Shown here: positions 1 to 64,000 of the stretch, one piece after another
How positions within the stretch are numbered: the stretch's first letter is position 1
How the letters are laid out: the number at the start of each line of letters is the position of its first letter
Assembly (NCBI GenBank): GCA_964360785.1
Contig: CAYHXX010000001.1
Coordinates: 260,187 to 324,186 of the forward strand
Reading direction: 5' to 3'
Length of the DNA stretch: 64,000 nt
Source of the DNA: an uncultured Gammaproteobacteria bacterium
GTDB lineage: Bacteria > Patescibacteriota > Microgenomatia > Woykebacterales > RBG-16-39-9b
The notes under the pieces: model-generated
The model's input: the letters and a program-made list of their open reading frames with translations, nothing else
The model's database searches: none
What the model was told of the DNA's origin: nothing
Made by a program: the position numbers and the translations under genes

Positions 1-101
1 AGCCGTAGTTGGGGAAATCTACCAAAGAAAAATATTATCGGGAAAGCTTGGCTGCGTTACTGGCCACTAAACAAGATCGGTTTTGTCAAACACCCAAAAT
101 A

Positions 102-941
102 CTAGCCTACCAATCTTTTGTAAAGATTTTCTAACTCTTCATCGGTTTTGAACATTATCAAAAGCCGACCACCGGCTTTGGATTTGGAAAGTTTGGTTTT
201 ACAACCAAGTGAGTTTGCTATTTCTTGCTCATATCGAGCTACTTCAGGAGTGTGTTCATATTCTCTTTTTGTTCGTGGTTTTACATCCGCTCCGGCTTTC
301 AGCCGCCGCACTAGCTCCTCGGTAGCGTGCACCCCTAGATTTTCAGCCATCACCGTTTTGTAACCTTGCAAAATAAGGTTTATATCCTCAAGTCCAAGTA
401 AAGCTTTGGCGTGACCTTCGGTAATTGCGTTCTGCAACAAACCGTCTTTGAGGGCATCGGGAAGCTCAAGCAAACGCATCGTATTAGAAACGTAGGGGCC
501 ACTTTTTCCAACCCGCTGCCCTACTTCAGTAGCTGTCATAGAAAACTCTTCCATAAGCCTCTTGTAGGCTTGTGCGCGCTCCAAAGCATTGAGATCTACT
601 CTTTGGACATTTTCGACAATCGCCATCTCAAGCATTCCCTGAGGACTGGTTTCCCGAACCACAACTGGTACCTTGGTGAGACCTGCAAGCTTGGAGGCTC
701 GCCATCGACGTTCTCCGGCAATGATTTGGTAACCTGCTGGTGTTTTGGCAATAAGAAGTGGTTCAAGCACACCGTGCTCTCGAACGGACTCAGCCAATTC
801 AACTAAGGTTTCAGGTAAAATTTGCCCGCGGGGTTGGAGCGGATTTGGTTGGAGTGAATCAATATCAAGCTCGACTGATTCAGATTCTTGTACTTCCATT
901 TTAGCCTTTCTGAGTGTTTTCCTGTATTGAAAAACCTGCAA
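102..941 (-). CDS. parB: ParB/Spo0J-like chromosome partitioning protein; HTH and ParB nuclease-like N-domain
   Basis: 279 aa. The motif GERRWRAS is present and overall similarity is to the Spo0J/ParB family. No parA lies adjacent; the gene sits directly downstream of rpmA. Confidence 0.8.
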   Translation of the reverse strand: MQVFQYRKTLRKAKMEVQESESVELDIDSLQPNPLQPRGQILPETLVELAESVREHGVLEPLLIAKTPAGYQIIAGERRWRASKLAGLTKVPVVVRETSPQGMLEMAIVENVQRVDLNALERAQAYKRLMEEFSMTATEVGQRVGKSGPYVSNTMRLLELPDALKDGLLQNAITEGHAKALLGLEDINLILQGYKTVMAENLGVHATEELVRRLKAGADVKPRTKREYEHTPEVARYEQEIANSLGCKTKLSKSKAGGRLLIMFKTDEELENLYKRLVG

Positions 942-956
942 TTTCGGATCTTGTTT

Positions 957-1223
957 CTAAGAACTTGGTTCCGAAGGATTAACTTCAATTATCTTCTTTC
1001 CACGTCGGGTTTTTACATTTACCTTACCATCGACCTTGGCAAAAAGTGTGTGGTCACGACCACGACCAACGCCAGCTCCTTCATGAAAGGTTGTGCCCAT
1101 CTGTCGCACGATAATAGAACCGCTGGTAATTTTCTCACCACCATAGACTTTAAAACCGAGTCTTTTGCCGGCAACATTACCACCTTGTCTTGCTTTCGAA
1201 CCACCAGCTTTTTTATGCGCCAT
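957..1223 (-). CDS. rpmA: 50S ribosomal protein bL27
   Basis: 88 aa beginning MAHKKAGGS and containing the GxxGxxRGRDH core, a textbook L27. Confidence 0.92.
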
Positions 1224-1224
1224 C

Positions 1225-1536
1225 TTAGCCTTCTATCTTATCAATTTGTACTAAAGTAAGTTTCTGCCGATGCCCAGTTTTCTTGTGATAACCAGTCTTT
1301 GCTTTGTATTTGAAGATTGAGAGTTTTTCACCTTTTACCTGATCGACAACTGTTGCTTTAACTTTCGAAGAAAGGATCGGTTTCCCAATCTGAACTTTGT
1401 CTTCATTAACGGTCAAAAGTACATCGTCGAAATCAAAGCTCTTCCCAGGCTCTACTGCAAGTTTTTCAATTTTTAGTTTGTCACCTTCGGAAACCCTGTA
1501 TTGCTTCCCGCCGGTGCGTATTACAGCGTATTTCAT
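1225..1536 (-). CDS. rplU: 50S ribosomal protein bL21
   Basis: 103 aa beginning [15 protein letters not shown], the canonical L21 N-terminus. It lies immediately upstream of rpmA. Confidence 0.92.
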
Positions 1537-1614
1537 TTAGAAGTTCTCGAGTAAATATCGCGCATTCCCAATAATCTTAATGCTATCAATCGGGCTCCGC
1601 GCGTTACGCTCGTA

Positions 1615-1643
1615 ATGATATAGGCTTAAGGCTTTTCTGTCAA
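1615..1643 (-). promoter_or_regulatory. Candidate sigma70-type promoter for rplU-rpmA-parB: TTGACA-17-TATCAT on the minus strand
   Basis: On the minus strand, TTGACA (plus 1638-1643) is followed by a 17-nt spacer and TATCAT (plus 1615-1620). This leaves a roughly 70-nt GC-clamped leader before the rplU start codon. Confidence 0.3.
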
Positions 1644-1658
1644 CTGGTTCTCTCTGGA

Positions 1659-2735
1659 TCAGGATTTGTTATCAAGCTCAACCGACTCTGCCAAACCTAC
1701 CAAAATCAACATTGAAATCAAAGAACTACCACCAAAAGAAATAAACGGCAAGGTAATTCCAGTAACCGGCACTATGCCCATATTCATACCAGCATTTACA
1801 AAAAGTTGGATGACAATGACAGTTGCAGCTCCATAACAAAGTAGTTGGCCACTCTTCTTTCTTGCGCGATTTCCAATGACCACAAGTCTATACAGAAGTA
1901 GAGAAAACAGTACTAGAATTGTAAAGATTCCCAAAAAACCCAATTCCTCGGCAGTGGTTGCAAAAATGAAATCAGTTTTTTGCTCAGGCAAAAAGTTCAA
2001 ATGACTTTGTGTACCGCGCCCAAACCCCCGCCCAACAAATTGGCCACTACCTACAGCAATGATTGATTGAACGATGTTGTAACCAGAACCAAGAGGATCT
2101 TGGTAAGGATCTATAAATGTAGTAAGACGGGCTTTTTGATAATCCCGAAGTGAGGAGTACCCAATCGGCAAACAAACTGCAACTATAATTGCCATTGCCA
2201 ACAGTTTCTTCCACGAAAGTCCCGAAAGGTAAACTAGAGAAAACCAAATTACCAGGAGAACAAACGCGCTCCCGAGATCTGGTTGTAAGAATGTCAGCAC
2301 TGCTGGTACTAAAATAAGAAAGAGCGAAAAAATTACATTCCGTGCTTTTGCTACTGTGTGGGAAACAAAGAAGTTTGTTAGAACTAGTACAAGTATTGGC
2401 TTAGCTATCTCCGAAGCTTGCAGAGTGAAAAACCCAAAGTCTAGCCACCGAACAGAACCTCTAGTCTCAAGTCCCAAAACAAAAGTAATTATCAAGAGTG
2501 CTACTAAAGTAACGTAAAACCAACTCGATAAATGAAGCAGTGTCTTGTAGCCAACAAAAAGGCTAAGAAAAAGTAGACTTATCCCAAAAACAAAATAAAG
2601 GACTTGTCTCAGCACATAGCTAGTCTTGTCGAAATCCCCCACTGAGGCGCTATAAATCATCAAGACACCAAACCCAACTAAGGAAAAGGCTGAGATTAAC
2701 AGAATCCAATCAAGTTTCAGAAGAAAATTTTTCAC
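1659..2735 (-). CDS. SEDS-family peptidoglycan glycosyltransferase (RodA/FtsW-like)
   Basis: 358 aa, polytopic membrane protein. It carries the conserved SEDS block GSGxxxGxGxGxGxQ...LPExxTDFIFA..AEELGFLG. Confidence 0.75.
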   Translation of the reverse strand: MKNFLLKLDWILLISAFSLVGFGVLMIYSASVGDFDKTSYVLRQVLYFVFGISLLFLSLFVGYKTLLHLSSWFYVTLVALLIITFVLGLETRGSVRWLDFGFFTLQASEIAKPILVLVLTNFFVSHTVAKARNVIFSLFLILVPAVLTFLQPDLGSAFVLLVIWFSLVYLSGLSWKKLLAMAIIVAVCLPIGYSSLRDYQKARLTTFIDPYQDPLGSGYNIVQSIIAVGSGQFVGRGFGRGTQSHLNFLPEQKTDFIFATTAEELGFLGIFTILVLFSLLLYRLVVIGNRARKKSGQLLCYGAATVIVIQLFVNAGMNMGIVPVTGITLPFISFGGSSLISMLILVGLAESVELDNKS

Positions 2736-5659
2736 GAAGCTTCTTTACCAACTAAAGGTTTTATCGAAAGCTCTGCTCCCACACGAATTTCAGTTGCGAT
2801 AGTTTCTTTCTTGATATAGTCAGTAAATTGCTCTGGCCAGTTTGGAGCTTCAACCCTAATCTTGTCACTTACTGAGAGCCCAGCCTCTTTTCGTTTTTCT
2901 TGAATTGCACGCACCAAATCTCTTGCTTCTCCTTCGGCTTTTAGTTCTGGAGTAATTTCTGTATCCAAGACAACTTGTTCTTTGCTTTTTTTGTCGTTAA
3001 GGACTTCTTTAACATTTACTTCAGCTGCAATTACCTTCTCGATTTCACTCGGAAGTGGGTCTGAATTGTAGGTTATTTTCTGTAAAGGCTGGCGCACTTT
3101 TAGATTTGCTTCTTTTCTCAAAGCGTGTGCTTCACTTGAAATTAAAACTGCCCTCTGCATCTGGTCGATCAATGCTTCATCAACAAGAAACTTTGTCTCT
3201 GGCCAGGTTTGTAGATGGACAGATTCTTCATCTGTAAGGTTTGTAAACATTTCCTCTGTCATAAACGGAATCATTGGTGAAAGTATCTTGGAGAGATCAA
3301 CCAAAACCAGCCAGAGAGTTTGATAAGCAGCGCTCTTATCTGCTCCATTCTCAACTGCTGGGCCCACCCGATCTCTAATCCGGCGGACATACCAGTTTGA
3401 AAGGTCATCAACCACAAACTTTTCAGCAAGGGCTATAGATTCTGCAGATTTAAAAGCTGACAAATTATTTTCAATATTGATAATTGTTTCCGAAAGCCTT
3501 GAAAGAATATAGCGATCAAGTACATTTTGAGGATCAAACGGGTCTTTTGATGGCTCCCAACCATCGACTCGTGCGTAATTCACCAAAAAACTATAAACAT
3601 TCCAGAGACGGATATGAAAATAACGTCGAACTTCATCCGCAATATGATAACCAAAACTGACATTGTTCTCCGGATTGGATCTGAGGTAGAGCCAACGCAT
3701 AACGTCGACTCCCATTTTGTCTGCTGCTTCTTCAAACCAAATCGCATTGCCTTTTGACTTGTGCATTTCTTCACCCTTTTCGTCACGCACACTTCCGTGT
3801 CCCAACAAGGTTTTGAAAGGCGCAACGCCCGCCAAGGCCGATCCCATCGCAATCAGCGAATAAAACCAATTTTTGAATTGTCCGGGGAAAGATTCAGTAA
3901 TAAAATCAGCTGGGAACCAATCCTCCCAATATTTTTTGTCCTCGAAATATTTTAGTGTTGAGAAAGGAACTATCCCCGCATCGAGCCACGGGTTACCAAC
4001 ATCGGGGATACGGCTTGAGATTTCTCCACACTTGGAACATTTAATTTTCAGTTGGTCGACCCACGGGCGATGTGGAGAGTTGCCTTCAAATTCTGCCCAA
4101 CCTTCAATTGCTTTTTCCTTGAGCTCTTCTTTTGAACCAATGACGTCAAAATTGCCGCACTTTACACACTCCCAAATTGGTAGGGCCAAACCCCAATAAC
4201 GCTTTTTACTGATCAACCAATCGTGCAAATTGTTAAGCCAATCAAGTTCTCGATCATAACCCCATTTTGGGATCCAATTTACCTTTTTGATCGACTCTTT
4301 CATCAACTCCCGGTAGGTTTTCTTTTTGCTCGGGTCTTCACGATCAACGGCGATATACCATTCATCGACAACTCGCCAAACCAACTCCGTCTTACAGCGC
4401 CAACAAGTCGGATAGCGGTGTTTGTAGTTTTCAGTCTTAAATAGGAATTTTCCATTGTCCTTACTTTCCAGATATTCGATTATTAATTCCGGATGTTTCT
4501 TGGCATTTTGTCCGGAAAACTCACCAAAACCTTCAATATAGTTTGCCGCCTCATCAATAAGCTCTATCAAGGGAAGCTCTTGTTCTTTGTGAAGTTTAAA
4601 GTCTTCCTCTCCAGCACCTGGAGCAATGTGAACCAATCCAGTACCTTCTTCTGAAGTCACCAAGTCTTCTGCCGCAAGCACACAGTGAAAATTCTTTCCC
4701 TTTACTTCTGAAACGATTGGGAAAGTATCAAAGGCAGCAGTATATTCCCAATCCAACATTTCCTTACCTTTGATTGATTTTGATGGCTTTGCCTCCGTCC
4801 CAATCACTACCGCCACTCTTTCTCTCATAATCCAAAGCTTGTCCTCTCCGATATTTATTAATTCGTAAGTCTCGTTGGGATTTACAGCAACAGAAATGTT
4901 TCCCGGAATTGTCCAGGGTGTAGTTGTCCAAACCAGCAGGTACTCGTTTGGCCGATCAACCAAAGGCAATTTAAAATAAACAGCTTTGTGAACAATCTCC
5001 TTATACTCCTCAGTCAAAATCTCGTGTTGGGAAAGGGCAGTTCCACAGCGTGGACACCAAGGCACGCTATCGCGTCCCTTGTAGAGCCAACCTTTTTCAT
5101 GAACAGTTTTTAGATAGTGCCAGATCGAGTAATTGTTTTCGTCTGAGGAAGTGTGATAAGAATTGTCCCAATCCATAAAGTAACCAAGGCGCTTGGATTG
5201 GTCTGTCTGAACTCCTGAATATTTATTGACACGGTCTTTACAAAGATTTACAAATTTTGCAATTGATTCAAAAACATTCCCAGGAACCAAGTTTTCGATA
5301 TCTTTCTTTGTATGAAGTTCAAGTTCTTTTTCAACTTCGACTTCAACCCAAAGACCTTGTTCATCAAAACCATTTTGGAAGCGTTGCTTGTGGCCTTTGA
5401 GGTTAAAGAATCTTTGCCAAAGATCTTTATAAGTTCGACCCCAAGCATGATGAACACCCATAGGATTGTTCGCAGTGATCGGTCCATCAATAAAAGAGAA
5501 TCGCTTTTCAGAATTCTCATTCTTTTTTAGATATTTTTCTACTAGTGAGCTTTTTTGCCACTGCTGTAGTAGACTTTTCTCCATTTCGGGAAAATCAATC
5601 TTCGGTGAGACTTCTTTAAACATCGGGGTAATTAAACCAAAAAAGGAGTTTTTTAACAA
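2732..5659 (-). CDS. ileS: Isoleucine--tRNA ligase
   Basis: 975 aa class I aaRS with an HHAWGRT (HIGH-like) motif, a KSKGN (KMSKS-like) motif, editing-domain similarity and a C-terminal Zn-ribbon. The real start is probably the internal ATG at about 5623 (MFKEVSPKIDFPEMEK...), because the ORF-track start is a TTG. Confidence 0.9.
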   Translation of the reverse strand: MLKNSFFGLITPMFKEVSPKIDFPEMEKSLLQQWQKSSLVEKYLKKNENSEKRFSFIDGPITANNPMGVHHAWGRTYKDLWQRFFNLKGHKQRFQNGFDEQGLWVEVEVEKELELHTKKDIENLVPGNVFESIAKFVNLCKDRVNKYSGVQTDQSKRLGYFMDWDNSYHTSSDENNYSIWHYLKTVHEKGWLYKGRDSVPWCPRCGTALSQHEILTEEYKEIVHKAVYFKLPLVDRPNEYLLVWTTTPWTIPGNISVAVNPNETYELINIGEDKLWIMRERVAVVIGTEAKPSKSIKGKEMLDWEYTAAFDTFPIVSEVKGKNFHCVLAAEDLVTSEEGTGLVHIAPGAGEEDFKLHKEQELPLIELIDEAANYIEGFGEFSGQNAKKHPELIIEYLESKDNGKFLFKTENYKHRYPTCWRCKTELVWRVVDEWYIAVDREDPSKKKTYRELMKESIKKVNWIPKWGYDRELDWLNNLHDWLISKKRYWGLALPIWECVKCGNFDVIGSKEELKEKAIEGWAEFEGNSPHRPWVDQLKIKCSKCGEISSRIPDVGNPWLDAGIVPFSTLKYFEDKKYWEDWFPADFITESFPGQFKNWFYSLIAMGSALAGVAPFKTLLGHGSVRDEKGEEMHKSKGNAIWFEEAADKMGVDVMRWLYLRSNPENNVSFGYHIADEVRRYFHIRLWNVYSFLVNYARVDGWEPSKDPFDPQNVLDRYILSRLSETIINIENNLSAFKSAESIALAEKFVVDDLSNWYVRRIRDRVGPAVENGADKSAAYQTLWLVLVDLSKILSPMIPFMTEEMFTNLTDEESVHLQTWPETKFLVDEALIDQMQRAVLISSEAHALRKEANLKVRQPLQKITYNSDPLPSEIEKVIAAEVNVKEVLNDKKSKEQVVLDTEITPELKAEGEARDLVRAIQEKRKEAGLSVSDKIRVEAPNWPEQFTDYIKKETIATEIRVGAELSIKPLVGKEAS

Positions 5660-5814
5660 GGGGACACAGATGGACCAAGAACAAGTTACTTCAAGATAAT
5701 GCCGCCCTCGTTAGTATGTAACCAACGAAGGTTAGTATAGTAATTCATAGGTTAAAAATCAATCAGAATTGTTTTTGATTGGAATCAAAATCAACCTGTC
5801 TGCTTCGAACTACA

Positions 5815-6078
5815 TTAAAAATCGAAGCGGACCTGTTTGATGCGCATTCTACCCCCGCGTTTACCAATCGCAGAGTAAAACGCCTGTCCATGGCGACGGC
5901 GAACTTCTTCACCGCCTTTTTCACCTATTTTTGAGTAGAAGTCTACTCCATAAAGCGAGCTAGTCGATTTGCCTCCACGGCGCCCTATTTCTGAAAAATA
6001 AGAGGGACCGTACTTCTTTTTTACAATCAAACCTCCACGCCTGCCCGCTTCGGTTGTTGTGATCGACATTTCTTTCAC
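5815..6078 (-). CDS. KGG-repeat general stress protein (YciG/GsiB-like)
   Basis: 87 aa containing four repeats of the IG+RGG(K/E) type (EAGRRGG, EIGRRGG, KIGEKGG, AIGKRGG), typical of the KGG stress-protein repeat. Confidence 0.6.
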   Translation of the reverse strand: MKEMSITTTEAGRRGGLIVKKKYGPSYFSEIGRRGGKSTSSLYGVDFYSKIGEKGGEEVRRRHGQAFYSAIGKRGGRMRIKQVRFDF

Positions 6079-6167
6079 CCCCTTTCTGCTTTCACCTTAT
6101 CTCTACCACTCAACCAACCCCTTGTCAAGAACAGCAAACTACTCCTTACTATATCTCAATATATATA

Positions 6168-6533
6168 ATGATGCACTTGCATTTCTTGAGTGTCATGCTG
6201 TATGATTTTTTTATTCTTATGGAAGAAGTTTTAGGCAGTAAACCAGTCTTTACTCTCTCCGTAGCAGCGGAGATTTTGAGTGTTCACCCACGTACTCTCA
6301 TGATCTACGAAACCGAAAGTCTAGTAGTCCCGCTTCGTACCAAAACCAATCGCCGCCGTTATTCCCAAAATGACCTGAAGAGACTTCAATTTGTTCGTTA
6401 TCTCACAACTGTAAAGGGAATCAACCTCGCTGGGGTTGAGTCTATACTGGCACTACTACGTTGTGGTGAGAAAAATGGAATCAATCTGCAGAAACTCTGC
6501 TTTCCTGATTTTAGCGAACAAGACTTGGTCTAA
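6168..6533 (+). CDS. MerR-family transcriptional regulator, HspR-like
   Basis: An HTH segment (LSVAAEILSVHPRTLMIYE...RRRYSQNDLKRLQFVRYL...GINLAGV) matches the MerR/HspR DNA-binding domain. The true start may be an internal Met (MEEVLG...). Confidence 0.6.
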   Translation: MMHLHFLSVMLYDFFILMEEVLGSKPVFTLSVAAEILSVHPRTLMIYETESLVVPLRTKTNRRRYSQNDLKRLQFVRYLTTVKGINLAGVESILALLRCGEKNGINLQKLCFPDFSEQDLV

Positions 6534-8164
6534 CTTTTCATACAAGCTTCTATAAATCCGAGATAGAGTGGGTGTGGCGACAAAGGTCGGGATTGGAATT
6601 CCGGATGAGCTTGCGTTCCGACAAAAAATGGATGCTCTGGCAACTCGATCATTTCCACCAGTTTGCCGTTTGGACTGGTTCCAGAAATTACCATCCCTGC
6701 TTTTTCAAAATCTTCCCTATATTTGTTGTTAAATTCAAAGCGGTGACGGTGGCGTTCTGAAATTTCTGATTTTCCATAAAGCTTAGCTACATTAGAACCC
6801 GTTTTCAACTTACAAGTAAACGCTCCGAGCCTCATCGTTCCTCCATATTCTCTGCCAATCAAAAGCTTCTCTTGCTCCGGCATAATGTGTATCACAGGGT
6901 AGGGTGTATCCTTATCAATCTCCTCGGTATTGGCATTTTTCATTCCGAGAATATTGCGGGCAAACTCGATTACCATCATATGAAGCCCGTAGCAGAGACC
7001 AAGCAAAGGTTTATTATTGGTTCGGGCATACTCAACTACTTTGATCAAGCCTTCAATTCCCCGACTCCCAAAACCTCCAGGTATCACAATACCGTCAACG
7101 CTATCAAGGTTTTTAAGTTTCTTCTCGTCCTTTTCAAAATCCTCACTATCCATCCAGCGAAGTTTTGCAGCAGCACCCTTTGCCCAAGCAGCGTGTTTGA
7201 TCGATTCGATCACGGAAACGTAAACATCTTCAAGCTGGTAATCGCCGGTTCCAAAATATTTCCCAACTACAGCAATATTCAAAGGCTTCTTGGCTTTATC
7301 TCGGCTTGCTACCAAGTCTCGCCATGGCTTGAGATCTTTCTTGCCGGGGTCAAGTTTCAACTTTTCCAGTACTCGTTCGCCGAGATTTTGTTCATCCAAA
7401 ATTATTGGAATCTTATAAATAGTGTCCACATCAGGATTTGATATCACGTCCTCAGTGGCGACATTGCAAAAAAGCGCGAGTCTTTCTTTCCGTCGGTCAT
7501 CCAGTCGGTTTGCTGATCGGCCAATAATAATATCTGGTTGAATACCCATGGAGTTTAAAGTTCGTACAGACATCTGCACCGGCTTGGACTTCATCTCTCC
7601 CAAATGTCCGGGGATCGGAAGATAGGCCACATGGATCTGGAGAACGTCGTCAGGATTTTTCAATCGCATGATACGACTGGCTTCGAAAAAGATCGCATTT
7701 TGATATTCTCCGACTGTCCCACCAAGCTCGATCAGGACAATATCGGCATTCCTCGTGGTACCGGCTTCTTTGATACGGCGGGTTATTTCGTCAGTGATGT
7801 GTGGAATCGCCTCAACATCTTCCCCATCATATTCAAAACTTCTTTCCTTACGAATGACTTCTTGGTAAATCTGACCGGTGGTAATGTAGTTGCTGGCTGT
7901 CAGATCTTCGTCCAAAAATCTTTCATAATGTCCCAGATCCTGGTCTGATTCGATACCATCATCGGTGACAAAGACTTCACCGTGCTCCTGCGGCCGGATC
8001 GTGCCAGCGTCGACATTGAGATACATATCGATCTTCACAGGAGAGACTTTGTAACCCTTGCCCTTGAGAATCGCACCAAGCGAGGAGGTGGTAATCCCTT
8101 TCCCGATTCCGGAAATGACACCACCAGAAACAAATATGTATTTCGTATTGTGTTTTGCCATCAA
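6530..8164 (-). CDS. pyrG: CTP synthase
   Basis: 544 aa with an N-terminal synthase domain (IFVSGGVISGIGKGI) and a C-terminal class I glutamine amidotransferase domain (GLCYGLH). Confidence 0.92.
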   Translation of the reverse strand: MMAKHNTKYIFVSGGVISGIGKGITTSSLGAILKGKGYKVSPVKIDMYLNVDAGTIRPQEHGEVFVTDDGIESDQDLGHYERFLDEDLTASNYITTGQIYQEVIRKERSFEYDGEDVEAIPHITDEITRRIKEAGTTRNADIVLIELGGTVGEYQNAIFFEASRIMRLKNPDDVLQIHVAYLPIPGHLGEMKSKPVQMSVRTLNSMGIQPDIIIGRSANRLDDRRKERLALFCNVATEDVISNPDVDTIYKIPIILDEQNLGERVLEKLKLDPGKKDLKPWRDLVASRDKAKKPLNIAVVGKYFGTGDYQLEDVYVSVIESIKHAAWAKGAAAKLRWMDSEDFEKDEKKLKNLDSVDGIVIPGGFGSRGIEGLIKVVEYARTNNKPLLGLCYGLHMMVIEFARNILGMKNANTEEIDKDTPYPVIHIMPEQEKLLIGREYGGTMRLGAFTCKLKTGSNVAKLYGKSEISERHRHRFEFNNKYREDFEKAGMVISGTSPNGKLVEMIELPEHPFFVGTQAHPEFQSRPLSPHPLYLGFIEACMKS

Positions 8165-8268
8165 AAAAAGGCCCTTGGGGAAAGTCTAAATTTCGGGGCC
8201 CACCATTATTCTATCAGAAAACCAACAAGGTATGTCAAGAGAGATTTCTTAAATTTTGGCTGAATCGG

Positions 8269-9156
8269 TTAGTTCGATAATTTTATTGAAGCGATAATTG
8301 TTTCTGCTGTTTTTACTTCCGATAGGTTAAAGTACTCTGTTGGACTTAGTTTTTGGTAGGGGGAATCATCGGGATAACGTCCATGAAAACGCGCGCCCTT
8401 ATAAACATCAAAGAAAACTCCGCTCAATTCACCGAATACCGTATCTTCGTATAACAGACATCCTTCCCCGTTGTCCCCCAGCTTAGGATAGTCATTAATA
8501 TGGTTCAGCTGAATTTCCTTTCTCTGAAAATTTACACCTCTGCTCCTCAAAGACCCTCCCGAAACAGACCATTCCACAACGCTAATTTTATTACCACTTT
8601 CGGTTGTAAGTCCGATTGGTTTTATGCCATATACATTTACCTTGAATACATAGTCATTATTAGTACTATCCACGTTTTCCCCACAACCGCCACCCAAATC
8701 ACCGATTTCTTCGTTATCAACAAAATTTAAGAAAAAGCCATTTGGGCTTTTGACCACTACATAACCCAAACTTGATGGTGTTTTGGCTACATTATTTATG
8801 GTCCAATTGGTTGGATACTTAAAACTCATTCCATTTGAAGCACTGTAAGTTTTCCAATTCGAAGGGATCACAAAAGAGCTTGCCTGCTTGGCAGAAGAAC
8901 TAGCTGTTTTTTCGAGTTCTTTCTTGGCTTGTTCTAGTTTTTCAGCTGGTTTTATTGCCACAATTAAAATCACAAAAAGTATTGGCAGGATAAAAAACAA
9001 TGCTCCACAGCCGATCATTAGTTTTAGAAACAACGGCATACCTTTCTTCGGAACTGTAGTTGGAACTGGCGGTTGGGTAGTTCCAGGAATGGCTGGGACC
9101 CAAACAGCTTGTTCAGTTGTTTGAGGATTTACTGGTGCTGCATTTTGAGTATCCAT
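8269..9156 (-). CDS. Hypothetical N-terminally anchored surface protein. It has a proline-rich N-terminus and a single TM helix, and is an ectodomain paralog of the TFKFL family.
   Basis: 295 aa. The N-terminal 70 aa are nearly identical to the adjacent 9169..9723 gene (EQAVWVPAxPGxTQPPVPTxxPKKGMPLFLKLMIGCG). The ectodomain begins with the motif NWKTYSASNGMSFKYPTNW, which is shared with the other family members. Confidence 0.5.
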   Translation of the reverse strand: MDTQNAAPVNPQTTEQAVWVPAIPGTTQPPVPTTVPKKGMPLFLKLMIGCGALFFILPILFVILIVAIKPAEKLEQAKKELEKTASSSAKQASSFVIPSNWKTYSASNGMSFKYPTNWTINNVAKTPSSLGYVVVKSPNGFFLNFVDNEEIGDLGGGCGENVDSTNNDYVFKVNVYGIKPIGLTTESGNKISVVEWSVSGGSLRSRGVNFQRKEIQLNHINDYPKLGDNGEGCLLYEDTVFGELSGVFFDVYKGARFHGRYPDDSPYQKLSPTEYFNLSEVKTAETIIASIKLSN

Positions 9157-9168
9157 ATATTTTCTTGA

Positions 9169-9723
9169 CTACTGGCAAGTTGTTTTGCCTTCGCCAACCG
9201 CACTAACCACTCCTACCGTTGAGTCCCAACTGATTATCTTACCGCTTTGATCAGTATAGATACAGATTTTAGTATTTGCAGAATCAGCTAAGTATGTTGT
9301 TTCGACTAAAGCTACTGAACTCTGATATTTACTACTTAGCAGGTAGTTCTTATCCCCACAACCATTTGTGGTAGAAAATATCTGTTTGGCTGGGGTACCT
9401 TTTGCTTTTTCTGCTGTTACACAGTTATTAACTGATTCTGCAACTGAACGCAATGCTGCCTGAGAGGACCTTTCTTTAGCTTCATTGATTTTTGCAGCAG
9501 GGTTGATTGCAACAATAACTATCATGATCAAAATAAAAGGCACCCCAAAAGCAGCTATACAACCGCAGCCAATCATGAGTTTCAGAAATAGGGGCATACC
9601 TTTTTTTGGCATGGCTGTTGGAACTGGCGGTTGAGTCGATCCAGGAGTGGCTGGAACCCAAACTGCTTGCTCTACTGGTTGTTGTGGCTGTACAGGAACT
9701 GGATTTGTGTTCTGCTCGTCCAT
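9169..9723 (-). CDS. Hypothetical membrane-anchored protein; tandem paralog of 8269..9156
   Basis: 184 aa. It has the same N-terminal Pro-rich segment and TM helix as the downstream gene, followed by a different C-terminal domain. Confidence 0.5.
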   Translation of the reverse strand: MDEQNTNPVPVQPQQPVEQAVWVPATPGSTQPPVPTAMPKKGMPLFLKLMIGCGCIAAFGVPFILIMIVIVAINPAAKINEAKERSSQAALRSVAESVNNCVTAEKAKGTPAKQIFSTTNGCGDKNYLLSSKYQSSVALVETTYLADSANTKICIYTDQSGKIISWDSTVGVVSAVGEGKTTCQ

Positions 9724-9750
9724 AAATTCTTAATTTATACGTCTGCTTAT

Positions 9751-10065
9751 TTATTTGGCACTAGTTGTAGAGGACTTTGTTACTGCTTTGGTTGCTAGCT
9801 TTACCGCTGCATCGGAAGCTGATTTTCTTGTCGTTGTTATTTCACTCTCCAAGGTATTGACTCTACCTTCGAGTCTTTGTAAAGCAATCCACATCAAACC
9901 CAAGATTAACATTGTTGCGGTTAAAATCATGCCTACGGCGGCGAATACTTTGGTTGGGTCAAATTGGGTACGATCGTCACTCTTGGCAAGTAGCACTGGT
10001 TTTAGTTTATCCACATCAGGATCTTGGATCAGTGGAGGAGGACTTTGGACAGCTTGTTCGGGCAT
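9751..10065 (-). CDS. Small membrane protein; an N-terminal-module-only member of the MPE(Q/E)...KVFAAVG family
   Basis: 104 aa beginning MPEQAVQ, followed by a KVFAAVGMILT TM helix and a Ser/Thr/Lys-rich tail ending ...TTSAK. It has no ectodomain. Confidence 0.4.
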   Translation of the reverse strand: MPEQAVQSPPPLIQDPDVDKLKPVLLAKSDDRTQFDPTKVFAAVGMILTATMLILGLMWIALQRLEGRVNTLESEITTTRKSASDAAVKLATKAVTKSSTTSAK

Positions 10066-10115
10066 AGGTAAATTATAGAAGAAAATTTAGGTTCTAGTCA
10101 AATATCAATTACTCA

Positions 10116-11648
10116 TTACTTACAGATCTTTAGCTTTGTTCCGTCAGGAAGCAAAAAAGTTTTTGTTTCTACCCTCTCACTTGGACAGTTTATCTCCTCA
10201 CCATTTCTGATCAGTAATAAATCTGCTTCTTGCGAGTTTGAAACAAACCTAAGCTGCCCCTTTTGGGCGTAAAAAGACAGCGCGGACTTGTTAAACCAAA
10301 TAGTATCCAAACCCTCAAAAGCAAAGCTAGAGTTGGGCGTTTTTTTAATATACTCAATAGCCTCTACCAAATACCAGTTTTCTCTTGTCGGAGGACCAAT
10401 CAAATAACCGTTTTGTGCAAACAAAACAAGTTTATTTTTCTCATTCAAATCTACTATTACATTCTTTGGTAAGAATGACAATCCAAAAGAAACGGCTAAA
10501 AAAGTTAAAATAGAGTAGCCAATTAAGAGAATCGAAAGTACCAGTCTTTGTTTTTCTTTCAGGAAATTTAACCAAAAAGTACTCACAACAGCAACTGCTG
10601 AAAGTATTGGTAAAGTATAACGCGCATCCTTGTTTCGAAGGAAAGTGAAGATTAAAACTGCTCCAAAGATAAACGTGAGTAGATAAAGATTCTTTCTCAA
10701 ATTTATAGCATCGCGTTTATAATAAAGGAAAAACAGGCCTGTTAAGAAAAACAAAACCGGTACAAGATAAAGTTGAGAGTTAATTAAATTGAAGAAATAA
10801 TACAAATTTGACTCTAGACTTCCGACTAATGGATCGCCTTCCTTAATACCAGATTGCAGACTTGCAACAACATCAATTCTCAGGTTCCGCAAATTACTCA
10901 AATACCAAAAACCGCTAACCAAATAGGCAACTAGTCCTGAAAAAATAGCATTGCGAACCCTAAATAGCTCCCTCTTCTTATTAATAACTGATCTAAGAGT
11001 TAAAAATAATGCCGTAAAAAGCGGTAGGATCATAAACAGTAAAAAAGTCCATTTTGTCAGTAGTCCAAGTCCAAAAACAATTCCAAAAACTATGGATCTC
11101 TTCTCCGAAGAAAATTCTCGGGTTTTAATCAATAAAACTAGTGCAAGAGCAACCATCGCTGACAGTGGTGCATCTATCTGAAACTCTTTAAATTGAGAAA
11201 CGAACATTGGTGTAGCCAGAAGGAAAACGGTCGCTAACAAACCAACACTTTTACTCCAAAATTCTTTACCTAGTTCGTAAGTAGAGTAGCTTAGTATTAA
11301 AAGAAAAGTAAAATTACTCAAAATCGCAGTTGGAATTGAAAAGCCAAACAAGGAAAGGTAAATTGACGCATTCCAATAAACTAGCGGCGGATAAAAACGG
11401 TAAGTAAATATATATTCAAAAAGCTGACTCAGATTAAAACGGTTGAAGTAAGTCAGACTATTTGAAAGATGAGTTGCCATGTCCCAATGCGGAGGTCGAG
11501 TTTCGCTGTGAATCCAAATCTGGTTTGAGAAAACAATTGCAGTAACAATCAAGAAGATTAGAGAATAGTTTCTCCAATCGGTAAATAGAAGGTTAAACTT
11601 GGAAAAGATTTGAAATTGCTGATTTGTTGAAGTTCTTGCTTTCTTCAC
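10116..11648 (-). CDS. GT-C fold membrane glycosyltransferase (ArnT/PMT_2-like, polyprenyl-phosphate-sugar dependent)
   Basis: 510 aa with about 12 predicted TM helices and an N-terminal loop carrying SETR..HWD acidic residues like the ArnT/PMT family. A C-terminal soluble domain is present. Confidence 0.5.
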   Translation of the reverse strand: MKKARTSTNQQFQIFSKFNLLFTDWRNYSLIFLIVTAIVFSNQIWIHSETRPPHWDMATHLSNSLTYFNRFNLSQLFEYIFTYRFYPPLVYWNASIYLSLFGFSIPTAILSNFTFLLILSYSTYELGKEFWSKSVGLLATVFLLATPMFVSQFKEFQIDAPLSAMVALALVLLIKTREFSSEKRSIVFGIVFGLGLLTKWTFLLFMILPLFTALFLTLRSVINKKRELFRVRNAIFSGLVAYLVSGFWYLSNLRNLRIDVVASLQSGIKEGDPLVGSLESNLYYFFNLINSQLYLVPVLFFLTGLFFLYYKRDAINLRKNLYLLTFIFGAVLIFTFLRNKDARYTLPILSAVAVVSTFWLNFLKEKQRLVLSILLIGYSILTFLAVSFGLSFLPKNVIVDLNEKNKLVLFAQNGYLIGPPTRENWYLVEAIEYIKKTPNSSFAFEGLDTIWFNKSALSFYAQKGQLRFVSNSQEADLLLIRNGEEINCPSERVETKTFLLPDGTKLKICK

Positions 11649-11654
11649 TTTTGG

Positions 11655-12725
11655 TTAGCGTTGACGCATAAAGGCTGGCACGTCATACTCATCTTCCGCT
11701 TCTTCCGAAGCTGGTTCAATTATCTCGGGGAGCGAAGCGGCCGCATCTCGAGCTTCGGTCGAGCGAAGTTTTTCTTCAGAAAACCCAGTGGCAATCACCG
11801 TGATCTTTACTTGATCCATCATCGACTCATCAATTGCAGCTCCAAAAATTATGTTGGCATCAGCATCGGCTGCTGCAGATATAATTTTGGCAGCCTCATC
11901 CACCTCATACATAGAGATATCTGGTCCGCCAGTAACATTGAACAAGACCCCTTTAGCGCCCTCAATAGAAAGTTCCAAAAGCGGTGAGGAGATTGCCGAA
12001 CGGGCGGCAGAGGCAGCACGGCCTTCACCTGTACCAAAACCAATACCCATCAAGGCGCTTCCAGCGTTGGTCATAATACTGCGAACATCGGCAAAATCAA
12101 CATTGATCAATCCTGGCAAAACTATAATATCGGAAATTCCCTGAACACCTTGTCCCAAAACACTGTCAGCAACCTTAAAAGCTTCGAGCAAACTCATTTT
12201 TTTATCAACAACATCCAAAAGTCTTTGGTTGGGAATTACAATCATGGTGTCGACTTTGTCTTTAAGACCATCGACACCCTCTTCGGCAACTACCCGACGA
12301 TGGGCACCTTCAAAAGAGAACGGTTTGGTGACGACTGCAACTGTGAGAGCCCCACTCTTGCGGGCAATATCAGCAATTACTGGACAACCACCAGTTCCAG
12401 TACCACCGCCCATACCACCAGTGACAAAGACCATATCGGCATCGGCTACTACTGCTTGGAGTTTTTCAAGAGATTCCTCGGCTGCTTTGCGACCAATTTC
12501 TGGATCACCACCACTCCCTAAACCACGTGTAAGTTGATCACCGATTTGTACTTTTGTTGGAGCCTGGCACGTCAAAAGCGCCTGGGCATCAGAATTGACA
12601 CCAATAAAATCAACGCCTTGTATTTGTTGCAAGTTGATCATAGAGTTGAGAGCGTTACAACCAGCCCCACCAACTCCGACAACTTTTATCTTTGCAAATC
12701 TGTTTACTTCAGGTTTGATAAGCAT
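11655..12725 (-). CDS. ftsZ: Cell division GTPase FtsZ
   Basis: Carries the GGGTGTG tubulin signature and the N-terminal GVGGAGCNA motif. 356 aa. Confidence 0.95.
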   Translation of the reverse strand: MLIKPEVNRFAKIKVVGVGGAGCNALNSMINLQQIQGVDFIGVNSDAQALLTCQAPTKVQIGDQLTRGLGSGGDPEIGRKAAEESLEKLQAVVADADMVFVTGGMGGGTGTGGCPVIADIARKSGALTVAVVTKPFSFEGAHRRVVAEEGVDGLKDKVDTMIVIPNQRLLDVVDKKMSLLEAFKVADSVLGQGVQGISDIIVLPGLINVDFADVRSIMTNAGSALMGIGFGTGEGRAASAARSAISSPLLELSIEGAKGVLFNVTGGPDISMYEVDEAAKIISAAADADANIIFGAAIDESMMDQVKITVIATGFSEEKLRSTEARDAAASLPEIIEPASEEAEDEYDVPAFMRQR

Positions 12726-12755
12726 ACGAAAACGTTCCTAATTTCTAGTGCACCG

Positions 12756-12784
12756 AGAATACACCAAGTATACAAAAGTGTCAA
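12756..12784 (-). promoter_or_regulatory. Candidate ftsZ-proximal promoter TTGACA-17-TATTCT on the minus strand
   Basis: In the ftsA-ftsZ intergenic region the minus strand reads TTGACAc-ttttgtatacttggtg-TATTCT, about 30 nt upstream of the ftsZ ATG. Confidence 0.25.
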
Positions 12785-12806
12785 ATTTTTTACGCTATAA
12801 TTTTTC

Positions 12807-14093
12807 CTAGGGGATAAAAGACTTTACCCAATTGAATGCTTTTTTGAAGATATCGAGAAATGCTCCTGTCCGAACTATGGGCAAACTCATACCAGCTGAG
12901 TTCGGGCTAAGTTTCTCACCGTACAAAATTGTACCAATCAGAGCAGCGTATGCGGGAGAGGAAATTTCTTCAATCAGGCCAGTGACGCCAGTCGGATAAG
13001 CAACTCGCACTGGCATTCTCAAGACTTCTTTTCCAATTTGTGTAACTCCAACCGTTTCGGCTCCTCCACCAGTAACTACTACACCTGCTGGCAGAAGACC
13101 TGCGTAACCTGAGCGCTTTATTTCCATACCAATTAGAGTAAAGATTTCAGTCAATCGTGGTTTGATGATCCCATCGGTCAAAGTCTTTTTGGAAAGAGCT
13201 CCTAAGTCATCGGTGAGCTCAAGTTTTGATAGGTCCATACTATCGCGACGTTTAGAATCCCTCTCCTCTTCGTCTTCGACAGAAACTTCATGCTTTTTCT
13301 TTTCAATTCGGGAAAGTTCCAATTTTATCTTTTCGGCATCGTCGAGTGAACCACGAATCCCAATAGCTAAATCGTTGGTGATATTTTTACCACCGATTGG
13401 TATCACAACTGAGTGGACAATCGCCCCATCAACAAAAAGTGTCAGATCTGTTGTTCCGCCTCCCATATCCACAAGTGCAACCCCAAGCTCTTTTTCAGTA
13501 TCAGTCAAAGTACTTACCGACGAAGCTAGTCCTGAAAAAACCAACCCTTCAACATCTACACCAACTTGCTGAACGCATTTGGCGAGATTCCGCATTGCAG
13601 TGGTAGCACCAGTGACAATATGAGTTTCAACCTCCAACCTGATACCAGTCATCCCGATTGGATCTTTGATACCTTCTTGGGAATCAACAATAAAATCTCG
13701 AGGGATCACGTGTATTACTTCGCGAGACGAAGGTATCGAAATTGCTCGAGCAGCCTCCGTAACTCGACGTACATCCTCTTCTGTAATTTCATTTTCTCCA
13801 CCGGCTACGGCCACAACCCCACGAGAATTTACACTACTGATGTGAGAACCACCAACAACAATAAAGGCTGATGAAACCGAAACCCCCGCCATTCGTTCTG
13901 CGGATTCAACCCCTTCACCGATAGCTTTTACAGCCTCGTCGATATCAACTATTTGTCCTTTGCGAATACCACGAGAAGCCACATTGGAAACACCAATCAC
14001 AGTAAGAGTATCTTCTTTTGAAATATTGGCTATTAACGTTGCTATTTTTGAGGATCCGACATCTATTCCAACAAGAATTCGTTCTTTTGACAC
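12807..14093 (-). CDS. ftsA: Cell division protein FtsA (actin-like ATPase)
   Basis: 428 aa beginning ILVGIDVGSSKI (phosphate-1 motif) with an FtsA/MreB fold. It lies immediately upstream of ftsZ. Confidence 0.9.
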   Translation of the reverse strand: MSKERILVGIDVGSSKIATLIANISKEDTLTVIGVSNVASRGIRKGQIVDIDEAVKAIGEGVESAERMAGVSVSSAFIVVGGSHISSVNSRGVVAVAGGENEITEEDVRRVTEAARAISIPSSREVIHVIPRDFIVDSQEGIKDPIGMTGIRLEVETHIVTGATTAMRNLAKCVQQVGVDVEGLVFSGLASSVSTLTDTEKELGVALVDMGGGTTDLTLFVDGAIVHSVVIPIGGKNITNDLAIGIRGSLDDAEKIKLELSRIEKKKHEVSVEDEEERDSKRRDSMDLSKLELTDDLGALSKKTLTDGIIKPRLTEIFTLIGMEIKRSGYAGLLPAGVVVTGGGAETVGVTQIGKEVLRMPVRVAYPTGVTGLIEEISSPAYAALIGTILYGEKLSPNSAGMSLPIVRTGAFLDIFKKAFNWVKSFIP

Positions 14094-14138
14094 GTTGTTT
14101 AACCTTTGGGTCGCTAGGCAGTTAAGGTTCTAAAGAAC

Positions 14139-14615
14139 CTAGTATTCGACCACGATTTTTTCAAAGCGAAAATCAACCTTTTTTATGGCTTTATTATCTA
14201 TTTTAGCTTTAGTTAAAAGAGTTTGTAAAGTACTGACCTGATCAGTCAAGCTTTTTTTGCTAGCAAAGATTATTGTCGGACCCTTTTTCGCTTTGACCAA
14301 TATATCCCCCTCAGTGGTATTTGTCAGAGATTCAATCTCAAAAACCTTGTCGTTATCAATAAGTTGTTTTAGTTCCTCTTCTTTTGAACTTGCTTTTATC
14401 TTTACCTCTTTTCTGACTTCGGGTTTGATACGAGTAAGGACTTCGGAAAATATTTTTTCATAAGAAAAGTTTGAGGATAAAAGTATCCATACTACGGTAC
14501 CGAGCAAAACTGAAATTATCAGCAAGATACTTACCCAGCGAAGTATCTGATCACGCCAGGCATGTTTTTTCTTGACAGTAAAAACTGGGACGGAAGTTTT
14601 GTTTGCGGTTGCCAT
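14139..14615 (-). CDS. Short FtsQ/DivIB-like cell division protein (single TM plus periplasmic domain)
   Basis: 158 aa with an N-terminal TM helix, located between murG and ftsA, the canonical ftsQ slot. It is shorter than typical FtsQ. Confidence 0.45.
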   Translation of the reverse strand: MATANKTSVPVFTVKKKHAWRDQILRWVSILLIISVLLGTVVWILLSSNFSYEKIFSEVLTRIKPEVRKEVKIKASSKEEELKQLIDNDKVFEIESLTNTTEGDILVKAKKGPTIIFASKKSLTDQVSTLQTLLTKAKIDNKAIKKVDFRFEKIVVEY

Positions 14616-14620
14616 GGAAG

Positions 14621-15721
14621 CTATTTTAAGATTTCAAAAACTTGCTGTGCCAAGAGTGCGGCTGCATTGAGATTTAGACTTTTTCGAGCTTTCTTGGCAT
14701 TGTCGTAATACTTTTTGTAATTATCCGCAATTAGATTTATCGCTGCTAACAACCTTTTTGGAGTTAATCTTTCTTCTGGAAGTATTATGGCGGCGTCTAT
14801 TTTTTCCATCAATTGAGCATTCTTTGTCTGCTCATCCCCTGCAGCTATCGCCAGAGGAACAAAAACCGCAGGTACTCCAAGAGCCATAGTCTCAAAAACA
14901 GTATTTGCCCCTGAGCGCCCAACCAAAATACTCGTTTTTGAAAACACATCCACCGATTCTTGTGTGTCAAACCACTTGGCCAGCTGATAGCGACTCCGAA
15001 GCCTGGATGAGAGTTGACTAGCAAAGGCGGTCAGGGTCTCAAAATCTTTATTTACCTCCGAACTACCGCTTTGGTGAATCACTTGGTACTTCTCAAGCAA
15101 GTCCTTCAGGATTTCCAGAACCATCTCATTGATTATATGAGCACCTTGATTTCCGCCGGTTATATAAATTGTTGGTCTGGAAACTCGCTTCTTTTCAAGG
15201 TTTAATAAATCTGCTCTGATAGGATTACCAACCAAAACTGTTTTATTCTTTGGAAAATGCTCTAGTGATTCCTCCCAGGAAACCGCAATTTTTTTCGAAA
15301 ACCTTGCTATCAACTTGTTTGAAAGACCGCTTCTGAGAGTTTGCTCGTGAGTAATTATTGGTATCCCCAGAATCCAACCAGCAGCAACTACAGGCGCAGC
15401 TACATAGCTACCGAATGACAGTATTGCTTGTGGTCGCTCTCGCGAAAGTATACCCAGCGCCTGGATCAAACCAAGTGGTACTTTGGCCAAGCTTCCCAAT
15501 GTATAACGCGTAAACCGTCTCTGCAATCTCCCTGGTCGGATAGCATAAAATTTTATCCCCAAATTTGGTACAACGATAGATTCAGCTGAAGGAGCTCTGT
15601 CACCTTCGGTGGCGTGAGCTCTGCCGATAAAAATTATTTCGATTTCAGGATTTTTTCGCAGTTCATCTATTGTCGCCAGAGCGGGAGTAAGATGACCACC
15701 TGTAACTACAATCTTCTGCAT
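14621..15721 (-). CDS. murG: Undecaprenyldiphospho-muramoylpentapeptide beta-N-acetylglucosaminyltransferase
   Basis: 366 aa GT28 protein beginning IVVTGGHLTPALA, sitting in dcw context. Confidence 0.85.
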   Translation of the reverse strand: MQKIVVTGGHLTPALATIDELRKNPEIEIIFIGRAHATEGDRAPSAESIVVPNLGIKFYAIRPGRLQRRFTRYTLGSLAKVPLGLIQALGILSRERPQAILSFGSYVAAPVVAAGWILGIPIITHEQTLRSGLSNKLIARFSKKIAVSWEESLEHFPKNKTVLVGNPIRADLLNLEKKRVSRPTIYITGGNQGAHIINEMVLEILKDLLEKYQVIHQSGSSEVNKDFETLTAFASQLSSRLRSRYQLAKWFDTQESVDVFSKTSILVGRSGANTVFETMALGVPAVFVPLAIAAGDEQTKNAQLMEKIDAAIILPEERLTPKRLLAAINLIADNYKKYYDNAKKARKSLNLNAAALLAQQVFEILK

Positions 15722-15750
15722 ACAATAATAGATTATACTACAGGAAAATT

Positions 15751-16911
15751 TTAATTTTGCTTGGTTTCGTTCGCAGTGTGTTTAGAAAGTTGGAGAAGTA
15801 CTGCAACTGCTAGAAATATTGAGATTAAGGAACTACCACCATAAGATATAAAGGGAAGTGGTACACCCGTCAAAGGTAGCATTGCTAGCATACCAGAAAG
15901 GTTAATAAAAACCTGTAAACCAATCCAAATACCAATCCCAGAAGCTAGCAACTGTCCGAATCTATCCGGCAGATGAGAAGCAATTTTAAAGGCGCGGAAG
16001 ACTACCAAAAACAGTAGACAAATAAATATCAGAGAACCAAAAAAACCCAGTTCATTACCAATAACGGCAAAGATTGAGTCTGTCGTGATCTCAGGGATAT
16101 ACCCATACTTTTGTCGTGATTGTCCTAACCCTACTCCAAACCAACCACCAGACCCCAACGCGATCAAGATTTGGTTAATATGATAGGCAGCTCCTTGGGG
16201 ATCAGAACCTGGATTTAAAAAAGTTAAGAATCTTTCTCTGCGATAACCAGATGAAAAAATAAACCCCAGGATTGAAAGTAAACCTGCAGGTATCAGGAGA
16301 AAAAAGTGTGCTAACGGGGCGCCAGAGAGGAAGTACACCAATAAACCAGTCAGACTAATGATGATTGCTGTTCCCAGATCACGCTGGAGTATCAAGACCC
16401 CAAGTAAGAATCCAGTCAAAATGACAAATGGCCAGAATTTCACTTTTTTTGATAAGAATGCAGACAAATATATAATGTACCCAAGTTTCGCAAATTCTGA
16501 TGGCTGTATGGAAAAAAGCTGCCCCACCCCAATCCAACGTTGCGCTCCGTAGATATTAAGACCAATACCAGGCACAAATACTGCTATCAGCAATACAATC
16601 GATCCCAACATTATTACCGGTGCTAACTTCTCCCAAATCTTATAAGGGAACAAATAAACCAAAAAAGCAACAGCCGCGCCTCCAACTGCCCAGATAATTT
16701 GCAGCCTTGCAAGTCGTGTCGGATCACCAAAATCTCTTTCTGAAGTAACTGGTGAGGCATTGTAAATCATCAGCAATCCAAACAACACCAAAAAAACTGT
16801 TGCGGTTAACAGTAAGAAATCTGGTCGGTGTGCTTGCGTTTTTTGGGTATGCTGAATATGTTTTGCTTCCATGTCTAATGAAATTAAAGTATAACTCAAT
16901 TCTGAAAACAT
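15751..16911 (-). CDS. ftsW: SEDS-family lipid II flippase/polymerase FtsW
   Basis: 386 aa polytopic protein carrying the SEDS motif and placed in the ftsW position between murD and murG. Confidence 0.8.
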   Translation of the reverse strand: MFSELSYTLISLDMEAKHIQHTQKTQAHRPDFLLLTATVFLVLFGLLMIYNASPVTSERDFGDPTRLARLQIIWAVGGAAVAFLVYLFPYKIWEKLAPVIMLGSIVLLIAVFVPGIGLNIYGAQRWIGVGQLFSIQPSEFAKLGYIIYLSAFLSKKVKFWPFVILTGFLLGVLILQRDLGTAIIISLTGLLVYFLSGAPLAHFFLLIPAGLLSILGFIFSSGYRRERFLTFLNPGSDPQGAAYHINQILIALGSGGWFGVGLGQSRQKYGYIPEITTDSIFAVIGNELGFFGSLIFICLLFLVVFRAFKIASHLPDRFGQLLASGIGIWIGLQVFINLSGMLAMLPLTGVPLPFISYGGSSLISIFLAVAVLLQLSKHTANETKQN

Positions 16912-16957
16912 TAGTTGGGAGGTAAAAGAAAGATAATTGACTTTGATCTAGTTTTCT

Positions 16958-17443
16958 TTGATAATGATTTTAATGCCTTCAGAAGACGCTGCCAATAAAG
17001 ATTCCAACCTCAAGATCATTGCATTTGTTGCTATTTTTCTCATTATTGCTCTAGTTGCAGTGCTTTTTTACTATCAAAGTTTCCAAAACGGAAACAAAAC
17101 AACAAGCAAAACCACCACTTCCAATACCAATGATTGGGTCACTTACACTAGCAAAACCCACGGATACTCGATCAGCTACCCAAAGTCCTGGCAAAAAGTG
17201 GTAGCGGCAACTTCAACTGACTCCAGTGGTCCAGAAATAATTTTGCTCAACTTGACCGACAATGAAGGTCGGGACAACGGCAAGCCAAATATCATCATCA
17301 CCGCAGGAGCCCCGGCGGATGTCTGTAGCGAAATTAAAGATCAAACTTGCAGGGAGCTAGGAAACAATGTTTTTGCCTCAATTCAGGCAAATGGCGATCA
17401 AGCCATCATTGACCAGGTTCTCAATACTTTTAAAACTAATTAA
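16958..17443 (+). CDS. Hypothetical anchored or secreted protein; a member of the TFK(F/T) ectodomain family
   Basis: 161 aa. The likely start is the internal MPSEDA at about 16973. A TM helix is followed by a Thr-rich linker (TTSKTTTSNTN), the ectodomain motif DWVTYTSKTHGYSISYPKSW and the C-terminus NTFKTN. Confidence 0.45.
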   Translation: MIMILMPSEDAANKDSNLKIIAFVAIFLIIALVAVLFYYQSFQNGNKTTSKTTTSNTNDWVTYTSKTHGYSISYPKSWQKVVAATSTDSSGPEIILLNLTDNEGRDNGKPNIIITAGAPADVCSEIKDQTCRELGNNVFASIQANGDQAIIDQVLNTFKTN

Positions 17444-17451
17444 ATAAACTT

Positions 17452-17679
17452 ATGCCAGAACAAAATGTCCAAGTAACCCCAAGTGCACCAAAATTCAACA
17501 CCCACAAGGTGTTTGCTGCCATTGGGATCATTTTAACAGTAGCAATTATTGCAGTAGCTGCTATTTGGTATTTTACCGATAGTAGCAGCAGCTCTGATGA
17601 TGAAAGTGGTACTACAGTGAAGGTTTCAACAAGTTCAGCCAAACCTGCAACTAAGTCTGCGACTAGTGCTGCGAAATAA
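17452..17679 (+). CDS. Small membrane protein; an N-terminal-module-only family member
   Basis: 75 aa beginning MPEQNVQ, with an HKVFAAIGIILT TM helix and an S-rich tail ending SAAK. It ends where the ectodomain would begin. Confidence 0.4.
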   Translation: MPEQNVQVTPSAPKFNTHKVFAAIGIILTVAIIAVAAIWYFTDSSSSSDDESGTTVKVSTSSAKPATKSATSAAK

Positions 17680-17684
17680 ACAAA

Positions 17685-18446
17685 ATGCTCGAGCAACCTG
17701 TCCCAAACCCACTAGCCAAAAACCCAAACATCCACACACATAAAGTCTTTGCCGCAGTTGGATTAATTCTCATTGGAGTAATCCTTGCCGTAGCTGGAAT
17801 TTGGTGGTATGTGAACAACCAATCGGAAACGACAACCTTAGAGACTGCAGATACTTCAACCAAAGTCTCAACCTCTTCAGCCAAGAAAACTGCAGAATCA
17901 GTTGAAAAAACAGTGGAGGATGAAATTGCTGAGTGGAAAACTTTTACTAATTCTAGTTTTAAATATTCTCTCAAGTATCCCGAGGGTATAAATCCTTTCT
18001 CAAATTCGCCTATGGGCGGGGATACTGCTGATGTTTCAGGAGATGTGATATTTACCAATGACCCAAAGGTTACAACTGAGACACGAGGCGTGGAGGGAAC
18101 GATTGGGAAAGATTTCTATCTGCTACAGATTTACCTGATAGATAAGAACGGAAATTCTTACTACACGGGTAAGACTTTAGCAGAAATCGCTCAAGGAGAT
18201 TACAACAAAAATAAAACTAGCGCGCAGAGTATCACAGAACTAACCCAAACCACAGTTGGGGGTAAAAGTGCGTATTCTTTTCAAAAGACCAAGGCCACTG
18301 CTTTTGATTATCTTGCCGGTGGTTGGTTGCTGACCCAAGAAACCATAAAGATACTTGAAGTCGAGAATAACGGATCGATATATTACCTGATTTATCGTCC
18401 AAACGACACAATTGAAGAAATCCTTACGACCTTCAAATTCCTCTAG
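17685..18446 (+). CDS. Hypothetical N-terminally anchored surface protein of the TFKFL family
   Basis: 253 aa with the N-terminus MLEQPVPNPLAKNPNIHTHKVFAAVGLILIG, the linker TTTLETADTSTKVSTSSAKK, an ectodomain starting EWKTFTNSSFKYSLKYPEG, and the C-terminus ILTTFKFL. Confidence 0.5.
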   Translation: MLEQPVPNPLAKNPNIHTHKVFAAVGLILIGVILAVAGIWWYVNNQSETTTLETADTSTKVSTSSAKKTAESVEKTVEDEIAEWKTFTNSSFKYSLKYPEGINPFSNSPMGGDTADVSGDVIFTNDPKVTTETRGVEGTIGKDFYLLQIYLIDKNGNSYYTGKTLAEIAQGDYNKNKTSAQSITELTQTTVGGKSAYSFQKTKATAFDYLAGGWLLTQETIKILEVENNGSIYYLIYRPNDTIEEILTTFKFL

Positions 18447-19813
18447 AGTTTCTTAACTTCTTCTTTAAATAATTGTCCGCGGTTCTTATAGTTTTTGAAC
18501 ATTCCAAAACTGGCACATGCTGGACTTAACAACACTACATCACCTTCTTTGGCAACCTCTTTTACTTGGGAAATTATTTCCGCCATATCCTTAGCTCCCA
18601 CTTTAACCACACCCTTAAAATCTCCAGCTTTTTGAATCGCTTCTTTGATTTTTGGCCCCATTTGGCCGATCAAGATAATTGCTTTGATATTTTTTGCAGC
18701 GGCAATTTCTTTTCCAAGTTCAGTGTAATCCGAACCTTTGTCACTACCACCGAGAATTAAAATTTCCAGTTGGGTGAAACTTTTCAAAGCAGCGATTGCT
18801 GTTTCTGGAGTCGTCGAGAAAGAATCGTTGTAGTATTTCACACCGTTTACTTCACCGACAAACTCAAGTCGGTGCTCGAGTCCTTTAAATTGCCGGACAC
18901 TTTCAGATATTGGAGTAACACCAATCCCAAACGGAGTCACGGCTGCGACCGCTGCAACAATATTTTCTAGATTATGACTGCCGATCAAGCCAACTTCGGA
19001 GCTGGCTATTACCCTTTCAGCCGCCGCCCCGACTCGTCGATAAATTTGGCCGTTGGCGACAAAAACCCCATTGGAGAGCTCCTCTTTGATACTAACTTGT
19101 AGTTTCCTTCCCTCTCCAATATTTAAAAATTCTTGCGTGAGCGGATGATCGATATTTACAATCGTAAAATCCTGTGGGTTTTGGAACTTGGCAATGTTGT
19201 ATTTGGCTTCTTTGTACTCGATGACATCTTTGTGCCAATCAAGATGTTCACTCACCACCATCAGTACAACAGCAACATGTGGGCTTTTCTCAAGATCGAT
19301 AAGCTGGAAACTTGATAGCTCAAGTACGACAATATCTGTTGAGGAGAGTTGTGGTAACAAATCAAGCGCCGGCGTTCCAATATTCCCTCCCAGAAAGGCT
19401 TTCTTTCCCGCTCTCTTTAAAATTTCCGTAATTAAACTTGCAGTGGTACCTTTTCCTTTGGTTCCGGTTACCCCGATTATCGGTGCTGGGCACAGGTCAA
19501 AGAATATTTTGGTATTGCTGGTGATGAGCTTTCCTTCTTTTTTGAAATTCTGAAGTTCAGCTAGATCCGGACGGATTCCCGGAGTTCTGACAAGAACCTC
19601 AAATTTGGAAAGGTTTGTGAGGCATTCTGGGCCTAAAGTCATCTCAATTGAGAGTTGCCTAAACTTTTCTACAATTTCCGGATCCAGCTGACTAACAGTC
19701 TTCTGGTCGAGAACTGTTACATAGGCTCCCTGCTTTTTCAGAAAGGCTGTACTGGAGAGTCCTTCTACTCCTGCCCCCAGAACACCAACAAGTTTTTCTT
19801 TGAAATTTAGCAT
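18443..19813 (-). CDS. murD: UDP-N-acetylmuramoylalanine--D-glutamate ligase
   Basis: 456 aa Mur ligase fold with an N-terminal Rossmann-type GAGVEG motif and a GTKGKGTT P-loop. Confidence 0.85.
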   Translation of the reverse strand: MLNFKEKLVGVLGAGVEGLSSTAFLKKQGAYVTVLDQKTVSQLDPEIVEKFRQLSIEMTLGPECLTNLSKFEVLVRTPGIRPDLAELQNFKKEGKLITSNTKIFFDLCPAPIIGVTGTKGKGTTASLITEILKRAGKKAFLGGNIGTPALDLLPQLSSTDIVVLELSSFQLIDLEKSPHVAVVLMVVSEHLDWHKDVIEYKEAKYNIAKFQNPQDFTIVNIDHPLTQEFLNIGEGRKLQVSIKEELSNGVFVANGQIYRRVGAAAERVIASSEVGLIGSHNLENIVAAVAAVTPFGIGVTPISESVRQFKGLEHRLEFVGEVNGVKYYNDSFSTTPETAIAALKSFTQLEILILGGSDKGSDYTELGKEIAAAKNIKAIILIGQMGPKIKEAIQKAGDFKGVVKVGAKDMAEIISQVKEVAKEGDVVLLSPACASFGMFKNYKNRGQLFKEEVKKL

Positions 19814-20853
19814 TATCGGTTGATAAGGGCAATGAAAATACCAAAAAAAGCAAACACTGCTCCTGCGAGCCAGAACCGCATCGTGACTTTGGTTTCATCC
19901 CAACCTTTAGCTTCAAAATGATGGTGGATCGGCGAGGCCAGAAATACTTTCTTGCCGCTTCTCGTGGCTTTTGACGCCCACTGGATTAGGACTGAAACAG
20001 TTTCTAAGGTAAAGACAAAACCTATCAGTGGTAGCAGTAGTACAGAATTGGATACCAGGGCAATAACCGCTAGCATCGCTCCCAATGCAAGCGCCCCAGT
20101 ATCACCAAGCCAAACACGAGCGGGGTAAATATTGAAGTACATAAAAGCAAGAAGAGAACCAACAATCACTGCGATAAACAAAGATACATCAACAAAGCCA
20201 GTAGTCGAAACCAGAAACCAAAACGCAACCAATGCAATTATCATGAGTCCTGTAACCAGTCCGTCAAGACCATCAGTGATATTGACTGCATTTGAAGTAC
20301 CAACAATCACTAGTGCAGCAAACGGAACATACCAAAGACCAAGTTCGAAATTCTTCGCAATTATCGGTAAATAAACTGAGGACAAATTCATCTTGTCATA
20401 GAGAAGAAAGGCAATACCAAAACCAAGCAGCCACTGAAGTATAAATTTATAACGGATCCGCAAACCCCATGCGCCCTTCATCGAAAAACCGTAAAATTTA
20501 CGAACATCGTCATAAAGCCCAAGTAATCCAAACGAAATCAAGGTCAAGTACAAAATCGCTGCCACCCAATTCACCCCGTACATTTTTGTCACGATGTCAT
20601 ATCCAGGAACTAGCTTGTAGAAAATCGCAGAAAGTAAGATTGTAACGAGAATAACTAAAATTCCTCCTGCATTTGGTGTTCCGACCTTCCAACCATGAAG
20701 TCTATTTACAATGGAGGTAACTGCTCCGAAGATATCGTGCTGATTTTCGCGTTGGCGTTGGAACTTGAGTTTGTAAAGTAGATTGATAAAAGGAACTGCA
20801 GAAATGAAGGTGACACCGAAAGTAAAAAGTAAGATCGCTAAAAGATCAACCAT
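19813..20853 (-). CDS. mraY: Phospho-N-acetylmuramoyl-pentapeptide transferase
   Basis: 346 aa polytopic protein with conserved NAVNxTDGLDGL and HHHFE motifs. Confidence 0.9.
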   Translation of the reverse strand: MVDLLAILLFTFGVTFISAVPFINLLYKLKFQRQRENQHDIFGAVTSIVNRLHGWKVGTPNAGGILVILVTILLSAIFYKLVPGYDIVTKMYGVNWVAAILYLTLISFGLLGLYDDVRKFYGFSMKGAWGLRIRYKFILQWLLGFGIAFLLYDKMNLSSVYLPIIAKNFELGLWYVPFAALVIVGTSNAVNITDGLDGLVTGLMIIALVAFWFLVSTTGFVDVSLFIAVIVGSLLAFMYFNIYPARVWLGDTGALALGAMLAVIALVSNSVLLLPLIGFVFTLETVSVLIQWASKATRSGKKVFLASPIHHHFEAKGWDETKVTMRFWLAGAVFAFFGIFIALINR

Positions 20854-20880
20854 GGTCAGATAATTCTACCAAATTTAAAG

Positions 20881-22083
20881 CTAGCGGTAAACTTCGTAAC
20901 GTTTGAAGGCTACTTCATCAGGGTCAACTTGTTTGCCTTCCATTATCAGTGGAATACGTTCCAGATGTTTTAGCAACGAGCCTTTGAGATAAATCAAATC
21001 ACCAGATTTGACCAAACTAGAAAGCACTCCAGCTGCTTCGAAAACATCATTTACCCAAATTACTGTCCCCCTTTTCATATTTTTCTCAGCTTCCGTAACG
21101 ATATATTTGGTCACCGGCCCAACTGCAATAAGATAATTAGGTTTTACGAGTCCAACTTCTGCACCAACCTGACGATGACCCTTCTCCTCCCATTCGCCCA
21201 GCTCCCCCATTTCCCCAATAACTGCAATCTTTCTTTTGGCGGGATATTCGTCAAGAGCCTGTAATCCAGCAATTGCAGAGGCTGGGTTGGCTCGACGAGA
21301 ATCATTGAGTATTACCGTACCTTTTGGACCCTGTTCAATACTCATGCGACCCTCCATGGGCTTCAAAGACTCTAGTCCTCGTGCGATCAACGAAATATCC
21401 ATGTTAGATAGTATCCCAACAGCTGCCGCCGCCAGACAATTTTCAACAAAGGCAGTTCCAATCAGACTCGTACGGGCTTTGATCATCTGATCTTTATAAT
21501 GAAGATTGAACTCCAGGCCAGTAGCAGTGAGTTTGATTCTATTTGCCCAAACCGAAACTCGGTTTTTGTCAAAGCCGTAGAAAAATACTTTTCCTTTACA
21601 ATCATCGCCCATTCTTCGAACTTCTGGAATTTCATAGTTCAGAACAGCAAACCCATCTTTCGGTACTGCCTTCACTAGTTTTGCTTTTTCTTTGATAATA
21701 TTCTCGAGTGACCCAAGATGTGCCTTGTCTGCATGGACTGGGGAAATACCGGTAACAACCGCAATTTTTGGCTTCGCCAAAGACAAATGTCTATTCATCT
21801 CACCAACACGATCGACTCCATATTCCAAAATTAATTTTTCTTGGTTCGTTAGCTTTAGTATTGTGATCGGAATGTTAAAAGTTGTATCAAGATTTATATC
21901 AGTAGTTAAGGCTTTGAATTTTTGCGATAGCACTGCTTCAATCGCCGCAACCGTATTGGTTTTACCATAACTGCCAGTCACACCAATCACAGTAGCTTTG
22001 CCGTGACTCTGCAACCAAAGTTTTGCCAATAATCGTCGGGAAGTGTGAAAAAAAGGACGCGCAATATTTTTAATTCTACTCAT
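20881..22083 (-). CDS. murF: UDP-N-acetylmuramoyl-tripeptide--D-alanyl-D-alanine ligase
   Basis: 400 aa Mur ligase with a GVTGSYGKT P-loop, located upstream of mraY as in canonical dcw. Confidence 0.8.
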   Translation of the reverse strand: MSRIKNIARPFFHTSRRLLAKLWLQSHGKATVIGVTGSYGKTNTVAAIEAVLSQKFKALTTDINLDTTFNIPITILKLTNQEKLILEYGVDRVGEMNRHLSLAKPKIAVVTGISPVHADKAHLGSLENIIKEKAKLVKAVPKDGFAVLNYEIPEVRRMGDDCKGKVFFYGFDKNRVSVWANRIKLTATGLEFNLHYKDQMIKARTSLIGTAFVENCLAAAAVGILSNMDISLIARGLESLKPMEGRMSIEQGPKGTVILNDSRRANPASAIAGLQALDEYPAKRKIAVIGEMGELGEWEEKGHRQVGAEVGLVKPNYLIAVGPVTKYIVTEAEKNMKRGTVIWVNDVFEAAGVLSSLVKSGDLIYLKGSLLKHLERIPLIMEGKQVDPDEVAFKRYEVYR

Positions 22084-22108
22084 GCGCGAATATTATACAC
22101 AAAAAAGT

Positions 22109-23227
22109 TCATTTGTAGAACCTGGTCACCCGACTTGCGAGGTTGACAACCACTTCATATGGGGAAGTTTGCAGTTTATCCGCAACACCTTCAACTGTGA
22201 TTTCTTCATTACCACTTTTTCCAATCAAAATCACTTCTTCACCGGCTCGAATATCTTCCGGGATATCTGTAATATCAATTGCTGCTTGGTCCATCGATAC
22301 TCGACCCGCCAGTGGTGCTCTGTGACCTTTGATCAAAACTTCACCCCAGTTATAGGGTGCCCGACGAAAACCGTCACCATAACCAACCGCCAGTGTGGCA
22401 ATACGAGAAGGATGACTAACTTTAAAGGCCCGACCGTAACCAACCGTTTCCCCAACTTGAAGTTCATGGGTTTGGACAACCTCAGTTTTGAAAGTTAGTA
22501 CTCTTTTCATTTCCGGTGAAAAAACTGATTTTGAATCCCGATTCAAACCTAGCATTGCAAGGCCCGGCCTTACCATATTGAAATGACCTTCCGGTAAATT
22601 GAAAATTCCGGCTGAGGCGGCGGCACTTTTGACTGGAATATTTATTCCTTCTTTTTCTAATTCGGCGAGAACTTTATTAAATCTTTCCAACTGAACTTTG
22701 GAAAATTCAATGTCACCATCAGCATCTGCAAAATGGGTAAAAATCCCTTCAATCTGTAAATTTGGTAGATCCTGAAGTTTTTTGACAAAGTAGAGTACTT
22801 GGTCTGGTTCCAGACCAAGCCGGTGCATACCAGTGTCGACTTTAACCCAAACCTTGGCAATTTTTTCTCTCCGTCTGGCTGCGGTAACCAGAGCTTTGGC
22901 AACGTCGAGATTTTTAACCGTGGCGGTAACATCGAAGTTAATCATGTCCTCGTAATTTTCCGCCGGGGTATAGCCCAAAATTAGAATTGGAGTTTTTATT
23001 CCGCTGCTACGCAACTCTCGCGCCTCGTAAAAAGAAGAGACGCCGAAGTAGTCAACCTTTGCCTCCTGAGCAATCTTCGCAACTCCCAACGCCCCATGAC
23101 CATAAGCATTGGCCTTGACCACAGCCATAATTTTCACACCATCACCAACGTGTTTTTTGATTACAGAAAGATTGTTTTTGATTGCGGAGGAACCAATTTC
23201 AACCCAAGCAAGACGTGGGATAGACAT
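22109..23227 (-). CDS. alr: Alanine racemase
   Basis: 372 aa with the PLP-binding motif AVVKANAYGHG. Confidence 0.88.
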   Translation of the reverse strand: MSIPRLAWVEIGSSAIKNNLSVIKKHVGDGVKIMAVVKANAYGHGALGVAKIAQEAKVDYFGVSSFYEARELRSSGIKTPILILGYTPAENYEDMINFDVTATVKNLDVAKALVTAARRREKIAKVWVKVDTGMHRLGLEPDQVLYFVKKLQDLPNLQIEGIFTHFADADGDIEFSKVQLERFNKVLAELEKEGINIPVKSAAASAGIFNLPEGHFNMVRPGLAMLGLNRDSKSVFSPEMKRVLTFKTEVVQTHELQVGETVGYGRAFKVSHPSRIATLAVGYGDGFRRAPYNWGEVLIKGHRAPLAGRVSMDQAAIDITDIPEDIRAGEEVILIGKSGNEEITVEGVADKLQTSPYEVVVNLASRVTRFYK

Positions 23228-23249
23228 TTTTCAATTATACCAGAGGAAT

Positions 23250-24050
23250 TTAGAGGAATTTGAAGGTTGTTACAATGGTGTCTAAAACTGAAGTGTCCAA
23301 ATCTTGCTGATTACCTGGAAAGGACTGTATAAGGTAAAAAACCCTTTTGTCCTTAACAGCTAGTATCTCATACTTATTTGTATTCCACTCCCCCTTCCAA
23401 GTTGATCGCATAGCGTTTTGGTGATCTAGCAGAATATAGTCTAGTACTGAAACACCCTCTTTACTAATCCTCCTATCTTCAGCAACTTCATCGAAGGTGT
23501 CATAGGATTCTAGGCTGGCGGTATCATAAGTTATACTCACATCCGTTCCGCTGAGGTAGTAATCTCCAGACACATTTGGCTCTTGGTTAAATTTATAGTC
23601 ACCACTTAATAACCTTATACCGTTTTTATACTCATTTCCAACTGTGAAGTCAGGTGGATAGCTAAAACTAAAATACATTGTTTTGTATTCTTTCCAATTT
23701 GATGAATCCAATTTTTCTGACGAAACATTTCCCTTTTTACCAAAAATTTCTGAGGTTTTATAGTTCTTGGAATTTGCTGAGGAAGTTGAGACTTTGGTTG
23801 TGGTAATTTCATCTTCGGGTATTTTGCTTCCAGACTGGTTCTCGACGTACCACCAAATACCAGCTGTTGCAACGATTGCACCGATCAGAATCAGTCCAAC
23901 TGAAGCAAAAACTTTATGTGTATATACGTTTGGATTTTTGGCTAGTGGGTTTGGTACAGGTTTATCAAGTAGAGATGGAGAGTTTGATGGTGGAATTGCA
24001 ATCGGTGTACTTGCAGATTCTTCAGGCATTAAGATAATTATAACTCGCAA
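23250..24050 (-). CDS. Hypothetical N-terminally anchored surface protein of the TFKFL family
   Basis: The likely start is the internal MPEESAST at about 24029. It has PVPNPLAKNPNVYTHKVFASVGLILIG, the linker TTTKVSTSSANS, the ectodomain motif NWKEYKTMYFSFSYPPDF and the C-terminus IVTTFKFL. Confidence 0.5.
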   Translation of the reverse strand: MRVIIILMPEESASTPIAIPPSNSPSLLDKPVPNPLAKNPNVYTHKVFASVGLILIGAIVATAGIWWYVENQSGSKIPEDEITTTKVSTSSANSKNYKTSEIFGKKGNVSSEKLDSSNWKEYKTMYFSFSYPPDFTVGNEYKNGIRLLSGDYKFNQEPNVSGDYYLSGTDVSITYDTASLESYDTFDEVAEDRRISKEGVSVLDYILLDHQNAMRSTWKGEWNTNKYEILAVKDKRVFYLIQSFPGNQQDLDTSVLDTIVTTFKFL

Positions 24051-24130
24051 GAACTACCGAAGCAAGATATAACCAGAAAGGTTATCGATTATTGTTAATA
24101 ATTGTCAATTCAAACCTGAGTGTCAGACAC

Positions 24131-24505
24131 TTAGGCGTGTTTTTCGATCCAAGAAGCGATTTTTTCGATAGTTGGTTTTGAATTCTCAACCCACAAAGCA
24201 AAATCAACGATATCCCTGTTTGTCGCGGTGAATTTTCTTTTATTTAAGATGAGAAATTCAATCATGGAAATAGTTGCTGTTCTTTTGTTACCGTCAACAA
24301 ACATGTGATTAAGCAGCAACGAGTGAACTAAAGCAGCTGCTTTTATCTCAAGGGTTGGATAAAGATCTTTACCAACAAAAGTTTGCTGAGGCCGCATTAC
24401 CGCCGACTCCAAAAGACCAAGATCACGTAAACCTTGAGATCCTCCGGTTACTTCAACTATCTCGTAGTGAATCTGGATGACGTTCTCTGGAGTTAAATAT
24501 TTCAT
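24131..24505 (-). CDS. doc: Doc (death-on-curing) Fic-fold toxin
   Basis: 124 aa with the Doc variant Fic motif HMFVDGNKRTA. It overlaps the upstream antitoxin gene by 4 nt. Confidence 0.8.
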   Translation of the reverse strand: MKYLTPENVIQIHYEIVEVTGGSQGLRDLGLLESAVMRPQQTFVGKDLYPTLEIKAAALVHSLLLNHMFVDGNKRTATISMIEFLILNKRKFTATNRDIVDFALWVENSKPTIEKIASWIEKHA

Positions 24506-24705
24506 TTCGAAGCAAGCTCTTCGAGGGCGCCGCGGTACTCTTTGATCAAGTTTTGTGTCAAGTCGTGAATTTTTGGATCGGCGTTGAAAATAGGTTCAAT
24601 TGTGAATGACAAGGAATCACCAACTTTAAGGTTTTTTGCTTTGATTTCTGATTTTGGGATTGTTACGGCAAGCGAGTTGCCGACTTTGATAACTTTTTGA
24701 ATCAT
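24502..24705 (-). CDS. AbrB/MazE-fold (SpoVT_AbrB) antitoxin partner of Doc
   Basis: 67 aa containing KVGNSLAVTIPK, a swapped-hairpin AbrB/MazE signature. It is translationally coupled to doc. Confidence 0.7.
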   Translation of the reverse strand: MIQKVIKVGNSLAVTIPKSEIKAKNLKVGDSLSFTIEPIFNADPKIHDLTQNLIKEYRGALEELASK

Positions 24706-24714
24706 GTTAGTACA

Positions 24715-24743
24715 ATGTTAGAACAAAAAGAGCGAGTTGTCAA
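24715..24743 (-). promoter_or_regulatory. Candidate promoter for the antitoxin-doc operon (TTGACA-17-TAACAT, minus strand), with GTTAG direct repeats
   Basis: The minus strand reads TTGACAactcgctctttttgttcTAACAT, followed by tgtactaac and the ATG. TGTTAG is repeated twice next to the start, which may be an operator. Confidence 0.25.
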
Positions 24744-24762
24744 ACTCTGAAATGAGAAAGTT

Positions 24763-25431
24763 TTAAAGGAATTTGAAGGTGGAAAGGATTTGATCTAGCT
24801 CTTTGGAATAATTGGTTCCAGAAGTACTTCCATCATACTCAATAAGGAAAGCATCACTTGATATCTTAATAATATAGCTCACTTTATTTTCGTTATCCTT
24901 AGTAAACTTAAGAGCGGTTTTACCATCGATAACTTTAGTACCAGATTTTGTAAAGTTTTTTTCAAGTATTACGATCTCAGAATCATAATTGCTGTTTAAT
25001 GTTGCTAAACGGAAACCAATGTGGTCATCAATGCCACAAGCTGATTTATCAGGTTTGGTTGGAAAGAACCAAACATTATCTTGCTCACAGACAGTAAAAC
25101 CCCAACTCTTAGGTAGCTTTACGGTAAAATTTTCAGTAAAATCTATACTTTGATCACTTGTAGAATATGTTCTCCAATCAGAAGGTATTTCTGAAGAAGT
25201 TCCTGGTTTTACCGGATTATCAATATTCGAACTTTTGGGAACTCCTTTTAGGAAATCTCCAAGTGGACCGCGATAAATAAAGGCCAATATCCCTCCAACA
25301 ATTATTAACGCGACTATTGCACAGAGAACTACAACTCCAGAAAGAGATTTTGGTTTGGACACATCTTGCGGAGTAGGCGTAGTATTTGTTTGTGGGTTTT
25401 CGACTGGAGCACTTGCAGGTTCTTCAGGCAT
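24763..25431 (-). CDS. Hypothetical N-terminally anchored surface protein of the TFKFL family
   Basis: 222 aa beginning MPEEPASAP, with a TM helix, the ectodomain motif DWRTYSTSDQSIDFTENFTVKLPKSW and the C-terminus ILSTFKFL. Confidence 0.5.
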   Translation of the reverse strand: MPEEPASAPVENPQTNTTPTPQDVSKPKSLSGVVVLCAIVALIIVGGILAFIYRGPLGDFLKGVPKSSNIDNPVKPGTSSEIPSDWRTYSTSDQSIDFTENFTVKLPKSWGFTVCEQDNVWFFPTKPDKSACGIDDHIGFRLATLNSNYDSEIVILEKNFTKSGTKVIDGKTALKFTKDNENKVSYIIKISSDAFLIEYDGSTSGTNYSKELDQILSTFKFL

Positions 25432-25507
25432 TTTCTTAATTATCTAGCAGTTGATATAAATTGTCAATTTAACCTGTAAACTATGGCTGAGGGTCAGGCC
25501 CTTGAAC

Positions 25508-26833
25508 TTAGATTTTCTTGACAATGTTTGCTCCAAGACTTTCAAGCCGACCTTCGAGATTTTCATAACCACGCTCAATCAGCTCGATATTTTCGATAAC
25601 ACTTTGCCCCTTGGCAACGAGTGCTGCCAAAGTTAAGGTTGCACCGGCGCGGATATCTTGCACCACGAGATTAGTTCCGTTCAACTGTGTTGGGCCAGTA
25701 ATTTTAGCAGCGTGAAAAGAGTTTTCCTTTCGATCCGCAGTATTGAAATTGTAAAATTCATCCGGATTTTCAACTTCCGGGTTAAAAAGTTCTATTTTCG
25801 CTCCCATTTTCTGAAGATCTGCAACATACCCAAAACGGTTTTCAAACACTCTTTCGTGTACAACTGACTGCCCCTCTGCTTGAGTCATCAGTGTAACCCA
25901 CAAAGCTTGCCAATCCGTCATAAAACCCGGATGGATGGCTGTTTCAACCGTAGTTGCAAGAAGCGTCCCTTTTGCAAAAAATCTTATGCCTTCTGGAAGA
26001 GTCTCATAACCACCACCGGCTGCAACCACTTTTGCTAAGAAAGCTTTCAAGTGCTCTTCATGGGCTTTCTCAACCAAAATATCCCCGCGGGTTGCAAGGG
26101 CTGCACAGGCAAAAGTAACTACATCGTTGCGGTCGGGCATAAGCTCAAAACTTGCCCCTTTCAAACTTGTAACTCCTTGGATGGTGATTTGTCGATGACC
26201 ACTACGTAGGATTTTCGCTCCCATCAGATTGAGGAAGTTGATAAGATCATTGATTTCTGGTTCCTCGGCTGCATTATTTAATACTGTGTTGCCCCGGGCA
26301 AGAGCGGCAGCCAAAATAAATGTCTCTGTTCCTGTGTGAGTATTTTTCTGAAAAGTGTATTCTGTCCCCACCAACCCGTTTGGCGCTTCCGCTTCGATAA
26401 AACCATTTTCAATTCGTATCTGTACTCTTAACGACTTTAGTGCTTCCACATGGCGATCCAGTGAGCGGGCACCGATATTATCCCCTCCTGGAAGCGGTAC
26501 ACGGGCTTTCTTGAACCTATGCAATAAAACTGGTAGAAACATCGAGGAAGCTCTAGTTTTTTGCCCAAACTCCTGCTTGATTTCGGAACCTTCCAAACCT
26601 TTTCCGCTGACAATCAATGTCTTGTTGTTTCCAACCTCCGCTGTTCCTCCCAAACTCTCAATCAACTGCTTGACTGAGATTACATCACGAATGAAACAAA
26701 TATTAGAAATAGTTGAAGGCTCATCACTCAAGAGTGCTGATAACATCAGTTTGAAAGAAGAATTTTTGGCTCCAAAAACTTTTACGCTACCTTTGAGCGG
26801 AACCCCACCTTCGACAATATATTTCACAACCAA
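25508..26833 (-). CDS. murA: UDP-N-acetylglucosamine 1-carboxyvinyltransferase
   Basis: 441 aa EPSP-synthase-like fold beginning GGVPLKGSVKVFGAKNS. Confidence 0.9.
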   Translation of the reverse strand: MVVKYIVEGGVPLKGSVKVFGAKNSSFKLMLSALLSDEPSTISNICFIRDVISVKQLIESLGGTAEVGNNKTLIVSGKGLEGSEIKQEFGQKTRASSMFLPVLLHRFKKARVPLPGGDNIGARSLDRHVEALKSLRVQIRIENGFIEAEAPNGLVGTEYTFQKNTHTGTETFILAAALARGNTVLNNAAEEPEINDLINFLNLMGAKILRSGHRQITIQGVTSLKGASFELMPDRNDVVTFACAALATRGDILVEKAHEEHLKAFLAKVVAAGGGYETLPEGIRFFAKGTLLATTVETAIHPGFMTDWQALWVTLMTQAEGQSVVHERVFENRFGYVADLQKMGAKIELFNPEVENPDEFYNFNTADRKENSFHAAKITGPTQLNGTNLVVQDIRAGATLTLAALVAKGQSVIENIELIERGYENLEGRLESLGANIVKKI

Positions 26834-27729
26834 TCTCCTAGATAACGAACCTCTTCATGCAACTCAATATCAAACTTCTCTTTTACAGTTTTCTTCATCA
26901 GATCGATAAGTTGTTTAATGTCCGAGGCAGTCGCGTTTCCTGTATTGATAATAAAATTACCATGTTGATCCGAGATTTTGGCTCCACCAATCATAGTACC
27001 TCTCAAACCGCTCTTTTCGATCAGCTCTCCAGCATGAGCTCCTTCGGGATTACGAAAAGTTGAACCGACCGAAGGCCCAGCCGGATGGTGGGTTTTGCGG
27101 ATCATAATATCGCGCACTTTTTCATCAATCTCCGCTTTTGTCATTTTTGGAAGTTGCAGTTTGGCCGAAAGTATTACCTCCCCAGAATCTTGGAAACGAC
27201 TAGTCCGATAAGTGAAATTGGCCGCATCTGAGTGGAGTTTCTTAACCTCGCCTTCTTTATTTATAACCGTAATCGAAACTACCAGGTCGCCAAAAAATTC
27301 TTTCTTGCCTGTGTCGCCGGCGTTCATAAAAATCGCTCCGCCGACAGTTGCCGGAACACGAGTCATCCGCTCCAGTCCTCCCAAACCTCTTTTACCAACT
27401 TCTCGAGAGAGATCAACCATTGAAACACCTGACTCGACCTCAACAAAATCATGGGGCAAAAATTTGATCGCCGCAGCCTTGTTGACGATGACCAATCCGT
27501 TTATTCCTCTGTCTGAAACCAATACATTAGCGCCATTTCCGATAACTGTATATGGTAGCCCAAGCTCAATCGCAGTTTTTACAGCCAGACTTAGTTCTGA
27601 CTCTGAACTCGCTTCAAAATAGAGCTGCGCCGGACCACCAACTTTCATATAAGTATGCAGCTTCATCGGTTCATTGATTTTAACCTTTTCTGAACCGAGC
27701 TTTTCCAGTAATTGTTGCGTGTTTTCCAT
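26824..27729 (-). CDS. murB: UDP-N-acetylenolpyruvoylglucosamine reductase
   Basis: 301 aa with FAD-binding PCMH domain motifs (GGPAQLYFE, GNGANVLV). Confidence 0.85.
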   Translation of the reverse strand: MENTQQLLEKLGSEKVKINEPMKLHTYMKVGGPAQLYFEASSESELSLAVKTAIELGLPYTVIGNGANVLVSDRGINGLVIVNKAAAIKFLPHDFVEVESGVSMVDLSREVGKRGLGGLERMTRVPATVGGAIFMNAGDTGKKEFFGDLVVSITVINKEGEVKKLHSDAANFTYRTSRFQDSGEVILSAKLQLPKMTKAEIDEKVRDIMIRKTHHPAGPSVGSTFRNPEGAHAGELIEKSGLRGTMIGGAKISDQHGNFIINTGNATASDIKQLIDLMKKTVKEKFDIELHEEVRYLGDWL

Positions 27730-29021
27730 TAGTTTGTTTTTAATTTTTCCAGCAAGATTCCAGAAAGTTTGTAAATATCCCCGGCTCCCATGTTGATTAC
27801 AATAGCACCATCATGTAGATTCTCAATTAAATAGTTTGCCGTGCTTTCAAAATCTCCAATGTAGCGAACTGAATCTTTCGAGACTTGCTCGACTACATCC
27901 CGACTGGAGATGTTTTCTTTATTTTCCTGTCTGGCGGCAAAAATATCTACTAGAATAATTTGATCAACTGGAAGGTTATTAAAAGTCTCAACAAAATCTT
28001 TTTCTAAATACTTCGTTCGGGAATACATGTGAGGCTGGTATACCAACCAAATTCTTTGATCTGGAAATTTTTCACGAGCAGCCTGTGCAGTCAACCTGAC
28101 CGCAGTCGGATGGTGTCCGTAATCATCAAAAACTTTTATTCCTTTTTCTTCACCTCTAAATTCAAACCGACGTCCAACTCCTCTGAAAGCTTCAAGTGAG
28201 GCTCTTGCAGGCTGCTCAGCAACTCCCAGCAATCTCGCAACCTCGAAGGCAAGGGTGGCGTTTTCTTGATTGAACTCCCCAATTAGCTTCAGGTTAAAAT
28301 TTCTAATTTCAAAATCCTTCCCAAGTTTGAGTTGGTCAGTTCTTTCTTTATCCAGCTCGACATTCTTGCCAATCACTACTTTTCCGTGAGGTTGAGTATT
28401 ATTTATGAATTGCGAGAAGCTTCTTCTTATCTGATCCAAATCCTTGAAATATTCTGGATGATCCATCTCAACTGCGGTTATGACACTAATATAAGGTGAG
28501 TAAAGTAAGAATTTCTCTTGATACTCATCAGCTTCAAGAACAAAATATGCACTCTTACCAATTCGATAATTTCTTCCCCAGTCACTTACAAGCGCACCAA
28601 CCAGTACGCTTGGATCAAAAGCTGCGTCTTCGAGAATTTTACCGATCATGGCAGTGGTAGTGGACTTACCATGGGTACCGGAAACTGCGATAACCTTTTT
28701 ATCCTTGAGAAGGTAGTCGGCGAGAAACTTTTCGCCGATAACAACTGGAATATTTCTTTTATTAGCCTCAGCAATTTCTGAATTTCTTGGGTCTAGGCTC
28801 TCAATTGCGGGGGAAACAACCACTATCTCAATACCTTCCAAATGCTTGGGATCGTGGTTTGAGAGTATTTCGACACTTTCTTTCTTTAAAGATGCTAGAA
28901 ATGGAGAAGTAGTATCTAAATCACAACCAGAGATCTGAAACCCAGCATTCTTTGCAAAAGCTGCAACAGCAGAAATTCCTGCGCCACCAATACCGACAAA
29001 ATGGATTTTTTTAGGTTCCAT
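27729..29021 (-). CDS. murC: UDP-N-acetylmuramate--L-alanine ligase
   Basis: 430 aa with the N-terminal motif IHFVGIGGAGISAVA and a GTHGKSTTT P-loop. Confidence 0.85.
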   Translation of the reverse strand: MEPKKIHFVGIGGAGISAVAAFAKNAGFQISGCDLDTTSPFLASLKKESVEILSNHDPKHLEGIEIVVVSPAIESLDPRNSEIAEANKRNIPVVIGEKFLADYLLKDKKVIAVSGTHGKSTTTAMIGKILEDAAFDPSVLVGALVSDWGRNYRIGKSAYFVLEADEYQEKFLLYSPYISVITAVEMDHPEYFKDLDQIRRSFSQFINNTQPHGKVVIGKNVELDKERTDQLKLGKDFEIRNFNLKLIGEFNQENATLAFEVARLLGVAEQPARASLEAFRGVGRRFEFRGEEKGIKVFDDYGHHPTAVRLTAQAAREKFPDQRIWLVYQPHMYSRTKYLEKDFVETFNNLPVDQIILVDIFAARQENKENISSRDVVEQVSKDSVRYIGDFESTANYLIENLHDGAIVINMGAGDIYKLSGILLEKLKTN

Positions 29022-29760
29022 TTGAACGCTCTTTCATTAGTTTGTTTGCCTTTTGGAGTTCTTCTGGGGTATTAACTCCCACCCACTCATTGTTTGGAAC
29101 TGCAAAACCTAGAACTTTTTCGTTTTGATCAAATGCAGCTTTGATCAGATCTGGCATTATGATTTCACCCTTACCAACTTTGCTGGGCTTCAGTTTTGAA
29201 TAATTAGCATTAAACCAGTCTCTTTCGACAAAGTAAGCAGCAGCATTTACTTCATTGATTTTCTTCTGTTCCTCGGTTGCTGCTTCCTTCTCGACTACGG
29301 CCACAACTTCTCCTCTTTCATCTCGGAGCACTCTGCCAAAAGCACCTGGGTCTTCTAAACAAACGGTTGTGAAGGAAATCTTGTAGTTGCCAGAGGCAGT
29401 AATAAATCTTTCTAAAGTTTCCTTTTTATAAAAAGCACTATCATCTCCTTGAATAATTAATATGTGTGTAAAACCTGGATCAACTTTTTCCTCACCCATC
29501 TTTGCAGCATGTGCTGTTCCCAAGCGGGGTTCTTGCAAGGCAAACTTAACTTTATCCGCAAAAATCTCCTTGATCAGTTCTGCTTTGTAGCCAACTACCA
29601 TAACTTGCTCGTTTATGTTAAGTGAGTCCAACAACTCTACTGTATAAGAAATCATTGGTTTTCCCAATATTTCATAAAGCACCTTTGGTTTCTCAGAGGG
29701 TTGGCCTGCATTCAGTCGTGTTCCTGACCCAGCGGCTAAAATTATGGCGGCAATTCTCAT
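29011..29760 (-). CDS. Sugar-1-phosphate nucleotidyltransferase; GlmU-like uridyltransferase domain only
   Basis: 249 aa with LAAGSGTRL...KVL..LGKPM...QEPRLGTAHA, matching the GlmU N-terminal pyrophosphorylase domain. It lacks the left-handed beta-helix acetyltransferase domain. Confidence 0.6.
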   Translation of the reverse strand: MRIAAIILAAGSGTRLNAGQPSEKPKVLYEILGKPMISYTVELLDSLNINEQVMVVGYKAELIKEIFADKVKFALQEPRLGTAHAAKMGEEKVDPGFTHILIIQGDDSAFYKKETLERFITASGNYKISFTTVCLEDPGAFGRVLRDERGEVVAVVEKEAATEEQKKINEVNAAAYFVERDWFNANYSKLKPSKVGKGEIIMPDLIKAAFDQNEKVLGFAVPNNEWVGVNTPEELQKANKLMKERSNGT

Positions 29761-31034
29761 ATTTGCTTGATCCTTTTCTCTATGGCTTTCTTTGTTTCTT
29801 CAAGATCACTCCATTTGTATTCTTTTCCTGCGATATTCATTGTTTTTTCATGACCTTTACCCAAAATTGCTACTGTGTCCCCTGTTGCAGCTAAGTTGCT
29901 CACAGCTTTGGAAATTGCTTCTGAGCGATTAATGACCTTCCAGTATTTAACATTTATATTACCACCTTCTTTTTCCACACCTTTGGCAATCTGTTCGATA
30001 ATTTTAGCTGGATTTTCTGTCCTTGGATCCTCTGAGGTTAGAATAATCAGGTCAGCAAGTTGTGCAGCGATCTGTCCCATCAGTGTTCTTTTGCTAGGGT
30101 CACGCTCCCCTGCAGCCCCAAAAACACAGATTAGTTTGTTTTTTGTAGTCTTCCTTAAAGTTTTGAGCGCCAACTCAATCGAATGAGGAGTGTGAGCAAA
30201 GTCTATAAAAACCCTAAAATCCTGCCCCCCCAATACTTCTTGCATCCTTCCCTCAACACCAGGAAAGCTGGATATAGCATTCACCAACTTTTTGTCCTCC
30301 AAACCCAAAATTTTACCAATAGCAAAAGTTGTAAGTATATTCAGTAAGTTAAACTCTCCCAAAAGCCGAGAGGAAACGGACAAAGTTTTTAGCTGTTTTT
30401 GCTTTGTACGGTAGTAGATTATGTAGTTGGAAAACTGATCAAACGACTCAATCTCTTCTCCAAAATAATCTGTACCCTGACCTCCAAAACTAACCAGCTG
30501 ACCTGTACCCATCATCTTGAGTTTTTCAAAACTTGGATCCTCGGCATTTAAGACTCTATATTTTACTTTTGAAAGAATTCTGGCCTTGGTAAGAACATAA
30601 TTTTTAAAACTCTTGTGATAATCGAGATGTTCTTGAGTAATATTTGTGATTACGCCGATAAGAAATGGGATAAAAGCAACCCGGTACTGATCCAAACCGT
30701 GAGAGGTGACTTCAAGGACCGCGTATTCCATGCCACTATCTACCATTTTACGCAAATATTTTTGAACAACAAACGCGCTTGGTGTGGTGACGTGAAACCC
30801 AGTTTCATAGGTATTTTCCCCGATCTTTGCTGCGAGTGTTGAGATCATGCCTACTTTTAAGCCAACTTCGTTAAGGACATGGTATGTCAGATTGACCGTC
30901 GTTGTCTTACCATCAGTCCCGGTAACTCCGATAACTTTTAGTTTACGTGCGGGAAAACGAAAAAAAAGTGCCGCAAAAAAGGCAACTATAAAATGGTAGA
31001 TATTCTTAGCAGGCCGAGGAATCCTGTCTTTCAT
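29757..31034 (-). CDS. murE: UDP-N-acetylmuramoyl-L-alanyl-D-glutamate--2,6-diaminopimelate (or L-Lys) ligase
   Basis: 425 aa Mur ligase with a GVTGTDGKTTT P-loop, placed after ftsI as in dcw clusters. Confidence 0.85.
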   Translation of the reverse strand: MKDRIPRPAKNIYHFIVAFFAALFFRFPARKLKVIGVTGTDGKTTTVNLTYHVLNEVGLKVGMISTLAAKIGENTYETGFHVTTPSAFVVQKYLRKMVDSGMEYAVLEVTSHGLDQYRVAFIPFLIGVITNITQEHLDYHKSFKNYVLTKARILSKVKYRVLNAEDPSFEKLKMMGTGQLVSFGGQGTDYFGEEIESFDQFSNYIIYYRTKQKQLKTLSVSSRLLGEFNLLNILTTFAIGKILGLEDKKLVNAISSFPGVEGRMQEVLGGQDFRVFIDFAHTPHSIELALKTLRKTTKNKLICVFGAAGERDPSKRTLMGQIAAQLADLIILTSEDPRTENPAKIIEQIAKGVEKEGGNINVKYWKVINRSEAISKAVSNLAATGDTVAILGKGHEKTMNIAGKEYKWSDLEETKKAIEKRIKQI

Positions 31035-31058
31035 TAAAGTTTTTCTAAATACTGGGAA

Positions 31059-31092
31059 ATTTTAGCATAGCTTCAGCTCCTATTCAAATCAA
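31059..31092 (-). promoter_or_regulatory. Candidate internal promoter upstream of murE (TTGATT-17-TATGCTAAAAT, minus strand)
   Basis: The ftsI-murE intergenic region on the minus strand reads TTGATTtgaataggagctgaagcTATGCTAAAAT. Confidence 0.25.
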
Positions 31093-31099
31093 CTTTTTT

Positions 31100-32878
31100 T
31101 TAATTATTTATCGCTATTCCCCAATAGCTGTAGAGATCGGAAGCGATCTTAAAGAAAGTGGGCTCGGCTGTTTCTGCCCCATAGATAGGAACCGGCTCAA
31201 CGTATTTTACTATCATGACAAACCTCGGATCTTCTACCGGCCCAAATCCGATAAACGAAGCCACCGTTTTACTTGGGTCGTACCTTCCATTCAGCGGGAT
31301 TTGTGCTGTGCCAGTCTTTCCACCAACTCTCATCCCTTTGGGAATAATTCTCTTCGCTTCCCCCTGTTCGACGGCGGAAAGCAGCATTTCTCGCATCTTG
31401 ACCGCGGTCTCTTTTTTGAGAACAGTTCGTAAAACCTTGGGAGAATTCTCAATTTCCTTATCCTTGGATATAATTTTCTTAACAACATACGGTCGCATCA
31501 GTTTTCCGTCATTAGCAATCACGGAAAAGGCATTTACCATTTGCAGGGCTGTAACAGACAAACCTTGACCAAAACCTCCAGTGGCCAAGTCGATCTCCCC
31601 CCAATCTTGGTTCTTTTTCAATAAACCGGTTTCCTCGCCTTGCAAATCAATACCCGTAGTAGTTCCAAACCCAAAATCCCTCACTGCTTTAATAAACTTC
31701 TCCTTTCCCAACTGCTGTGCCCAAAAAGCAGCCCCAATGTTGTCAGAATGCTGGAGTATCTGGGCCATTGTCGAGTTTGGAGAGTATTTGTTGTTCCAGG
31801 TTTGGACTTCATACTCGGCGATTTTTAGCGGGCCAGCACAAGGACAGATTGTTTCTGGTTTCACTATCCCCGAATCAAGCGCTGCCGCAGCTGTCACACC
31901 TTTGAAAGTTGAACCTGGCTCATAAACATCGCTGATTGCGTTGTTTTTCCGTATCTTATCTTCGAATTGATCCCATTTTAGTGGATCGTAACTAGGATAG
32001 TTTGCTAGAGCAAGTATTTCACCAGTCTTCGGATCCATTACAATTGCTGACGCATGCTTGGCACCATATTTCTTAGCGCCGTCAAAAAGATATTTTTCAA
32101 CTGTATATTGCACTGTCCGATCAATAGTTGTTTGGATATCCAAACCCTGTTTTGGTTGAGAACCCGCGTCTTCGAGAGAAATTATTGGTTTACCAGAGGC
32201 GTCAACTTCTTGAGTTAGCGTCCCTGATTGACCCTGCAACTGATCCTGGTAAAAACCCTCCAGCCCAAAATAGCCACGATCGTTGCCTTCACTATCCTTC
32301 CCAACAAACCCGAGTAGGAATCCGCCTAAAGAACCTTCTGGGTAAAATCTTCGATTCTGCTCCTCAAACCCTAGACCTTTAATATCAATTTTCTTGATCT
32401 CTTCTGCGGAATTTTGTGAAAGTTTACGAAATAGTGGTACCCACACTAGGCTTTGTTTGGATAGTTTGTCGGTCATGTCGTTCCTGAGGTTTGCTTCGAT
32501 TGTTTCTTTTTCTTTCTTGGAAAGTTTCTCGGGCTCAACTTTCTGAGAGATAGTCTCTTTGTAGAGAATGGGGGTAAGTTTATCAACTATTTCTTTTACC
32601 TTATCAACGTATTTTTGGCTTTTGCCAAGGTTCTTTTCTATCTCAGGAATCATCGCGAATAAAAGGTAGGCTTTCTGATTGCCCGCAAGGATATTACCAT
32701 CAGCTGAAAGTATCCTCCCGCGAGGAGAATCTATTCTAATTGTGGTCAGGTGTTGCTCAGTTGCGGCTTCTGCTAGTTCGTTGTAATTTAGAACTTGCCA
32801 ATAGAACAGTCTTCCTACGAGTGCAAAAAGGAGTAGAAAGAAGAATAGTTTTAGGAAATTAAGTCGCCAGGTTTTCAC
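31100..32878 (-). CDS. ftsI: Penicillin-binding protein 2B/FtsI-type peptidoglycan D,D-transpeptidase
   Basis: 592 aa with an N-terminal TM helix, a dimerisation domain and the transpeptidase motifs STFK, SDN and KTGT. Confidence 0.85.
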   Translation of the reverse strand: MKTWRLNFLKLFFFLLLFALVGRLFYWQVLNYNELAEAATEQHLTTIRIDSPRGRILSADGNILAGNQKAYLLFAMIPEIEKNLGKSQKYVDKVKEIVDKLTPILYKETISQKVEPEKLSKKEKETIEANLRNDMTDKLSKQSLVWVPLFRKLSQNSAEEIKKIDIKGLGFEEQNRRFYPEGSLGGFLLGFVGKDSEGNDRGYFGLEGFYQDQLQGQSGTLTQEVDASGKPIISLEDAGSQPKQGLDIQTTIDRTVQYTVEKYLFDGAKKYGAKHASAIVMDPKTGEILALANYPSYDPLKWDQFEDKIRKNNAISDVYEPGSTFKGVTAAAALDSGIVKPETICPCAGPLKIAEYEVQTWNNKYSPNSTMAQILQHSDNIGAAFWAQQLGKEKFIKAVRDFGFGTTTGIDLQGEETGLLKKNQDWGEIDLATGGFGQGLSVTALQMVNAFSVIANDGKLMRPYVVKKIISKDKEIENSPKVLRTVLKKETAVKMREMLLSAVEQGEAKRIIPKGMRVGGKTGTAQIPLNGRYDPSKTVASFIGFGPVEDPRFVMIVKYVEPVPIYGAETAEPTFFKIASDLYSYWGIAINN

Positions 32879-32981
32879 TAGGTCTACTTTCTGAGGTAAG
32901 AACTAATACCATGCTTATTACTATAACCTTTTTCAGCATGATATAACTGTCTTTATAATTTCGTGACAGATCTTTGTATTT

Positions 32982-33320
32982 TCACTGTCCCAAAGCAACG
33001 CTCGAACCTAGTCTGACAACTTCTACTTTACCTTGTTTGACCATACCAATCTCTGAAGCTTTACCTTCAATATAACCCAAGGAGGATTTTTGTGAGAGTT
33101 GGTTTTCCAAACTTGCATTTTCTTCTTTCAAATCTTCTATCTTTCTTTCTGAAAGTGAGACTCTTTCTCCAGAAATCGCCAACTGATTTGAGAAGTAAAT
33201 TCTCGCAGTCAACAATCCAATTGTTACGAGTAATAATGCTGTTACTAGTTTGGGGTAAACAAAGAAACTTTGGGTACGCGAAGCTACATTTTGAATTGTT
33301 TGTCGTTTTATTAATTTCAT
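32982..33320 (-). CDS. ftsL: FtsL-like cell division protein (bitopic, coiled coil)
   Basis: 112 aa with a single TM helix followed by a leucine-zipper-like coiled coil (IEDLKEENASLENQLSQ). It lies between rsmH and ftsI. Confidence 0.5.
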   Translation of the reverse strand: MKLIKRQTIQNVASRTQSFFVYPKLVTALLLVTIGLLTARIYFSNQLAISGERVSLSERKIEDLKEENASLENQLSQKSSLGYIEGKASEIGMVKQGKVEVVRLGSSVALGQ

Positions 33321-33398
33321 AGGCAGGATCCTCAGTTAACAGACAGCAGTCAACAGTTAGCAGTGATTCCAAACTGCTCTCTGTTCACGGCTAACGGC

Positions 33399-34334
33399 TT
33401 ACTGACGCTCGGCGACTCTCATCTTCACACTACGTGATCTTCTGTTTTCACTTAGCTCAGTTTCGCTCGGAACAACCGGTTTCTCAGTCAAAGACTTTAA
33501 TTCTTGTGAGTCACGGATAAATTCTTTTACTATCCGATCCTCCAGTGAGTGGAAGCTCAAAACTACCAACCGCGCACCAAGCTTCATCTGTTTCACCGCT
33601 TTCGGCAATGCAACCTTGAGTGCATTAAGTTCATCATTGACGGCTATTCGCAGAGCCATGAAAACTTTCGTTGCCGGGTCGATATCTCCTTTCCAGTTCT
33701 TACTAACCTCCTTGACTATTTTGGCCAAGTCCTCTGTTGTCTCAATCCTTCTTTCTAGTCTGCTTCTGACGATATTACGAGCAATAGGTCTTGCATTACT
33801 GACTTCGCCCAACCGAGAAAATAACTCATAAAGTTCTCCTTCGTTCAAACCATTAATAAGATCACTAGCCTTAACTGTTAGACTCTGGTCCATTCTCATA
33901 TCCAAGGGGCCTACCTTTGCAAAACTAAAACCCCTTTCAGGGGTGTCAAACATATAGCTAGAGACTCCCAAATCAAACAGCACACCCCCAACCTTTTCTA
34001 CTCCTACTTGAGATAGTGCAACGTCAAGGTTTTGGAAATTTTCCTTGATGATTTTTAAACTACTACCTGGTGCTACCCAAACCCCATCTGTCTCCACAAG
34101 ATCAAACTTCTTCCTTGCGTTTTCTATCGCGTCCTCATCTATGTCCAAAGCAATTACCTTTCCGGCAAATTTTAGAATCCCTTCTGTATGACCACCACCT
34201 CCCAAAGTACAGTCTAGGTAGGTTTCGTTTGGGATAATGTTCAGAGCCTCTAAAACCTCGCTGAAAAGAACACTTTTGTGGTAATTATCTTGATTCATTT
34301 TCTTAGATTCCTTCTTCTGAGAATTTCTCTGCAA
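33399..34334 (-). CDS. rsmH: 16S rRNA (cytosine1402-N4)-methyltransferase
   Basis: 311 aa with YHKSVLFSEVLEAL and DCTLGGGGH SAM-binding motifs, the MraW family. Confidence 0.9.
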   Translation of the reverse strand: MQRNSQKKESKKMNQDNYHKSVLFSEVLEALNIIPNETYLDCTLGGGGHTEGILKFAGKVIALDIDEDAIENARKKFDLVETDGVWVAPGSSLKIIKENFQNLDVALSQVGVEKVGGVLFDLGVSSYMFDTPERGFSFAKVGPLDMRMDQSLTVKASDLINGLNEGELYELFSRLGEVSNARPIARNIVRSRLERRIETTEDLAKIVKEVSKNWKGDIDPATKVFMALRIAVNDELNALKVALPKAVKQMKLGARLVVLSFHSLEDRIVKEFIRDSQELKSLTEKPVVPSETELSENRRSRSVKMRVAERQ

Positions 34335-34734
34335 TTTCCTCCCCTTTCTCGTTCAATTTTTTATTTAATAGAGTAAATTTCTTCTTTGACCAAATTTCTA
34401 CTCGGTTCAGAACACCCAGAATAACAATTTCTTTTTCCAACTTGGCGTAATCTACTAAATAATCAGGGATTGTTATTCTACCTAAACTGTCAAAAGTTAC
34501 TTCCGTAGCTGCGCTAAATAAATATCGAGAAAAATCTCGAGCATCTACTGCTGTCAGAGGAAGTTCCTTGATTCGACTGCTTAGCTCTTGCCAGTCAAGT
34601 TTGGAATAGAGAAATAGACAACCATCCAAACCAGTTGTGAGAATCGCTCCACTTTTGAGTTGGTCACGAAACTTCTTAGGTACGGATGTTCTGCTCTTGT
34701 AGTCTAAACTGTGAAAATATCGACCTAGAAACAA
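34303..34734 (-). CDS. mraZ: Transcriptional regulator MraZ
   Basis: 143 aa beginning MFLGRYFHSLDYKSR, with the duplicated MraZ/SpoVT-AbrB-like domain. It is the first gene of the dcw cluster. Confidence 0.85.
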   Translation of the reverse strand: MFLGRYFHSLDYKSRTSVPKKFRDQLKSGAILTTGLDGCLFLYSKLDWQELSSRIKELPLTAVDARDFSRYLFSAATEVTFDSLGRITIPDYLVDYAKLEKEIVILGVLNRVEIWSKKKFTLLNKKLNEKGEEIAEKFSEEGI

Positions 34735-34777
34735 CTTTCTCTACAGAAAGAGCAGGTTTTTCAGCCTCAAAATATTA

Positions 34778-34812
34778 GTACTTCTTAAAAATTTAAAGTG
34801 CTTAAGAAGTAC
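34778..34812. promoter_or_regulatory. Perfect 11-bp inverted repeat (GTACTTCTTAA-N13-TTAAGAAGTAC) 44-78 bp upstream of mraZ
   Basis: Read directly from the sequence. It lies in the 300-bp mraZ/HAD intergenic region and is a candidate operator or hairpin in the Pmra region. Confidence 0.4.
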
Positions 34813-34823
34813 GCCGCTGTCCA

Positions 34824-34852
34824 GGTGGCAGGTAACGTGGGTTAGGGATGGT
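34824..34852 (-). promoter_or_regulatory. GTGG(G/C) repeat cluster; candidate MraZ boxes
   Basis: GGTGGCAGGTAACGTGGGTTAGGGATGG contains three GTGG/TGGG-type repeats at roughly 10-12 nt spacing, upstream of mraZ. Confidence 0.25.
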
Positions 34853-35038
34853 AATCTTCCACTCTTTACCACTTTTTTCCCTTTTTCACCACTGGACTAA
34901 TTCTAAGACCATATTTGAACCTAGTCAAGCCACTACATGTCCGATCGGGAAAAGTTACAGGATACAAAATGTTGTGTTGGAATCCCAAAGTCTTAAATGT
35001 TATCATTTTTCTTATAAAATTATTTCTGAAATTAACTT

Positions 35039-35485
35039 ATGTTTAAGGTTGCAATTTTTGACTACGGACACACTTTTCTTGACAACGAAAATGCACAACT
35101 CTACAAAGGCGCAGAGAAGGTGCTCGAATATCTTGATGAGAAAGGGGTAAAGCTTGCTCTGGTGAGTGGGACCAACCAAGAGGAGTTTCGCCGGCAGCAG
35201 TTAAACGAGTTCGGAATCTATCCTTATTTTAGTTATATCGACTTCTTACCACATTCTGACAACAAGAACTTTCAACCTATTCTTGAACAGTTTAAAGTGA
35301 AACCCGAAGAAGTACTTGTCATAGGTGATCGCATTACCAGCGAGATTACTGAAGCCAAAAAACTGGGCATAAAAACTTGCAGAATCTTAAGCGGACCTGA
35401 GAAAAATCATGTACCTGAAAACGAATTTGAAACTCCCGATTTTACAATTGAGGAGCTGATCGAAGTCATACATCTTTTTAGTTAG
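35039..35485 (+). CDS. HAD-superfamily hydrolase (phosphatase-like)
   Basis: 148 aa with motif I IFDYGHTF (DxG/D-type), motif II SGT and the C-terminal GDRITSE...K motif III/IV. Confidence 0.6.
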   Translation: MFKVAIFDYGHTFLDNENAQLYKGAEKVLEYLDEKGVKLALVSGTNQEEFRRQQLNEFGIYPYFSYIDFLPHSDNKNFQPILEQFKVKPEEVLVIGDRITSEITEAKKLGIKTCRILSGPEKNHVPENEFETPDFTIEELIEVIHLFS

Positions 35486-35541
35486 GTACTGCTTATTTGC
35501 ACCCGAACTTATTGCTGTCATAATATAGACATTAAGCGGAT

Positions 35542-36021
35542 ATGGAAAATTCAAAACAAGCTTCTTACAAACCATTGCTAGTCAAGATACTTCAATGGTT
35601 TTATTTATTACTCGCTCTTGGCTCTTTTACCGGAGTATTTTTCTACCAAAATCTATCTTTTGTACCATCACTAGGATTTGCAAACGAGTTTATCATTGGA
35701 ATATTTGTGGCTGTAATCTTCTATTGCCTACTACTGGCGTTATCTTTTTTTCTGCAAAACACAAACTTACTGATTCTGTCTCTGGTCTTGATTTTTTTCA
35801 GCACGATTGGTAGCTTATTGATGTTGGTGGTTGCGTTGCCAAACGCTCAAGAGGTAATTTCTGGAAATCTCCCGGAATGCGCAAAGAACTTAGCCTCTTG
35901 TACCGCAGGTGAGGGGATCGTGGTTGCCTCAGCTGCTCTGTTGGCAGTTTCCATACCAACCCTGCTACTAAATATTTTAACTATTGTCGGTGCGGTTAAG
36001 GGAATCGCTGCTACCGACTAG
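35542..36021 (+). CDS. Hypothetical polytopic membrane protein
   Basis: 159 aa with 4-5 hydrophobic helices. No recognisable motif. Confidence 0.35.
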   Translation: MENSKQASYKPLLVKILQWFYLLLALGSFTGVFFYQNLSFVPSLGFANEFIIGIFVAVIFYCLLLALSFFLQNTNLLILSLVLIFFSTIGSLLMLVVALPNAQEVISGNLPECAKNLASCTAGEGIVVASAALLAVSIPTLLLNILTIVGAVKGIAATD

Positions 36022-36056
36022 TTGAAAAGGAAAATAGGCCCGAGTAAAATAAAATT

Positions 36057-36326
36057 ATGATTGGCTTTGTTGCTGGGTTTATTCTGGCTCTTGGGTTAAT
36101 TGGACTAACCCGTGTTACTCAAAATGTACTGGCACTCGCAGTAATTGCTACAATTCTCAAGTTTGGTATTTCCTTCTTAGTAAACCCAAACTCCACCTGG
36201 GAAATTTATCTTTTTGGCCTAGCCGTAATATTTGTTGTTAGGTTAGTGGTATTTTGGCTTTTGGTGAGGTTTGAGGATTCATTTATTGTTAAGTTTCTTG
36301 CTATTATAGCCTTAACCTTATTTTAA
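36057..36326 (+). CDS. Hypothetical small membrane protein
   Basis: 89 aa with three hydrophobic segments. Confidence 0.3.
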   Translation: MIGFVAGFILALGLIGLTRVTQNVLALAVIATILKFGISFLVNPNSTWEIYLFGLAVIFVVRLVVFWLLVRFEDSFIVKFLAIIALTLF

Positions 36327-37634
36327 CTTTTCCGCAATAAACTTTGTAACCTCTTCAATCTTAATTCGATCTTGTTTCATGCTGTCACGTTCACGGATCG
36401 TTACAGCTTTATCTTCAAGGCTATCAAAATCAACAGTGATACAAAACGGAGTGCCAATCTCGTCGGCGCGACGGTAGCGGCGGCCGATTGAACTCGTTTC
36501 ATCGTAAGTAACCATCCAGTTCTCTTTTAGTTCGTGGAAAATATCTTTGGCAATTTTTTGCAGCTTTTCGTCTTTAACTAAAGGTAAAACCGAGGCTTTA
36601 ATTGGGGCTAGTTTGGGATGAAATTTCAAAACGGTGCGAATCTCACCTTCTGCTTCCTCTTCACTGTAGGCGTCAATAAAGAAGGCGAGGAAGGCCCGAC
36701 CAACTCCAACCGATGGTTCGATAACATAGGGTAAATACTTTTCTTTATCTTCCTCGTCAAAAAAGGTTAAATCTTTACCGGAAACCTTCATATGTTGCTT
36801 GAGATCGTAATCACCGCGAGAAGCAATACCCTCGAGCTCGCCAAAGCCCATGAATGGCCAGTTGTACCAAAGCTCGGCTGTTCCCTTTGAGTAATGGGCA
36901 AGGTCCTCTTTTGGCAGCTGAATCAGTTTGATATTTTCTTTTTTTATCCCTAGGTTTAGAAACCAATTCAAGCGCTCTTTTTGCCAATATTCGTGGGCTT
37001 TTTTCTCGGTTCCCGGCTTAACAAAGTATTCTAGTTCCATCATTTCAAACTCACGCACACGGAAAAGAAAATTCCCGGTTGTAATTTCGTTGCGAAAGCC
37101 TTTACCGATTTGGGCAATTCCAAAAGGAAGTTTCACACGAGAAGATTGCATGACATTATCGAAGTTAATGAAAATTCCTTGCGCGGTTTCTGGTCGCAGG
37201 TAAACAGTGCCAGATTCATCCTCAACTGGACCAATGAAGGTCTTGAACATTAAATTAAAATCTTTTGCTTTAGTGAAATCTTTTTTTCCGCAAGTAGGAC
37301 ACTTACCATCCTCAGGCATATGATCAACCCGAATTCTACTGTGACAATCTTTACACTCTACAAGCGGGTCGGTAAAATTTTTGATATGACCGGAAGCCTC
37401 CCAAACTTTTGGGTGATGAAGAATAGTTGAATCAAGACCAACGACATCTTCACGTTTTTGGACAATTGCTTTCCACCACTCTTCTTTAATATTTTTGGCT
37501 AGTAAGGTTCCCAAAGGCCCGAGATCCCAGGTTCCATTCAACCCTCCATAAATCTCGCTACCTTGAAAGACAAAACCACGTCTTTTTGCTAGCGAAACTA
37601 ATTTTTCCATCAATTGTTCATTTGGCTTGGACAT
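36318..37634 (-). CDS. glyQS: Glycine--tRNA ligase (dimeric class II)
   Basis: 438 aa with the N-terminal motif RRGFVFQGSEIYGGLNGTWDLGPLG, characteristic of alpha2-type GlyRS. Confidence 0.9.
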   Translation of the reverse strand: MSKPNEQLMEKLVSLAKRRGFVFQGSEIYGGLNGTWDLGPLGTLLAKNIKEEWWKAIVQKREDVVGLDSTILHHPKVWEASGHIKNFTDPLVECKDCHSRIRVDHMPEDGKCPTCGKKDFTKAKDFNLMFKTFIGPVEDESGTVYLRPETAQGIFINFDNVMQSSRVKLPFGIAQIGKGFRNEITTGNFLFRVREFEMMELEYFVKPGTEKKAHEYWQKERLNWFLNLGIKKENIKLIQLPKEDLAHYSKGTAELWYNWPFMGFGELEGIASRGDYDLKQHMKVSGKDLTFFDEEDKEKYLPYVIEPSVGVGRAFLAFFIDAYSEEEAEGEIRTVLKFHPKLAPIKASVLPLVKDEKLQKIAKDIFHELKENWMVTYDETSSIGRRYRRADEIGTPFCITVDFDSLEDKAVTIRERDSMKQDRIKIEEVTKFIAEKLK

Positions 37635-37664
37635 GATTTGAAGTATATGATTTCTCTGAACCTA

Positions 37665-37692
37665 TTGCAACCTAGACAAGCTATTGTACAAT
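37665..37692 (+). promoter_or_regulatory. Candidate sigma70 promoter for csrA: TTGCAA-16-TGTACAAT
   Basis: TTGCAA (37665-37670) is followed by a 16-nt spacer and TACAAT (37687-37692) preceded by TG. It is followed by an AAAGGAGG Shine-Dalgarno sequence 7 nt before the ATG. Confidence 0.35.
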
Positions 37693-37718
37693 GGGGCTGG
37701 GGAAAGGAGGATCGCCTT

Positions 37719-37958
37719 ATGCTGATTCTGATGCGTAAGGTGGGTCAGGGAATCTGGATTGAAGGTGATATCTGGGTGAAAGTGCTCAGTGTAGAGCGCG
37801 ACCGGGTAAGGCTCGGTATCACTGCTCCGGGCGATGTGAAGGTGATGCGTCAGGAACTGTTGCACGGGGGCGAAGAGAATCAGCCCTTCGCTGATAAGGC
37901 CCAAGGTGCAACTAACAGTAAACCAACGACCGAGGTAAGTACCAGACCTCCGTCTTGA
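37719..37958 (+). CDS. csrA: Carbon storage regulator CsrA (RNA-binding global regulator)
   Basis: 79 aa beginning MLILMRKVGQGIWIEGDIWVKVLSVERDRVRLGITAPGDVKVMRQEL, which aligns to the CsrA consensus MLILTRRVGE...V.V.VL.V.G..VR.GI.AP..V.V.R.E.. The gene is markedly GC-richer than its flanks and has a strong Shine-Dalgarno sequence, unlike neighbouring genes. Confidence 0.8.
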   Translation: MLILMRKVGQGIWIEGDIWVKVLSVERDRVRLGITAPGDVKVMRQELLHGGEENQPFADKAQGATNSKPTTEVSTRPPS

Positions 37959-37982
37959 CGAGCCCCTGATCCCCCACAACCA

Positions 37983-38023
37983 GAGCTCGGCGCACCCGCG
38001 ACGAGCTCTCAATTATTATTTAC
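37983..38023 (+). terminator. Intrinsic terminator after csrA (GAGCTCG-N12-CGAGCTC stem followed by a T-rich tract)
   Basis: The 7-bp GC-containing inverted repeat at 37983-38008 is followed by tcaaTTaTTaTTT. Confidence 0.4.
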
Positions 38024-38645
38024 AAAGACCACCTAAAAAACAAGATATTTTGATAGTAACTGTACCTTCGACGAGCGCGGCCACTACCAACAACAGAAAT
38101 ACAAGCGGATAGATGGAAATAAGTTTCTTTAGGTCTTCAACAAAAACTTCTCGTCGACTTTTATCTTTTTTATCCAAAATCCAGTTTATACCCAAACGTA
38201 AACCAAAACTCATCCCCAGAAAAGTCCCTAAGTATTCAAAAATTCCGTGAGGCACAATCAATAGAAAGATTTGAAAGGGATTTGCTAAAGCATTGATAGG
38301 CAAGTACCCAAACACAACACCCAAAACCATTCCATTTATATAGGTGACAAATATTGGTACCAAACCAAAGATTGCACCCAAGAAACTTGAAACAGTAGTG
38401 ATAGTGATATTTCGAACGAAAACATAAGAACTTAGATCTAGCCCAGGCTGAACATTTTTATCAATGGAAGAAGCATAGTTTTTCAGGGCTTGTTCAGCAA
38501 AACTCGGAACAAATATAGAGATAATCAAACCGGTAGTGACCCCACAGACAAAAATTACACCCGTTAGTAAAACCCAGCTTTTGTTTACCAATATCGTATT
38601 CTTGTAATAACCAAATACTTTTTTGAGGCTTGGAGTCAGATTCAT
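38016..38645 (-). CDS. SpoIIM/DUF95-family membrane protein
   Basis: 209 aa with 5-6 TM helices and the conserved LIVPHGIFE block of the stage II sporulation protein M-like family. Confidence 0.6.
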   Translation of the reverse strand: MNLTPSLKKVFGYYKNTILVNKSWVLLTGVIFVCGVTTGLIISIFVPSFAEQALKNYASSIDKNVQPGLDLSSYVFVRNITITTVSSFLGAIFGLVPIFVTYINGMVLGVVFGYLPINALANPFQIFLLIVPHGIFEYLGTFLGMSFGLRLGINWILDKKDKSRREVFVEDLKKLISIYPLVFLLLVVAALVEGTVTIKISCFLGGLCK

Positions 38646-38650
38646 GGAGT

Positions 38651-39466
38651 TTAGACTAGCAGAGAAAGCTTTTCAATTTCCACTGCAAATCTTTCCGCAC
38701 CTAGATCACGATCCAGGTGGTAGGCGGTGTAAATATTTAGTAGTTTACAGATTTCCTGCACATCGATATCTGAAAGTTTCAACTGGTCAATACGTTCTAT
38801 TGGCTCTGAGTTTATAAATCTTATAACTTTAATGCTATCTCCTTTGATTCTTTTGGAAACTAGAGATTCACTGCTACAAGTCTTATCGATCAAACCACCC
38901 AAATGTGGTGCAAGAAAGTTATTGCTTTCTTTTAATTTATTACCACATTTTATACAACGATAAAGTTCTGGCAGGTAACCCATCTCCCGTAGTAGTTTGA
39001 TCTGAAAACTAGCAACTAATACTTTATCTTTTTCAAAGCTCTTACTTTGATTGATCCCTTCCAGAAAAAGTAATAATTGGTTGTAGAGATTTGTGTTTTC
39101 TTGTCCTTCTGGTAGAAACTGGTCGATTAGTTCTAGCAATAAGTAAGCCAAACCCAATTTTCTTAAATCAGATTTTATTTTCTTAAAAGAAGTTAGAGTG
39201 GAAGCCTCAGTTACTACAGGAAGTTTCCCGTTTCCATGGGCAAAAAACTTTATCTGGTTGATAAGCTCCAGATTTCCGGCGCGACGAGAACTTACTTTGC
39301 GTACGCCTTTAGCAATTACAGAGATTTTTCCTTGGTATTTTGAGAAAATTGTCACGATTTTATCAGCTTCACCAATATTTTTTCTCTTGATGACCAAACC
39401 TTCACTAGAAAAACTTTTTCTCATTTTACAGTTTAATTGTAACCTCTTTATCCTCCCGCAAGTCAA
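38651..39466 (-). CDS. recO: DNA repair protein RecO
   Basis: The N-terminal OB-fold segment SEGLVIKRKNIGEADKIVTIFSKYQGKISVIAKGVRK and a C-terminal CxxC Zn-finger (CIKCGNK) match RecO. The likely start is the internal MRKSF at about 39424; the ORF-track start overlaps the upstream gene. Confidence 0.75.
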   Translation of the reverse strand: MTCGRIKRLQLNCKMRKSFSSEGLVIKRKNIGEADKIVTIFSKYQGKISVIAKGVRKVSSRRAGNLELINQIKFFAHGNGKLPVVTEASTLTSFKKIKSDLRKLGLAYLLLELIDQFLPEGQENTNLYNQLLLFLEGINQSKSFEKDKVLVASFQIKLLREMGYLPELYRCIKCGNKLKESNNFLAPHLGGLIDKTCSSESLVSKRIKGDSIKVIRFINSEPIERIDQLKLSDIDVQEICKLLNIYTAYHLDRDLGAERFAVEIEKLSLLV

Positions 39467-41339
39467 ATTGCTCCTTTATCACACCGTTTATCTTAATAAC
39501 CATGTCCACATACTCGACTCCGGGTTGTTTTTGTATCAACATTTTATAGTCCTCCCCAGGTTGAATCTTGAAAGGTAAGCGATATGTAAAACTGGACAAA
39601 GTCGAGTTGAGTGGGTAGGTTGCCGAATACCCCCGAAAAACTTCCTTGCCAAACTCCTGACCACTACTAAAATCCTTTGGAACTTTTTTACTGATCAAAA
39701 TACTGTTCTCAGGAACATAAATCCGCATCCAGTTTAGATAGATAGAATTGAGCCAACCGTCCGCTCTGGCGGTATTGGAAAGAGTCACATCGACTGTTTT
39801 AGTTACATTACCACTTTCATCTATTTTTATATCCTGGACAACCTTTTGCTTCATATACAGATTACCCTTCAACCCTCCGAAATTGGAATTGTTCAGATGA
39901 AAATAATCATATTTTGAATCATGTATTTGACCGGCGTAATTGTATTTTTCTACAAAATTCTGCGCTGGAGTGTTGTGGAAATAAAACAGGATATGTTTTT
40001 CCTTAGCTGTTTTGGCAAAGACTTCGAGGTACTTTGGGAATTCTTCAGTTTTTGAATTCATGATTTTCTCGAGAAGCGCATCCATGAGTTCTCCCACGAT
40101 ACCTTTTCTGTCAGGTTTACTTTGATTTATTTTCTCAGCATGAAGCTCAAGTTTGTAAACTACATCCGGGATCCCTAATCTATTCTTCTCAGCCGAAAAA
40201 GTCTCTTTGGTCTTCTTTGTGGTGATTGGACCAGTAACTGCTACGAAACTGCGTACAAACTCAGTATCCAAAGCAAAAATACCATCGACTTTAGGCATCT
40301 TTGGGATGGTGTTGTACATACTTTCAAATTTCTGTGCTGAAACTTTGTAGTCTGGAGAAATATTGGAATCTCTGATTGGCAAGCTGTTGTGACCAATATA
40401 CTTTCTGATAGCCTCGGGTGCTACCTCAGTGCGTTTATACTTTAAATCTAGCTGGTAGATATCATCACTGTCAGTAGAAATAATCTGTCCACCTTTTACT
40501 TTTACCAAAGCGTAAGCTGTAATAAAACCTCCGGTGGCACGTAATTCTTTATCGTTTTGTAACAAAATTAGATAGGTCTTCTCTTGCGGCTCACCAGCAA
40601 TCTCCGGGGCTGCCAAAAGCAGTGGTTTCACCTCCGGAATAATTTGGTTGGCTTGACTGACAGCGTTCTTCGCTTTCGTTAAAGCTTCTTTCACACTAAA
40701 ACCTTTTACCTTAAAACCACTCGGGTAACGATCAGGATTTATCTGATCAAGTTCTTCACCGATTTCCGCTAGTTTTGTGCTCGCCTCATCCACAAGAGGA
40801 ATTAGTTCCGGAACCACTTCTTTAACTATTTTCTGCGCTTTTTGCTCAGTAGTTATTTCCTCTTTCTCCTCTGATTTGAACCCAAGAACATCGGCAAATG
40901 GGTCAAGCGCCTTCAATCCGTGATCGCCTAGCTCCACTCCACTATCAAGAATATTTAAAAGATGCTCACCATCATTGTAGTAACCTGCAAGAATCGGAAT
41001 ATATTTGGTAAAAGAAAGTTTCGAAAATTCTTCCCTTGTCTTTTTTGACTCAGAATCTAGTTTTTGTAGCTCGTTCTCGGCTTTCTGTATGTCTTTTTCC
41101 TGTAGTGCATCCTCAACATTTTTGGCTTGGGTATAGGTTTCCTCAACTTGTTCACTCAGAACCTTTGCACGCGGGTAGATAATTGCTGCTAGTAAAGCGC
41201 CTACAACAAGCAACACACCTAGCGTTACAACTATCGTGAACAGTGCGCTTTTGAGAAAAAGTTTGAGCGAAAATTTTGCTGAAGTTTTATCCTCAACTTT
41301 TATTTCTTTTGGAGCAGTATCGATGTACTTTACACTCAT
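39426..41339 (-). CDS. Large N-terminally anchored extracytoplasmic protein, DUF4012-like, associated with polysaccharide loci
   Basis: 637 aa with a single N-terminal TM helix and a coiled-coil-rich N-terminal third followed by a large soluble domain. It sits immediately upstream of the initiating sugar transferase. Confidence 0.4.
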   Translation of the reverse strand: MSVKYIDTAPKEIKVEDKTSAKFSLKLFLKSALFTIVVTLGVLLVVGALLAAIIYPRAKVLSEQVEETYTQAKNVEDALQEKDIQKAENELQKLDSESKKTREEFSKLSFTKYIPILAGYYNDGEHLLNILDSGVELGDHGLKALDPFADVLGFKSEEKEEITTEQKAQKIVKEVVPELIPLVDEASTKLAEIGEELDQINPDRYPSGFKVKGFSVKEALTKAKNAVSQANQIIPEVKPLLLAAPEIAGEPQEKTYLILLQNDKELRATGGFITAYALVKVKGGQIISTDSDDIYQLDLKYKRTEVAPEAIRKYIGHNSLPIRDSNISPDYKVSAQKFESMYNTIPKMPKVDGIFALDTEFVRSFVAVTGPITTKKTKETFSAEKNRLGIPDVVYKLELHAEKINQSKPDRKGIVGELMDALLEKIMNSKTEEFPKYLEVFAKTAKEKHILFYFHNTPAQNFVEKYNYAGQIHDSKYDYFHLNNSNFGGLKGNLYMKQKVVQDIKIDESGNVTKTVDVTLSNTARADGWLNSIYLNWMRIYVPENSILISKKVPKDFSSGQEFGKEVFRGYSATYPLNSTLSSFTYRLPFKIQPGEDYKMLIQKQPGVEYVDMVIKINGVIKEQFDLREDKEVTIKL

Positions 41340-42037
41340 CAGGCAGTATTCCCTTCCCCTTTCATAACAGCTTTCGGGGTTTTACAAAGTATTAGCAAAT
41401 CGAGCAATAATGATTTTCTTTGTGCGTAACTCGCGTCCATTTCAATTCTTTTTTCAAAACCTACCTCACTACGCCCAGATACTTGCCACAACCCTGTCAT
41501 TCCTGGTTTTACTGTTAGGGCTTTCTTGATAAACTCTTTACAACTTGGAAACTTGTCCTTCTGCTCAGCTAACTCATCTGGGTAATATGCTCTCGGCCCA
41601 ACTAAACTCATTTGTCCAACCAACACGTTTAAAAATTGTGGCAACTCATCAATGCTTGCCCTTCTCAGAACTCTACCAACTGGTGTAACACGTGGATCGT
41701 TCGCCAGTTTGAAACTATTTCGTTTGTATTGGTCCAAAAGTTCCTTATATTTTGGATCTGTTCTAATAAGATCATGGGAGTTCTTAACCATAGTACGGAA
41801 TTTCAACATTCTAAAAACTTTTTCATCCTGACCTATTCTATCTGAATGTTCGACGAAAACAGAACCTTCAGAAGTTATCTTGATCAGAAAAGCTGAAATC
41901 ACAATAACTGGAGAAAAGAGCAATAGACCTACAAGAGAGCCAAATATATCAACACACCTTTTTACAAATTCATAAAGCATAAATTGGAAAGTCAAGCTTA
42001 AAAAATGGCAAAGGAAACACTCCTTTGCCTGCTTCAA
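41339..42037 (-). CDS. Initiating polyprenyl-phosphate sugar-phosphate transferase (bacterial sugar transferase, WbaP/PglC-like C-domain)
   Basis: Contains [10 protein letters not shown]...[21 protein letters not shown], the signature of the PF02397 family. The probable start is the internal MLYEF at about 41980. Confidence 0.85.
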
Positions 42038-42054
42038 AAGTAACTCAAATTATA

Positions 42055-43140
42055 TCATAAATAACGCTGTTTTTCTGAATCTTTAAGTTGCTGAACAATT
42101 TTCTTTACGTCTTGGCTTCTTGCCTTCGGGCAGATCAATAGAGCATCTGGTGTATCCACAATTATCATGCTTTCCAAACCGATCGTAGCAACTAATTTAC
42201 CCTCGTTAGTTTGGAAGACCAAACAATCTACTGAATCTAGATCAACGTGCTCACCTCTTACTACATTTAATTCCTCGCTTTCTGCCAACTCGTCCTTAAA
42301 TACATTCCAGGCTCCAACGTCAGTCCAACCTAGAACTGCTGGAATTTCCAATTGGTCTTCCTTACCCAATTTCTCAAATAGAGCATGGTCGATCATAACC
42401 TTTGGGATTTTGCTATATTCCTGGGCAATAATTTCTGACTCAGTCTCTGCTCCAAATGCTTCTTGGATTTTTTTGAGACTTTCAAAGGTCTCTGGCGTAT
42501 ATCTTTCAAATAGTTCCATGATTTTCTTTAGAGGCCAAACAAAATACCCAGTATTCCAAAGGTAGTTTCCTGATTCTAAGAATTTCTCTGCTGTTTTATG
42601 GTCTGGCTTCTCTACGTGTCTAATAAATTCAAGGATATCGAAGCCATCAACCTCTTCTATTCTTCTACCAACCTCAATATACCCAAGATGAGGACTAGGA
42701 AAAGTCGGTCGAACGTCAACTTTTGCAATAACATTTTTTTCTTTGGCTAGTTTCTCAGCTGTTTTTAAAGCTTTTACAAAAGTATCTTTCTCCCGCACTA
42801 TGTGGTCCGCCCCCCAAATTGCAGCCATGGTTTCTCCAGGGAATTTCTTAGCCAGGTAAGCGCTGGCAAAACTAACTGCTGCGAGTGTATCTCGCATTTC
42901 TGGCTCTCCAAGAATATTCTCGCTTGGTAACTCTGGAACCTGTTTTTTTACCAGAGGAATAAACTTTTCCCCAGTCAAAACAAAAACATCTTCTGGTGAA
43001 AACCCTCTCAGGACCATAGCAACCATTTCCTGAAACAGTGAGCGTTCCCCAACCAGTTTTTGGAACTGCTTTGGCATTTCTTGACGAGACAGAGGCCACA
43101 TCCGTGTACCAGAACCTCCAGAAAAGATTACAATCTTCAA
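42055..43140 (-). CDS. manC: Mannose-1-phosphate guanylyltransferase (GDP-mannose pyrophosphorylase)
   Basis: 361 aa beginning MKIVIFSGGSGTRMWPLSR, with a nucleotidyltransferase domain and a C-terminal beta-helix-like region. Confidence 0.8.
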   Translation of the reverse strand: MKIVIFSGGSGTRMWPLSRQEMPKQFQKLVGERSLFQEMVAMVLRGFSPEDVFVLTGEKFIPLVKKQVPELPSENILGEPEMRDTLAAVSFASAYLAKKFPGETMAAIWGADHIVREKDTFVKALKTAEKLAKEKNVIAKVDVRPTFPSPHLGYIEVGRRIEEVDGFDILEFIRHVEKPDHKTAEKFLESGNYLWNTGYFVWPLKKIMELFERYTPETFESLKKIQEAFGAETESEIIAQEYSKIPKVMIDHALFEKLGKEDQLEIPAVLGWTDVGAWNVFKDELAESEELNVVRGEHVDLDSVDCLVFQTNEGKLVATIGLESMIIVDTPDALLICPKARSQDVKKIVQQLKDSEKQRYL

Positions 43141-44276
43141 GTTAATTTCCTTTCTTTCAAGATCTTACCAACATAATTAATGATATTTTCTTTAAATAGC
43201 TTTTTTGAAAACTTCTTTGCCTGGTTCTTACAATCTTCTGGATTAATTTTCATGGTTTCAAATTTTTTCACAGCTTCTATTATAGACTCTGGTTCTTGTT
43301 TATTGAAAAAAATACCTGTCTGACCATCTACTACTGTTTCCAGTGCTCCACCAGCAGCGTAAGTAATAACTGGTATTCCTGCAGCCATTGCTTCCACAGG
43401 TACTATACCAAAATCTTCAAACGTTGGGAAAATCAATGCCTTTGCATTTTGCAATAAGTTCGTAACTTCTGAGTCCGACAATCTACCGAGCAACTCGACA
43501 TTTGGTGCAGCTATCTTCTTCAACAATGAAAATTGTGGGCCTTCCCCAACTATTTTCAGCCTCAAACCTAATTTATTAAACGCCTTGACTGCAGTATCAA
43601 CTTTTTTATAGCCCCCCAAACGGGAAATGATTATATAGTAGTTTTCTTTCTTAGAGCTGTCAGTTTTTGAAAATCTCTCAACATCTACTGGCGGGTATAT
43701 AACAGTAGAGTCTCTGTGGTAGTGCTTTTCAATTCTTTTTTGAACTTCAAGAGAGTTCGTCAGGAAATAATCAATCTTTTGGGCTGCTCCAAAGTCCGCT
43801 CTCTTTAGGAATGCTTTAAATAGAGGTACCAAAATCATGTATAGTGGCGCCAACAATCTATCAAACCAGCGTCGGTAATAACGTGACAACTCTGTGTCAT
43901 ATCCCCAAAGAAACCTTGGTACAGTGTGAAGATAGCAAATATGGACCGCTCCTTTTTTTCCTCTGACAAATTTTGAAGCATAAGAACAGGTGCTAATTAT
44001 CAAATCAGCATCTTCCAAATTCTGAAACCGAAAGGCCAGTGGGTAGAGAAAAAAATAATGTTTTGTGAGGTACTTGTTAAATGGCAGTTTACTTATAAAA
44101 TTGGTTTTTATTTTCTTTGAGGGGATCTTCAACCAACTCTCCATCAGCTTCTTATCGTAAATACTTGTATAGACAGTTGCGTCGGGATAGAGCTCGTAAA
44201 GAGCTTCCAGAACCCGTTCCCCACCGCCATATTGATTGAGATAATCATGAACTAATGCTATTTTTAATTGTTTCAT
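43137..44276 (-). CDS. Glycosyltransferase family 4 (GT-B, retaining)
   Basis: 379 aa. The C-terminal half carries the E..GIVPVEAMAAGIPVI GT4 donor-binding motif. Confidence 0.8.
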   Translation of the reverse strand: MKQLKIALVHDYLNQYGGGERVLEALYELYPDATVYTSIYDKKLMESWLKIPSKKIKTNFISKLPFNKYLTKHYFFLYPLAFRFQNLEDADLIISTCSYASKFVRGKKGAVHICYLHTVPRFLWGYDTELSRYYRRWFDRLLAPLYMILVPLFKAFLKRADFGAAQKIDYFLTNSLEVQKRIEKHYHRDSTVIYPPVDVERFSKTDSSKKENYYIIISRLGGYKKVDTAVKAFNKLGLRLKIVGEGPQFSLLKKIAAPNVELLGRLSDSEVTNLLQNAKALIFPTFEDFGIVPVEAMAAGIPVITYAAGGALETVVDGQTGIFFNKQEPESIIEAVKKFETMKINPEDCKNQAKKFSKKLFKENIINYVGKILKERKLT

Positions 44277-44333
44277 AACAGGTTTTTATTATACTCTTTG
44301 AAGGGAACTTACTGAACTTAAATTATATAAAAT

Positions 44334-45341
44334 TTAGAGGTCTTTCGACTCTGCTGAAGTTGTAGTTGTTTTTTCTTGGGTCTCAGGCAGAGTATTACTC
44401 GTACGTGGTAGTAAATCTCCGGTCTGTACTCCCAGCTTTTGACTAAATCTCTTTAGATCATCAAATCCGGTAACTGCGAGACGAGGTAATGAAAGATAAT
44501 CACTTTTCCTGAGAATATCTCCGGGCAAAGTGCCGAAAGCAAGCTTATAACCTGCCTCACGAACCAAATTAATTATATTTTGATCAAAATCCCCATACGG
44601 GTAAGCAAAATAGTTTACCTTTTTACTGAGAATCTCCTCCAAAATCCTTTTACTTTCAAAAATCTCACTTCTCTGCTCTTCTGGAGTTAGTTTAGTAAGC
44701 ATAAGGTGACTCATTGAGTGTGCTTGTACATCCACTAAACCGGAGTTGTGGATTTCCCGAAGCATTTGTGTATCCATATACCCAGGAAATTTTGAATAAC
44801 CAACAACATAAAAACTAACAGCCCGCATATTGTATTTTTTTAATAAGGGAAAGGCGTTGGTATAGAAATCTCTAAAACCATCGTCAAAGGTTAAGATTAC
44901 CGATTTTGGTGGTAAGGGTTCTCTATTTTCAAAACTAGCAGCCAAATCATTCAAACTTAAAGTTTGAAAACCTTTGTCATGAAGGTACGAGAGCTGCTCT
45001 TCCAAACTTTTGGGTGAGACGGAAAACTCAATATCTGATCTGTCGGCTACCAAGAGAACATCTCTAACATGATGGTAGGTCAGAATAGGAACTTTAACTT
45101 CAAACTCTTCAGTTCCAACTTGCTTTTCAGAGACTGAGCTAACAACAGCGTTTGTCTGAAGTTTTGGTAAAGTAGTATCCATGGAAGGGAACGTATTGAA
45201 CGTTTGTGCCTGTATTTCTGAAGGAATTATCGCGGTGCCCTTGGAAATAAACAGTTGATTAGCTGCTGAAATAGCTCCAAAAACAACTATCAATATCACC
45301 AATATTATTTGAATGAAATTGCTCTGGTTTTTGTTTTCCAT
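44334..45341 (-). CDS. Polysaccharide deacetylase (CE4/NodB homology) with N-terminal TM anchor
   Basis: 335 aa with the motif TFDDGF and downstream H-containing motifs of the CE4 family. Confidence 0.8.
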   Translation of the reverse strand: MENKNQSNFIQIILVILIVVFGAISAANQLFISKGTAIIPSEIQAQTFNTFPSMDTTLPKLQTNAVVSSVSEKQVGTEEFEVKVPILTYHHVRDVLLVADRSDIEFSVSPKSLEEQLSYLHDKGFQTLSLNDLAASFENREPLPPKSVILTFDDGFRDFYTNAFPLLKKYNMRAVSFYVVGYSKFPGYMDTQMLREIHNSGLVDVQAHSMSHLMLTKLTPEEQRSEIFESKRILEEILSKKVNYFAYPYGDFDQNIINLVREAGYKLAFGTLPGDILRKSDYLSLPRLAVTGFDDLKRFSQKLGVQTGDLLPRTSNTLPETQEKTTTTSAESKDL

Positions 45342-45356
45342 AAGTAGGACTTAAGT

Positions 45357-46298
45357 CTAACTACATTTTGACTTTGAAAACTGATCTATTTGTTCGGCGT
45401 TGAGAGTAATAACCTTGAAACTCAAAGTACAGTCTTTCTTCTCAGCCAACAAAAAATGAAAGGCAGAAATCTGTTTGTCAGTAAACCACTCTGGTTTACC
45501 AACTTTGTACAACGGTGCTCCCCCTCCTCCACTTACGATATAAAAAACACCATTGTCTTGGCAAGTATTAGATTTTATAGAGCAAGTTCTTTGATAATTA
45601 TGATCATGTCCCGAAAAAACAAAATCAACATTATTTTTCTCCAATATTGGAACTATTTTTTCTTGTACTTTTTTGTCACCACCATGCATACCAGTACTGT
45701 AGGGCGGATGGTGGAAATAAACTATCCTCCATTTGCTACTCGAGTCTGCGAGTGTGCTTTCTAACCAAGGAAACATTTTATTTAGATTCTCCTCAAGCGG
45801 ATCATTTGTGTCCAGAGCGACAAAAAGAATATCCTTGTACTCAAACGAGTAGTATCTTTCATTCCCAGGCAAATCAAAGGTATCGACAAAGGGCTGGCCC
45901 TTGTTTGTCTGGTAATCGTGGTTTCCCAGCACAGGGTAAAAACTGCTTTTTACTAAAAGATTGCCATAGATATCCAGTACATTCTTTTGTATCTCTGCAT
46001 AACTTCCACTATAGTAAGCCAGATCACCAGTGTGAATTATCAGATCGGCTTTCTGCGCTGCCAACAGAGTAGCAATTTGTTTCTGCTCGTTACTTCCAAC
46101 CCCACTATCGCCAAAAACCAAGAAACTAAAATCTTGAGAAGGTGTTTGTGGCAAGGAAACATTTGCTTGTGGCAAAAGCGGCGTTTCAGGGACACGGTTA
46201 CCAAAATAAAAGTAAATTCCCACACCAATTAAGATATAAAATATTAAGAACGCTAAAAAGCTTAGTTCTTTTTTCGACGGAATTTTTGGCAGTTTCAT
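45357..46298 (-). CDS. Calcineurin-like metallophosphoesterase, membrane-anchored
   Basis: 313 aa with GDSGVG...GDLAY...GNHDY...GHDH metallophosphatase motifs. Confidence 0.75.
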   Translation of the reverse strand: MKLPKIPSKKELSFLAFLIFYILIGVGIYFYFGNRVPETPLLPQANVSLPQTPSQDFSFLVFGDSGVGSNEQKQIATLLAAQKADLIIHTGDLAYYSGSYAEIQKNVLDIYGNLLVKSSFYPVLGNHDYQTNKGQPFVDTFDLPGNERYYSFEYKDILFVALDTNDPLEENLNKMFPWLESTLADSSSKWRIVYFHHPPYSTGMHGGDKKVQEKIVPILEKNNVDFVFSGHDHNYQRTCSIKSNTCQDNGVFYIVSGGGGAPLYKVGKPEWFTDKQISAFHFLLAEKKDCTLSFKVITLNAEQIDQFSKSKCS

Positions 46299-46309
46299 AT
46301 ATTAAGAAA

Positions 46310-47452
46310 TTACTTATTTTGTTCTAACACTTGATTGTAGACCCCAAGAGTCTCTTCAGCCATCTTTTTCCATGAGTATTTTCTGACCTGTTGATAGCCT
46401 AGTGCAACCATATTGTTTCTGATCTTTGGCTCTTTGGTTAAGGAATTAATCTTTCGAACTAGTTCTTTTGGATCCCTTGGGTCAAAATAGATAGCTGCAT
46501 CTGCGTATACCTCTGGTAAACTAGTTGCTTTTGCTGCGATAACCGGACACCCTACTCCCATTGCTTCTAGTCCCGGCAAACCAAACCCTTCTGAAAGAGA
46601 GGGGAAAACGAAACATAGGGCTTGGTTAAGAAGTACTTTCAACTCTTCATCTGGGACAAAACCGGGTGTGATAAGTCTACTGCGAACTCCCAGTTCTTCG
46701 GCTTCTCGAATTACCCGATCCAAAAAACTGTTACGTGGGGAAACGCAAACAAATTTCAGATCAGTGGGAATTTGCGCTAGAGATTCGAGTAACACTTTTA
46801 TATTTTTGTAAGGATAGGTGTTACCAACAAAAATTACATATGGACTTTTAACTGAGTATTTTCCAAAAACCTCTTTTATTTTTCCCTCACTTGGAGAGAG
46901 TTGTGGTTCATAAAACTCGTCGGCCCCTTCTGGAGTGACTGCAATTTTTTTGGAGTCAACTTTCATATTTGTTACCAACTGTGTCTTAACATATTGACTT
47001 GGTGTAAAAACAATCTTTGCCCTAGTAACCGCCTGTCTCAAAGTTAACTTGTAAATGTTTTGTTTTGTCAGATAAACTGGTGCAATTTTCGTTGAAGCTG
47101 CAGACGAACCAAAATTGCTTTTTGTCAGATCATGAATAGTGACAACAAATTTGCCTGGATAAAGAAGCGGCACGTTGAAATGGGGAAAATGTACTAAGTC
47201 AAGTTTCTCTTTTACTAGTATTGCCGGCATGATTACCTGTTCTTTAACACTGTACCAACGAGCATCCGCTTTTATCTTTGTGAAGTTAGGGTTTTTAGGA
47301 TTGTAGAGATGAAAATTTGAAGTTCGTAAGAAAACAAAATACTCATTCTTCTGATCAATTAGTTCCAGATTTTCAAGTAGCTTTTCAACATAACGTCCAA
47401 TACCAGTACCTTCTGGACCGTAAAAACGAGCATCTATACCAATTCTATCCAT
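46310..47452 (-). CDS. Glycosyltransferase family 4
   Basis: 380 aa GT-B protein. The C-terminal motif EGFGLPGLEAMGVGCPVIA is typical of GT4. Confidence 0.8.
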   Translation of the reverse strand: MDRIGIDARFYGPEGTGIGRYVEKLLENLELIDQKNEYFVFLRTSNFHLYNPKNPNFTKIKADARWYSVKEQVIMPAILVKEKLDLVHFPHFNVPLLYPGKFVVTIHDLTKSNFGSSAASTKIAPVYLTKQNIYKLTLRQAVTRAKIVFTPSQYVKTQLVTNMKVDSKKIAVTPEGADEFYEPQLSPSEGKIKEVFGKYSVKSPYVIFVGNTYPYKNIKVLLESLAQIPTDLKFVCVSPRNSFLDRVIREAEELGVRSRLITPGFVPDEELKVLLNQALCFVFPSLSEGFGLPGLEAMGVGCPVIAAKATSLPEVYADAAIYFDPRDPKELVRKINSLTKEPKIRNNMVALGYQQVRKYSWKKMAEETLGVYNQVLEQNK

Positions 47453-47454
47453 AG

Positions 47455-48282
47455 TTAATGCTTAGCTAACTTTGTAATAATAGCAGCTGGGTAACTCAAC
47501 AAAATGAATGGTAACAGAATCAAAACGTGCAACCAAGTTTTGTGTTTAGAAAAATAATAAATTAAGCTTTTGTTCCAAATAGTCTGCCTTTTCCAAAAAC
47601 TTAATTGTTTTGTACTCTGACCCACCAAATGTGTAACTGCCGCTTCTGGGTAATAAATAATTTTGTAACCTTTATCCTTTATCCTTTTCAACAAGTCTGT
47701 GTCCTCGAACCACAAAAAGAAATTTTCGTCAAAACCGCCTAGTTTAATTAACGTTTCTCTCCGAATCAGAATAGCCGCTCCCATTAAGTGATTGGCCTCT
47801 TGAGTTTTTGTATAATCAAATTTTTGGTAAACAAGTTTTTTAAAAAAAGGTACTCTGTGTAATTTCAAGCTGATAATAGACTGATTAAGTAGGTTGGGAA
47901 AGTCAGTCGCTTCATTTAAAACTTTTCCTGACTCATCAGTCAGTTTTGGCCCAATCACAAAAACTTCACGATTTCCTTCAAGAAATCCTAGCATAGTTTC
48001 TACTGAATCTTTTTTAACCTCTGTATCTGGATTAAGAAGTAAAATAAATTCCCCATTTGCTATTTTTATCCCTTGATTAGAGGCTTTACCGTATCCTCGA
48101 TTGTCAGAATTAACAATGGCTTTTACTTCCGGATGCTTTTTTAGTATTTGGAATGTTGAATCTGAAGAATTATTGTCAAGGGCAATCACTTCTTTATCCA
48201 TCTTAATGTTTTTGAGCGAGTCCAAACATTTCTGAATTGTATTGGCTGAATTCCAAGTAACAATGATGATTGAGAGTTTCAC
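47455..48282 (-). CDS. Glycosyltransferase family 2
   Basis: 275 aa beginning SIIIVTWNS with a DxD-type GT-A fold. Confidence 0.8.
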   Translation of the reverse strand: MKLSIIIVTWNSANTIQKCLDSLKNIKMDKEVIALDNNSSDSTFQILKKHPEVKAIVNSDNRGYGKASNQGIKIANGEFILLLNPDTEVKKDSVETMLGFLEGNREVFVIGPKLTDESGKVLNEATDFPNLLNQSIISLKLHRVPFFKKLVYQKFDYTKTQEANHLMGAAILIRRETLIKLGGFDENFFLWFEDTDLLKRIKDKGYKIIYYPEAAVTHLVGQSTKQLSFWKRQTIWNKSLIYYFSKHKTWLHVLILLPFILLSYPAAIITKLAKH

Positions 48283-48286
48283 GATT

Positions 48287-49915
48287 TTAAGATAAAAGGT
48301 TAATTGCTTGGTTGAAATAAGGATCTTCTTCTTTTAAGAGTTTCTGCCACTTTTCTCTACAAAACTCTCCTTCTTTTTTCAGTCGTTTTGCTTTTTCTGA
48401 TGTTGTATCTAAACCCCGAGTTAACGATTCGTAATGATAAAGCTCGGCATAAGGCGTCCAAACAACTCGGTAACCCATCTGGTAAATCTTTAAACAAAGG
48501 TCGATGTCGTTAAAAGCAATTGGTAAGTTTTCCTCAAAGCCCCCAACTTTTTCAAACAGTTCCTTTTTGAGTAAAAGACAAGCGCCAGTCACAGCTCGAT
48601 AATTTTGAGGTGTAATTAATCTGTAAAAATAACCTGGATCAGTTCTTGGTTTTTGGACAAACACATGGCCAGCGAAATCCCCTACTCCCAGTATAGCACC
48701 GGCGTGCTGAATCGTATTGTTTGGATAATAGAGTTTTGCACCAACAATTCCCACACCTTTTTTTTCTGCCACTGCTAGCATTTCTTCCAGCCAGTTTGGG
48801 GTAATAATCTCTGTATCATTATTTAAAAACAATAAATACTCGGCACTACTCTTTTTAGCAGCGAAATTATTTAAAGTAGAAAAGCTAAAAGGAAAGTTGT
48901 AGTCGACAATCTTTAGATTATCAAATTTTGAAATTTCTTCGAAATAGTCCAGAGTTCTTTTCTCTTCACTTTGATTATTAACCACACAGATTTCGTAATT
49001 ATGATAAGTAGTCTTCATCACGATTGAGTCTAGACATTTTTTCAACACTTCGACTTTATCTCTAGTCGGTATAATGACGGTTATTTTTGGATGAATCTTT
49101 AATTGGTAACTAATGTTAAAAACATTATTAAATTTTGTGCTTTCAACAGAAGCTAGAACTCCCGTTTTTTCTAAACTAGCTTTAATTAAATCTGGGTTAA
49201 TTGTGTAAACTGTCTTTCCCTTCTGATTATGGTAAAGAATTTTATTTACATGAGAAGCTTTATTTTCCAGAGCAATCTGGAATATAACCTCTCCGAAGTT
49301 ATTTGGTTTAATATCTTTGATTAGATTAAATCTCTCTTTAAACAACTTATTTTTTATTATTATTCCGTTTCCAAGATAGTTGAAACTTTCAAAATATTCT
49401 GGCGACCAATCAGGTTTTAGAGAAGGAGAAAAGCGATTATTCAAGCTTCCAATGTAAACATCCTCATCAGTATAAAAGAGATTGGATTCAGAATTAGTAT
49501 TGACAGCAAAAGCAACTTCATAGAGTGCTTCGGGAGAAAGCAGGTCTCCTGATTGTAAAAAAACTATGTAATCGCCCCAGTTTTCTTTTTCGTAAAGCTT
49601 TTCCAGGCCCTCTTTCAACGAGGTCAGGTTCCAGTTTAAATAAATTTGCTTTTCCAAGGACTTCAAGGATAGGTCTTCATCTAGCTTATTTTTTTCGTTT
49701 GAAAATATCAGTACTGTAAACTTTGGCCTTTTTAAAAAACCTTCGATATTCTTTTTCAGTTTAATAAGCTCACCTGAATTTGGTTCGTTAGCTTTAAGCC
49801 AAGATCGGTAGGGAAAATTTTTTGAAGGAATTAATTTACTAAGTATTTTAATAAAAAATACTCTAAGACCCTTGTTTTTTATTGTTGAAAGACTCTTCCT
49901 GATTAAATTGGCCAT
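48287..49915 (-). CDS. Tandem GT2 glycosyltransferase with a degenerate first domain and an intact second domain
   Basis: 542 aa. The C-terminal domain has ITVIIPTRDK...NDTE. The N-terminal half resembles the first GT2 domain of the 913-aa protein (YTDEDVY...KPDWSPEYF) but has lost the DxD-region consensus. Confidence 0.7.
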   Translation of the reverse strand: MANLIRKSLSTIKNKGLRVFFIKILSKLIPSKNFPYRSWLKANEPNSGELIKLKKNIEGFLKRPKFTVLIFSNEKNKLDEDLSLKSLEKQIYLNWNLTSLKEGLEKLYEKENWGDYIVFLQSGDLLSPEALYEVAFAVNTNSESNLFYTDEDVYIGSLNNRFSPSLKPDWSPEYFESFNYLGNGIIIKNKLFKERFNLIKDIKPNNFGEVIFQIALENKASHVNKILYHNQKGKTVYTINPDLIKASLEKTGVLASVESTKFNNVFNISYQLKIHPKITVIIPTRDKVEVLKKCLDSIVMKTTYHNYEICVVNNQSEEKRTLDYFEEISKFDNLKIVDYNFPFSFSTLNNFAAKKSSAEYLLFLNNDTEIITPNWLEEMLAVAEKKGVGIVGAKLYYPNNTIQHAGAILGVGDFAGHVFVQKPRTDPGYFYRLITPQNYRAVTGACLLLKKELFEKVGGFEENLPIAFNDIDLCLKIYQMGYRVVWTPYAELYHYESLTRGLDTTSEKAKRLKKEGEFCREKWQKLLKEEDPYFNQAINLLS

Positions 49916-49945
49916 ACCTTTTTATTATATACAGAACTCTAGGTC

Positions 49946-49975
49946 TTGACTATTTTAAGAATCTTTTCTTATAAT
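49946..49975 (+). promoter_or_regulatory. Sigma70-type promoter TTGACT-17-TTATAAT for the plus-strand C-methyltransferase gene
   Basis: A near-consensus -35 (49946-49951) and -10 (49969-49975) with a 17-nt spacer, about 65 nt upstream of the ATG at 50040, in a divergent intergenic region. Confidence 0.4.
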
Positions 49976-50039
49976 GTTGATTATCTCCCCACTGCCAGCT
50001 TTCCTAAATAAGGAAATTTTATTACTTATAGTTTAACAA

Positions 50040-51302
50040 ATGAAAAACATCTCTTCTGAAAAAGGTCCTGAGGTTTATGAGCTTATCAACTGCCGCACTT
50101 GTGGACAAAAAACTTTAAAGACTTTTCTTCATCTCGGTCCCATGCCAATTCCTAATGGATTTGTAAAGCCTGATCAACTTGTTGAAGGAGAGGCTTACTT
50201 CCCCCTTGATGTAGCTTTCTGTAAAAATTGTGGATTGATGACCTTGGCTCACGTTGTTCGGCCAGACATTATGTTCAGTAATTATGTTTATATCCCAGGT
50301 ACTTCAACAACTATGGTTGACCATTTTGGTGAAATGGCCAAAGAAATCACCAAGCGCTTTAATCTCAATAAAGACTCACTAGTTATCGATGTTGGCAGTA
50401 ACGACGGGACTTTATTAAAACAGTTCAAATCTCTTGGGGTGAAGGTTCTTGGAATTGATCCCGCTGAAAATATTGCTAAAGAAGCAACCACACAAGGTAT
50501 AGAAACATTGGCTGAATTCTTTGGTGAAGAAGTGGCCAAGGACGTTTCTAAGAAAATAGGCCTGGCCGATGTTATTACTGGAACCAATGTTATCGCTCAT
50601 ATTGACAACTTGGTTGATGTCATGAGAGGAGTCGATGCACTCTTGAAAGACGATGGCGTCTTTATCGGCGAGTTTCCATACTTGGTTGATCTAGTTGAGC
50701 ATGGCGAGTTTGATACTATTTATCACGAACACCTCTCCTATTTTAGTATCCGCTCACTGCTCGCTCTAGCCGAAAGAACAAATTTTGAAATTTTTGATGC
50801 GCAAAGAACAAATGTCCACGGTGGTTCAATTCAAGTCTTTTTCAGAAAAAAAGGCAGGAATAAAGAACCCTTTGTCAGTGAGTTAGTAATTCTTGAGAAA
50901 GCCAAGCGACTCGACACTATCGCTCCCTTCGAAGATTTTGCAAGACGGACTTATTTAAAATGCGAAGAACTTAACGAAATTCTGAAGCAATTGAAATCCC
51001 AAGGCAAAAGAATCGTTGGTTATGGCGCAGCCGCAAAAGGCAACGTGCTAACCAACTTTTTCAGAATTGGACCAGAACTGTTAGATTATATAGTAGACTC
51101 AATTCCTTATAAGCAGGGTCTCTACACTCCGGGGCTTCATATTCCAATCTACCCAGAAACTAAACTTCTGGAAGACATGCCAGATTATGCTTTGATTTTT
51201 GCTTGGAATTTTGCAGACGAGATTGTTAAGAAAAATAGTGAGTACCGTAAAAAAGGTGGAAAGTTCATTACTACCATACCAACAATAAAGATACTTTACT
51301 AG
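50040..51302 (+). CDS. NDP-hexose C-methyltransferase-like enzyme (Zn-ribbon, SAM methyltransferase and C-methyltransferase C-domain)
   Basis: 420 aa with an N-terminal CxxC...CxxC Zn-ribbon (CRTCGQ...CKNCG), a class I SAM motif (VIDVGSNDG) and a C-terminal domain like the TylC3/C-methyltransferase family. Confidence 0.65.
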   Translation: MKNISSEKGPEVYELINCRTCGQKTLKTFLHLGPMPIPNGFVKPDQLVEGEAYFPLDVAFCKNCGLMTLAHVVRPDIMFSNYVYIPGTSTTMVDHFGEMAKEITKRFNLNKDSLVIDVGSNDGTLLKQFKSLGVKVLGIDPAENIAKEATTQGIETLAEFFGEEVAKDVSKKIGLADVITGTNVIAHIDNLVDVMRGVDALLKDDGVFIGEFPYLVDLVEHGEFDTIYHEHLSYFSIRSLLALAERTNFEIFDAQRTNVHGGSIQVFFRKKGRNKEPFVSELVILEKAKRLDTIAPFEDFARRTYLKCEELNEILKQLKSQGKRIVGYGAAAKGNVLTNFFRIGPELLDYIVDSIPYKQGLYTPGLHIPIYPETKLLEDMPDYALIFAWNFADEIVKKNSEYRKKGGKFITTIPTIKILY

Positions 51303-51336
51303 TTAAGTACTTTGGCAATTCTCCTACGCAGATTTT

Positions 51337-51888
51337 TTAACCGGGCTTAACTTTCCAAAAATCTTCTCCGAAAACATCCCAAGGAAGTCGTCTTTCATCC
51401 GGGTTTTCAATATTGAATTGCTGATTCACGAAGTAAAAGACATACAAAGATTCCGGTCCTAAATTAGCATACCCATGAGCCACCCCAGAGGGAATAAGAA
51501 GCATATGTGATTTACCCCCACCTAAAATTAATTTCACCTTCACATTTTTTGTTGGAGATGATTCTCTGGTGTCAACTAGTCCAACCGTCAGAACTCCGTC
51601 AGGTGGAATATACCAAAGGTCTTGCTGTTTAAAATGTAGGTGCCAAGCTTTTATTGACCCTGGCATGACTTTACTGAGGTTAATTTGTCTTAGTTGAAAA
51701 TTTTCTAACCCTTCAAAGGAACCGGAATCAGAGAGACGTCCTACTTCGCAAAGAAAACCATCTTCGGCGGTAAAATTCTTCAGTTCCCAAACCTTTACCC
51801 CATCAATTTGTTGGCTCTTTGAATAATCCTGTACTTTAATTTTTTCACGAAAATCTTTTAAGATATCTTTTTTTGTTAGTTCTTCCAT
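51337..51888 (-). CDS. RmlC-like cupin (dTDP-4-dehydrorhamnose 3,5-epimerase family)
   Basis: 183 aa cupin. It has a WHLHF..Q core and AHGY, resembling the RmlC RGLHFQ...AHGF motifs. The exact specificity is uncertain. Confidence 0.55.
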   Translation of the reverse strand: MEELTKKDILKDFREKIKVQDYSKSQQIDGVKVWELKNFTAEDGFLCEVGRLSDSGSFEGLENFQLRQINLSKVMPGSIKAWHLHFKQQDLWYIPPDGVLTVGLVDTRESSPTKNVKVKLILGGGKSHMLLIPSGVAHGYANLGPESLYVFYFVNQQFNIENPDERRLPWDVFGEDFWKVKPG

Positions 51889-51913
51889 AGTTTAATTATA
51901 GCTTATTTAATTT

Positions 51914-54655
51914 TTAAACTCTAATACTAAAATCTTCTTTATCCAGAGTTAAGTTGGGATTATAGAAAGGATCATTTTCAAGAAGTTTACCCCATTTTTT
52001 CTTCATATAGCTTACTTCAGAGGCATCAACACCTCTAGTTTCGATCTTTCCCAAAGATGTTGATTCATGATGAAAGAGGACTGCCTGAGGCACGTAGACC
52101 ATTTGAAAACCCTTTGCTCTTAGTTTTAGACAGTAATCAACATCATTAAAGAGTATTCTTAAATCCTCATCAAAACCACCGACCTCAAGATAGAGGTTTC
52201 TTTTGGTTAGAAAACAGGCTCCAGTGACAGCAGAATAATTTCTATTAACGTTAACTAAACCACCATAACCAATTTCGTCAGGATAACGGTAGTACGGGTG
52301 TCCAGCAATCCTGTCCGGTCCTAAACCCAGAATAACTCCGCAATGCTGAACTTTTTTATCTCCAAACAGTAGCTTGACCCCAACTCCACCAACATCTTTA
52401 CGCTGAATATGACCAACCATTATTGATAACCAATCCTTTTTAATCGGTTCAATATCGTTTCCCAAAAGAAGAATGTACTCACCTTTCGCCTCACTCACTG
52501 CGTAATTAAAAATTTTGGGTATATGAAATGGTCTGTCGTAATCCAGAATCCTAACTTTTGGGTTTATTTTTAACTTCTCAAAATACTCGTAGGTTTCTTT
52601 TTCTATACTTTGATTATTAATAATAATAATTTCAAAGTTTTGATATGTGTTTGATAAAACTCCATCAACACAGCGCCTTAAAAAATTTACTTTATCTTTA
52701 GTTGAAATAACTATGCTTACTAGTGGCTCTTCTTTAATTGAATAAATAATGTCATAAGATCCTAAAAAGGGTCCTGGTTTTATGATTCCTGGCGTACCCC
52801 TTCTTTGTAAAGCATCGTTAATAACATCTTTATGGACTTTGTAAGCGTATGTTTTACTTCTAGGATTACCTGCAGTTGATCCACTCCACATCCGAAAACT
52901 ATAGAGAATGTTAGGTATATGATAAACTTCCTTAGTTTGTTCAACAGTCCGAAGGATATAATCCCAATCTTGGGTACCCGGGTATTTTTCATTGAAGAGG
53001 CCAATCTTATCCGCCAAGGATTTTCTCAAAGCAAGAAAATGAGTCATATACATCATGCTCAGTAGTAAGTCTGGGGAGTAGTCTGGTTTAAAGAAAGGTC
53101 CTGAATGATTTTCGTTTTCGTCTATTTTATCTTCATCACTATAAATCAAATCCGCTTTCGGATGCTCGTTCAAGACTTTAACTGTTTCGAAAAGCGCATT
53201 TGGCCAATAAATGTCATCATGGTCAAGAACCCCAATGAATTCTCCTGTCACCATCTTCAAAGCAGTATTTGAAGCAACGGATATACCACCGTTTTTTTCC
53301 CGATAAATAACCTTTATTCTCTTATCTTTCTTCTTATACTCTTCGAGAATTAACTTTATATTTTCGTCATTGGAAGCATCATCAGCAATACAAAGTTCCC
53401 AATTTTTGTAGATTTGATTTATCACAGAATCGATTGCTCTTCTTAAAAATTTTTCAGGTGTGTTATAAACTGGCAACAAGATACTTATTTTTGGCTTACT
53501 TGTAAATTTTTCTTCCTGATCCTTCATTTCTTCAATCTTTTGGGTAGTCAAAGCGTTTTTCATTAACCAATCATTATACTGAACATCCATAACTTGCGAA
53601 TAACGAAACTTGTTATAAATAGCTCTTGGACCGTACTTAAAGAGAATTTTAAAGCCTTTTTTAATTTTATCTTGATTTAAGACCACTTTTACAATTTTCT
53701 TAAATAAAGTAAAACCTTGACCGAGTTTGTAAATTCTTGTTTTTTTATACGAGTCAATCAAGATCTGAATTTCTTTAACCTCACTATTTAGTCTTTCATT
53801 TTGTTTCTGAAGTTGAGTGAAATCAAATTCTTTCTGATGAATTCTTTCTGACAGTAAACTCAATGAATCGTAAACAAATTTTTCGTAAAGATTTTCATCT
53901 TTCTTGGATTTTAAATCGTCAATGTTTAACCTATCTACCAAATTCTTGTCTTTGGTAAGAAAGTAAATCTTTCGATAAGAAGGGTCAAAACTATCCCCTA
54001 GTTTCATAAAGTTTTTATTGTAATTTTCATAATAAGCCAACGTATCTTTATCGGTTGTTTCATACACTTCCTCTAAAAAGTTAATACCCATGAACAAAAT
54101 CCAGTTATTAAGATTGTTTTGCCCTATCTTTTTGAAATAAACCCCGTTCTCCTTACAAAATTTTTCAAGCTCGGTTTCCTTTGGCAAAGTACTTTCTAAG
54201 TGTTCTTTTAACCAAGGATGCATTCTACCTAAGTTCTCATAGTAAAGATCATTCAGATAACCCTCAGCTTGTTTAACGTGGGGTGAGTAAAACGGTGCAG
54301 TTAGAATTACCCCGTATTTTGAAACTCTTAGGAGCTCTTGGATAAACTTATATTTACTCTTTTTTGGAATATGCTCCAGTGTTTCTAAAGAAGTCACAAA
54401 ATCAAAAGCCTTATCATTAAAACCGATATTTAGCGCGTCACCTTGAATATAATTTGGTTCATTGTAATCGTTTGGAAGGGTATCAAAGATTTGAATATTG
54501 TAGTTTTTTGGTAAGAACTCGTAAAGTTTGCCCCCTCTACCGCCAACATCAATTATTTTAATATCTTTATTCTCACCAGCAATTTTTTGTAATATTTTGG
54601 AGACAAAAAAATTTCGGCTATAGAGATCCGGTTGTAGTTTGATTAAATCTTTCAT
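51914..54655 (-). CDS. Multidomain glycan polymerase/terminator: class I SAM methyltransferase, coiled coil, then two GT2 domains
   Basis: 913 aa. The N-terminus has a SAM fold (IIDVGGRGG...LETLEHIP). A coiled coil spans roughly residues 230-330. GT2 domain 1 has ISILLPVYNT...DDASND...DHDD and GT2 domain 2 has VSIVISTKDK...NND. Confidence 0.75.
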   Translation of the reverse strand: MKDLIKLQPDLYSRNFFVSKILQKIAGENKDIKIIDVGGRGGKLYEFLPKNYNIQIFDTLPNDYNEPNYIQGDALNIGFNDKAFDFVTSLETLEHIPKKSKYKFIQELLRVSKYGVILTAPFYSPHVKQAEGYLNDLYYENLGRMHPWLKEHLESTLPKETELEKFCKENGVYFKKIGQNNLNNWILFMGINFLEEVYETTDKDTLAYYENYNKNFMKLGDSFDPSYRKIYFLTKDKNLVDRLNIDDLKSKKDENLYEKFVYDSLSLLSERIHQKEFDFTQLQKQNERLNSEVKEIQILIDSYKKTRIYKLGQGFTLFKKIVKVVLNQDKIKKGFKILFKYGPRAIYNKFRYSQVMDVQYNDWLMKNALTTQKIEEMKDQEEKFTSKPKISILLPVYNTPEKFLRRAIDSVINQIYKNWELCIADDASNDENIKLILEEYKKKDKRIKVIYREKNGGISVASNTALKMVTGEFIGVLDHDDIYWPNALFETVKVLNEHPKADLIYSDEDKIDENENHSGPFFKPDYSPDLLLSMMYMTHFLALRKSLADKIGLFNEKYPGTQDWDYILRTVEQTKEVYHIPNILYSFRMWSGSTAGNPRSKTYAYKVHKDVINDALQRRGTPGIIKPGPFLGSYDIIYSIKEEPLVSIVISTKDKVNFLRRCVDGVLSNTYQNFEIIIINNQSIEKETYEYFEKLKINPKVRILDYDRPFHIPKIFNYAVSEAKGEYILLLGNDIEPIKKDWLSIMVGHIQRKDVGGVGVKLLFGDKKVQHCGVILGLGPDRIAGHPYYRYPDEIGYGGLVNVNRNYSAVTGACFLTKRNLYLEVGGFDEDLRILFNDVDYCLKLRAKGFQMVYVPQAVLFHHESTSLGKIETRGVDASEVSYMKKKWGKLLENDPFYNPNLTLDKEDFSIRV

Positions 54656-55864
54656 TTATTTACCTAAACTCCATTCGGCATCAAGTTTAATAATTCCCGA
54701 TTGGTTAACTTCAGTTGAAGCCACTTTGAAACTGGGGCCCTTGTCAATAAAATCATACGCAAAAGAAACATTATAGTCGAACAGACCAACTGTGAGAAGG
54801 TAGGTTCCAGATAGCATAGGAATTTTTCTAATTTTGTAATCAACAAAACCATCTCCATTTAACTTTTTAATGGGGAAACCCGAATCCTTGGTGTTAGGTC
54901 CAGTTATATGAACACCATCTTCTTTCCTGTGAAAAGCAATACCGATAACCGGATTAACAATTTCTTTATTAGTCTGATAATAAATTCTGACGGTGAGAGA
55001 AGTTCCAGTTTCAAAAAATTCTCTTTTCTTAAAACTTACGTCGAGAAACTCCACTTTTTTAATCTTAAACTCCTTTGCTTTTGTTTTGTAATCAAACTTA
55101 CTTTCACTTTTCTTCTTTTCATGTTCTTCCATATTTAACCGCAAATACTCTAAGACTGCTTTTTGAGGAGATCCTTCAAAATAAACCTGCCCTTTATTCA
55201 TTACAATTACCCGATCACAAAATTCCTGAATTCTGCCTAAATCGTGAGAGATGAAAACAATGGTCGCTCCTATCTTCTTAAATTCCTGAAATTTTGTAAA
55301 ACTCTTTTCCTGAAAGGAAGCGTCACCAACCGATAAAACTTCATCAACCAGAAGAACCTCTGGAGCAACATTAACGGCCACTGAAAACGCAAGACGGACT
55401 TGCATTCCTGCTGAATAGAATTTTAGCTGAGTATCAATAAATTTTTCCATTTCAGAAAAAGAAATAATGTCATCAAGTTTCTTATCAATTTCCTTTTTTG
55501 TTAAACCTAAAATTGACCCGTTTAGATAGATATTTTCTATTCCAGTCAGTTCAGGATGAAAACCAGTTCCCAATTCAAATAATGTCGAGACCTTACCAAT
55601 AACCTTAATCGTCCCGCTATCAGGGTTAATTATTCTTGCTAGTACTCTAAGCAAAGTGGTTTTACCCGACCCGTTACTACCGATAATTCCCAGCGATTCA
55701 CCTTTTTTTACGTTAAAGGAAACATTTTTTAATGCCCAGAACTGCTCTACGTAAGACTTCTTTTCTTTAAAAGCCTTTGTAACCAAACCTTTTAAGGTTT
55801 CCTCTTTACCGTGAGTAATCTTAAAAATCTTACTTATATTTTTAACTTCAATTGTATTTGCCAT
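54656..55864 (-). CDS. wzt: ABC transporter ATP-binding protein Wzt with C-terminal carbohydrate-binding extension
   Basis: 402 aa with Walker A GSNGSGKTTLL, the signature LSAGMQVRL and Walker B LLVDE. A roughly 150-aa beta-rich extension follows. Confidence 0.85.
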   Translation of the reverse strand: MANTIEVKNISKIFKITHGKEETLKGLVTKAFKEKKSYVEQFWALKNVSFNVKKGESLGIIGSNGSGKTTLLRVLARIINPDSGTIKVIGKVSTLFELGTGFHPELTGIENIYLNGSILGLTKKEIDKKLDDIISFSEMEKFIDTQLKFYSAGMQVRLAFSVAVNVAPEVLLVDEVLSVGDASFQEKSFTKFQEFKKIGATIVFISHDLGRIQEFCDRVIVMNKGQVYFEGSPQKAVLEYLRLNMEEHEKKKSESKFDYKTKAKEFKIKKVEFLDVSFKKREFFETGTSLTVRIYYQTNKEIVNPVIGIAFHRKEDGVHITGPNTKDSGFPIKKLNGDGFVDYKIRKIPMLSGTYLLTVGLFDYNVSFAYDFIDKGPSFKVASTEVNQSGIIKLDAEWSLGK

Positions 55865-56638
55865 TTAAATTTCTTCTGCAAATTTTCCCTCTAATTTTCC
55901 GAACAAATAAAAACCAATTAATAAGGAGCCAAAAGTCGAAACCAGGATAACAAGCATAATTTCTTTACCCGGAAAAACATTGTCAAGAACAATATTTCTG
56001 TAAGCAGTAAGAAAAGAGGCCATTGGGTTAAGGAGATAAAATCCTGCATACTTCTCAGGAATTAGAGAGATTGGATAAAAGATTGGGCTGGCAAAATACC
56101 ACACTGGCAATGAACTCTCAACCAAAATAGGAACATCTCGAAAGAAAACGCTTAGTGCTGCTAGCATCAAAGCTATTCCAAGAACAAACAACACTTGTAA
56201 AATTAACAAAATCGGAAAGAATAGCCAAAGCAAATTCGGTAATATTTGGAAAAAAAGTAACAGAATTATTAACACAACAAGCGAAAAGATCAGTTGTATT
56301 AAGTTTCCAATTACAATTGAAATGGGGAAGATTTCCCGAGCCAGATAAATTTTCTTTATTAGACCTCCATTATCAATAATAGATCTGGAAGATTGTATTA
56401 ACGAAGAAGCGAGAAACTGCCACGCTAGTATTCCAATTAGTAAGAAGATAGGAAAGTTTTTTACACCAGCTCTGATAACGAAAGAGAAAACGATAGCCAA
56501 AACAACCAAGTTCAGCAGGGGATTAAGAAAAGACCAAATAAATCCTAAAGCAGAACCCTTATAGCGAGTTTTTAAATCTCTGGCAACAAAATTTCGTACT
56601 ACGTCACGATAGCTGTAAATTTCCTTTAATTTTTTCAT
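55865..56638 (-). CDS. wzm: ABC-2 type polysaccharide exporter permease Wzm
   Basis: 257 aa with 6 TM helices. It is translationally abutted to wzt. Confidence 0.8.
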   Translation of the reverse strand: MKKLKEIYSYRDVVRNFVARDLKTRYKGSALGFIWSFLNPLLNLVVLAIVFSFVIRAGVKNFPIFLLIGILAWQFLASSLIQSSRSIIDNGGLIKKIYLAREIFPISIVIGNLIQLIFSLVVLIILLLFFQILPNLLWLFFPILLILQVLFVLGIALMLAALSVFFRDVPILVESSLPVWYFASPIFYPISLIPEKYAGFYLLNPMASFLTAYRNIVLDNVFPGKEIMLVILVSTFGSLLIGFYLFGKLEGKFAEEI

Positions 56639-56744
56639 ATCTTTTTACTGAATTGGTATTATATCGCTCTTTACAATACATGATCCTAGCGATGTAATCG
56701 AAGACTACTGTTACTCCCTCAAGTTGCGAACACGAGTGGCGTAA

Positions 56745-57626
56745 TCACGGGTGATTATAGTTTATTAATCCTGATGTTTCAATATAATCTGCACAAGCAC
56801 TTTTCCAATCTCTTAAAACCACCCCAAGTTTCGCTGATCTTTCATTTTTTAAAACTGTATAGTTTGGTGGTTTCGAATCTCTTTCGAAATCTTGCAGTTT
56901 AATTGGTTTTATTTTTACATTAGTCATTTTCGTTAATTCAAGAATAAGTTCTGCCCATTCAAACCTTGAGGCAAATCCCCCATTGACCAAATGAAAAATC
57001 CCACTTGGACTCTTGCGAATTAATTTCTCAAGCGCTTCTGCTAAATCGGGGGTATAAGTTGGAGTGGAAATTTCATCCTCTACTACTTTCAAGAAACCCT
57101 GCTCTCTCGCTCTGTTAACTATCTTATGCGGAAAATTTGTTGTTGAGGCAGGTCCATAAAGCCAAGCAACCCGGACAATAGAACAATCTGGACCCAAGAC
57201 CGTTTCTGCATAAGTCTCTCCCAGCCTTTTCGACTTTCCATAAGGGGTTATTGGATTGGGATAATCCATTTCTAAATACGGGCTTTTTTTCTGACCATCG
57301 AAAACCTCATTTGTACTAATATAGATTAATTTAGCATTAATATTCTTCACTGCTTCGGCAACGTTTCTCGTCCCCTCACCATTAATAACCATTGCTTTTT
57401 TAGGTTCTTTTGCACAACCATCAACATCCGTCCAAGCTCCAGCATGAATAACAAAGTCAGGTCTCTCGAGCACAGTCACCTCGACCGTTTGTTTTTTGTT
57501 TGTAAAATCCAAACTATTTTTATCGGTAGCTATTACTTGAAATTTTTTCTTAAAAACGCGGACTAATTCCTTCCCGAGTTGACCACCTGCTCCCGTAATT
57601 AGGATTTTCATTTTTGTCTTCAACAA
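56745..57626 (-). CDS. rmlD: dTDP-4-dehydrorhamnose reductase
   Basis: 293 aa with the Rossmann motif ILITGAGGQLG and RmlD substrate-binding-domain similarity. Confidence 0.8.
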   Translation of the reverse strand: MLKTKMKILITGAGGQLGKELVRVFKKKFQVIATDKNSLDFTNKKQTVEVTVLERPDFVIHAGAWTDVDGCAKEPKKAMVINGEGTRNVAEAVKNINAKLIYISTNEVFDGQKKSPYLEMDYPNPITPYGKSKRLGETYAETVLGPDCSIVRVAWLYGPASTTNFPHKIVNRAREQGFLKVVEDEISTPTYTPDLAEALEKLIRKSPSGIFHLVNGGFASRFEWAELILELTKMTNVKIKPIKLQDFERDSKPPNYTVLKNERSAKLGVVLRDWKSACADYIETSGLINYNHP

Positions 57627-57690
57627 ATATCGTCCGTGTACTCTAAAATATTAAAGTTTTTCAAAACTTGCATCAGGTCGATATATTTTT

Positions 57691-58692
57691 TTACCTTTCT
57701 TGGTATTGTTTTTTGTAATATTCTTCGTACGCACCACTTTTAAGCGGCTTCCACCACCATTCATTTTCCTGATACCACTTGATTGTCATTTTAATACCTT
57801 CTTCAAACGTTATTTTTGGTTCCCAAGAAAGTTCTTTTCTTAACTTAGTACTATCAATACTATAGCGACGATCGTGTCCAGGTCGGTCCTTAACCGGCTC
57901 AATGTAAGATTTATCTTTCCCAAAATTACTTACTAGTAGCTCGGCAATTTCTTTATTTGCTATTTTTTCTCCAGTACCAATGTTATAAACCTGTCCAACC
58001 TTACCTTCGTGCAAGATTGTATCGATTGCTTCGCAATGATCACTCGTGAAAATCCACTCGCGCACATTTAAACCATCGCCGTAAAGCGGGACTTTTTTAT
58101 TTTCAACCAAGTTAGTAATAAAAAGAGAGATTAATTTTTCTGGGTATTGGTTTGGTCCATAGAAATTACAGCTGTGAGTAACTACTACTGGAACCTTGTG
58201 GGTCTCAAAATAAGCCCGGCACAGCAAGTCTCCTCCGGCTTTTGACGCTGCATAGGGGCTATTTGGCTGGAAAGAGCTACTTTCAGTAAAACTCCCCTCT
58301 TCTATCGAACCAAAGACCTCATCCGTAGAGATCTGTACCATCTTTTTTACTTGGTTTTCTTTGACTGCATCGAGTAAACTCAGAGTTCCAATCACATCGG
58401 TTTTAGCAAAGTCATAAGCGTTAAGAATTGAACGATCGACATGAGTCTCAGCTGCGTAGTTGATAACTGTATCAACTCCTTTGGTAACTTCTTTAACTTT
58501 CTTGGTATCAGTAATGTCACCTTTAATAAATTGGTAATTGGAGTTATTTTCAACTTCTCTAAGATTACTTGGGTTACCAGCGTAAGTTAATTTGTCGTAA
58601 TTAATTATTTTGTAATCTGGATATTTTTTGAGAACGTGTTTAATAAAATGGGACCCCATAAATCCCGCCCCTCCTGTTATCAAGATCTTCAT
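57691..58692 (-). CDS. rmlB: dTDP-glucose 4,6-dehydratase
   Basis: 333 aa beginning MKILITGGAGFMGSHF with the extended SDR YxxxK motif (YAASKAG). Confidence 0.9.
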   Translation of the reverse strand: MKILITGGAGFMGSHFIKHVLKKYPDYKIINYDKLTYAGNPSNLREVENNSNYQFIKGDITDTKKVKEVTKGVDTVINYAAETHVDRSILNAYDFAKTDVIGTLSLLDAVKENQVKKMVQISTDEVFGSIEEGSFTESSSFQPNSPYAASKAGGDLLCRAYFETHKVPVVVTHSCNFYGPNQYPEKLISLFITNLVENKKVPLYGDGLNVREWIFTSDHCEAIDTILHEGKVGQVYNIGTGEKIANKEIAELLVSNFGKDKSYIEPVKDRPGHDRRYSIDSTKLRKELSWEPKITFEEGIKMTIKWYQENEWWWKPLKSGAYEEYYKKQYQER

Positions 58693-59459
58693 CTTTCCTT
58701 TCCCTGATTAAAATTGGTAAGTCCTTTTTCTGTTTCCTTACCTAAACGCTTTCTTGTCCAAAAGACGTTTGTTCTGTACAAACTTTCGAAAGTACCGGCA
58801 TCAGACCAAAAACCATCGAGCTCTGCCCAGCGCATTTTTCCAGAATCAATGTAACGATTATTAACGTCTGTAATTTCCATTTCGCCTCGATCAGAAGGTT
58901 TATTCATCCGGATGTAATCAAAAACCTTGTTATCATATACGTAAAGCCCAGTCACGGCTAGATTGTTTGCCGGCTTAGCTGGCTTCTCCTCAATTTGAAT
59001 TATTTTACTGTTGTCAGATTTATCAAAAACTGGAACCCCAAACCTTTGAGGGTCGGTAACTTCTTTAAGAAAAACTAAAGACCCTTCATCAAACTCTTTC
59101 ACCTCTTTTTTAATATCAGCGTCAGTACAGTTGTCTCCCAGAATAACAGCAACAGAGTCTTTACCAACGAAGTCCTCACAAAGTTTTAGTGCCTCAGCAA
59201 TACCACCTTCTCCTTCTTGATAGGCATACTCTAAATGGTCAACTCCAAAATCCTCACCATTTTTTAGCACGTGTAGGAAATCTCCGGCGTGTGGCCCACC
59301 CGTCACAATAATAATTTCTTTAATACCGGCATTAACCAATGTTTGAATTGGGTAGTAAACCATCGGTTTATCAAAAACCGGAAGTAAGTGTTTGTTTGTT
59401 GCGTGGGTTAGTGGGTAAAGTCGAGTCCCTTTACCACCAGCCAGTATGGCACCCTTCAT
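58689..59459 (-). CDS. rmlA: Glucose-1-phosphate thymidylyltransferase
   Basis: 256 aa beginning MKGAILAGGKGTRLYPLT...KHLLPVFDKPMVYYP, nearly colinear with RmlA though slightly short at the C-terminus. Confidence 0.85.
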   Translation of the reverse strand: MKGAILAGGKGTRLYPLTHATNKHLLPVFDKPMVYYPIQTLVNAGIKEIIIVTGGPHAGDFLHVLKNGEDFGVDHLEYAYQEGEGGIAEALKLCEDFVGKDSVAVILGDNCTDADIKKEVKEFDEGSLVFLKEVTDPQRFGVPVFDKSDNSKIIQIEEKPAKPANNLAVTGLYVYDNKVFDYIRMNKPSDRGEMEITDVNNRYIDSGKMRWAELDGFWSDAGTFESLYRTNVFWTRKRLGKETEKGLTNFNQGKER

Positions 59460-59533
59460 ATAGTGTTTAATTCTAACATATCACGCTACTGATCTTTACA
59501 GCGGTTATTTGTCATCAATTCTAATCACTTGTG

Positions 59534-60526
59534 TTAGTGGAAAAAGCTCTCTAATGAATTCTTGAAATTCTTTAAAGCTTTTGCCAGCTTCCAAGTACGA
59601 GAAATTTTAATTGAGTTTAATTCACTTTGAGCCAAACTAAGTTTGTTAACAACAGCTGTTTGTTCTTTAAGCTTTTGCCTAATTTCCTCGATTTCTCTTA
59701 CTTGACTTCTAAGACCGTCAATCTCATTGAAGACTGAAAAATGAGGATAGGAGGAAAGTACTTTAGGTTTATCTAAATCTTTAAATCTTTTTTTTGTTTG
59801 CCCACTAATTTCTGTTTGGAACTTCTCTTCAAACCTAAAGTAACTCCTAAGATCCTTTAATTTCGGAAAATAATTATCGTAAATTTTCTTTGGAACAAGC
59901 ATTTCGGGAATTATTTCAACTACTGGGTAATTCGTAGAAGTTTTAAATGCCACCACAGCTCCTACGTTCATAAAACTATAAAAGAGAGACCTAAAAAAAA
60001 TAAATTCCAAAGGGATAGGGTCCTTAGTTACCCATTCATAGTCAAAAAGATAAATCTCCTTATCCTTCCTACTTAGATTGTCCATGTTAAAATCTAGACA
60101 TGTGGTACTTAAGCATCTTACCTTTTCTTCTGGAAATTTACCGAAATTCTTAACCAGCCTTTCATCAGTGTTGCTTACCAATTGTGTTGGTAGCTTGTCC
60201 AACAAGGCTTTAAAGTCTTCAATTATCCTCTGTACCTCTTTTTCACCTTTGTCAATATACGCCTCATTAAATTCGTCTAAAAAAGTCCTACCTCTAATAA
60301 AATCAAAGACTAAACTCCCATCTTGAAACTTTGGTTCAACCAAACGGATCACACCTAACTTACCTTGCAAACTTTTGTAATTGGTTTCTAAGTTACGCAG
60401 GTGTCTTTTTGCGAGTGGGTTTTCAGCTCGCTTTCTAACAAAGGTTCTATCTTCACTAGTTTCTATAGTTGTTATTATTCGAAATCGTTCAGCTCGATTT
60501 GAATTTAGTTTTGCGTATTTAATCAT
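59534..60526 (-). CDS. Kinase-like protein with C-terminal coiled coil; candidate WbdD-like chain terminator or ruler subunit
   Basis: 330 aa containing LDFNMDN (DxxxxN) and LFDYEW, which resemble the Brenner and ID(W/Y)E motifs of APH/choline-kinase folds. The C-terminal 60 aa are heptad-rich. It overlaps the upstream methyltransferase gene by 8 nt. Confidence 0.4.
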   Translation of the reverse strand: MIKYAKLNSNRAERFRIITTIETSEDRTFVRKRAENPLAKRHLRNLETNYKSLQGKLGVIRLVEPKFQDGSLVFDFIRGRTFLDEFNEAYIDKGEKEVQRIIEDFKALLDKLPTQLVSNTDERLVKNFGKFPEEKVRCLSTTCLDFNMDNLSRKDKEIYLFDYEWVTKDPIPLEFIFFRSLFYSFMNVGAVVAFKTSTNYPVVEIIPEMLVPKKIYDNYFPKLKDLRSYFRFEEKFQTEISGQTKKRFKDLDKPKVLSSYPHFSVFNEIDGLRSQVREIEEIRQKLKEQTAVVNKLSLAQSELNSIKISRTWKLAKALKNFKNSLESFFH

Positions 60527-61433
60527 CGGTGTCCTTCTGGGCGAAGACTAGAAATGAGTTTGCAAAATCTCCAAATAACCCATTCTTAGCCAGACTCCCA
60601 CCAACTACATCTTCTGGGAAGAAGTACTCCCTAGACATGGAAAGATCCTTCGTTGGGAAAACCCCACTTGAAAAAGCTTTGTCCCTAACTGGTAGGAAGT
60701 GGTCGGAAAAAATTTCGATTGGTAATTTATAGTCTGGTAAAGGATAGTACCAGTCGAGTACTTTGTACTTTGCTTGTTTAAGTAAATTATTTAATTCCAA
60801 TTTACCATATGTTTTGATTTTCGAGTCCCCTAAATAGCCTGTTATTGAGTCGAATCCTACTCCTGTGTGATCCTCACGACATCCGGACCAATACTTCAAC
60901 CCTAATCTATTCTCGATCGCTAAGATTAGTTTGCCTGTCGGTCTTAAATAATTACCTAGATTTTTCAGAAATTTAAGTTGTGGTGCTTCTCCAGAAATAT
61001 ATACTCCAGCATATTCCAAAACGCCAACGCAAACAACATAATCAAATTTTTTTCTCACAGATAGATTTTCTATATTCCCTGATAAAACTGTCAAGTTCTC
61101 TTTGTGAACAAATCTTTGTTTGATAACTTTTGATCTTTTTTCTGTAAGTTCCAGAGCTGTTACAGATTTAAGCCTCTCACAAAATAAACCAGTTAAAGCC
61201 CCGCACCCTGCCCCAACTTCCAGTAATGATGATTCTTTGGGAAAAGGATACCAGTTCAAAAGATTCTGCCGTTGTGGGGATAAGTGATACCTCAATGGCC
61301 AGCTTAAATCAGTCTGTAGTAAACTGTTGATCTTTTCATCCGTTCCGGGACTGGAAAAAAGTTCCAAAAGCTCTTCTTCGGAAGAGTCCTGATAGTCTTT
61401 TTGCCTATCTGCTTTTTCATTTACCTTGTTCAT
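60519..61433 (-). CDS. Class I SAM-dependent methyltransferase
   Basis: 304 aa with motif I LEVGAGCGALTG and an acidic loop ALELTE. It is co-transcribed with the kinase-like gene. Confidence 0.65.
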   Translation of the reverse strand: MNKVNEKADRQKDYQDSSEEELLELFSSPGTDEKINSLLQTDLSWPLRYHLSPQRQNLLNWYPFPKESSLLEVGAGCGALTGLFCERLKSVTALELTEKRSKVIKQRFVHKENLTVLSGNIENLSVRKKFDYVVCVGVLEYAGVYISGEAPQLKFLKNLGNYLRPTGKLILAIENRLGLKYWSGCREDHTGVGFDSITGYLGDSKIKTYGKLELNNLLKQAKYKVLDWYYPLPDYKLPIEIFSDHFLPVRDKAFSSGVFPTKDLSMSREYFFPEDVVGGSLAKNGLFGDFANSFLVFAQKDTDD

Positions 61434-61462
61434 AGTTCAGCAAGTTTAGTTAAATTTATAAG

Positions 61463-62704
61463 TTACAGCTCAGACCAAGTATGTGATAAAATCGAAACAC
61501 CTCTTTGAGAGGTCTTGCTGTCAACGACAAATTTCCCAACTTTTCCGATTAAATCATATGGTTGGGTTTCAACTAAACCAAAAATAACAACATTATAGTA
61601 GTACTCACCCCTATTTAAGGGCAATTTATTAACCCTCAAAATTATCTTATTTTGAGCAACAACGTCAAATTTGTCCATTTTAGTATTTACCCCAAAACAA
61701 TACTCGTCTTTTTCTGAGTAAACCCCAATACCTATATTTATCGGACGTACTGACTTTTTTACCTTAAAATTGAAAACAAAGTTATAATCTTTACCTGACT
61801 CAAGTAGATTTACTTCTTTACCCTTTGAATCAAGTATCTGCAAGGAGTTAAATATTATTTCGCCACTACCCCAACGATTACCTTGCCCCCTACCTTTCAG
61901 ATACTCACCTCTGTTATCCATAGTATCTCTTTGGTACATATTCATAACTTTTCCTGTTTCTCCCACACCTATTACTCTCCCATTAGAAAGGTAAGCCACC
62001 CTGTCACTAAATTCTTCAATTGAACCAAGGTTATGGCTAACAAAAACAACCGTCTTTCCTTTAGCTTTAAATTCTTTGAACTTATCAAAACATTTTCTTT
62101 GAAAAAGAACATCTCCTACTGCTAAAACTTCGTCAACCAAAAGTATTTCTGGATCATTCTGAATAGCAATCGAGAAAGCTAACCTAACCTGCATTCCTGA
62201 GGAGAAATTCTTTAGTTTTTGGTCGAGAAAATTCTCAAGCTCAGAAAACTTTACAATTTCATCAAATTTACTGTCAGTCTGCTTTCGCGACATTCCCAAA
62301 ATAGCCGCATTCAGATAAATATTTTCCCGAGCCGTAAGCTCTGGATTAAACCCAACCCCAAGTTCGATAAATGGCGACAAAGATCCGTTAATCGTTACTT
62401 TTCCTGAAGTCGGCTGATATATACCTGCTAAAATTTTTAGCAACGTGGATTTCCCTGAACCATTGGCACCAATGAGACCAAAAAACTCACCTTTTTTTAT
62501 TTCGAATGAAACATCGTCAAGGGCTCTGAATTTTTCGTAACTCTTTGGATTGAAAATATTCACGAAATGCTGCTTTACTGTCGAAAGTTTTTCATGAGGC
62601 AACTTAAAAACTTTTGACACATTTTCAACCTTAATTATTGCTTTAGTTTCTTTTTCCACTAGATCTCCTCCGCAAAGTTCTTTGAAGAACTGTTGAATAA
62701 CCAA
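61463..62704 (-). CDS. wzt: Second ABC transporter ATP-binding protein Wzt, with C-terminal carbohydrate-binding extension
   Basis: 413 aa with Walker A GANGSGKSTLL, the signature SSGMQVRL and Walker B LLVDE. A roughly 160-aa C-terminal beta-rich domain is present. Confidence 0.85.
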   Translation of the reverse strand: MVIQQFFKELCGGDLVEKETKAIIKVENVSKVFKLPHEKLSTVKQHFVNIFNPKSYEKFRALDDVSFEIKKGEFFGLIGANGSGKSTLLKILAGIYQPTSGKVTINGSLSPFIELGVGFNPELTARENIYLNAAILGMSRKQTDSKFDEIVKFSELENFLDQKLKNFSSGMQVRLAFSIAIQNDPEILLVDEVLAVGDVLFQRKCFDKFKEFKAKGKTVVFVSHNLGSIEEFSDRVAYLSNGRVIGVGETGKVMNMYQRDTMDNRGEYLKGRGQGNRWGSGEIIFNSLQILDSKGKEVNLLESGKDYNFVFNFKVKKSVRPINIGIGVYSEKDEYCFGVNTKMDKFDVVAQNKIILRVNKLPLNRGEYYYNVVIFGLVETQPYDLIGKVGKFVVDSKTSQRGVSILSHTWSEL

Positions 62705-63441
62705 ATACCGAAAATGAAAACACTAGCTACGATTACTAAACTAACAAATGCCAATGGTAAACCCATCGCACTCCAGGTAGTTGTAAAATCCCTTGAGATT
62801 AGAACCCATCGAGCATCTTGAATTATTTGAGTCACTGGATTTAACATCACCAACCACTTAAGAGAGTCTGGGATAAAGGCCACGGGATAAATGATCGGAA
62901 CTGCATAAAACCCAACCTGCAGGACAACTTCCCAAATATGAGAGAAATCGCGAAACTTTGTGTAAAATGTCGAAAGAATTAGACTTAAACCAATAATAAA
63001 GATAATTAACTCAATTATTAAAGGAATTAGTAATAAAGCATGGAAATCTGGAATAATCCTTGAAAAGATTAAGAAGACAAAAATAATAATTAAGTTAAGT
63101 ATAAAAGTTAAAACCGAGGTAATAACAGCTGAAAGAACAATTACGAGTTTTGGAAAGTTAACTTTCCGGAGCAGTTCTCCTCTACCAACTATAGAATGCA
63201 TCCCACCCATAGTCGCCTCAGCAAAAAACGACCAAAACATGATACCTACCAATAGATACACTGGGTAATTAGCAATCCCCTTACCTAGGTTGAAGAAATA
63301 GGTGAAAACAACGTAAAGCACCCCAAAAAAAAGTAACGGCTTCACCAAGGACCAAATGTAACCTAAAATTGATCCTGAATATTTAAGTTTAAAATCAGTT
63401 AGGGCGAGTTGGAGTGTGAGATTAATGTAATTTTTCTTCAT
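62659..63441 (-). CDS. wzm: Second ABC-2 type exporter permease Wzm
   Basis: 260 aa, six TM helices. It overlaps the wzt start. Confidence 0.8.
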   Translation of the reverse strand: MKKNYINLTLQLALTDFKLKYSGSILGYIWSLVKPLLFFGVLYVVFTYFFNLGKGIANYPVYLLVGIMFWSFFAEATMGGMHSIVGRGELLRKVNFPKLVIVLSAVITSVLTFILNLIIIFVFLIFSRIIPDFHALLLIPLIIELIIFIIGLSLILSTFYTKFRDFSHIWEVVLQVGFYAVPIIYPVAFIPDSLKWLVMLNPVTQIIQDARWVLISRDFTTTWSAMGLPLAFVSLVIVASVFIFGIWLFNSSSKNFAEEI

Positions 63442-63496
63442 TTTGAGATGAATATAACAAGAAAGTATTTTAGTTTAACCAAGGCCAATTTGCAAT

Positions 63497-64000
63497 TTAT
63501 TCAATATTTATCAATACTTTCGCTAACTTCTCTGGATCATGACGAATCAAACTTCTCTTTAGATGGTCTCCACTTGTTTTCTCAATTGGATCGCTTGCCA
63601 GAAAATCATTTCTAATTATTCGGTACCCATCATCTTTCAAATCGTCTACAACTGGGCTATCTTTTTCTGACTTGTAGCGATCAATGATCTCGGATGGAAA
63701 GCTTTTATTGTTTATAAGAATGTAATCCAAACAGTCACCCAGATATTTTTCCATTTCTGCGACAAACTTGCTAGCAGTAAATCCGTTTGTCTGACCATAC
63801 TTTGTCATGAGGTTGAGAATATAGGCTTTCTTTGCCTTGGAACCACAAATAGTCTCTGCTACCTGCGATACCACTAAGTTCGGAATCAGGGAGGTATAGA
63901 GATCTCCTGGACCAATAACTATCAAATCAGCCTCAGAAATAGCCTTTAGGGTTTTCTCGTATGGCTCCACCTCTGGCTTAAGGGATAGTTTCTTTATTTT
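63497..64000 (-). CDS. YvcK/CofD-like (UPF0052, gluconeogenesis-factor family) protein. This is the C-terminal portion; the N-terminus lies beyond the window edge.
   Basis: ADLIVIGPGDLYTSLIPNLVV...AKKAYILNLMTKYGQTNGF matches the YvcK C-terminal half. The reading frame stays open to the window edge, so the gene is partial. Confidence 0.75.
   Translation of the reverse strand, partial: KIKKLSLKPEVEPYEKTLKAISEADLIVIGPGDLYTSLIPNLVVSQVAETICGSKAKKAYILNLMTKYGQTNGFTASKFVAEMEKYLGDCLDYILINNKSFPSEIIDRYKSEKDSPVVDDLKDDGYRIIRNDFLASDPIEKTSGDHLKRSLIRHDPEKLAKVLINIE

What the first reader, a model, noticed from the sequence alone, without database searches (positions are those of the whole stretch)
37640..38023. 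GC-rich roughly 370-bp island encoding CsrA with its own promoter, strong Shine-Dalgarno sequence and GC-clamped terminator
Between glyQS and a SpoIIM-like gene, both on the minus strand, lies a plus-strand cassette. It comprises TTGCAA-16-TGTACAAT, AAAGGAGG, a 79-aa CsrA homolog and a GAGCTCG-N12-CGAGCTC terminator. Its base composition is visibly far richer in G+C than everything around it, and its Shine-Dalgarno sequence is much stronger than those of neighbouring genes. This is the signature of a recently acquired, self-contained regulatory gene. CsrA normally works with sRNA or FliW antagonists, and none is evident in this window. The CsrA also carries a C-terminal extension (…GGEENQPFADKAQGATNSKPTTEVSTRPPS).
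Basis: seen in the sequence. Interest (0 to 1): 0.65.

Follow-up and report, generated by a model that had tools for sequence, protein, structure and literature searches.

The report
Mosaic, GC-rich csrA in a Patescibacterium
The GC-rich patch is a real gene for the RNA-binding regulator CsrA in an ultra-small groundwater bacterium; the gene has long sat at this spot under a native promoter, but most of its coding sequence looks swapped in from high-GC Chloroflexota-type bacteria, so it is an ordinary regulator with an unusual history.

Summary
Window 37719-37958 (+) encodes a 79-aa CsrA (Pfam 65 bits). Segment 37693-38010 is the strongest GC-rich segment of the window (0.575 against 0.395). 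It runs from just after the -10 box to the end of a -18 kcal/mol hairpin. The Shine-Dalgarno (SD) site is the strongest of 66 ORFs. Two other assemblies carry the same junctions, so it is not a chimera.

The host is a Microgenomates-type Patescibacterium. csrA sits at the same place, divergent from glyRS, in relatives L148, L003 and L004, with the same promoter blocks. Its -35 hexamer TTGCAA is a palindrome shared with the glyRS promoter. Promoter and leader are therefore native, not imported.

The coding core does look foreign. It nests in a CsrA clade otherwise found only in high-GC Chloroflexota-type contigs (44/48 identical; 300/300 bootstraps), whereas the relatives carry a different clade. 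GC3 is 0.57 against 0.38 expected. The tail motif HGGEENQPF is of the other clade, so the gene is a mosaic.

No sampled donor exceeds 82% nucleotide identity, so the swap is not very recent.

The C-terminal extension is a subfamily trait. No FliW gene or Csr-type sRNA was found in the window.

Verdict: new member of a known kind; modest interest.

The parts
37665..37670 (.). Palindromic -35 hexamer TTGCAA, shared by the divergent csrA (+) and glyRS (-) promoters
   Evidence: The consensus scan finds TTGCAA-16-TACAAT on + and TTGCAA-17-TATACT on - using the same hexamer. The block TATTGCAACCTAGACA is invariant in L148, L003 and L004. A TTGCAA...TATACT arrangement is also seen by eye upstream of glyRS in csrA-less L005 (sequence printed).
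37687..37692 (+). csrA -10 box TACAAT
   Evidence: GTACAATG is invariant in all four csrA-bearing relatives.
37642..37647 (-). glyRS -10 box TATACT, ending 7 nt before the glyRS ATG (leaderless-like)
   Evidence: AAGTATA is invariant in the alignment.
37693..37718 (+). csrA 5' leader with SD AAAGGAGG (37703-37710) carrying two overlapping GGA motifs
   Evidence: strongest SD of 66 ORFs. The leader can be aligned with those of L004 and L148 (54-65% identity) but not with the Chloroflexota clade-1 leaders.
37719..37862 (+). csrA codons 1-48: CsrA core domain of the Chloroflexota-type 'clade 1'
   Evidence: Pfam and PDB matches. 44/48 identical to clade 1. 300/300 NJ bootstraps. Codons 13-44 are 80-83% nt-identical to clade-1 genes against 64-67% to clade-2 genes and 66-67% to the CPR relatives at the same locus. 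Core GC3 is 0.625.
37863..37958 (+). csrA codons 49-79 plus stop: C-terminal tail; motif HGGEENQPF (37863-37889) is clade-2-like, the rest is low-complexity
   Evidence: The motif is 23/30 nt identical to the L118 tail against 9-11/30 to clade-1 tails. 28 of 115 clade-2 proteins carry the motif; among 118 clade-1 proteins only this organism's does.
37982..38009 (+). GC-clamped hairpin between the convergent csrA and spoIIM genes; probable intrinsic terminator with an imperfect U-tract
   Evidence: I1. Relatives L003, L148 and L004 have hairpin-plus-T-run terminators at the same place.
37693..38010 (+). Maximal GC-rich segment, equal to the predicted csrA transcription unit
36318..37634 (-). 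glyRS (class II GlyRS), divergent neighbour
38016..38645 (-). SpoIIM-family membrane protein, convergent neighbour; part of the co-directional recO-spoIIM-glyRS array that csrA interrupts

Best explanation
The segment is a functional, monocistronic csrA gene of a Microgenomates-type Patescibacterium.

Origin. The locus is old and native. csrA lies between spoIIM/recO and glyRS, reads away from glyRS, and is driven by a promoter whose palindromic -35 (TTGCAA) also serves the leaderless-like glyRS promoter. The coding sequence has a lateral history. Codons of roughly 5-48 derive from a CsrA clade otherwise seen only in high-GC Chloroflexota-type genomes. They replaced the core of an earlier resident allele in situ, by recombination within the conserved gene ends. 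The native promoter, the leader and SD, and a clade-2-type tail motif were retained. The GC excess has two sources. About half comes from the Gly/Arg/Val/Ala-rich protein. The rest comes from donor-like synonymous codons (CTG, GTG, CAG) that are only partly ameliorated.

Mechanism (inferred from family knowledge). The protein forms a homodimer that binds GGA motifs in mRNA leaders and at SD sites and blocks or modulates translation. This probably includes its own GGA-containing SD. In a genome where few genes have an SD, the regulon is probably small.

Status of each step. Shown here: gene identity, composition, synteny, promoter conservation and gene-tree conflict. Inferred: the recombination mechanism, the direction and timing of transfer, RNA binding, autoregulation, and the identity of the antagonist (unknown).
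For: Identity:
- Pfam 65 bits.
- PDB CsrA/RsmE matches at E 1e-8 to 1e-6, with L2, L4, R6, K7, V40, V42, R44, E46 and L47 aligned.

Real and contiguous:
- Assemblies L001 and L002 carry the same junctions.

Old locus:
- csrA is divergent from glyRS in L148, L003 and L004 with invariant promoter blocks.
- The same position is occupied in the more distant L040, L047 and L078.
- Neighbouring proteins are only 38-69% identical.

Foreign core:
- GC3 is 0.57 against 0.376 expected.
- Ribosomal protein L21 has GC3 0.375, so expression-linked codon bias does not explain it.
- All 26 metagenome loci with a clade-1 core have flanks of GC 0.62-0.73. The three clade-1 loci fetched from named proteins are at 0.65-0.72.
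- Sources name several clade-1 members Chloroflexota or Dehalococcoidia.
- The window joins clade 1 in 300/300 bootstraps, while L003, L004, L047, L078 and L119 fall in clade 2.
- The donor-clade leader differs from the window's.

Mosaic:
-.

Recurrent cross-phylum sharing:
- L119 (CPR) and L118 (GC 0.67) share 47/48 core residues.
- L078 (CPR) and P0233 in L149 (GC 0.65) share 46/48.

Expression context:
- csrA is reported among the highly expressed genes of ultra-small groundwater prokaryotes (PMC9938205).
Against: - The phylogenetic signal rests on 48 aligned residues and NJ trees.
- The species tree of the relatives is not resolved. GlyRS favours L148/L003, while RecO, SpoIIM, p159 and DUF4012 favour L004. 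Which lineage was replaced is therefore inferred by parsimony only.
- The proposed crossover regions are short, roughly 12-20 nt of high identity.
- The tail and 3' UTR, which are not clade-1-like, are also GC-rich (tail GC 0.54; 0.57-0.72 in 40-nt windows over 37960-38019). This needs either an earlier import or selection.
- csrA units are also the top GC-rich segments in L004, L040 and L047. L040 has no close high-GC relative. That could point to selection for GC-rich csrA mRNA rather than transfer.
- No donor closer than 82% nt identity was found.
- RNA binding and regulation were not tested.
Confidence: 0.6

Rival explanations
1. One reading: a recently inserted, self-contained foreign cassette (promoter, SD, gene and terminator) placed between glyRS and spoIIM.
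For: - Sharp compositional boundaries at 37693 and 38010.
- Atypical codon usage and the strongest SD in the window.
- Opposite orientation inside a co-directional recO-spoIIM-glyRS array.
- L005 and L006 lack csrA at this site.
- Clade-1 affinity of the core.
Against: - The promoter lies outside the GC-rich segment and is invariant in L148, L003 and L004, which carry a different csrA clade.
- The -35 hexamer doubles as the glyRS -35 and also exists in L005.
- The leader and SD align with the relatives' leaders, not with donor leaders.
- The tail motif is not of the donor clade.
- No target-site duplication, integrase or tRNA is present.
- Identity to any sampled donor is at most 82% nt, with near-saturated synonymous sites.
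Confidence: 0.08
2. No transfer into this lineage. csrA was inherited vertically. Its GC-richness is maintained by amino-acid composition plus selection on the mRNA (stability, structure or codon choice). Its likeness to Chloroflexota CsrAs reflects extreme purifying selection.
For: - Protein composition alone raises the expected GC from 0.40 to 0.466.
- The csrA unit is also the top GC-rich segment in L004, L040 and L047.
- The GC-rich segment coincides with the transcript.
- The transcript without its terminator folds somewhat better than shuffles (z -2.0, 8 of 200 shuffles as good).
- The family core is extremely conserved.
Against: - Gene-tree conflict: the window falls in clade 1, the syntenic relatives in clade 2, in 300/300 bootstraps.
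- 11 of 11 diagnostic core positions match clade 1 (comparison of the sequences; nucleotide support).
- L148, L003 and L119 csrA genes are not GC-rich (GC3 0.38-0.39), so no general selective rule holds.
- Ribosomal protein L21 shows no GC3 rise.
- Three separate CPR CsrAs each have a 92-98% identical high-GC counterpart.
Confidence: 0.2
3. Assembly chimera or contaminant: a high-GC read cluster mis-joined into a low-GC contig.
For: Only the compositional jump itself.
Against: - A Logan assembly of run ERR3858110 (100% identity over 2281 bp) and ENA assembly ERZ1292618 (3 mismatches in 12,140 bp) both span the two junctions.
- Relatives have csrA at the same site.
- GC3 is intermediate rather than donor-like.
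Confidence: 0.02

Closest known systems
CsrA/RsmA family (Pfam PF02599; E. coli CsrA 1Y00, P. fluorescens RsmE 2JPP)
   Same: Core of about 48 residues aligned end to end. L2, L4, R6, K7, V40, V42, R44, E46 and L47 are conserved. Small monocistronic gene with GGA motifs in its own SD.
   Different: Scores just below the NCBIfam csrA equivalog cut-off (64.1 against 70.1). M43 stands in place of H43. Two Trp residues in strand beta-2 (W13, W19). A 31-residue tail. No CsrB/RsmZ-type sRNA was found in the window. The host is an SD-poor Patescibacterium.
FliW-antagonised CsrA of Bacillus, Geobacillus (5DMB) and Campylobacter
   Same: Extended C-terminus. HMMER aligns the window's E52-E53-N54 with B. 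subtilis E53-E54-N55. N55 is the key FliW contact (PMC7829508).
   Different: The I/V51 equivalent is Gly. The two glycines probably break the helix (my inference). No fliW or flagellar gene occurs in the 64-kb window or beside csrA in any fetched locus.
Unnamed 'clade 1' CsrAs of high-GC Chloroflexota/Dehalococcoidia MAGs (e.g. P0008, P0020, P0083, P0084)
   Same: 44/48 identical core. The same signature GIWIEGDIWVKVLSVERDRV. A variable tail.
   Different: Those genes sit in genomes of GC 0.62-0.73. They lie next to a divergent wHTH-like gene of about 119 aa and have a long leader ending AGCAGG-ATG. Their tails lack ENQPF.
Laterally mobile csrA alleles (plasmid, phage and ICE-borne Rsm/CsrT in Pseudomonas and Legionella; PMC7366521)
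   Same: csrA is a gene with a documented history of lateral spread and a patchy distribution.
   Different: No mobile element is present here. The exchange appears to be an allelic replacement at a fixed chromosomal locus, across phyla.

Membership tests
CsrA/RsmA (PF02599) | Match to the family HMM above the curated threshold | tested here: met
   65.4 bits against cut-off 27, residues 1-48 of a 53-position profile.
CsrA/RsmA (PF02599) | NCBIfam csrA equivalog (TIGR00202) cut-off | tested here: not met
   64.1 bits against 70.1; NF002469 57.4 against 73. It is a family member but falls below the strict equivalog score.
CsrA/RsmA (PF02599) | RNA-binding residues of regions 1 and 2, above all R44 | tested here: met
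   L2, L4, R6, K7, V40, V42, R44, E46 and L47 align with RsmE, CsrA and B. subtilis CsrA. R44 is essential according to PMC7366521. These positions are invariant across the subfamily alignment.
CsrA/RsmA (PF02599) | Interleaved homodimeric beta-sandwich fold | not tested
   Only sequence matches to solved CsrA structures. No structure model was made.
CsrA/RsmA (PF02599) | Binds GGA motifs and regulates translation | not testable with these tools
   Needs EMSA, CLIP or genetic experiments.
FliW-regulated CsrA | C-terminal extension with a conserved Asn (N55) | tested here: inconclusive
   The protein is 79 aa. N54 aligns with B. subtilis N55 when a 1-residue gap is allowed.
FliW-regulated CsrA | Conserved V/I51 | tested here: not met
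   The aligned position is Gly (G50; G51 aligns with Q52) (requirement from PMC7829508).
FliW-regulated CsrA | fliW (PF02623) present, usually adjacent | tested here: not met
   No FliW or flagellar family among the 66 ORFs of the window, and none beside csrA in the fetched loci whose genes carry Pfam listings. The rest of the genome could not be examined.
sRNA-sponge-regulated CsrA (CsrB/RsmZ type) | GGA-rich sponge sRNA | tested here: not met
   No Rfam family reached gathering score in the window. The window is about 95% coding. The rest of the genome was not examined.
Recently acquired genomic islet / mobile cassette | Compositional deviation from the host | tested here: met
Recently acquired genomic islet / mobile cassette | Absent from the same locus in related genomes | tested here: not met
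   Present in L148, L003 and L004 with the same promoter; absent only in L005 and L006.
Recently acquired genomic islet / mobile cassette | Mobility signatures (integrase, tRNA target, flanking repeats, relatives on phages or plasmids) | tested here: not met
   No tRNA. No flanking repeats. CsrAs on viral contigs are at most 60% identical. No plasmid DNA match.
Recently acquired genomic islet / mobile cassette | Gene tree conflicts with genome relationships | tested here: met
   This applies to the coding core only.

The most novel reading that the evidence does not exclude
csrA alleles are repeatedly exchanged between high-GC Chloroflexota-type bacteria and Microgenomates-type Patescibacteria, and in one Microgenomates group always at the same glyRS-linked locus. 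This would happen because the ultra-small cells live attached to, or take up DNA from, those hosts. Their CsrA, with its conserved EENQPF tail motif, would need to stay compatible with a partner (RNA or protein) shared with or derived from the host lineage. The csrA allele type would then mark host association.
Probability: 0.12. Interest if true: 0.6.

Novelty: new member of a known kind. Interest (0 to 1): 0.35.

Why it matters
CsrA is a well-understood global regulator, and finding another copy is not news. csrA is already annotated in such metagenomes and has been reported as highly expressed in ultra-small groundwater prokaryotes (PMC9938205).

Three things are worth keeping:
1. This is a clean, checkable example of cross-phylum replacement of a regulator's coding core inside a conserved native promoter and leader in a streamlined CPR genome. 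Three separate CPR lineages carry near-identical copies of high-GC CsrAs.
2. It raises a question. What does an SD-occluding regulator control in a genome where few genes have an SD and many look leaderless? And what antagonises it when no FliW gene or sponge RNA is visible?
3. The conserved tail motif (W/L)H(E/G)GEENQPF is a concrete candidate partner-binding site.

None of this opens a long-standing problem, so interest is modest.

Tried and rejected
- Rfam at gathering thresholds and the tRNA scan of the whole window found nothing.
- A full Pfam scan of 66 ORFs found no FliW and no flagellar genes.
- The 116-aa antisense ORF 37662-38012 has no family match. I treat it as a shadow ORF of GC-rich DNA.
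- Expression-linked codon bias was tested with ribosomal protein L21 (GC3 0.375) and FtsZ (0.364). There is no rise, so it was rejected as the cause on this thin sample.
- mRNA-structure selection: the whole transcript folds at z -3.1, but most of that is the terminator. Without the terminator z is -2.0, which is weak.
- Phage vector: a scan of viral contigs found CsrAs at most 60% identical and none of clade 1 or 2.
- Plasmid vector: no DNA match.
- Flanking direct or inverted repeats: only short chance matches.
- The conserved ~119-aa neighbour of csrA in Chloroflexota has no homologue in the window.
- Dating the transfer with synonymous sites failed. Codon identity at conserved residues is 0.44-0.53 for csrA and 0.48-0.55 for glyRS against the close relatives L003-L006, both near saturation.
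- The GlyRS tree as a species proxy proved unreliable for the inner nodes (bootstraps 59-63, and conflict with RecO and SpoIIM).
- A paper on HGT in groundwater Patescibacteria does not mention csrA or Chloroflexota donors.

Full report
**1. What is there**

Window 37719-37958 (+) is an intact ORF of 79 codons, MLILMRKVGQGIWIEGDIWVKVLSVERDRVRLGITAPGDVKVMRQELLHGGEENQPFADKAQGATNSKPTTEVSTRPPS. It matches Pfam CsrA over residues 1-48 at 65.4 bits against a cut-off of 27. It also matches solved CsrA/RsmE structures at E 1e-8 to 1e-6, with L2, L4, R6, K7, V40, V42, R44, E46 and L47 in place. It falls just short of the NCBIfam csrA equivalog cut-off, 64.1 against 70.1.

Its neighbours are a class II GlyRS (36318-37634, -) and a SpoIIM-family protein (38016-38645, -), followed by RecO and a DUF4012 protein. 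A 116-aa antisense ORF over the same DNA has no family match. I take it for a shadow ORF.

**2. Is the composition really deviant?**

Yes.
- The best 300-bp GC window of the whole 64 kb is 37711-38010, at 0.567 against a mean of 0.395 (z 3.9).
- The maximal GC-rich segment is 37693-38010 (0.575). Its score is 21.0, against a mean of 8.6 and a maximum of 14.3 in 100 shuffles.
- The segment starts at the base after the -10 box and ends with the hairpin. It therefore equals the predicted transcription unit and excludes the promoter.
- With host codon usage the CsrA protein would have GC 0.466 and GC3 0.376. The observed values are 0.540 and 0.570. About half of the excess is therefore amino-acid composition and half is synonymous.
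- The gene prefers CTG, GTG and CAG, which the host uses rarely.
- The one ribosomal-protein gene in the window (L21) has GC3 0.375. An expression-linked codon bias does not explain the excess, although this is a single gene.

**3. Signals**

Promoters. The scan finds TTGCAA (37665-37670)-16-TACAAT (37687-37692) on the + strand. On the - strand it finds the same palindromic hexamer, then 17 nt, then TATACT (37647-37642), which ends 7 nt before the glyRS ATG.

SD. AAAGGAGG (37703-37710) pairs with the anti-SD at -11.9 kcal/mol. That is rank 1 of 66 ORFs (mean -2.0), and only 2 of 66 ORFs have GGAGG. Even when alternative starts are allowed, only 7 of 66 ORFs reach -8 kcal/mol. Fifteen of 66 ORFs have a TATAAT-like box 4-13 nt before the start. 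The host therefore looks SD-poor, with many leaderless-like genes.

Terminator. The hairpin 37982-38009 folds at -18.2 kcal/mol (z -4.5), but it is followed by an interrupted U-tract.

**4. Not an artefact**

A Logan assembly of run ERR3858110 is 100% identical over 2281 bp. An ENA assembly (ERZ1292618, 'Hain_H52') is identical over 12,140 bp except for 3 mismatches. Both span the two junctions.

**5. Host and locus history**

GlyRS relatives are Patescibacteria MAGs of the Levy-, Woyke- and Amesbacteria type, and DUF4012 fits that.

csrA lies at the same place, divergent from glyRS, in L148, L003 and L004. It also lies between recO and glyRS in the more distant L040, L047 and L078. L005 and L006 lack it.

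In the window, L148, L003 and L004 the only long invariant blocks of the intergenic region are these:
- AAGTATA, which is the glyRS -10 box;
- TATTGCAACCTAGACA, which contains the shared -35;
- GTACAATG, which contains the csrA -10 box.

L005 keeps a TTGCAA...TATACT arrangement in front of glyRS without csrA (read by eye from the sequence).

These genomes are not close. Neighbouring proteins are 38-69% identical, with GlyRS alone at 86-95%. Synonymous sites of glyRS are nearly saturated. The csrA promoter, and hence a csrA gene, has therefore been at this site for a long time.

The order of branching among the window, L004 and L148/L003 differs between genes.

**6. Where the coding sequence comes from**

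The best protein matches outside the species form what I call 'clade 1', with core MLILVRKVQQGIWIEGDIWVKVLSVERDRVKLGITAPGDVKVMRQEL. They are 44/48 identical to the window. Where a source names them, the name is Chloroflexota or Dehalococcoidia.
- All 26 metagenome loci with this core have flanks of GC 0.62-0.73 and gene GC3 of 0.72-0.92.
- The three loci fetched from named clade-1 proteins have GC 0.65-0.72.
- Nucleotide identity to the window core is 72-82%. Only about half of the conserved residues use the same codon.

The CsrAs of the relatives at the same locus belong to 'clade 2', with core ...GIVISGNILVRVLGVERDRVKIGISAPGEVTVLRQEL. In NJ trees the window joined a pure clade-1 group in 300 of 300 bootstraps, while L003, L004, L047, L078 and L119 fell in clade 2.

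Clade-1 genes have a different leader, ending ...AGCAGG-ATG with GGGGAG about 50 nt upstream. The window's leader aligns with those of L004 and L148.

The window's tail starts with HGGEENQPFADK.
- This motif occurs in 28 of 115 clade-2 proteins. Among 118 clade-1 proteins it occurs only in this organism's own.
- It is 23/30 nt identical to the tail of L118, against 9-11/30 to clade-1 tails.

The gene is therefore a mosaic of five parts:
- a native promoter and leader;
- a clade-1 core;
- a clade-2-type tail motif;
- a unique low-complexity end;
- a GC-rich terminator.

**7. A wider pattern**

- L119/L120 is a 0.43-GC, CPR-like contig of 0.98 Mb. It has a clade-2 CsrA 47/48 identical to that of L118 (GC 0.67), at another locus and with no GC anomaly.
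- L078's CsrA is 46/48 identical to P0233, which lies in a 0.65-GC contig.
- The csrA unit is also the top GC-rich segment in L004, L040 and L047, but not in L003, L148, L078 or L119.

I read this as repeated import of high-GC alleles at various stages of amelioration. L040 has no close high-GC relative, so selection for GC-rich csrA mRNA cannot be excluded. Folding gives only weak support for that alternative: z is -2.0 without the terminator.

**8. How it most likely works**

From family knowledge, the CsrA dimer binds GGA motifs in leaders and at SD sites and alters translation. R44 is essential for this (PMC7366521).

The gene's own SD carries AGGAGGA, and a further GGA lies at codon 11 (GGA, 37749-37751). 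Autoregulation is therefore plausible, but this is inference. Other ORFs with GGA-containing SD-like sites include rsmH (33399-34334), recO, the DUF4012 gene and 5815-6078.

No FliW, flagellar gene or Rfam sRNA is present in the window. HMMER aligns E52-E53-N54 with B. subtilis E53-E54-N55. N55 is the critical FliW contact, but the second determinant, V/I51, is Gly here (PMC7829508). The antagonist is unknown.

**9. Known or new?**

csrA is annotated in such metagenomes. It has been reported among the highly expressed genes of ultra-small groundwater prokaryotes (PMC9938205). Lateral traffic of csrA alleles is documented in Proteobacteria (PMC7366521).

This is a new member of a known family. 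Its less common features are cross-phylum replacement of the core inside a conserved native expression context, and a -35 hexamer shared with glyRS.

**10. Verdict**

Interest is modest (0.35).

Noticed in passing
window-wide, e.g. 20881-22083, 22109-23227, 41339-42037, 43137-44276, 48287-49915, 51337-51888, 36318-37634: The genome looks SD-poor and rich in leaderless-like genes. 15 of 66 ORFs have a TATAAT-like box ending 4-13 nt before the start codon, and only 2 of 66 have GGAGG upstream.
   Followed up: partly
window 24131-24705 (-): A Fic/DOC-family toxin (24131-24505) with a MazE/AbrB-type antitoxin (24502-24705) sits inside the mur/dcw cell-wall cluster.
   Followed up: no
window 8269-9156, 16958-17443, 23250-24050: Three PsbP_2-like proteins are scattered through the cell-division and cell-wall cluster.
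   Followed up: no
L083 5327-6000, L084 5362-6000, L087 5361-6000: Chloroflexota clade-1 csrA genes have a conserved divergent neighbour of about 119 aa (weak MarR_2, wHTH-like). They also have an upstream region of about 280-310 bp whose last 60 nt, the part examined, end AGCAGG-ATG with GGGGAG about 50 nt upstream. This may be an autoregulatory leader. It is absent from the window.
   Followed up: partly
P0151, P0152, P0169, P0186, P0194, P0196 and others; window 37863-37889: A short conserved tail motif, W-H-E-G-E-E-N-Q-P-F-(E/D)-K-K, follows the CsrA core in many clade-2 proteins from both high-GC and CPR genomes. It is a candidate partner-binding site.
   Followed up: partly
window 37713-37742; same place in L004: The start codon lies in a predicted hairpin: CGCCUUAUGC pairs with GCGUAAGGUG of codons 5-8, and the SD stays unpaired. 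By eye, the pairing bases also appear to be present in L004 but not obviously in L148 or L003. This was not tested further.
   Followed up: no
window 36318-37634 against L003-L006 and L148: GlyRS is 86-95% identical among genomes whose neighbouring proteins are only 38-69% identical. The GlyRS tree disagrees with RecO, SpoIIM, p159 and DUF4012 about the closest relative. GlyRS is either unusually constrained or itself exchanged.
   Followed up: partly
P0121, P0129: Two proteins carry tandem duplicated CsrA domains in one chain (126 and 98 aa).
   Followed up: no
L119/L120 5001-5339: In a different CPR lineage csrA lies just upstream of pyrG-groES-groEL. It is called with a 40-residue N-terminal extension that may be a mis-called start.
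   Followed up: no

What the first reader, a model, noticed from the sequence alone, without database searches (positions are those of the whole stretch)
51914..54655. 913-aa fusion of SAM methyltransferase, coiled coil and tandem GT2 domains: terminator, ruler and polymerase in one polypeptide
The architecture is an N-terminal class I methyltransferase, a roughly 100-aa heptad region and then two complete GT2 (DxD) domains. It recalls Klebsiella O12 WbbB-type proteins, in which a capping enzyme is tethered by a coiled coil to the polymerising glycosyltransferases. The coiled-coil length is proposed to set glycan length. It sits directly upstream of a CBM-bearing Wzt. The neighbouring 542-aa protein (48287..49915) is a paralog of the tandem-GT2 part with a decayed first domain.
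Basis: partly seen in the sequence, partly recalled or inferred. Interest (0 to 1): 0.55.

Follow-up and report, generated by a model that had tools for sequence, protein, structure and literature searches.

The report
Methyl-capping enzyme fused to rhamnan polymerase
This gene encodes one protein that probably both builds a rhamnose-based cell-surface sugar chain and caps it with a methyl group, joined by a short coiled-coil spacer; the design is real, but it is already known from Klebsiella O7 and Geobacillus, so this is a new example rather than a new kind.

Summary
The 913-aa ORF (51914..54655, minus strand) is real. It has an N-terminal class I SAM methyltransferase (aa 1-248), one long heptad helix (aa 254-305), a strongly basic amphipathic segment (aa 306-352) and two GT2 domains (aa 386-640 and 641-913).

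Two details of the finding need correcting. The heptad region is about 50 aa, not about 100. The gene lies immediately downstream of wzm-wzt in transcription (TAAATG junctions), not upstream.

The tandem GT2 part is 37% identical (E 8e-119) to the biochemically characterised dTDP-rhamnose polymerase modules of Klebsiella pneumoniae O7 ORF6. ORF6 is itself a methyltransferase, coiled coil and 2xGT2 fusion. Geobacillus WsaE, a methyltransferase with two rhamnosyltransferase domains in a wzm-wzt-wsaE operon, is a second precedent.

In 36 homologues the methyltransferase and GT2 parts are conserved, while the spacer varies from 140 to 474 aa. Heptad segments occur only in the spacer. This window has the shortest spacer of the 36.

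The same methyltransferase family also occurs as stand-alone methyltransferase-coil proteins. The 542-aa neighbour is confirmed as a paralogue with a dead first GT2 domain.

It is a new member of a known kind, of modest interest.

The parts
53912..54655 (-). aa 1-248: class I SAM-dependent methyltransferase domain. Motif I is I34-IDVGGRGG-42. D58 ends beta-2, and E94-H95 and H146-PWLKE-H152 are family-invariant. Putative chain-terminating O-methyltransferase.
53741..53896 (-). aa 254-305: a single 52-residue helix with heptad periodicity. The best register has 11/16 hydrophobic a/d positions and one Asn at an a position. Putative coiled-coil spacer (ruler), about 7.7 nm if it is a canonical coiled coil.
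   Evidence: Heptad score maximum at aa 262-309, reached by 0.45% of 2000 shuffles. AlphaFold helix 253-304 in model numbering, which is real 254-305. No Pro or Gly in the segment. In 33 of 36 homologues a heptad segment is found, always in the equivalent spacer and never elsewhere.
53600..53740 (-). aa 306-352: basic amphipathic helical segment (14 K/R, 1 D/E; highest hydrophobic moment 0.67). It begins at the conserved S-x-x-[WY]-[KR] junction motif. Inferred membrane-docking or inter-module contact region.
   Evidence: Charge and hydrophobic moment. Low-confidence helices in the AlphaFold model. An equivalent basic segment (net charge +4 or more) is present in 26 of 36 homologues. It is also present at the N-terminus of the 542-aa paralogue and of the stand-alone 619-aa GT2x2 protein of L041.
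53501..53599 (-). aa 353-385: N-terminal helices of the GT2 module (Y-x-x-W motif). These belong to the polymerase module, not to the spacer.
   Evidence: Aligns to the N-termini of stand-alone tandem-GT2 proteins, for example P0046 residues 12-75, and to the 542-aa paralogue from residue 36.
52736..53500 (-). aa 386-640: first GT2 (GT-A) domain with D425-D426-x-S428, D478-H-D480-D481 (DxDD) and Y505-S-D-E-D509. By homology a dTDP-L-rhamnose alpha-1,2-rhamnosyltransferase.
   Evidence: Pfam Glycos_transf_2. These motif residues are invariant or present in at least 33 of 36 homologues, except D426, which is present in 24 of 36. 37% identity to the O7 ORF6 GT modules, including the mutagenised DxDD motif. 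Foldseek matches to two-GT-A polymerases PmHS2 and K4CP, E 1e-24 to 1e-19.
51917..52735 (-). aa 641-913: second GT2 domain with N680-N-Q-S683, G732-N733-D734 (a degenerate N-x-D), N837-D-V-D840 and H862-H-E-S865. By homology an alpha-1,3-rhamnosyltransferase. Its activity is less certain than that of the first domain.
   Evidence: Pfam Glyco_tranf_2_3 at aa 646-870. Column counts. Alignment to O7 ORF6 residues 1141-1414, whose N1230/D1232 were shown to be essential.
54656..55864 (-). Wzt: ABC-transporter ATPase with a C-terminal carbohydrate-binding module. Its stop codon abuts the 913-aa start codon.
   Evidence: Pfam ABC_tran plus Wzt_C at 72 bits. TAAATG junction.
55865..56638 (-). Wzm: ABC-2 permease. 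Its stop codon abuts the wzt start codon.
   Evidence: Pfam ABC2_membrane. Junction.
48287..49915 (-). 542-aa paralogue of the polymerase module. It has a basic N-terminal segment, a decayed first GT2 (no DDxS, no DxDD, a ~33-aa deletion) and an intact second GT2 with a canonical N-N-D.
   Evidence: BLASTP 31% identity, E 1e-85 to aa 360-904. Pfam finds one GT2 only, at aa 279-457. The ortholog in L083 (47% identity) shows the same decay.
51337..51888 (-). 183-aa RmlC-like cupin. It is the only candidate 3,5-epimerase to complete the dTDP-L-rhamnose pathway alongside rmlA, rmlB and rmlD at 56745..59459.
   Evidence: Pfam dTDP_sugar_isom 50.5 bits. TIGR01221 only 37 bits, below its cut-off. RmlA, RmlB and RmlD by Pfam.

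Best explanation
The 913-aa protein is a compact, fused terminator-spacer-polymerase of an ABC-transporter-dependent glycan pathway that most likely makes an L-rhamnan.

Proposed mechanism:
1. A chain is started on a lipid carrier by the cluster's phosphoglycosyl transferase (41339..42037) and the adaptor glycosyltransferases.
2. [quoted passage not shown] By homology to Klebsiella O7 ORF6 they form alpha-1,2 and alpha-1,3 linkages. The 542-aa paralogue may contribute a further activity.
3. The basic amphipathic segment in front of the GT2 pair holds the polymerase at the membrane.
4. The ~52-residue helix pairs with the same helix of one or more other subunits. This holds the methyltransferase about 7-8 nm away.
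5. Only a chain that has grown long enough reaches the methyltransferase. Its non-reducing terminal sugar is then O-methylated, which stops elongation.
6. The methylated end is recognised by the carbohydrate-binding module of the co-translated Wzt, and the chain is exported by Wzm/Wzt.

Shown here: the domain identities, the homology of the GT2 pair to a characterised rhamnan polymerase, the heptad character and family-wide length variability of the spacer, and the gene linkage.

Inferred: terminal rather than internal methylation, oligomerisation of the helix, membrane docking, length control, and the sugar and linkages.
- Polymerase: 37% identity, E 8e-119 over 545 aa to the K. pneumoniae O7 ORF6 GT modules. 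The ORF6 sequence was reconstructed from supplementary Fig. S8 of PMC11231755. Those modules polymerise rhamnose in vitro and have the same DxDD / N-x-D layout.
- Donor supply: rmlA, rmlB, rmlD and an RmlC-like gene are in the cluster.
- Spacer: heptad score p about 0.0045. In 36 homologues with the same methyltransferase and GT2 pair the spacer ranges from 140 to 474 aa. Heptad segments of 30-187 aa were found in 33 of the 36, only in the spacer.
- Coil-length variation: P0017 and P0020 are identical at 966 of the 967 aligned positions. Their only other difference is two extra 42-aa (six-heptad) repeats in the coil of P0020.
- Methyltransferase-coil module: the same methyltransferase family occurs as stand-alone proteins of about 346 aa. 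66 of 88 have C-terminal heptads, and some end in the same S-x-x-W-K motif. A split version sits next to wzm-wzt and a stand-alone GT2 pair in a Saccharibacteria genome.
- Linkage to export: the order wzm, wzt, fusion is conserved in Saccharibacteria, Peregrinibacteria, Eubacteriales and Thermoleophilia and in the 67%-identical locus L083. Wzt carries Wzt_C.
- Precedents for the mechanism: WsaE (PMC2943079; PMC3898925) and Klebsiella O7, O12, O3 and O5 (PMC11231755).
Against: - No experiment bears on this protein.
- The methyltransferase domain is not detectably related to the O7 ORF6 methyltransferase (E 0.023) or to WbdD (absent from the PDB hits). No characterised member of its own family was found, so terminal specificity is by analogy only.
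- The coil is short. My heptad score is a home-made heuristic. A monomer AlphaFold model cannot show oligomerisation, and pTM 0.63 leaves the inter-domain geometry open.
- The second GT2 domain has G732 where 34 of 36 homologues, and the essential N1230 of O7 ORF6, have Asn. It also has N680 where 22 of 36 have Asp.
- In the split Saccharibacteria locus the Wzt lacks a carbohydrate-binding module, so this methyltransferase family is not always coupled to CBM-gated export.
Confidence: 0.72

Rival explanations
1. The polymerase is really a two-protein unit produced by complementary decay after duplication. The 913-aa protein supplies the first GT2 activity plus the methyltransferase and spacer. 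The 542-aa paralogue, with a dead first domain and an intact second domain, supplies the second linkage. The second GT2 domain of the 913-aa protein is weakened or repurposed. This modifies the main explanation rather than excluding it.
For: - The 913-aa protein has G732-N-D and N680 where the family consensus is N-N-D and Asp. Gly at the G732 position is found in only 2 of the 36 aligned sequences.
- The 542-aa protein has lost DDxS and DxDD in domain 1 but keeps N-N-D in domain 2.
- The related locus L083 also carries a paralogue (548 aa) with the same decayed first domain.
- In Klebsiella O4 and O7 the polymerase modules are distributed over several proteins that interact.
Against: - The Asp that is invariant in all 36 homologues (D734 here) and the later conserved residues N837, D838, D840, H862, E864 and S865 of domain 2 are intact in the 913-aa protein.
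- Domain 2 is modelled with mostly high confidence; most 10-residue blocks have mean pLDDT of about 90 or more.
- Asn at position 680 occurs in 10 of 36 homologues.
- Only two related genomes show the pairing, which amounts to one evolutionary event.
Confidence: 0.2
2. The methyltransferase decorates the glycan, internally or stoichiometrically, rather than terminating it. The helix is only a dimerisation or linker element. Chain length would then be set by other means, such as coupling of export to synthesis or enzyme stoichiometry.
For: [quoted passage not shown]
- The coil here is the shortest spacer of the 36 sampled.
- A split relative works with a Wzt that lacks a carbohydrate-binding module.
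Against: - The adjacent Wzt carries a Wzt_C module. In the characterised Klebsiella systems this module recognises the chain's terminal moiety (PMC11231755).
- Heptad segments always accompany this methyltransferase family, whether fused or stand-alone.
- The coil varies in whole-heptad units between near-identical alleles, as expected for a tuned spacer.
Confidence: 0.12
3. The product is not an L-rhamnan. The GT2 pair uses another donor, for example a C-methylated 6-deoxyhexose made with the neighbouring C-methyltransferase, or GDP-mannose made by ManC. The methyltransferase would then cap that different sugar.
For: - A Methyltransf_13/14 sugar C-methyltransferase (50040..51302) and an atypical RmlC-like cupin flank the gene. 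They travel with it in L003 and L083.
- A ManC gene is in the cluster.
- Identity to the O7 modules is only 37%.
- N680 and G732 alter the donor-binding motifs of domain 2.
Against: - rmlA, rmlB and rmlD lie immediately upstream in the same orientation.
- Both characterised relatives with this architecture, O7 ORF6 and WsaE, use dTDP-L-rhamnose.
Confidence: 0.15

Closest known systems
Klebsiella pneumoniae O7 ORF6 (1414 aa; Kelly et al. 2024, PMC11231755)
   Same: - Both have an N-terminal methyltransferase, a coiled coil and two C-terminal GT2 modules in one polypeptide.
- Both are encoded with wzm, wzt and rml genes.
- The GT2 pair is homologous (37% identity, E 8e-119).
- The first-domain DxDD motif is the same.
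- The spacing between the two metal-binding motifs is almost identical: 253 aa here against 254 aa in ORF6.
   Different: - The O7 terminator is a methyltransferase-kinase pair that adds methyl-phosphate, and it also contains a CBM-like domain. The window protein has no kinase and no such domain.
- The window protein's methyltransferase belongs to another family (E 0.023).
- The window protein is 500 aa shorter, with a much shorter spacer.
- The O7-type methyltransferase is present in the window, but as a separate 304-aa protein at 60519..61433 (33% identity, E 1e-37).
Geobacillus stearothermophilus NRS 2004/3a WsaE (S-layer glycan; PMC2943079, PMC3898925)
   Same: - WsaE is a trifunctional protein with an N-terminal 2-O-methyltransferase that caps the chain and two rhamnosyltransferase domains (alpha-1,2 and alpha-1,3).
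- The gene order is wzm, wzt, wsaE with touching or overlapping codons.
- The pathway is ABC-transporter dependent, in a bacterium without an outer membrane.
   Different: - Sequence relatedness could not be tested, because the WsaE sequence and the primary paper were not available.
- The texts I could read do not mention a coiled coil in WsaE.
- WsaE needs a third enzyme, WsaF, for a beta-1,2 linkage.
Klebsiella O12 / Raoultella terrigena WbbB
   Same: Same logic: terminator at the N-terminus, coiled-coil ruler, two polymerising glycosyltransferases at the C-terminus, and CBM-gated export (PMC11231755).
   Different: - The WbbB terminator is a beta-Kdo glycosyltransferase, not a methyltransferase.
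- No WbbB chain appears among the PDB sequence matches of the window protein.
- The resemblance is an analogy of design, not family membership.
E. coli O8/O9a (Klebsiella O5/O3) WbdD with WbdA
   Same: A methyl or methyl-phosphate cap is added by an enzyme held at the far end of a coiled coil, with a membrane-binding and polymerase-recruiting region at the near end. The stand-alone methyltransferase-coil relatives found have this split layout.
   Different: - WbdD and the WbdA polymerase are separate proteins.
- WbdA makes mannan from GDP-mannose. To my knowledge its glycosyltransferase modules are GT4, not GT2.
- No WbdD chain appears among the PDB hits of the methyltransferase family profile at E up to 1.

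Membership tests
Fused terminator / coiled-coil / polymerase proteins of ABC-transporter-dependent glycan assembly (functional class: WbbB, O7 ORF6, WsaE) | A chain-modifying (terminating) enzyme domain at the end distal to the glycosyltransferases | tested here: met
   A class I SAM methyltransferase fold at aa 1-248. The terminating activity itself is not testable with these tools.
Fused terminator / coiled-coil / polymerase proteins of ABC-transporter-dependent glycan assembly (functional class: WbbB, O7 ORF6, WsaE) | An extended coiled coil between terminator and polymerase | tested here: inconclusive
   A 52-residue uninterrupted helix with heptad periodicity (p about 0.0045), found at the same place in 33 of 36 homologues. 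Oligomerisation could not be modelled. The coil is short compared with the homologues, whose heptad segments reach 187 aa.
Fused terminator / coiled-coil / polymerase proteins of ABC-transporter-dependent glycan assembly (functional class: WbbB, O7 ORF6, WsaE) | Polymerising glycosyltransferase modules in the same polypeptide | tested here: met
   Two GT2 domains that are 37% identical (E 8e-119) to the in vitro characterised O7 ORF6 polymerase modules.
Fused terminator / coiled-coil / polymerase proteins of ABC-transporter-dependent glycan assembly (functional class: WbbB, O7 ORF6, WsaE) | Genetic linkage to wzm and a wzt whose product carries a C-terminal carbohydrate-binding module | tested here: met
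   Wzm and Wzt (with Wzt_C at 72 bits) lie immediately upstream with abutting codons. The order is conserved in four other phyla or classes.
Fused terminator / coiled-coil / polymerase proteins of ABC-transporter-dependent glycan assembly (functional class: WbbB, O7 ORF6, WsaE) | Coil length determines glycan chain length | not testable with these tools
   Only indirect support: the spacer length varies from 140 to 474 aa in the family, and there is a whole-heptad repeat polymorphism between P0017 and P0020.
WbbB family (GT99 Kdo-transferase terminator) | An N-terminal beta-Kdo glycosyltransferase domain | tested here: not met
   The N-terminal domain is a methyltransferase. There are no WbbB chains among the PDB sequence hits.
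WbdD family | Sequence similarity to the WbdD methyltransferase or kinase, and no fused glycosyltransferases | tested here: not met
   The family profile search of the PDB at E up to 1 lists no WbdD chain. The protein has two fused GT2 domains.
K. pneumoniae O7 ORF6 family | An ORF6-N type methyltransferase-kinase terminator | tested here: not met
   BLASTP of ORF6 residues 1-442 against aa 1-255 gives E 0.023, over motif I only. No kinase-like domain fits between the methyltransferase and the coil.
K. pneumoniae O7 ORF6 family | An ORF6-C type tandem GT2 rhamnosyltransferase modules (DxDD in the first, N-x-D in the second) | tested here: met
   37% identity over 545 aa. DxDD is conserved. The second motif reads G-N-D, with the Asp that is invariant in all 36 homologues kept and the Asn replaced by Gly.
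WsaE (G. stearothermophilus) | Sequence homology to the WsaE methyltransferase and rhamnosyltransferase domains | not tested
   The sequence was not obtainable and the primary paper is not held. Only the architecture and gene order could be compared, from reviews.
Class I SAM-dependent methyltransferases | A seven-stranded Rossmann-like fold with a Gly-rich motif I and an acidic residue at the end of beta-2 | tested here: met
GT2 (GT-A, inverting) glycosyltransferases | A GT-A fold with a DxD-type metal-binding motif, present twice | tested here: met
   Pfam finds GT2-type matches in two regions. Foldseek matches two-domain GT-A polymerases. The first domain has DHDD. The second domain has a degenerate motif (G-N-D).

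The most novel reading that the evidence does not exclude
The locus may be a natural minimal version of the coiled-coil ruler system. It combines the shortest spacer of the 36 sampled homologues (about 50 heptad residues) with a polymerase that has been split by complementary decay. In that reading the 913-aa protein keeps a fully canonical first GT2 domain but a degenerate second one. The conserved 542-aa paralogue keeps only the second. The two would have to assemble, through their shared basic N-terminal segments, into one machine. A second, O7-type terminator system with its own Wzm/Wzt lies next door, in what is probably an ultra-small groundwater bacterium. The family would then offer a graded natural series of ruler lengths (30-187 heptad residues, including whole-heptad repeat alleles) for testing the ruler model outside Gram-negative O antigens.
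Probability: 0.15. Interest if true: 0.45.

Novelty: new member of a known kind. Interest (0 to 1): 0.28.

Why it matters
The coiled-coil ruler is one of the few understood ways in which bacteria measure the length of a polymer. It has been established experimentally only in a handful of enterobacterial O antigens. This window shows the same design in a metagenomic groundwater bacterium, in a compact form. It uses a methyltransferase family that has no characterised member.

The comparison set assembled here gives ready-made material for testing how general the ruler model is:
- the spacer ranges from 140 to 474 aa across 36 homologues;
- fused and split versions break at one conserved motif;
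- one pair of alleles differs only by two six-heptad repeats.

For annotation, proteins of this type are currently labelled only 'glycosyltransferase' or 'hypothetical'. They can be described more precisely. None of this changes current understanding.

Tried and rejected
- WbbB membership: rejected, because the terminator domain is of a different type and there is no sequence match.
- WbdD membership: rejected.
- O7-type methyltransferase in the 913-aa protein: rejected. That family is instead the neighbouring 304-aa protein.
- The 330-aa neighbour as an O7-type kinase: not supported. BLASTP against the available fragment of ORF6 (residues 310-442) gives E 0.41. The only other hint is a weak MNK1 kinase hit, E 0.013. 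There are no Pfam hits above threshold and no NCBIfam hits.
- The WsaE sequence and the primary paper could not be obtained, so homology to WsaE is untested.
- A single-sequence search with the methyltransferase domain returned only 5 proteins. A profile search returned 98, none characterised.
- NCBIfam gave only sub-threshold GT2 equivalogs and a weak MftM match for the methyltransferase.
- Rfam found nothing in the 64-kb window.
- The organism could not be named. The only evidence is the source, a Hainich groundwater metagenome whose record names carry the label '01um' (apparently a 0.1-um filter fraction), plus closest full-length relatives in Saccharibacteria and Peregrinibacteria.
- The '100-aa heptad region' was rejected. 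It is really a 52-aa heptad helix followed by a 47-aa basic amphipathic segment.
- Numbering caution: searches use residue numbers one lower than the real protein, because I trimmed the start codon instead of the stop codon.


Full report
**1. Observation**

The ORF at 51914..54655 on the minus strand is 913 aa with an ATG start. An identical protein is on record from Hainich groundwater metagenome assemblies whose record names carry the label '01um', apparently a 0.1-um filter fraction. It is also on record on a 497-kb NCBI contig.

Pfam finds Methyltransf_11 at 33.7 bits (cut-off 21.2), Methyltransf_23 at 26.9 bits and Glycos_transf_2 at 176.8 bits in two stretches. The GT2-type matches lie at aa 391-551 and 646-870.

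The full-length AlphaFold model has mean pLDDT 88. Its residue numbers are one lower than the real protein, because I trimmed the ATG instead of the stop codon. The same offset applies. In real numbering the model shows:
- an alpha/beta domain at aa 1-248;
- one uninterrupted helix at aa 254-305;
- three shorter, low-confidence helices at aa 307-351;
- two helices at aa 356-383;
- two GT-A domains.

**2. Methyltransferase domain**

A profile of 21 homologous N-terminal domains hits class I SAM methyltransferases in the PDB, with LahSB at E 4.5e-8 and PH0226 at 1.1e-7. The hits include a glucose O-methyltransferase.

Family-invariant residues are G38, D58, E94, H95, P121, L149, H152, P158, N213 and Y227. 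Motif I reads D36-V-G-G-R-G-G42. A family-specific H146-P-W-L-K-E-H152 motif sits in the helical insert. The domain is therefore a conserved, probably active, methyltransferase.

**3. Spacer**

I wrote an a/d-periodicity score, because no coiled-coil predictor was available. Only aa 262-309 exceed the 95% shuffle threshold. The observed maximum is reached in 0.45% of 2000 shuffles.

The best register has 11 of 16 hydrophobic core positions and one Asn at an a position. The heptad region is therefore about 50 aa, about 7.7 nm as a canonical coiled coil, and not about 100 aa.

The next 47 residues (aa 306-352) have 14 K/R against 1 D/E and the highest hydrophobic moment in the protein. I interpret them, by inference, as a membrane-docking segment.

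An equivalent basic segment precedes the GT2 pair in three other settings:
- in 26 of 36 homologues;
- at the N-terminus of the 542-aa paralogue;
- at the N-terminus of a stand-alone 619-aa GT2 pair in a Saccharibacteria genome.

Residues 323-384 align to the N-termini of stand-alone tandem-GT2 proteins. That part therefore belongs to the polymerase module, not to the ruler.

**4. Glycosyltransferases**

The first domain has D425-D-A-S428, D478-H-D-D481 and Y505-S-D-E-D509. These residues are invariant or present in at least 33 of the 36 homologues, except D426, which is present in 24 of 36.

The second domain has N680-N-Q-S, G732-N-D734, N837-D-V-D840 and H862-H-E-S865. D734 is invariant. G732 replaces an Asn found in 34 of 36 homologues, and N680 replaces an Asp found in 22 of 36.

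Foldseek places the pair closest to the two-GT-A polymerases PmHS2 and K4CP.

I reconstructed the sequence of the two GT modules of Klebsiella pneumoniae O7 ORF6 from supplementary Fig. S8 of PMC11231755. BLASTP gives 37% identity, E 8e-119, over 545 residues. Those modules were shown in vitro to add two alpha-1,2 rhamnoses and one alpha-1,3 rhamnose from dTDP-Rha. They depend on a DxDD motif (first module) and an N-x-D motif (second module). The distance between the two motifs is 254 aa in ORF6 and 253 aa here.

**5. Context**

On the coding strand the order is wzm (55865..56638), wzt with Wzt_C (54656..55864), then the 913-aa gene. Both junctions read TAAATG. The gene is therefore downstream of wzt, not upstream.

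Upstream lie rmlA, rmlB and rmlD. Downstream lie, in order:
- an RmlC-like cupin;
- an oppositely oriented sugar C-methyltransferase;
- the 542-aa paralogue;
- a 275-aa GT2;
- a GT4;
- a metallophosphoesterase;
- a polysaccharide deacetylase;
- a second GT4;
- ManC;
- a Bac_transf initiating enzyme;
- a DUF4012 protein.

The whole arrangement, apart from the metallophosphoesterase, recurs around a 67%-identical homologue (L083).

The order wzm, wzt, fusion recurs in Saccharibacteria, Peregrinibacteria, Eubacteriales and Thermoleophilia genomes.

**6. Family comparison**

The tandem GT2 module is very widespread, with more than 1100 hits. It is preceded in different proteins by methyltransferase, TPR, sulfotransferase, deacetylase or GT4 domains.

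In 36 homologues with the same methyltransferase, the two flanking parts align throughout. The spacer ranges from 140 aa (this protein, the shortest) to 474 aa. Heptad segments of 30-187 residues were found in 33 of the 36, always in the spacer and never elsewhere.

P0017 and P0020 are identical at 966 of the 967 aligned positions. Their only other difference is two extra copies of a 42-residue (six-heptad) repeat in the coil of P0020.

The same methyltransferase family also exists as stand-alone proteins with a median length of 346 aa. 66 of 88 have C-terminal heptads, and some end in an S-x-x-W-K/R motif plus a basic tail. In Saccharibacteria locus L041 such a 351-aa protein follows wzm, a CBM-less wzt and a stand-alone GT2 pair. 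Fused and split forms therefore break at the same junction, which here is S302-Y-K-K-T-R-I-Y-K.

**7. Mechanism**

The best-supported reading is the terminator-ruler-polymerase model described for Klebsiella O12, O7, O3 and O5 (PMC11231755) and for WsaE (PMC2943079). In this model:
- the GT2 pair extends a lipid-linked rhamnan at the membrane;
- the methyltransferase sits at the far end of the coil and caps chains that are long enough to reach it;
- the Wzt module then admits only capped chains to export.

The domain identities, the homology of the polymerase, the properties of the spacer and the gene linkage are shown here. Terminal methylation, oligomerisation, membrane docking and length control are inferred.

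The caveats are:
- the methyltransferase has no characterised relative;
- WsaE methylation was chain-length independent in vitro;
- the second GT2 motif is degenerate.

**8. The paralogue**

The 542-aa protein aligns to aa 360-904 (31% identity, E 1e-85). In its first domain it lacks DDxS, DxDD and about 33 residues, but it keeps N-N-D in the second domain. Its ortholog in L083 (47% identity) shows the same decay, so the dead domain is maintained by selection.

Set beside the degenerate second-domain motif of the 913-aa protein, this suggests a two-protein polymerase formed by complementary decay. I give that about 20%.

**9. Comparison with known systems**

The closest characterised relative is O7 ORF6. 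It has the same architecture and a homologous GT2 pair, but a different terminator: a methyltransferase-kinase plus a CBM-like domain. The 913-aa methyltransferase is unrelated to the ORF6 methyltransferase.

WsaE has the same architecture and gene order, but its sequence could not be tested. WbbB and WbdD are analogies of design only.

The protein is therefore a new, compact member of a known kind.

**10. Other observations**

The window holds a second Wzm/Wzt_C pair (61463..63441). It is followed by a 304-aa methyltransferase that is 33% identical (E 1e-37) to the O7 ORF6 N-terminal methyltransferase. Next comes a 330-aa protein with a C-terminal heptad segment (aa 263-307, p 0.004) and an S-R-T-W-K motif. 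This looks like a second, split terminator.

The two Wzt proteins are 53% identical in the ATPase domain but only 25% identical in the carbohydrate-binding module. That fits two differently capped glycans.

Noticed in passing
window 59534..61433 (-): A second putative terminator, split over two genes. The first is a 304-aa methyltransferase, 33% identical (E 1e-37) to the N-terminal methyltransferase of Klebsiella O7 ORF6. The second is a 330-aa protein with a C-terminal heptad segment (aa 263-307, p 0.004) that ends in SRTWKLAKAL, the same junction motif as in the methyltransferase-coil family. The kinase nature of the 330-aa protein is only hinted at (MNK1 hit, E 0.013).
   Followed up: partly
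window 61463..63441 (-): A second Wzm/Wzt pair, whose Wzt carries a Wzt_C module. The two Wzt proteins of the window are 53% identical in the ATPase part but only 25% identical in the carbohydrate-binding module. This suggests two glycans with different caps, exported from one locus.
   Followed up: partly
window 50040..51888: A sugar C-methyltransferase (Methyltransf_13/14, + strand) lies next to an atypical RmlC-like cupin, which scores only 37 bits on TIGR01221 against a cut-off of 156. Both travel with the fusion gene in Saccharibacteria locus L003 and in L083. A C-methylated 6-deoxyhexose may be part of the glycan.
   Followed up: no
P0017 and P0020 (homologues found): These two proteins are identical at 966 of the 967 aligned positions. 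Their only other difference is an in-frame 84-aa insertion in P0020, made of two extra copies of a 42-aa (six-heptad) repeat in the coil. This is either a natural coil-length polymorphism in whole heptads or an assembly collapse of a repeat.
   Followed up: partly
L041 4279..8725: A split version of the system in a Saccharibacteria genome: wzm, a 240-aa Wzt without a carbohydrate-binding module, a 619-aa stand-alone GT2 pair, then a 351-aa methyltransferase-coil protein. The methyltransferase-coil module is therefore not always paired with CBM-gated export.
   Followed up: partly
homologues P0010, P0012, P0015, P0019, P0021, P0023, P0026, P0027: These long-spacer homologues carry a conserved, non-basic segment with low helical hydrophobic moment (consensus ...GEPSAAVWYN...) immediately before the first GT2, in place of the basic amphipathic segment. 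It may be an extra domain like the CBM-like fold reported in O7 ORF6.
   Followed up: no
window 48287..49915 and L083 7777..9423: The dead first GT2 domain of the 542-aa paralogue is conserved in a 47%-identical ortholog. It is therefore a maintained pseudo-enzyme domain, not recent decay.
   Followed up: yes
window 1..64000: No Rfam family reaches its gathering score anywhere in the 64-kb window. Almost all long ORFs are on the minus strand.
   Followed up: no

Follow-up and report, generated by a model that had tools for sequence, protein, structure and literature searches.

Among the closest described systems is that of Klebsiella pneumoniae O7, in which ORF6 carries a methyltransferase, a kinase, a coiled coil and two GT2 modules and works with a Wzm/Wzt-CBM exporter (Kelly et al., J Biol Chem 2024, PMC11231755); ORF6 orthologues that end after the coiled coil also exist (PMC11231755). 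The WbdD protein of Escherichia coli O9a and K. pneumoniae O3 is organized as methyltransferase–kinase–coiled coil, while that of E. coli O8 is a methyltransferase only, and in these systems the methyl or methyl-phosphate cap halts polymerisation and licenses export via the carbohydrate-binding domain of Wzt (PMC3482155). The S-layer glycan cluster of Geobacillus stearothermophilus NRS 2004/3a contains wzm-wzt-wsaE and rmlACBD, and the 2-O-methyl cap there is the work of WsaE, which joins a 2-O-methyltransferase to two rhamnosyltransferase domains (PMC2943079). That a monoderm can carry a cap containing phosphate is known from the rhamnose-rich S-layer glycan of Clostridioides difficile SLCT-11, which has a 2,3-cyclophospho-rhamnose cap and is exported by an ABC transporter, its terminator enzyme not being identified in that study (PMC6254364). 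In the Pseudomonas syringae ‘TET’ operon, transport, elongation and termination genes make up a module that can be exchanged and has an evolutionary history of its own (PMC7820976).

The present work concerns a 64,000-nucleotide stretch of DNA (the window) whose host, an ultra-small, Saccharimonadales-like groundwater bacterium of the CPR (Patescibacteria), is unlike K. pneumoniae of the monoderm type and no producer of LPS. Domain, fold and comparative evidence supports the presence of two Wzm/Wzt exporters with carbohydrate-binding domains, each with its own capping module, with probable methyl capping by one set and methyl-phosphate capping by the other. Each of these terminate-and-export kits is of a known kind; what is unusual is that both lie in one locus, and that one of them lacks sugar-adding enzymes.

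Organization of the locus

The minus strand from 39.4 to 63.4 kb is best explained as a single ABC-transporter-dependent locus for a rhamnose-containing, polyprenol-linked surface glycan. Set 2, a four-gene, 3.9-kb cassette, lies between cofD and rmlA. The latter, a glucose-1-phosphate thymidylyltransferase gene (58689..59459; Pfam NTP_transferase, E 1e-55) whose product is 83-84% identical to its counterparts in the comparison loci L012, L014 and L019, is followed by rmlB (dTDP-glucose 4,6-dehydratase, 57691..58692; Pfam GDP_Man_Dehyd/Epimerase) and rmlD (dTDP-4-dehydrorhamnose reductase, 56745..57626; Pfam RmlD_sub_bind, E 2e-77). The best promoter-like match of the region, at 56782-56754 just upstream of wzm1, is a consensus match only, at 11 of 12 positions. 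Beyond the genes of set 1 comes an rmlC-like dTDP-sugar epimerase/isomerase gene (183 aa, 51337..51888), which matches NCBIfam rmlC at E 2e-9, below the family cut-off, and for which PF00908 is on record in the identical gene of L002.

The remainder of the locus begins with an NDP-hexose C-methyltransferase gene on the opposite (plus) strand (420 aa, 50040..51302; Pfam Methyltransf_13 and Methyltransf_14; 76-83% identity in L012 and L010) and returns to the minus strand with GT2_542 (48287..49915), a GT2-GT2 paralogue without a terminator domain that shares 31% identity with the 913-aa protein of set 1 over residues 360-904 of the latter. There follow GT2_275 (275 aa, 47455..48282; Pfam Glycos_transf_2), a 380-aa GT4 (46310..47452; Pfam Glycos_transf_1), a 313-aa metallophosphoesterase (45357..46298; Pfam Metallophos; 55% identical to its L012 counterpart), a 335-aa polysaccharide deacetylase (44334..45341; Pfam Polysacc_deac_1), a 379-aa GT4 (43137..44276; Pfam Glycos_transf_1), a ManC-like mannose-1-phosphate guanylyltransferase (42055..43140; Pfam NTP_transferase and ManC_GMP_beta-helix), an initiating phosphoglycosyl transferase (41339..42037; Pfam Bac_transf, E 2e-59) and, at the distal end, a 637-aa DUF4012 protein (39426..41339; Pfam DUF4012), a conserved locus end found in the equivalent place in L010 and L013. 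As in G. stearothermophilus, the rml genes lie within the cluster, the initiating enzyme is of the Bac_transf/WbaP type and not WecA, and the host is monoderm; unlike that cluster, the 64-kb window yielded no WsaB-like oligosaccharyltransferase, nor was an O-antigen ligase or LCP ligase found in it.

The two exporters

All of the open reading frames named in the preliminary description, including two wzm/wzt pairs, exist on the minus strand. Each Wzt gene is preceded by a Wzm gene with a Pfam ABC2_membrane domain, wzm1 (257 aa, 55865..56638) standing before wzt1 (402 aa, 54656..55864) and wzm2 (260 aa, 62659..63441; E 6e-14) before wzt2 (61463..62659). Both Wzt proteins carry ABC_tran followed by the C-terminal carbohydrate-binding extension that had been proposed for them, which is recognized as Pfam Wzt_C at 72 bits in Wzt1 (residues 263-392, E 6e-20) and 71 bits in Wzt2 (E 1e-19), against a cut-off of 30.4 bits. 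Both retain intact Walker A, signature and Walker B motifs, and the full-length Wzt of Aquifex aeolicus (8dku/7k2t) can be aligned with both from the nucleotide-binding domain into the carbohydrate-binding domain. The frame first given for wzt2 (61463..62704, 413 aa) is probably over-extended at its TTG start (62704), and translation almost certainly begins at a GTG at 62659 (398 aa). In favour of this GTG are its overlap with the stop codon of wzm2 (TAGTG) and a Shine-Dalgarno-like GGAGGAG lying 6 nt before it; the gene is called at 398 aa in two of three replicate assemblies and at 384 aa in the third.

Measured by percent identity, the pairs are not recent duplicates, with 41% between the two Wzt proteins (51% in the nucleotide-binding domains and 24-25% in the carbohydrate-binding domains) and 32% between the two Wzm proteins. 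The earlier suggestion of a duplicated and diverging system is rejected because the listed Wzt2 homologues from other organisms, at 60% to 44% identity, are all closer to Wzt2 than Wzt1 is, and because the two sets have separate orthologues in different relatives: Wzm2 is 75-77% identical to the Wzm of L018 and L019 and Wzt2 is 60% identical to a Woykebacteria Wzt, while Wzm1 has counterparts in L012 and L010 at 59-65% identity, and Wzt1 matches the Wzt of L010 at 71% and that of L012 at 60%. It is extremely unlikely that the two exporters represent an assembly artefact or a recent tandem duplication of a single system, for which the side-by-side arrangement alone speaks. An artefact is refuted because the gene order is identical in three independent replicate assemblies from Hainich groundwater well H52 (99.96-100% identity in alignments with the window), as well as in a Logan assembly; recent duplication is refuted by the divergence of the pairs and the closer outside homologues, and no repeats were found flanking the set-2 cassette.

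The two capping modules

Pair 1 adjoins, as first described, a 913-aa methyltransferase–coiled coil–GT2–GT2 protein (51914..54655; Pfam), so that set 1 resembles G. stearothermophilus in its order of wzm, wzt and methyltransferase-GT2-GT2 in abutting frames, a comparison made by layout and not by sequence. The order Wzm, Wzt, 913-aa protein, rmlC is retained in three other organisms (L010/L014, L011 and L012). The glycosyltransferase modules have homologues in modules 1 and 2 of O7 ORF6, which are dTDP-Rha-dependent, at 39% and 40% identity respectively. The N-terminal methyltransferase of this resident polymerase is unrelated to that of ORF6; stand-alone counterparts at 37-42% identity are MT317 (L019) and MT364 (L017). 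As the resident set, set 1 would polymerise its chain with the two GT2 modules and cap the non-reducing end with the methyltransferase on the same polypeptide, the cap probably being an O-methyl group by analogy with known systems, and the Wzt1 carbohydrate-binding domain would then admit only capped chains to the transporter. A set-1-type methyltransferase need not be a terminator that has an exporter to itself, however, since both types of methyltransferase and a kinase, yet only one wzm/wzt pair, occur in the Woykebacteria locus L017.

Pair 2 adjoins a methyltransferase and a kinase-like coiled-coil protein, again as first described. The four genes of set 2 are tightly coupled: wzm2 and wzt2 overlap by 1 nt, a 29-nt gap separates wzt2 from MT304 (60519..61433), and MT304 overlaps KinCC330 (59534..60526) by 8 nt. 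MT304 is a 304-aa SAM methyltransferase (Pfam Methyltransf_11/12/25) with an intact SAM-binding motif I, is 52-59% identical to its partners in L008, L009 and L017, and is homologous to the methyltransferase domain of O7 ORF6 (33% over 299 aa, E 4e-36, the ORF6 sequence being machine-read from Fig. S9 of PMC11231755). KinCC330 (330 aa) consists of a kinase-fold domain (approximately residues 1-255) and a coiled-coil tail (265-329), and ends in an S-R-x-W-K-L motif. The fold, which is among the results obtained here, is confidently predicted to be aminoglycoside-kinase-like, and the catalytic residues K32, D145, N150 and D162 are intact and invariant in 40 relatives. An HMM alone gave no significant match between KinCC330 and the O7 kinase, while hhalign gave a probability of 81% with the O7-family kinase segment, for which the sequences were noisy, partial and machine-read from PDF. 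Tails of this kind connect terminator and polymerase in relatives where the two are fused, and that of KinCC330 aligns in register with the coiled-coil region of the 913-aa protein, both directly and via the protein P0042, whose residues 1-352 align to all of KinCC330 and whose residues 282-946 align to residues 264-913 of the 913-aa protein. A methyltransferase and a kinase-like domain are fused or neighbouring in 35 of 38 genome loci, and a Wzt with a carbohydrate-binding domain accompanies them in L006, L008 and L017 and likewise in 11 of the 38.

The proposal that this methyltransferase and kinase-like protein form a capping module is supported, with the K. pneumoniae O7 terminator and not E. 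coli WbdD as the nearest match, no similarity of the set-2 proteins to WbdD being found with single sequences or family profiles. MT304 and KinCC330 together resemble the methyl-phosphate terminator reported for O7 in 2024 (PMC11231755), divided here between two proteins, and share with it the homologous methyltransferase, a catalytic D-x4-N loop followed by a coiled coil, and an accompanying Wzt with a carbohydrate-binding domain. They differ from ORF6 in that the methyltransferase and the kinase-coiled-coil protein are separate polypeptides, neither fused to a polymerase, and in that the KinCC330 model lacks an immunoglobulin-like module between kinase and coiled coil; the locus also differs from that of O7 in that a further Wzm/Wzt pair, which has a carbohydrate-binding domain of its own, is part of it. 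By homology or analogy, from which the chemistry of both caps is assigned, KinCC330 would phosphorylate the terminal sugar and MT304 would methylate the phosphate, giving the methyl-phosphate cap made by O7 ORF6. We infer that each Wzt carbohydrate-binding domain recognizes its own cap, the divergent domain of Wzt2 recognizing methyl-phosphate. By analogy, the window would follow the cap-then-export logic of the WbdD systems, with a coiled coil attached to the terminator, and its two sets mirror the contrast between O8 (methyl) and O9a (methyl-phosphate). Unlike WbdD, for which a Src-like fold is reported, the window kinase has a predicted fold nearest to APH/choline-kinase-type enzymes; its coiled coil has about 65 residues, compared to about 250 in WbdD, and the polymerases are of the GT2 rhamnosyltransferase type rather than GT4 mannosyltransferases.

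Origin of set 2 and the chains on which it acts

Comparative genomics of the locus, which had been put forward as a check, found set 1 to be conserved in relatives and set 2 to be missing from some of them. Three relatives have a single exporter. In L012 cofD is followed directly by rmlA, in L014 other genes lie upstream of rmlA, and in L019, the closest relative (SecA 88% identical), there is only one exporter. Two Wzt genes occurred together in none of 31 metagenome Wzt loci, each at least 8 kb long. From these comparisons set 2 would be best explained as an add-on cassette and set 1 as the resident set. The Wzt of L019, which sits with a set-1-type methyltransferase, has the nucleotide-binding domain closest to that of Wzt2 (75%), yet a carbohydrate-binding domain resembling that of Wzt1 (38%). 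The Wzt2 carbohydrate-binding domain has its two closest relatives, at 155 and 115 bits, in the kinase-linked loci L017 and L008, but across all 28 scorable loci kinase-linked Wzt proteins are no more Wzt2-like in this domain (Mann-Whitney p = 0.99); the link between domain and terminator type holds only among the nearest relatives. Modules are shuffled among the relatives of the window, which suggests exchangeable modules like those of P. syringae, although the P. syringae module, unlike set 2, includes the elongating glycosyltransferase and is present only once in each locus. In the source contig, the epimerase-cofD pair has a Y1 transposase gene upstream of it.

Most likely, two cap-specific termination and export routes act on rhamnose-containing glycans, and we think it rather probable that set 2 acts on chains of the locus's own GT2-GT2 polymerase family. 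Since none of the four set-2 genes encodes a glycosyltransferase and the kinase has a coiled-coil tail of the polymerase-linking type, set 2 most likely uses GT2-GT2 chains made by the locus; and since the downstream glycosyltransferase complement equals that of L010/L013, whose recovered contigs show one exporter, both routes may act on chains of the same polymerase family. Given the missing glycosyltransferase and the shared complement, the two distinct surface polymers of the preliminary description do not follow, although it is possible, with clearly less likelihood, that set 1 exports the rhamnan of the 913-aa polymerase while another backbone, built by GT2_542, GT2_275 and the two GT4 enzymes with GDP-mannose supplied by ManC, or by genes elsewhere in the genome, is terminated and exported by set 2. 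In its favour, every polymerase-terminator complex of the characterised systems works with a single exporter (PMC11231755, PMC3482155), the locus has in GT2_542 a polymerase-type paralogue that lacks a terminator domain, it also encodes ManC and two GT4 enzymes, and the set-2-type loci L009, L017 and L018 carry their own GT2-epimerase-GT4 trio. However, because GT2_542, GT2_275, both GT4 enzymes, ManC and the initiating transferase have orthologues in L010/L013, they are not additions that accompanied set 2; the first module of GT2_542 is degenerate, with ‘QSGD’ in place of the DHDD (DXD) motif and about 33 aa missing (its second module shows 44% identity to module 2 of O7); and members of this terminator family are joined to, or lie beside, GT2-GT2 homologues of the 913-aa protein, as in L008 (47%) and in O7 (39-40%).

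The absence from the window of the trio found behind the set-2 genes in L009, L017 and L018, along with the transposase and the shuffling of modules, would also fit a functionless or redundant leftover of locus recombination, in which set 2 is a half-transferred transport-elongation-termination module now bereft of glycosyltransferases and the cell makes a single capped glycan. This is improbable: the four reading frames are intact and closely coupled, all of the catalytic motifs checked (the ABC motifs, SAM-binding motif I and the four kinase residues) are preserved, the three replicate assemblies contain no disrupting variant in their aligned parts, and a reduced genome is unlikely to retain 3.9 kb of dead genes. 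We infer, in keeping with the favoured reading of two routes that share a polymerase, that both sets are expressed; the cell would then display two glycan populations, differently capped and separately exported. What speaks against a shared polymerase is that the 913-aa protein already has a terminator as part of its own chain, with which that of set 2 would be in competition.

The two exporters and their setting

The glycan locus occupies 39.4-63.4 kb of the window, and nearly every gene in it lies on the minus strand according to the ORF and Pfam reading. In transcription order it begins with set 2, which consists of wzm2 (62659-63441, minus), directly followed by wzt2 (61463-62659, minus), the gene for the 304-aa SAM methyltransferase MT304 (60519-61433, minus) and that for KinCC330, a 330-aa kinase-fold protein with a coiled-coil tail (59534-60526, minus). 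After rmlA, rmlB and rmlD, in that order, comes set 1, which comprises wzm1 (55865-56638, minus), wzt1 (54656-55864, minus) and the gene for a 913-aa methyltransferase/GT2/GT2 protein (51914-54655, minus); an rmlC-like gene (51337-51888, minus) and, on the opposite strand, a C-methyltransferase gene (50040-51302, plus) come next. The distal part contains two GT2 genes, a GT4 gene, genes for a metallophosphoesterase and a polysaccharide deacetylase and a second GT4 gene, and ends with the genes for ManC, a Bac_transf initiating transferase and a DUF4012 protein. The locus is flanked by RecO and a dcw/peptidoglycan cluster on one side and by CofD on the other.

Both exporters appear complete. 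The ABC-2 permease family PF01061 is matched by both Wzm proteins (E 2e-14 and 6e-14) and PF00005 by the nucleotide-binding domains of both Wzt proteins, in which the Walker A motif (GSNGSGKT and GANGSGKS), the signature and Walker B motifs (SxGMQVRLAF and LLVDEVL) and the H-loop (ISH and VSH) are intact; the solved structures closest to these domains are Aquifex aeolicus Wzt and TagH/TarH. The C-terminal extensions that had been described for the two Wzt proteins are borne out by matches to Wzt_C (PF14524) of 72 and 71 bits against a cut-off of 30.4, and their similarity to carbohydrate-binding modules was upheld when checked: both proteins align to full-length A. aeolicus Wzt into its carbohydrate-binding domain, and there are weak direct matches to solved Wzt carbohydrate-binding domains, namely 5hno for both proteins and 8dky/7k2t for Wzt2 only.

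The preliminary description placed a cap module of its own beside each Wzm/Wzt pair, and this arrangement is found, as a methyltransferase-GT2-GT2 protein in set 1 and as a methyltransferase plus a kinase-like coiled-coil protein in set 2. Its gene coordinates are confirmed except for the start of wzt2, which is better placed at a GTG codon at 62659 that overlaps the stop of wzm2 (TAGTG) and has GGAGGAG 6 nt upstream. This start, which yields a 398-aa Wzt2, is also called in two of three replicate assemblies. The wzm2 and wzt2 reading frames consequently share 1 nt, while those of wzm1 and wzt1 abut with zero gap.

The source sample was 0.1-µm-filtered groundwater from Hainich well H52. Gene order is identical in the three replicate assemblies and in a Logan assembly, the replicates align to the window at 99.96-100% identity, and the two Wzt and the two Wzm proteins are only 41% and 32% identical, so that an assembly artefact or a near-identical tandem copy does not account for the paired exporters. 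The suggestion that the system had been duplicated can also be rejected, because the homologues of Wzt2 found elsewhere, at 44-60% identity among the matches listed, are all nearer to Wzt2 than Wzt1 is; those with names, among the same matches, are mostly from CPR bacteria, for example Woykebacteria, Saccharimonadales and Moranbacteria. The divergence between Wzt1 and Wzt2 is unevenly distributed, with 51% identity in the nucleotide-binding domain and 24-25% in the carbohydrate-binding domain.

The SecA, epimerase and CofD encoded on the source contig are 79%, 80% and 73% identical to their counterparts in L018, a Candidatus Saccharimonadales assembly, and 88%, 85% and 78% identical to those in a second relative, L019. 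On these identities the host is a Saccharimonadales-like CPR bacterium with peptidoglycan genes. It is expected to live attached to another organism. Its dcw/peptidoglycan cluster includes two FtsW/RodA-family genes and a PMT_2 (GT-C fold) glycosyltransferase gene by ftsZ (1659-2735, 10116-11648 and 15751-16911). The LCP, O-antigen-ligase and oligosaccharyltransferase families were found nowhere in the window, no acceptor ligase was identified in it, and tRNA and Rfam scans across it returned no match.

A scan for promoters and terminators gave match counts near those of shuffled sequence, and operon boundaries could therefore not be drawn. The best sigma-70-like match (56754-56782, minus; TTGAAA, 17-nt spacer, TATAAT, 11 of 12 positions) falls in the 3' end of rmlD, just 5' of wzm1. 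Such matches are, overall, no more frequent than in shuffled sequence; were this one real, set 1 would have a promoter of its own.

The predicted caps

The 913-aa protein of set 1 is composed of an N-terminal class I methyltransferase, a helical linker and two GT2 modules (Pfam spans at residues 18-117, 391-551 and 646-870). Its GT2 modules are 39% and 40% identical to modules 1 and 2 of ORF6-O7, the methyltransferase-kinase-coiled-coil-GT2-GT2 enzyme of Klebsiella pneumoniae O7, as compared with the fragments of that sequence available in the supplement of PMC11231755; dTDP-rhamnose dependence has been shown experimentally for both ORF6-O7 modules (PMC11231755). The same succession of genes, wzm-wzt-polymerase-rmlC, is present in three further organisms (L010/L013/L014, L011 and L012), in which the polymerase is 67%, 50% and 47% identical to the 913-aa protein, respectively, and the exporters are orthologous to set 1 (Wzt 48-71%, Wzm 39-65%).

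[quoted passage not shown] The analogy is with the S-layer glycan cluster of Geobacillus stearothermophilus, in which WsaE combines a methyltransferase with two rhamnosyltransferase domains, synthesises a rhamnan and caps it by 2-O-methylation, and in which Wzt has been proposed to bind the capped chain (PMC2943079). In set 1, likewise, the gene that follows wzm-wzt encodes a methyltransferase and two GT2 modules as a single polypeptide, and rmlA, rmlB, rmlD and rmlC are nearby. Since the gene layout is that of the WsaE cluster, a methyl group is, purely by analogy, the best inference for the set 1 cap.

The cap predicted for set 2 is of a different kind. MT304 is 33% identical to the methyltransferase domain of ORF6-O7 over 299 aa (E 4e-36) and 36% identical to an orthologue from Cyanobacterium stanieri, both reference sequences being noisy machine readings of Fig. 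S9 of PMC11231755, and it has all of the signature motifs of the family (YHLS…, LE(I/V)GAGCGA, GVLEYA, AIEN.LGLKY..G..EDH, P.PDYKLP and ANSFL). At the level of sequence, these similarities demonstrate the homology of MT304 to the O7 methyltransferase.

The domain that directly follows the methyltransferase, in KinCC330, has an aminoglycoside-kinase-like fold and a catalytic Asp in an AlphaFold2 model built on a 40-sequence alignment (a single-sequence run gave a pLDDT of 39 and was unusable), and the model places the coiled coil in helices 265-307 and 310-329 with pLDDT >90. Comparison of the KinCC330 family with the O7 kinase by hhalign, which had about 130 noisy N-terminal residues of the latter to work with, gave 81% probability and E 1.2e-5 over 88 columns, in register and beginning right after the methyltransferase; an HMM search of the same segment with the window kinase family model was not significant. 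Homology of KinCC330 to the O7 kinase is thus supported by predicted fold and position, and weakly by sequence.

No Pfam or NCBIfam model covers the KinCC330 kinase domain family, and a word-indexed search for homologues of KinCC330 retrieved nothing beyond KinCC330. An exhaustive phmmer search returned 1475 relatives (representatives, E ≤ 1e-3), mostly stand-alone proteins of about 330 aa, together with some of about 650 aa that have an N-terminal methyltransferase and others of about 930-1080 aa in which the kinase domain is followed by GT2-GT2.

In the window the methyltransferase and kinase are carried on two polypeptides, encoded by ORFs that overlap by 8 nt, and a divided arrangement is also seen in six of the compared loci (L008, L009, L017, L020, L021 and L030). 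Because of the two ORFs, MT304 and KinCC330 are classed as an O7-type methyltransferase-kinase terminator in split form, for which a methyl-phosphate product is predicted.

In WbdD of E. coli O9a a methyltransferase, a kinase and a coiled coil are combined, and the Wzt carbohydrate-binding domain reads the methyl-phosphate cap (PMC3482155); set 2 would have an equivalent methyltransferase-kinase-coiled-coil-cap logic. The KinCC330 model, unlike WbdD, does not have the eukaryotic (Src-like) protein kinase fold. An identification as a WbdD homologue was rejected, no WbdD chain being present among the PDB matches listed for KinCC330, MT304 or the kinase family profile. The last of these matched coiled-coil proteins only, over the coiled-coil stretch, and a profile of the fused methyltransferase-kinase family matched generic methyltransferases only, WbdD being absent among the best 60 of 102 matches.

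Set 2 as an addition to the locus

At the site of the 3.9-kb cassette, L012 has rmlA immediately after cofD. In L014 different sugar-nucleotide genes precede rmlA, and L019, the closest relative, has a single exporter. The glycosyltransferases, deacetylase, ManC and initiating transferase encoded 3' of set 1 all have orthologues in L010/L013, whose recovered contigs show one exporter, so that no glycosyltransferase was gained by the window with set 2. A GT2-epimerase-GT4 trio that follows the methyltransferase or kinase gene in L009, L017 and L018 is absent from the window. On these comparisons set 2 is an add-on without any glycosyltransferase of its own.

Among 31 unrelated metagenome Wzt loci, each at least 8 kb long, there was none with two Wzt genes, and there was none among the other fetched loci scanned for Wzt. 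The cassette shows no sign of recent mobility: direct or inverted repeats at its flanks are no more than chance would give, and its G+C content is not anomalous. Just outside the window past cofD, at L001:4491-5054 on the source contig, there is an IS200/IS605-type Y1 transposase gene, with secA on one side and, on the other, the epimerase-cofD pair that lies ahead of wzm2, a position at which L018 and L019 have none.

The two sets are linked through their coiled-coil regions. In P0042, a kinase-coiled-coil-GT2-GT2 protein, residues 1-352 align to all of KinCC330 and residues 282-946 to the stretch 264-913 of the 913-aa protein. A direct alignment of the KinCC330 tail with the linker of the 913-aa protein shows a common motif, S-[KR]-x-[WY]-K-L. 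MT317, a stand-alone methyltransferase of L019 that shares 37% identity with the methyltransferase at the N-terminus of the 913-aa protein, has at its end the same coiled coil and an 'SRSWK' tail. By these alignments, terminator-plus-coiled-coil units are modular, and can be fused to, or encoded apart from, GT2-GT2 polymerases of one family. Because of this modularity, the favoured reading is that set 2 acts on chains made by the family of polymerases that the locus already encodes. A less likely alternative would be a second backbone made by GT2_542, a GT2-GT2 protein encoded at 48287-49915, and the GT4 enzymes; the locus does encode these, and they are part of the glycosyltransferase complement that has orthologues beside one exporter in L010/L013.

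Within the favoured reading of a shared polymerase family, a full scheme of one polymerase, two competing terminators and two gated exporters can be put forward, although as a whole it is rather unlikely. KinCC330 would use its coiled coil and S-R-x-W-K-L tail to dock on the 913-aa polymerase, at the homologous coiled coil of the latter, and the same growing rhamnan would be ended either by the polymerase's own methyltransferase, with a methyl cap, or from outside by KinCC330 and MT304, with a methyl-phosphate cap. Each cap would route the chain to its own exporter, gated by the carbohydrate-binding domain, and the two capped populations could differ in chain length or final acceptor. If this is true, a cap-plus-exporter cassette free of glycosyltransferases would be a portable 'plug-in' that diversifies the surface glycan of a minimal genome.

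Cap-gated export is a quality-control step of ABC-transporter-dependent glycan assembly. The components of the locus are of known kinds, namely the carbohydrate-binding Wzm/Wzt exporter, the WsaE/ORF6-C-type rhamnan polymerase with a methyltransferase and the O7-type methyltransferase-kinase terminator. What is unusual is that a single locus has two terminator/exporter sets of different kinds, whereas the prototypes compared have one terminator and one exporter per locus, that set 2 has no glycosyltransferase and a terminator divided over two proteins, and that such a locus occurs in a CPR bacterium. The question is raised of whether a terminator/exporter pair added to an existing polymerase can generate a second glycoform. 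As regards CPR biology, the locus points to an elaborate surface coat that is rich in rhamnose and possibly has two components.

GT2_542 (minus strand) is paralogous to the GT2-GT2 portion of the 913-aa polymerase. Its first module lacks about 33 residues and the DXD motif (it has 'QSGD'), while its second module is intact, and the protein may have a single transferase activity or act as a scaffold. The C-methyltransferase encoded at 50040-51302 (plus) is of the NDP-hexose type (Methyltransf_13/14), is among the most conserved products of the locus (76-83% identity in relatives) and faces the divergent RmlC-like cupin gene at 51337-51888 (minus), whose score is far under the NCBIfam rmlC cut-off. 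The two together hint at a C-methyl-branched 6-deoxyhexose in the glycan.

Relatives of the terminator and of the carbohydrate-binding domains

In the near relatives, the carbohydrate-binding domain tracks the type of terminator and not the lineage of the nucleotide-binding domain. The best two matches to the Wzt2 domain, in L017 (48%, 155 bits) and L008 (39%, 115 bits), are both kinase-linked, and the best matches to the Wzt1 domain with known gene context (L010, L012, L019 and L011) all occur with a set-1-type methyltransferase. The Wzt of L019 (L019:10001-11203) adjoins such a methyltransferase; in the nucleotide-binding domain it is, of the Wzt proteins compared, the one closest to Wzt2, with 75% identity against 50% to Wzt1, while in the carbohydrate-binding domain it shares 38% identity with Wzt1 and 23% with Wzt2. 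Its chimeric appearance suggests that carbohydrate-binding domains have been swapped between exporter lineages.

A general association of Wzt2-domain similarity with kinase linkage was rejected, since similarity was not higher in 13 kinase-linked than in 15 unlinked loci (p = 0.99), and the relationship is confined to the two nearest relatives. L017 has both methyltransferase types, including the set-1-type MT364, but one wzm/wzt. Given the result over the 28 loci and the mixed types of L017, the pairing of domain with terminator is no more than suggestive, and supports the predicted recognition of the cap, on which export would depend, indirectly.

The O7-type methyltransferase-kinase terminator was characterised as recently as 2024, in proteobacteria and cyanobacteria (PMC11231755). 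An MT304-family scan of species-representative genomes gave 38 loci, in hosts that include Lachnospiraceae (among them the cultured Lachnospira eligens BIOML-A1), Ruminococcaceae, Desulfosporosinus, Campylobacterales and Methanobrevibacter; the same scan seeded with the single KinCC330 sequence gave no genome-contig locus. With the window and these loci, the range of the terminator is extended to CPR bacteria, many Lachnospiraceae and Methanobrevibacter. In 35 of the 38 loci a kinase-like domain either is part of the methyltransferase protein or has its gene directly after that of the methyltransferase, one of the three exceptions being cut off by a contig end, and a Wzt with a carbohydrate-binding domain is encoded within 10 kb in 11 of them. 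Judged by this gene context, the methyltransferase-kinase pair is a unit that is often found beside such a Wzt. It may also modify glycans that exit by other routes, because most kinase-family loci (L020-L057) have no Wzm/Wzt within 10 kb.

Individual loci illustrate the forms that the unit takes. A fused methyltransferase-kinase-coiled-coil protein adjoins wzt/wzm in L006, L008 has wzt, a methyltransferase 53% identical to MT304 and a kinase-coiled-coil-GT2-GT2 protein, and in L017, from Woykebacteria, the methyltransferase, kinase, Wzm and Wzt are 54%, 31%, 62% and 60% identical to those of set 2. The methyltransferase and kinase homologues of L017 (L017:7258-9134, GCA_001816975.1) lie where the public record lists no gene, and the methyltransferase gene holds a run of N. 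In two Lachnospiraceae loci (L024:7320-11542 and L039:9440-12895), fused methyltransferase-kinase genes occur as a tandem pair.
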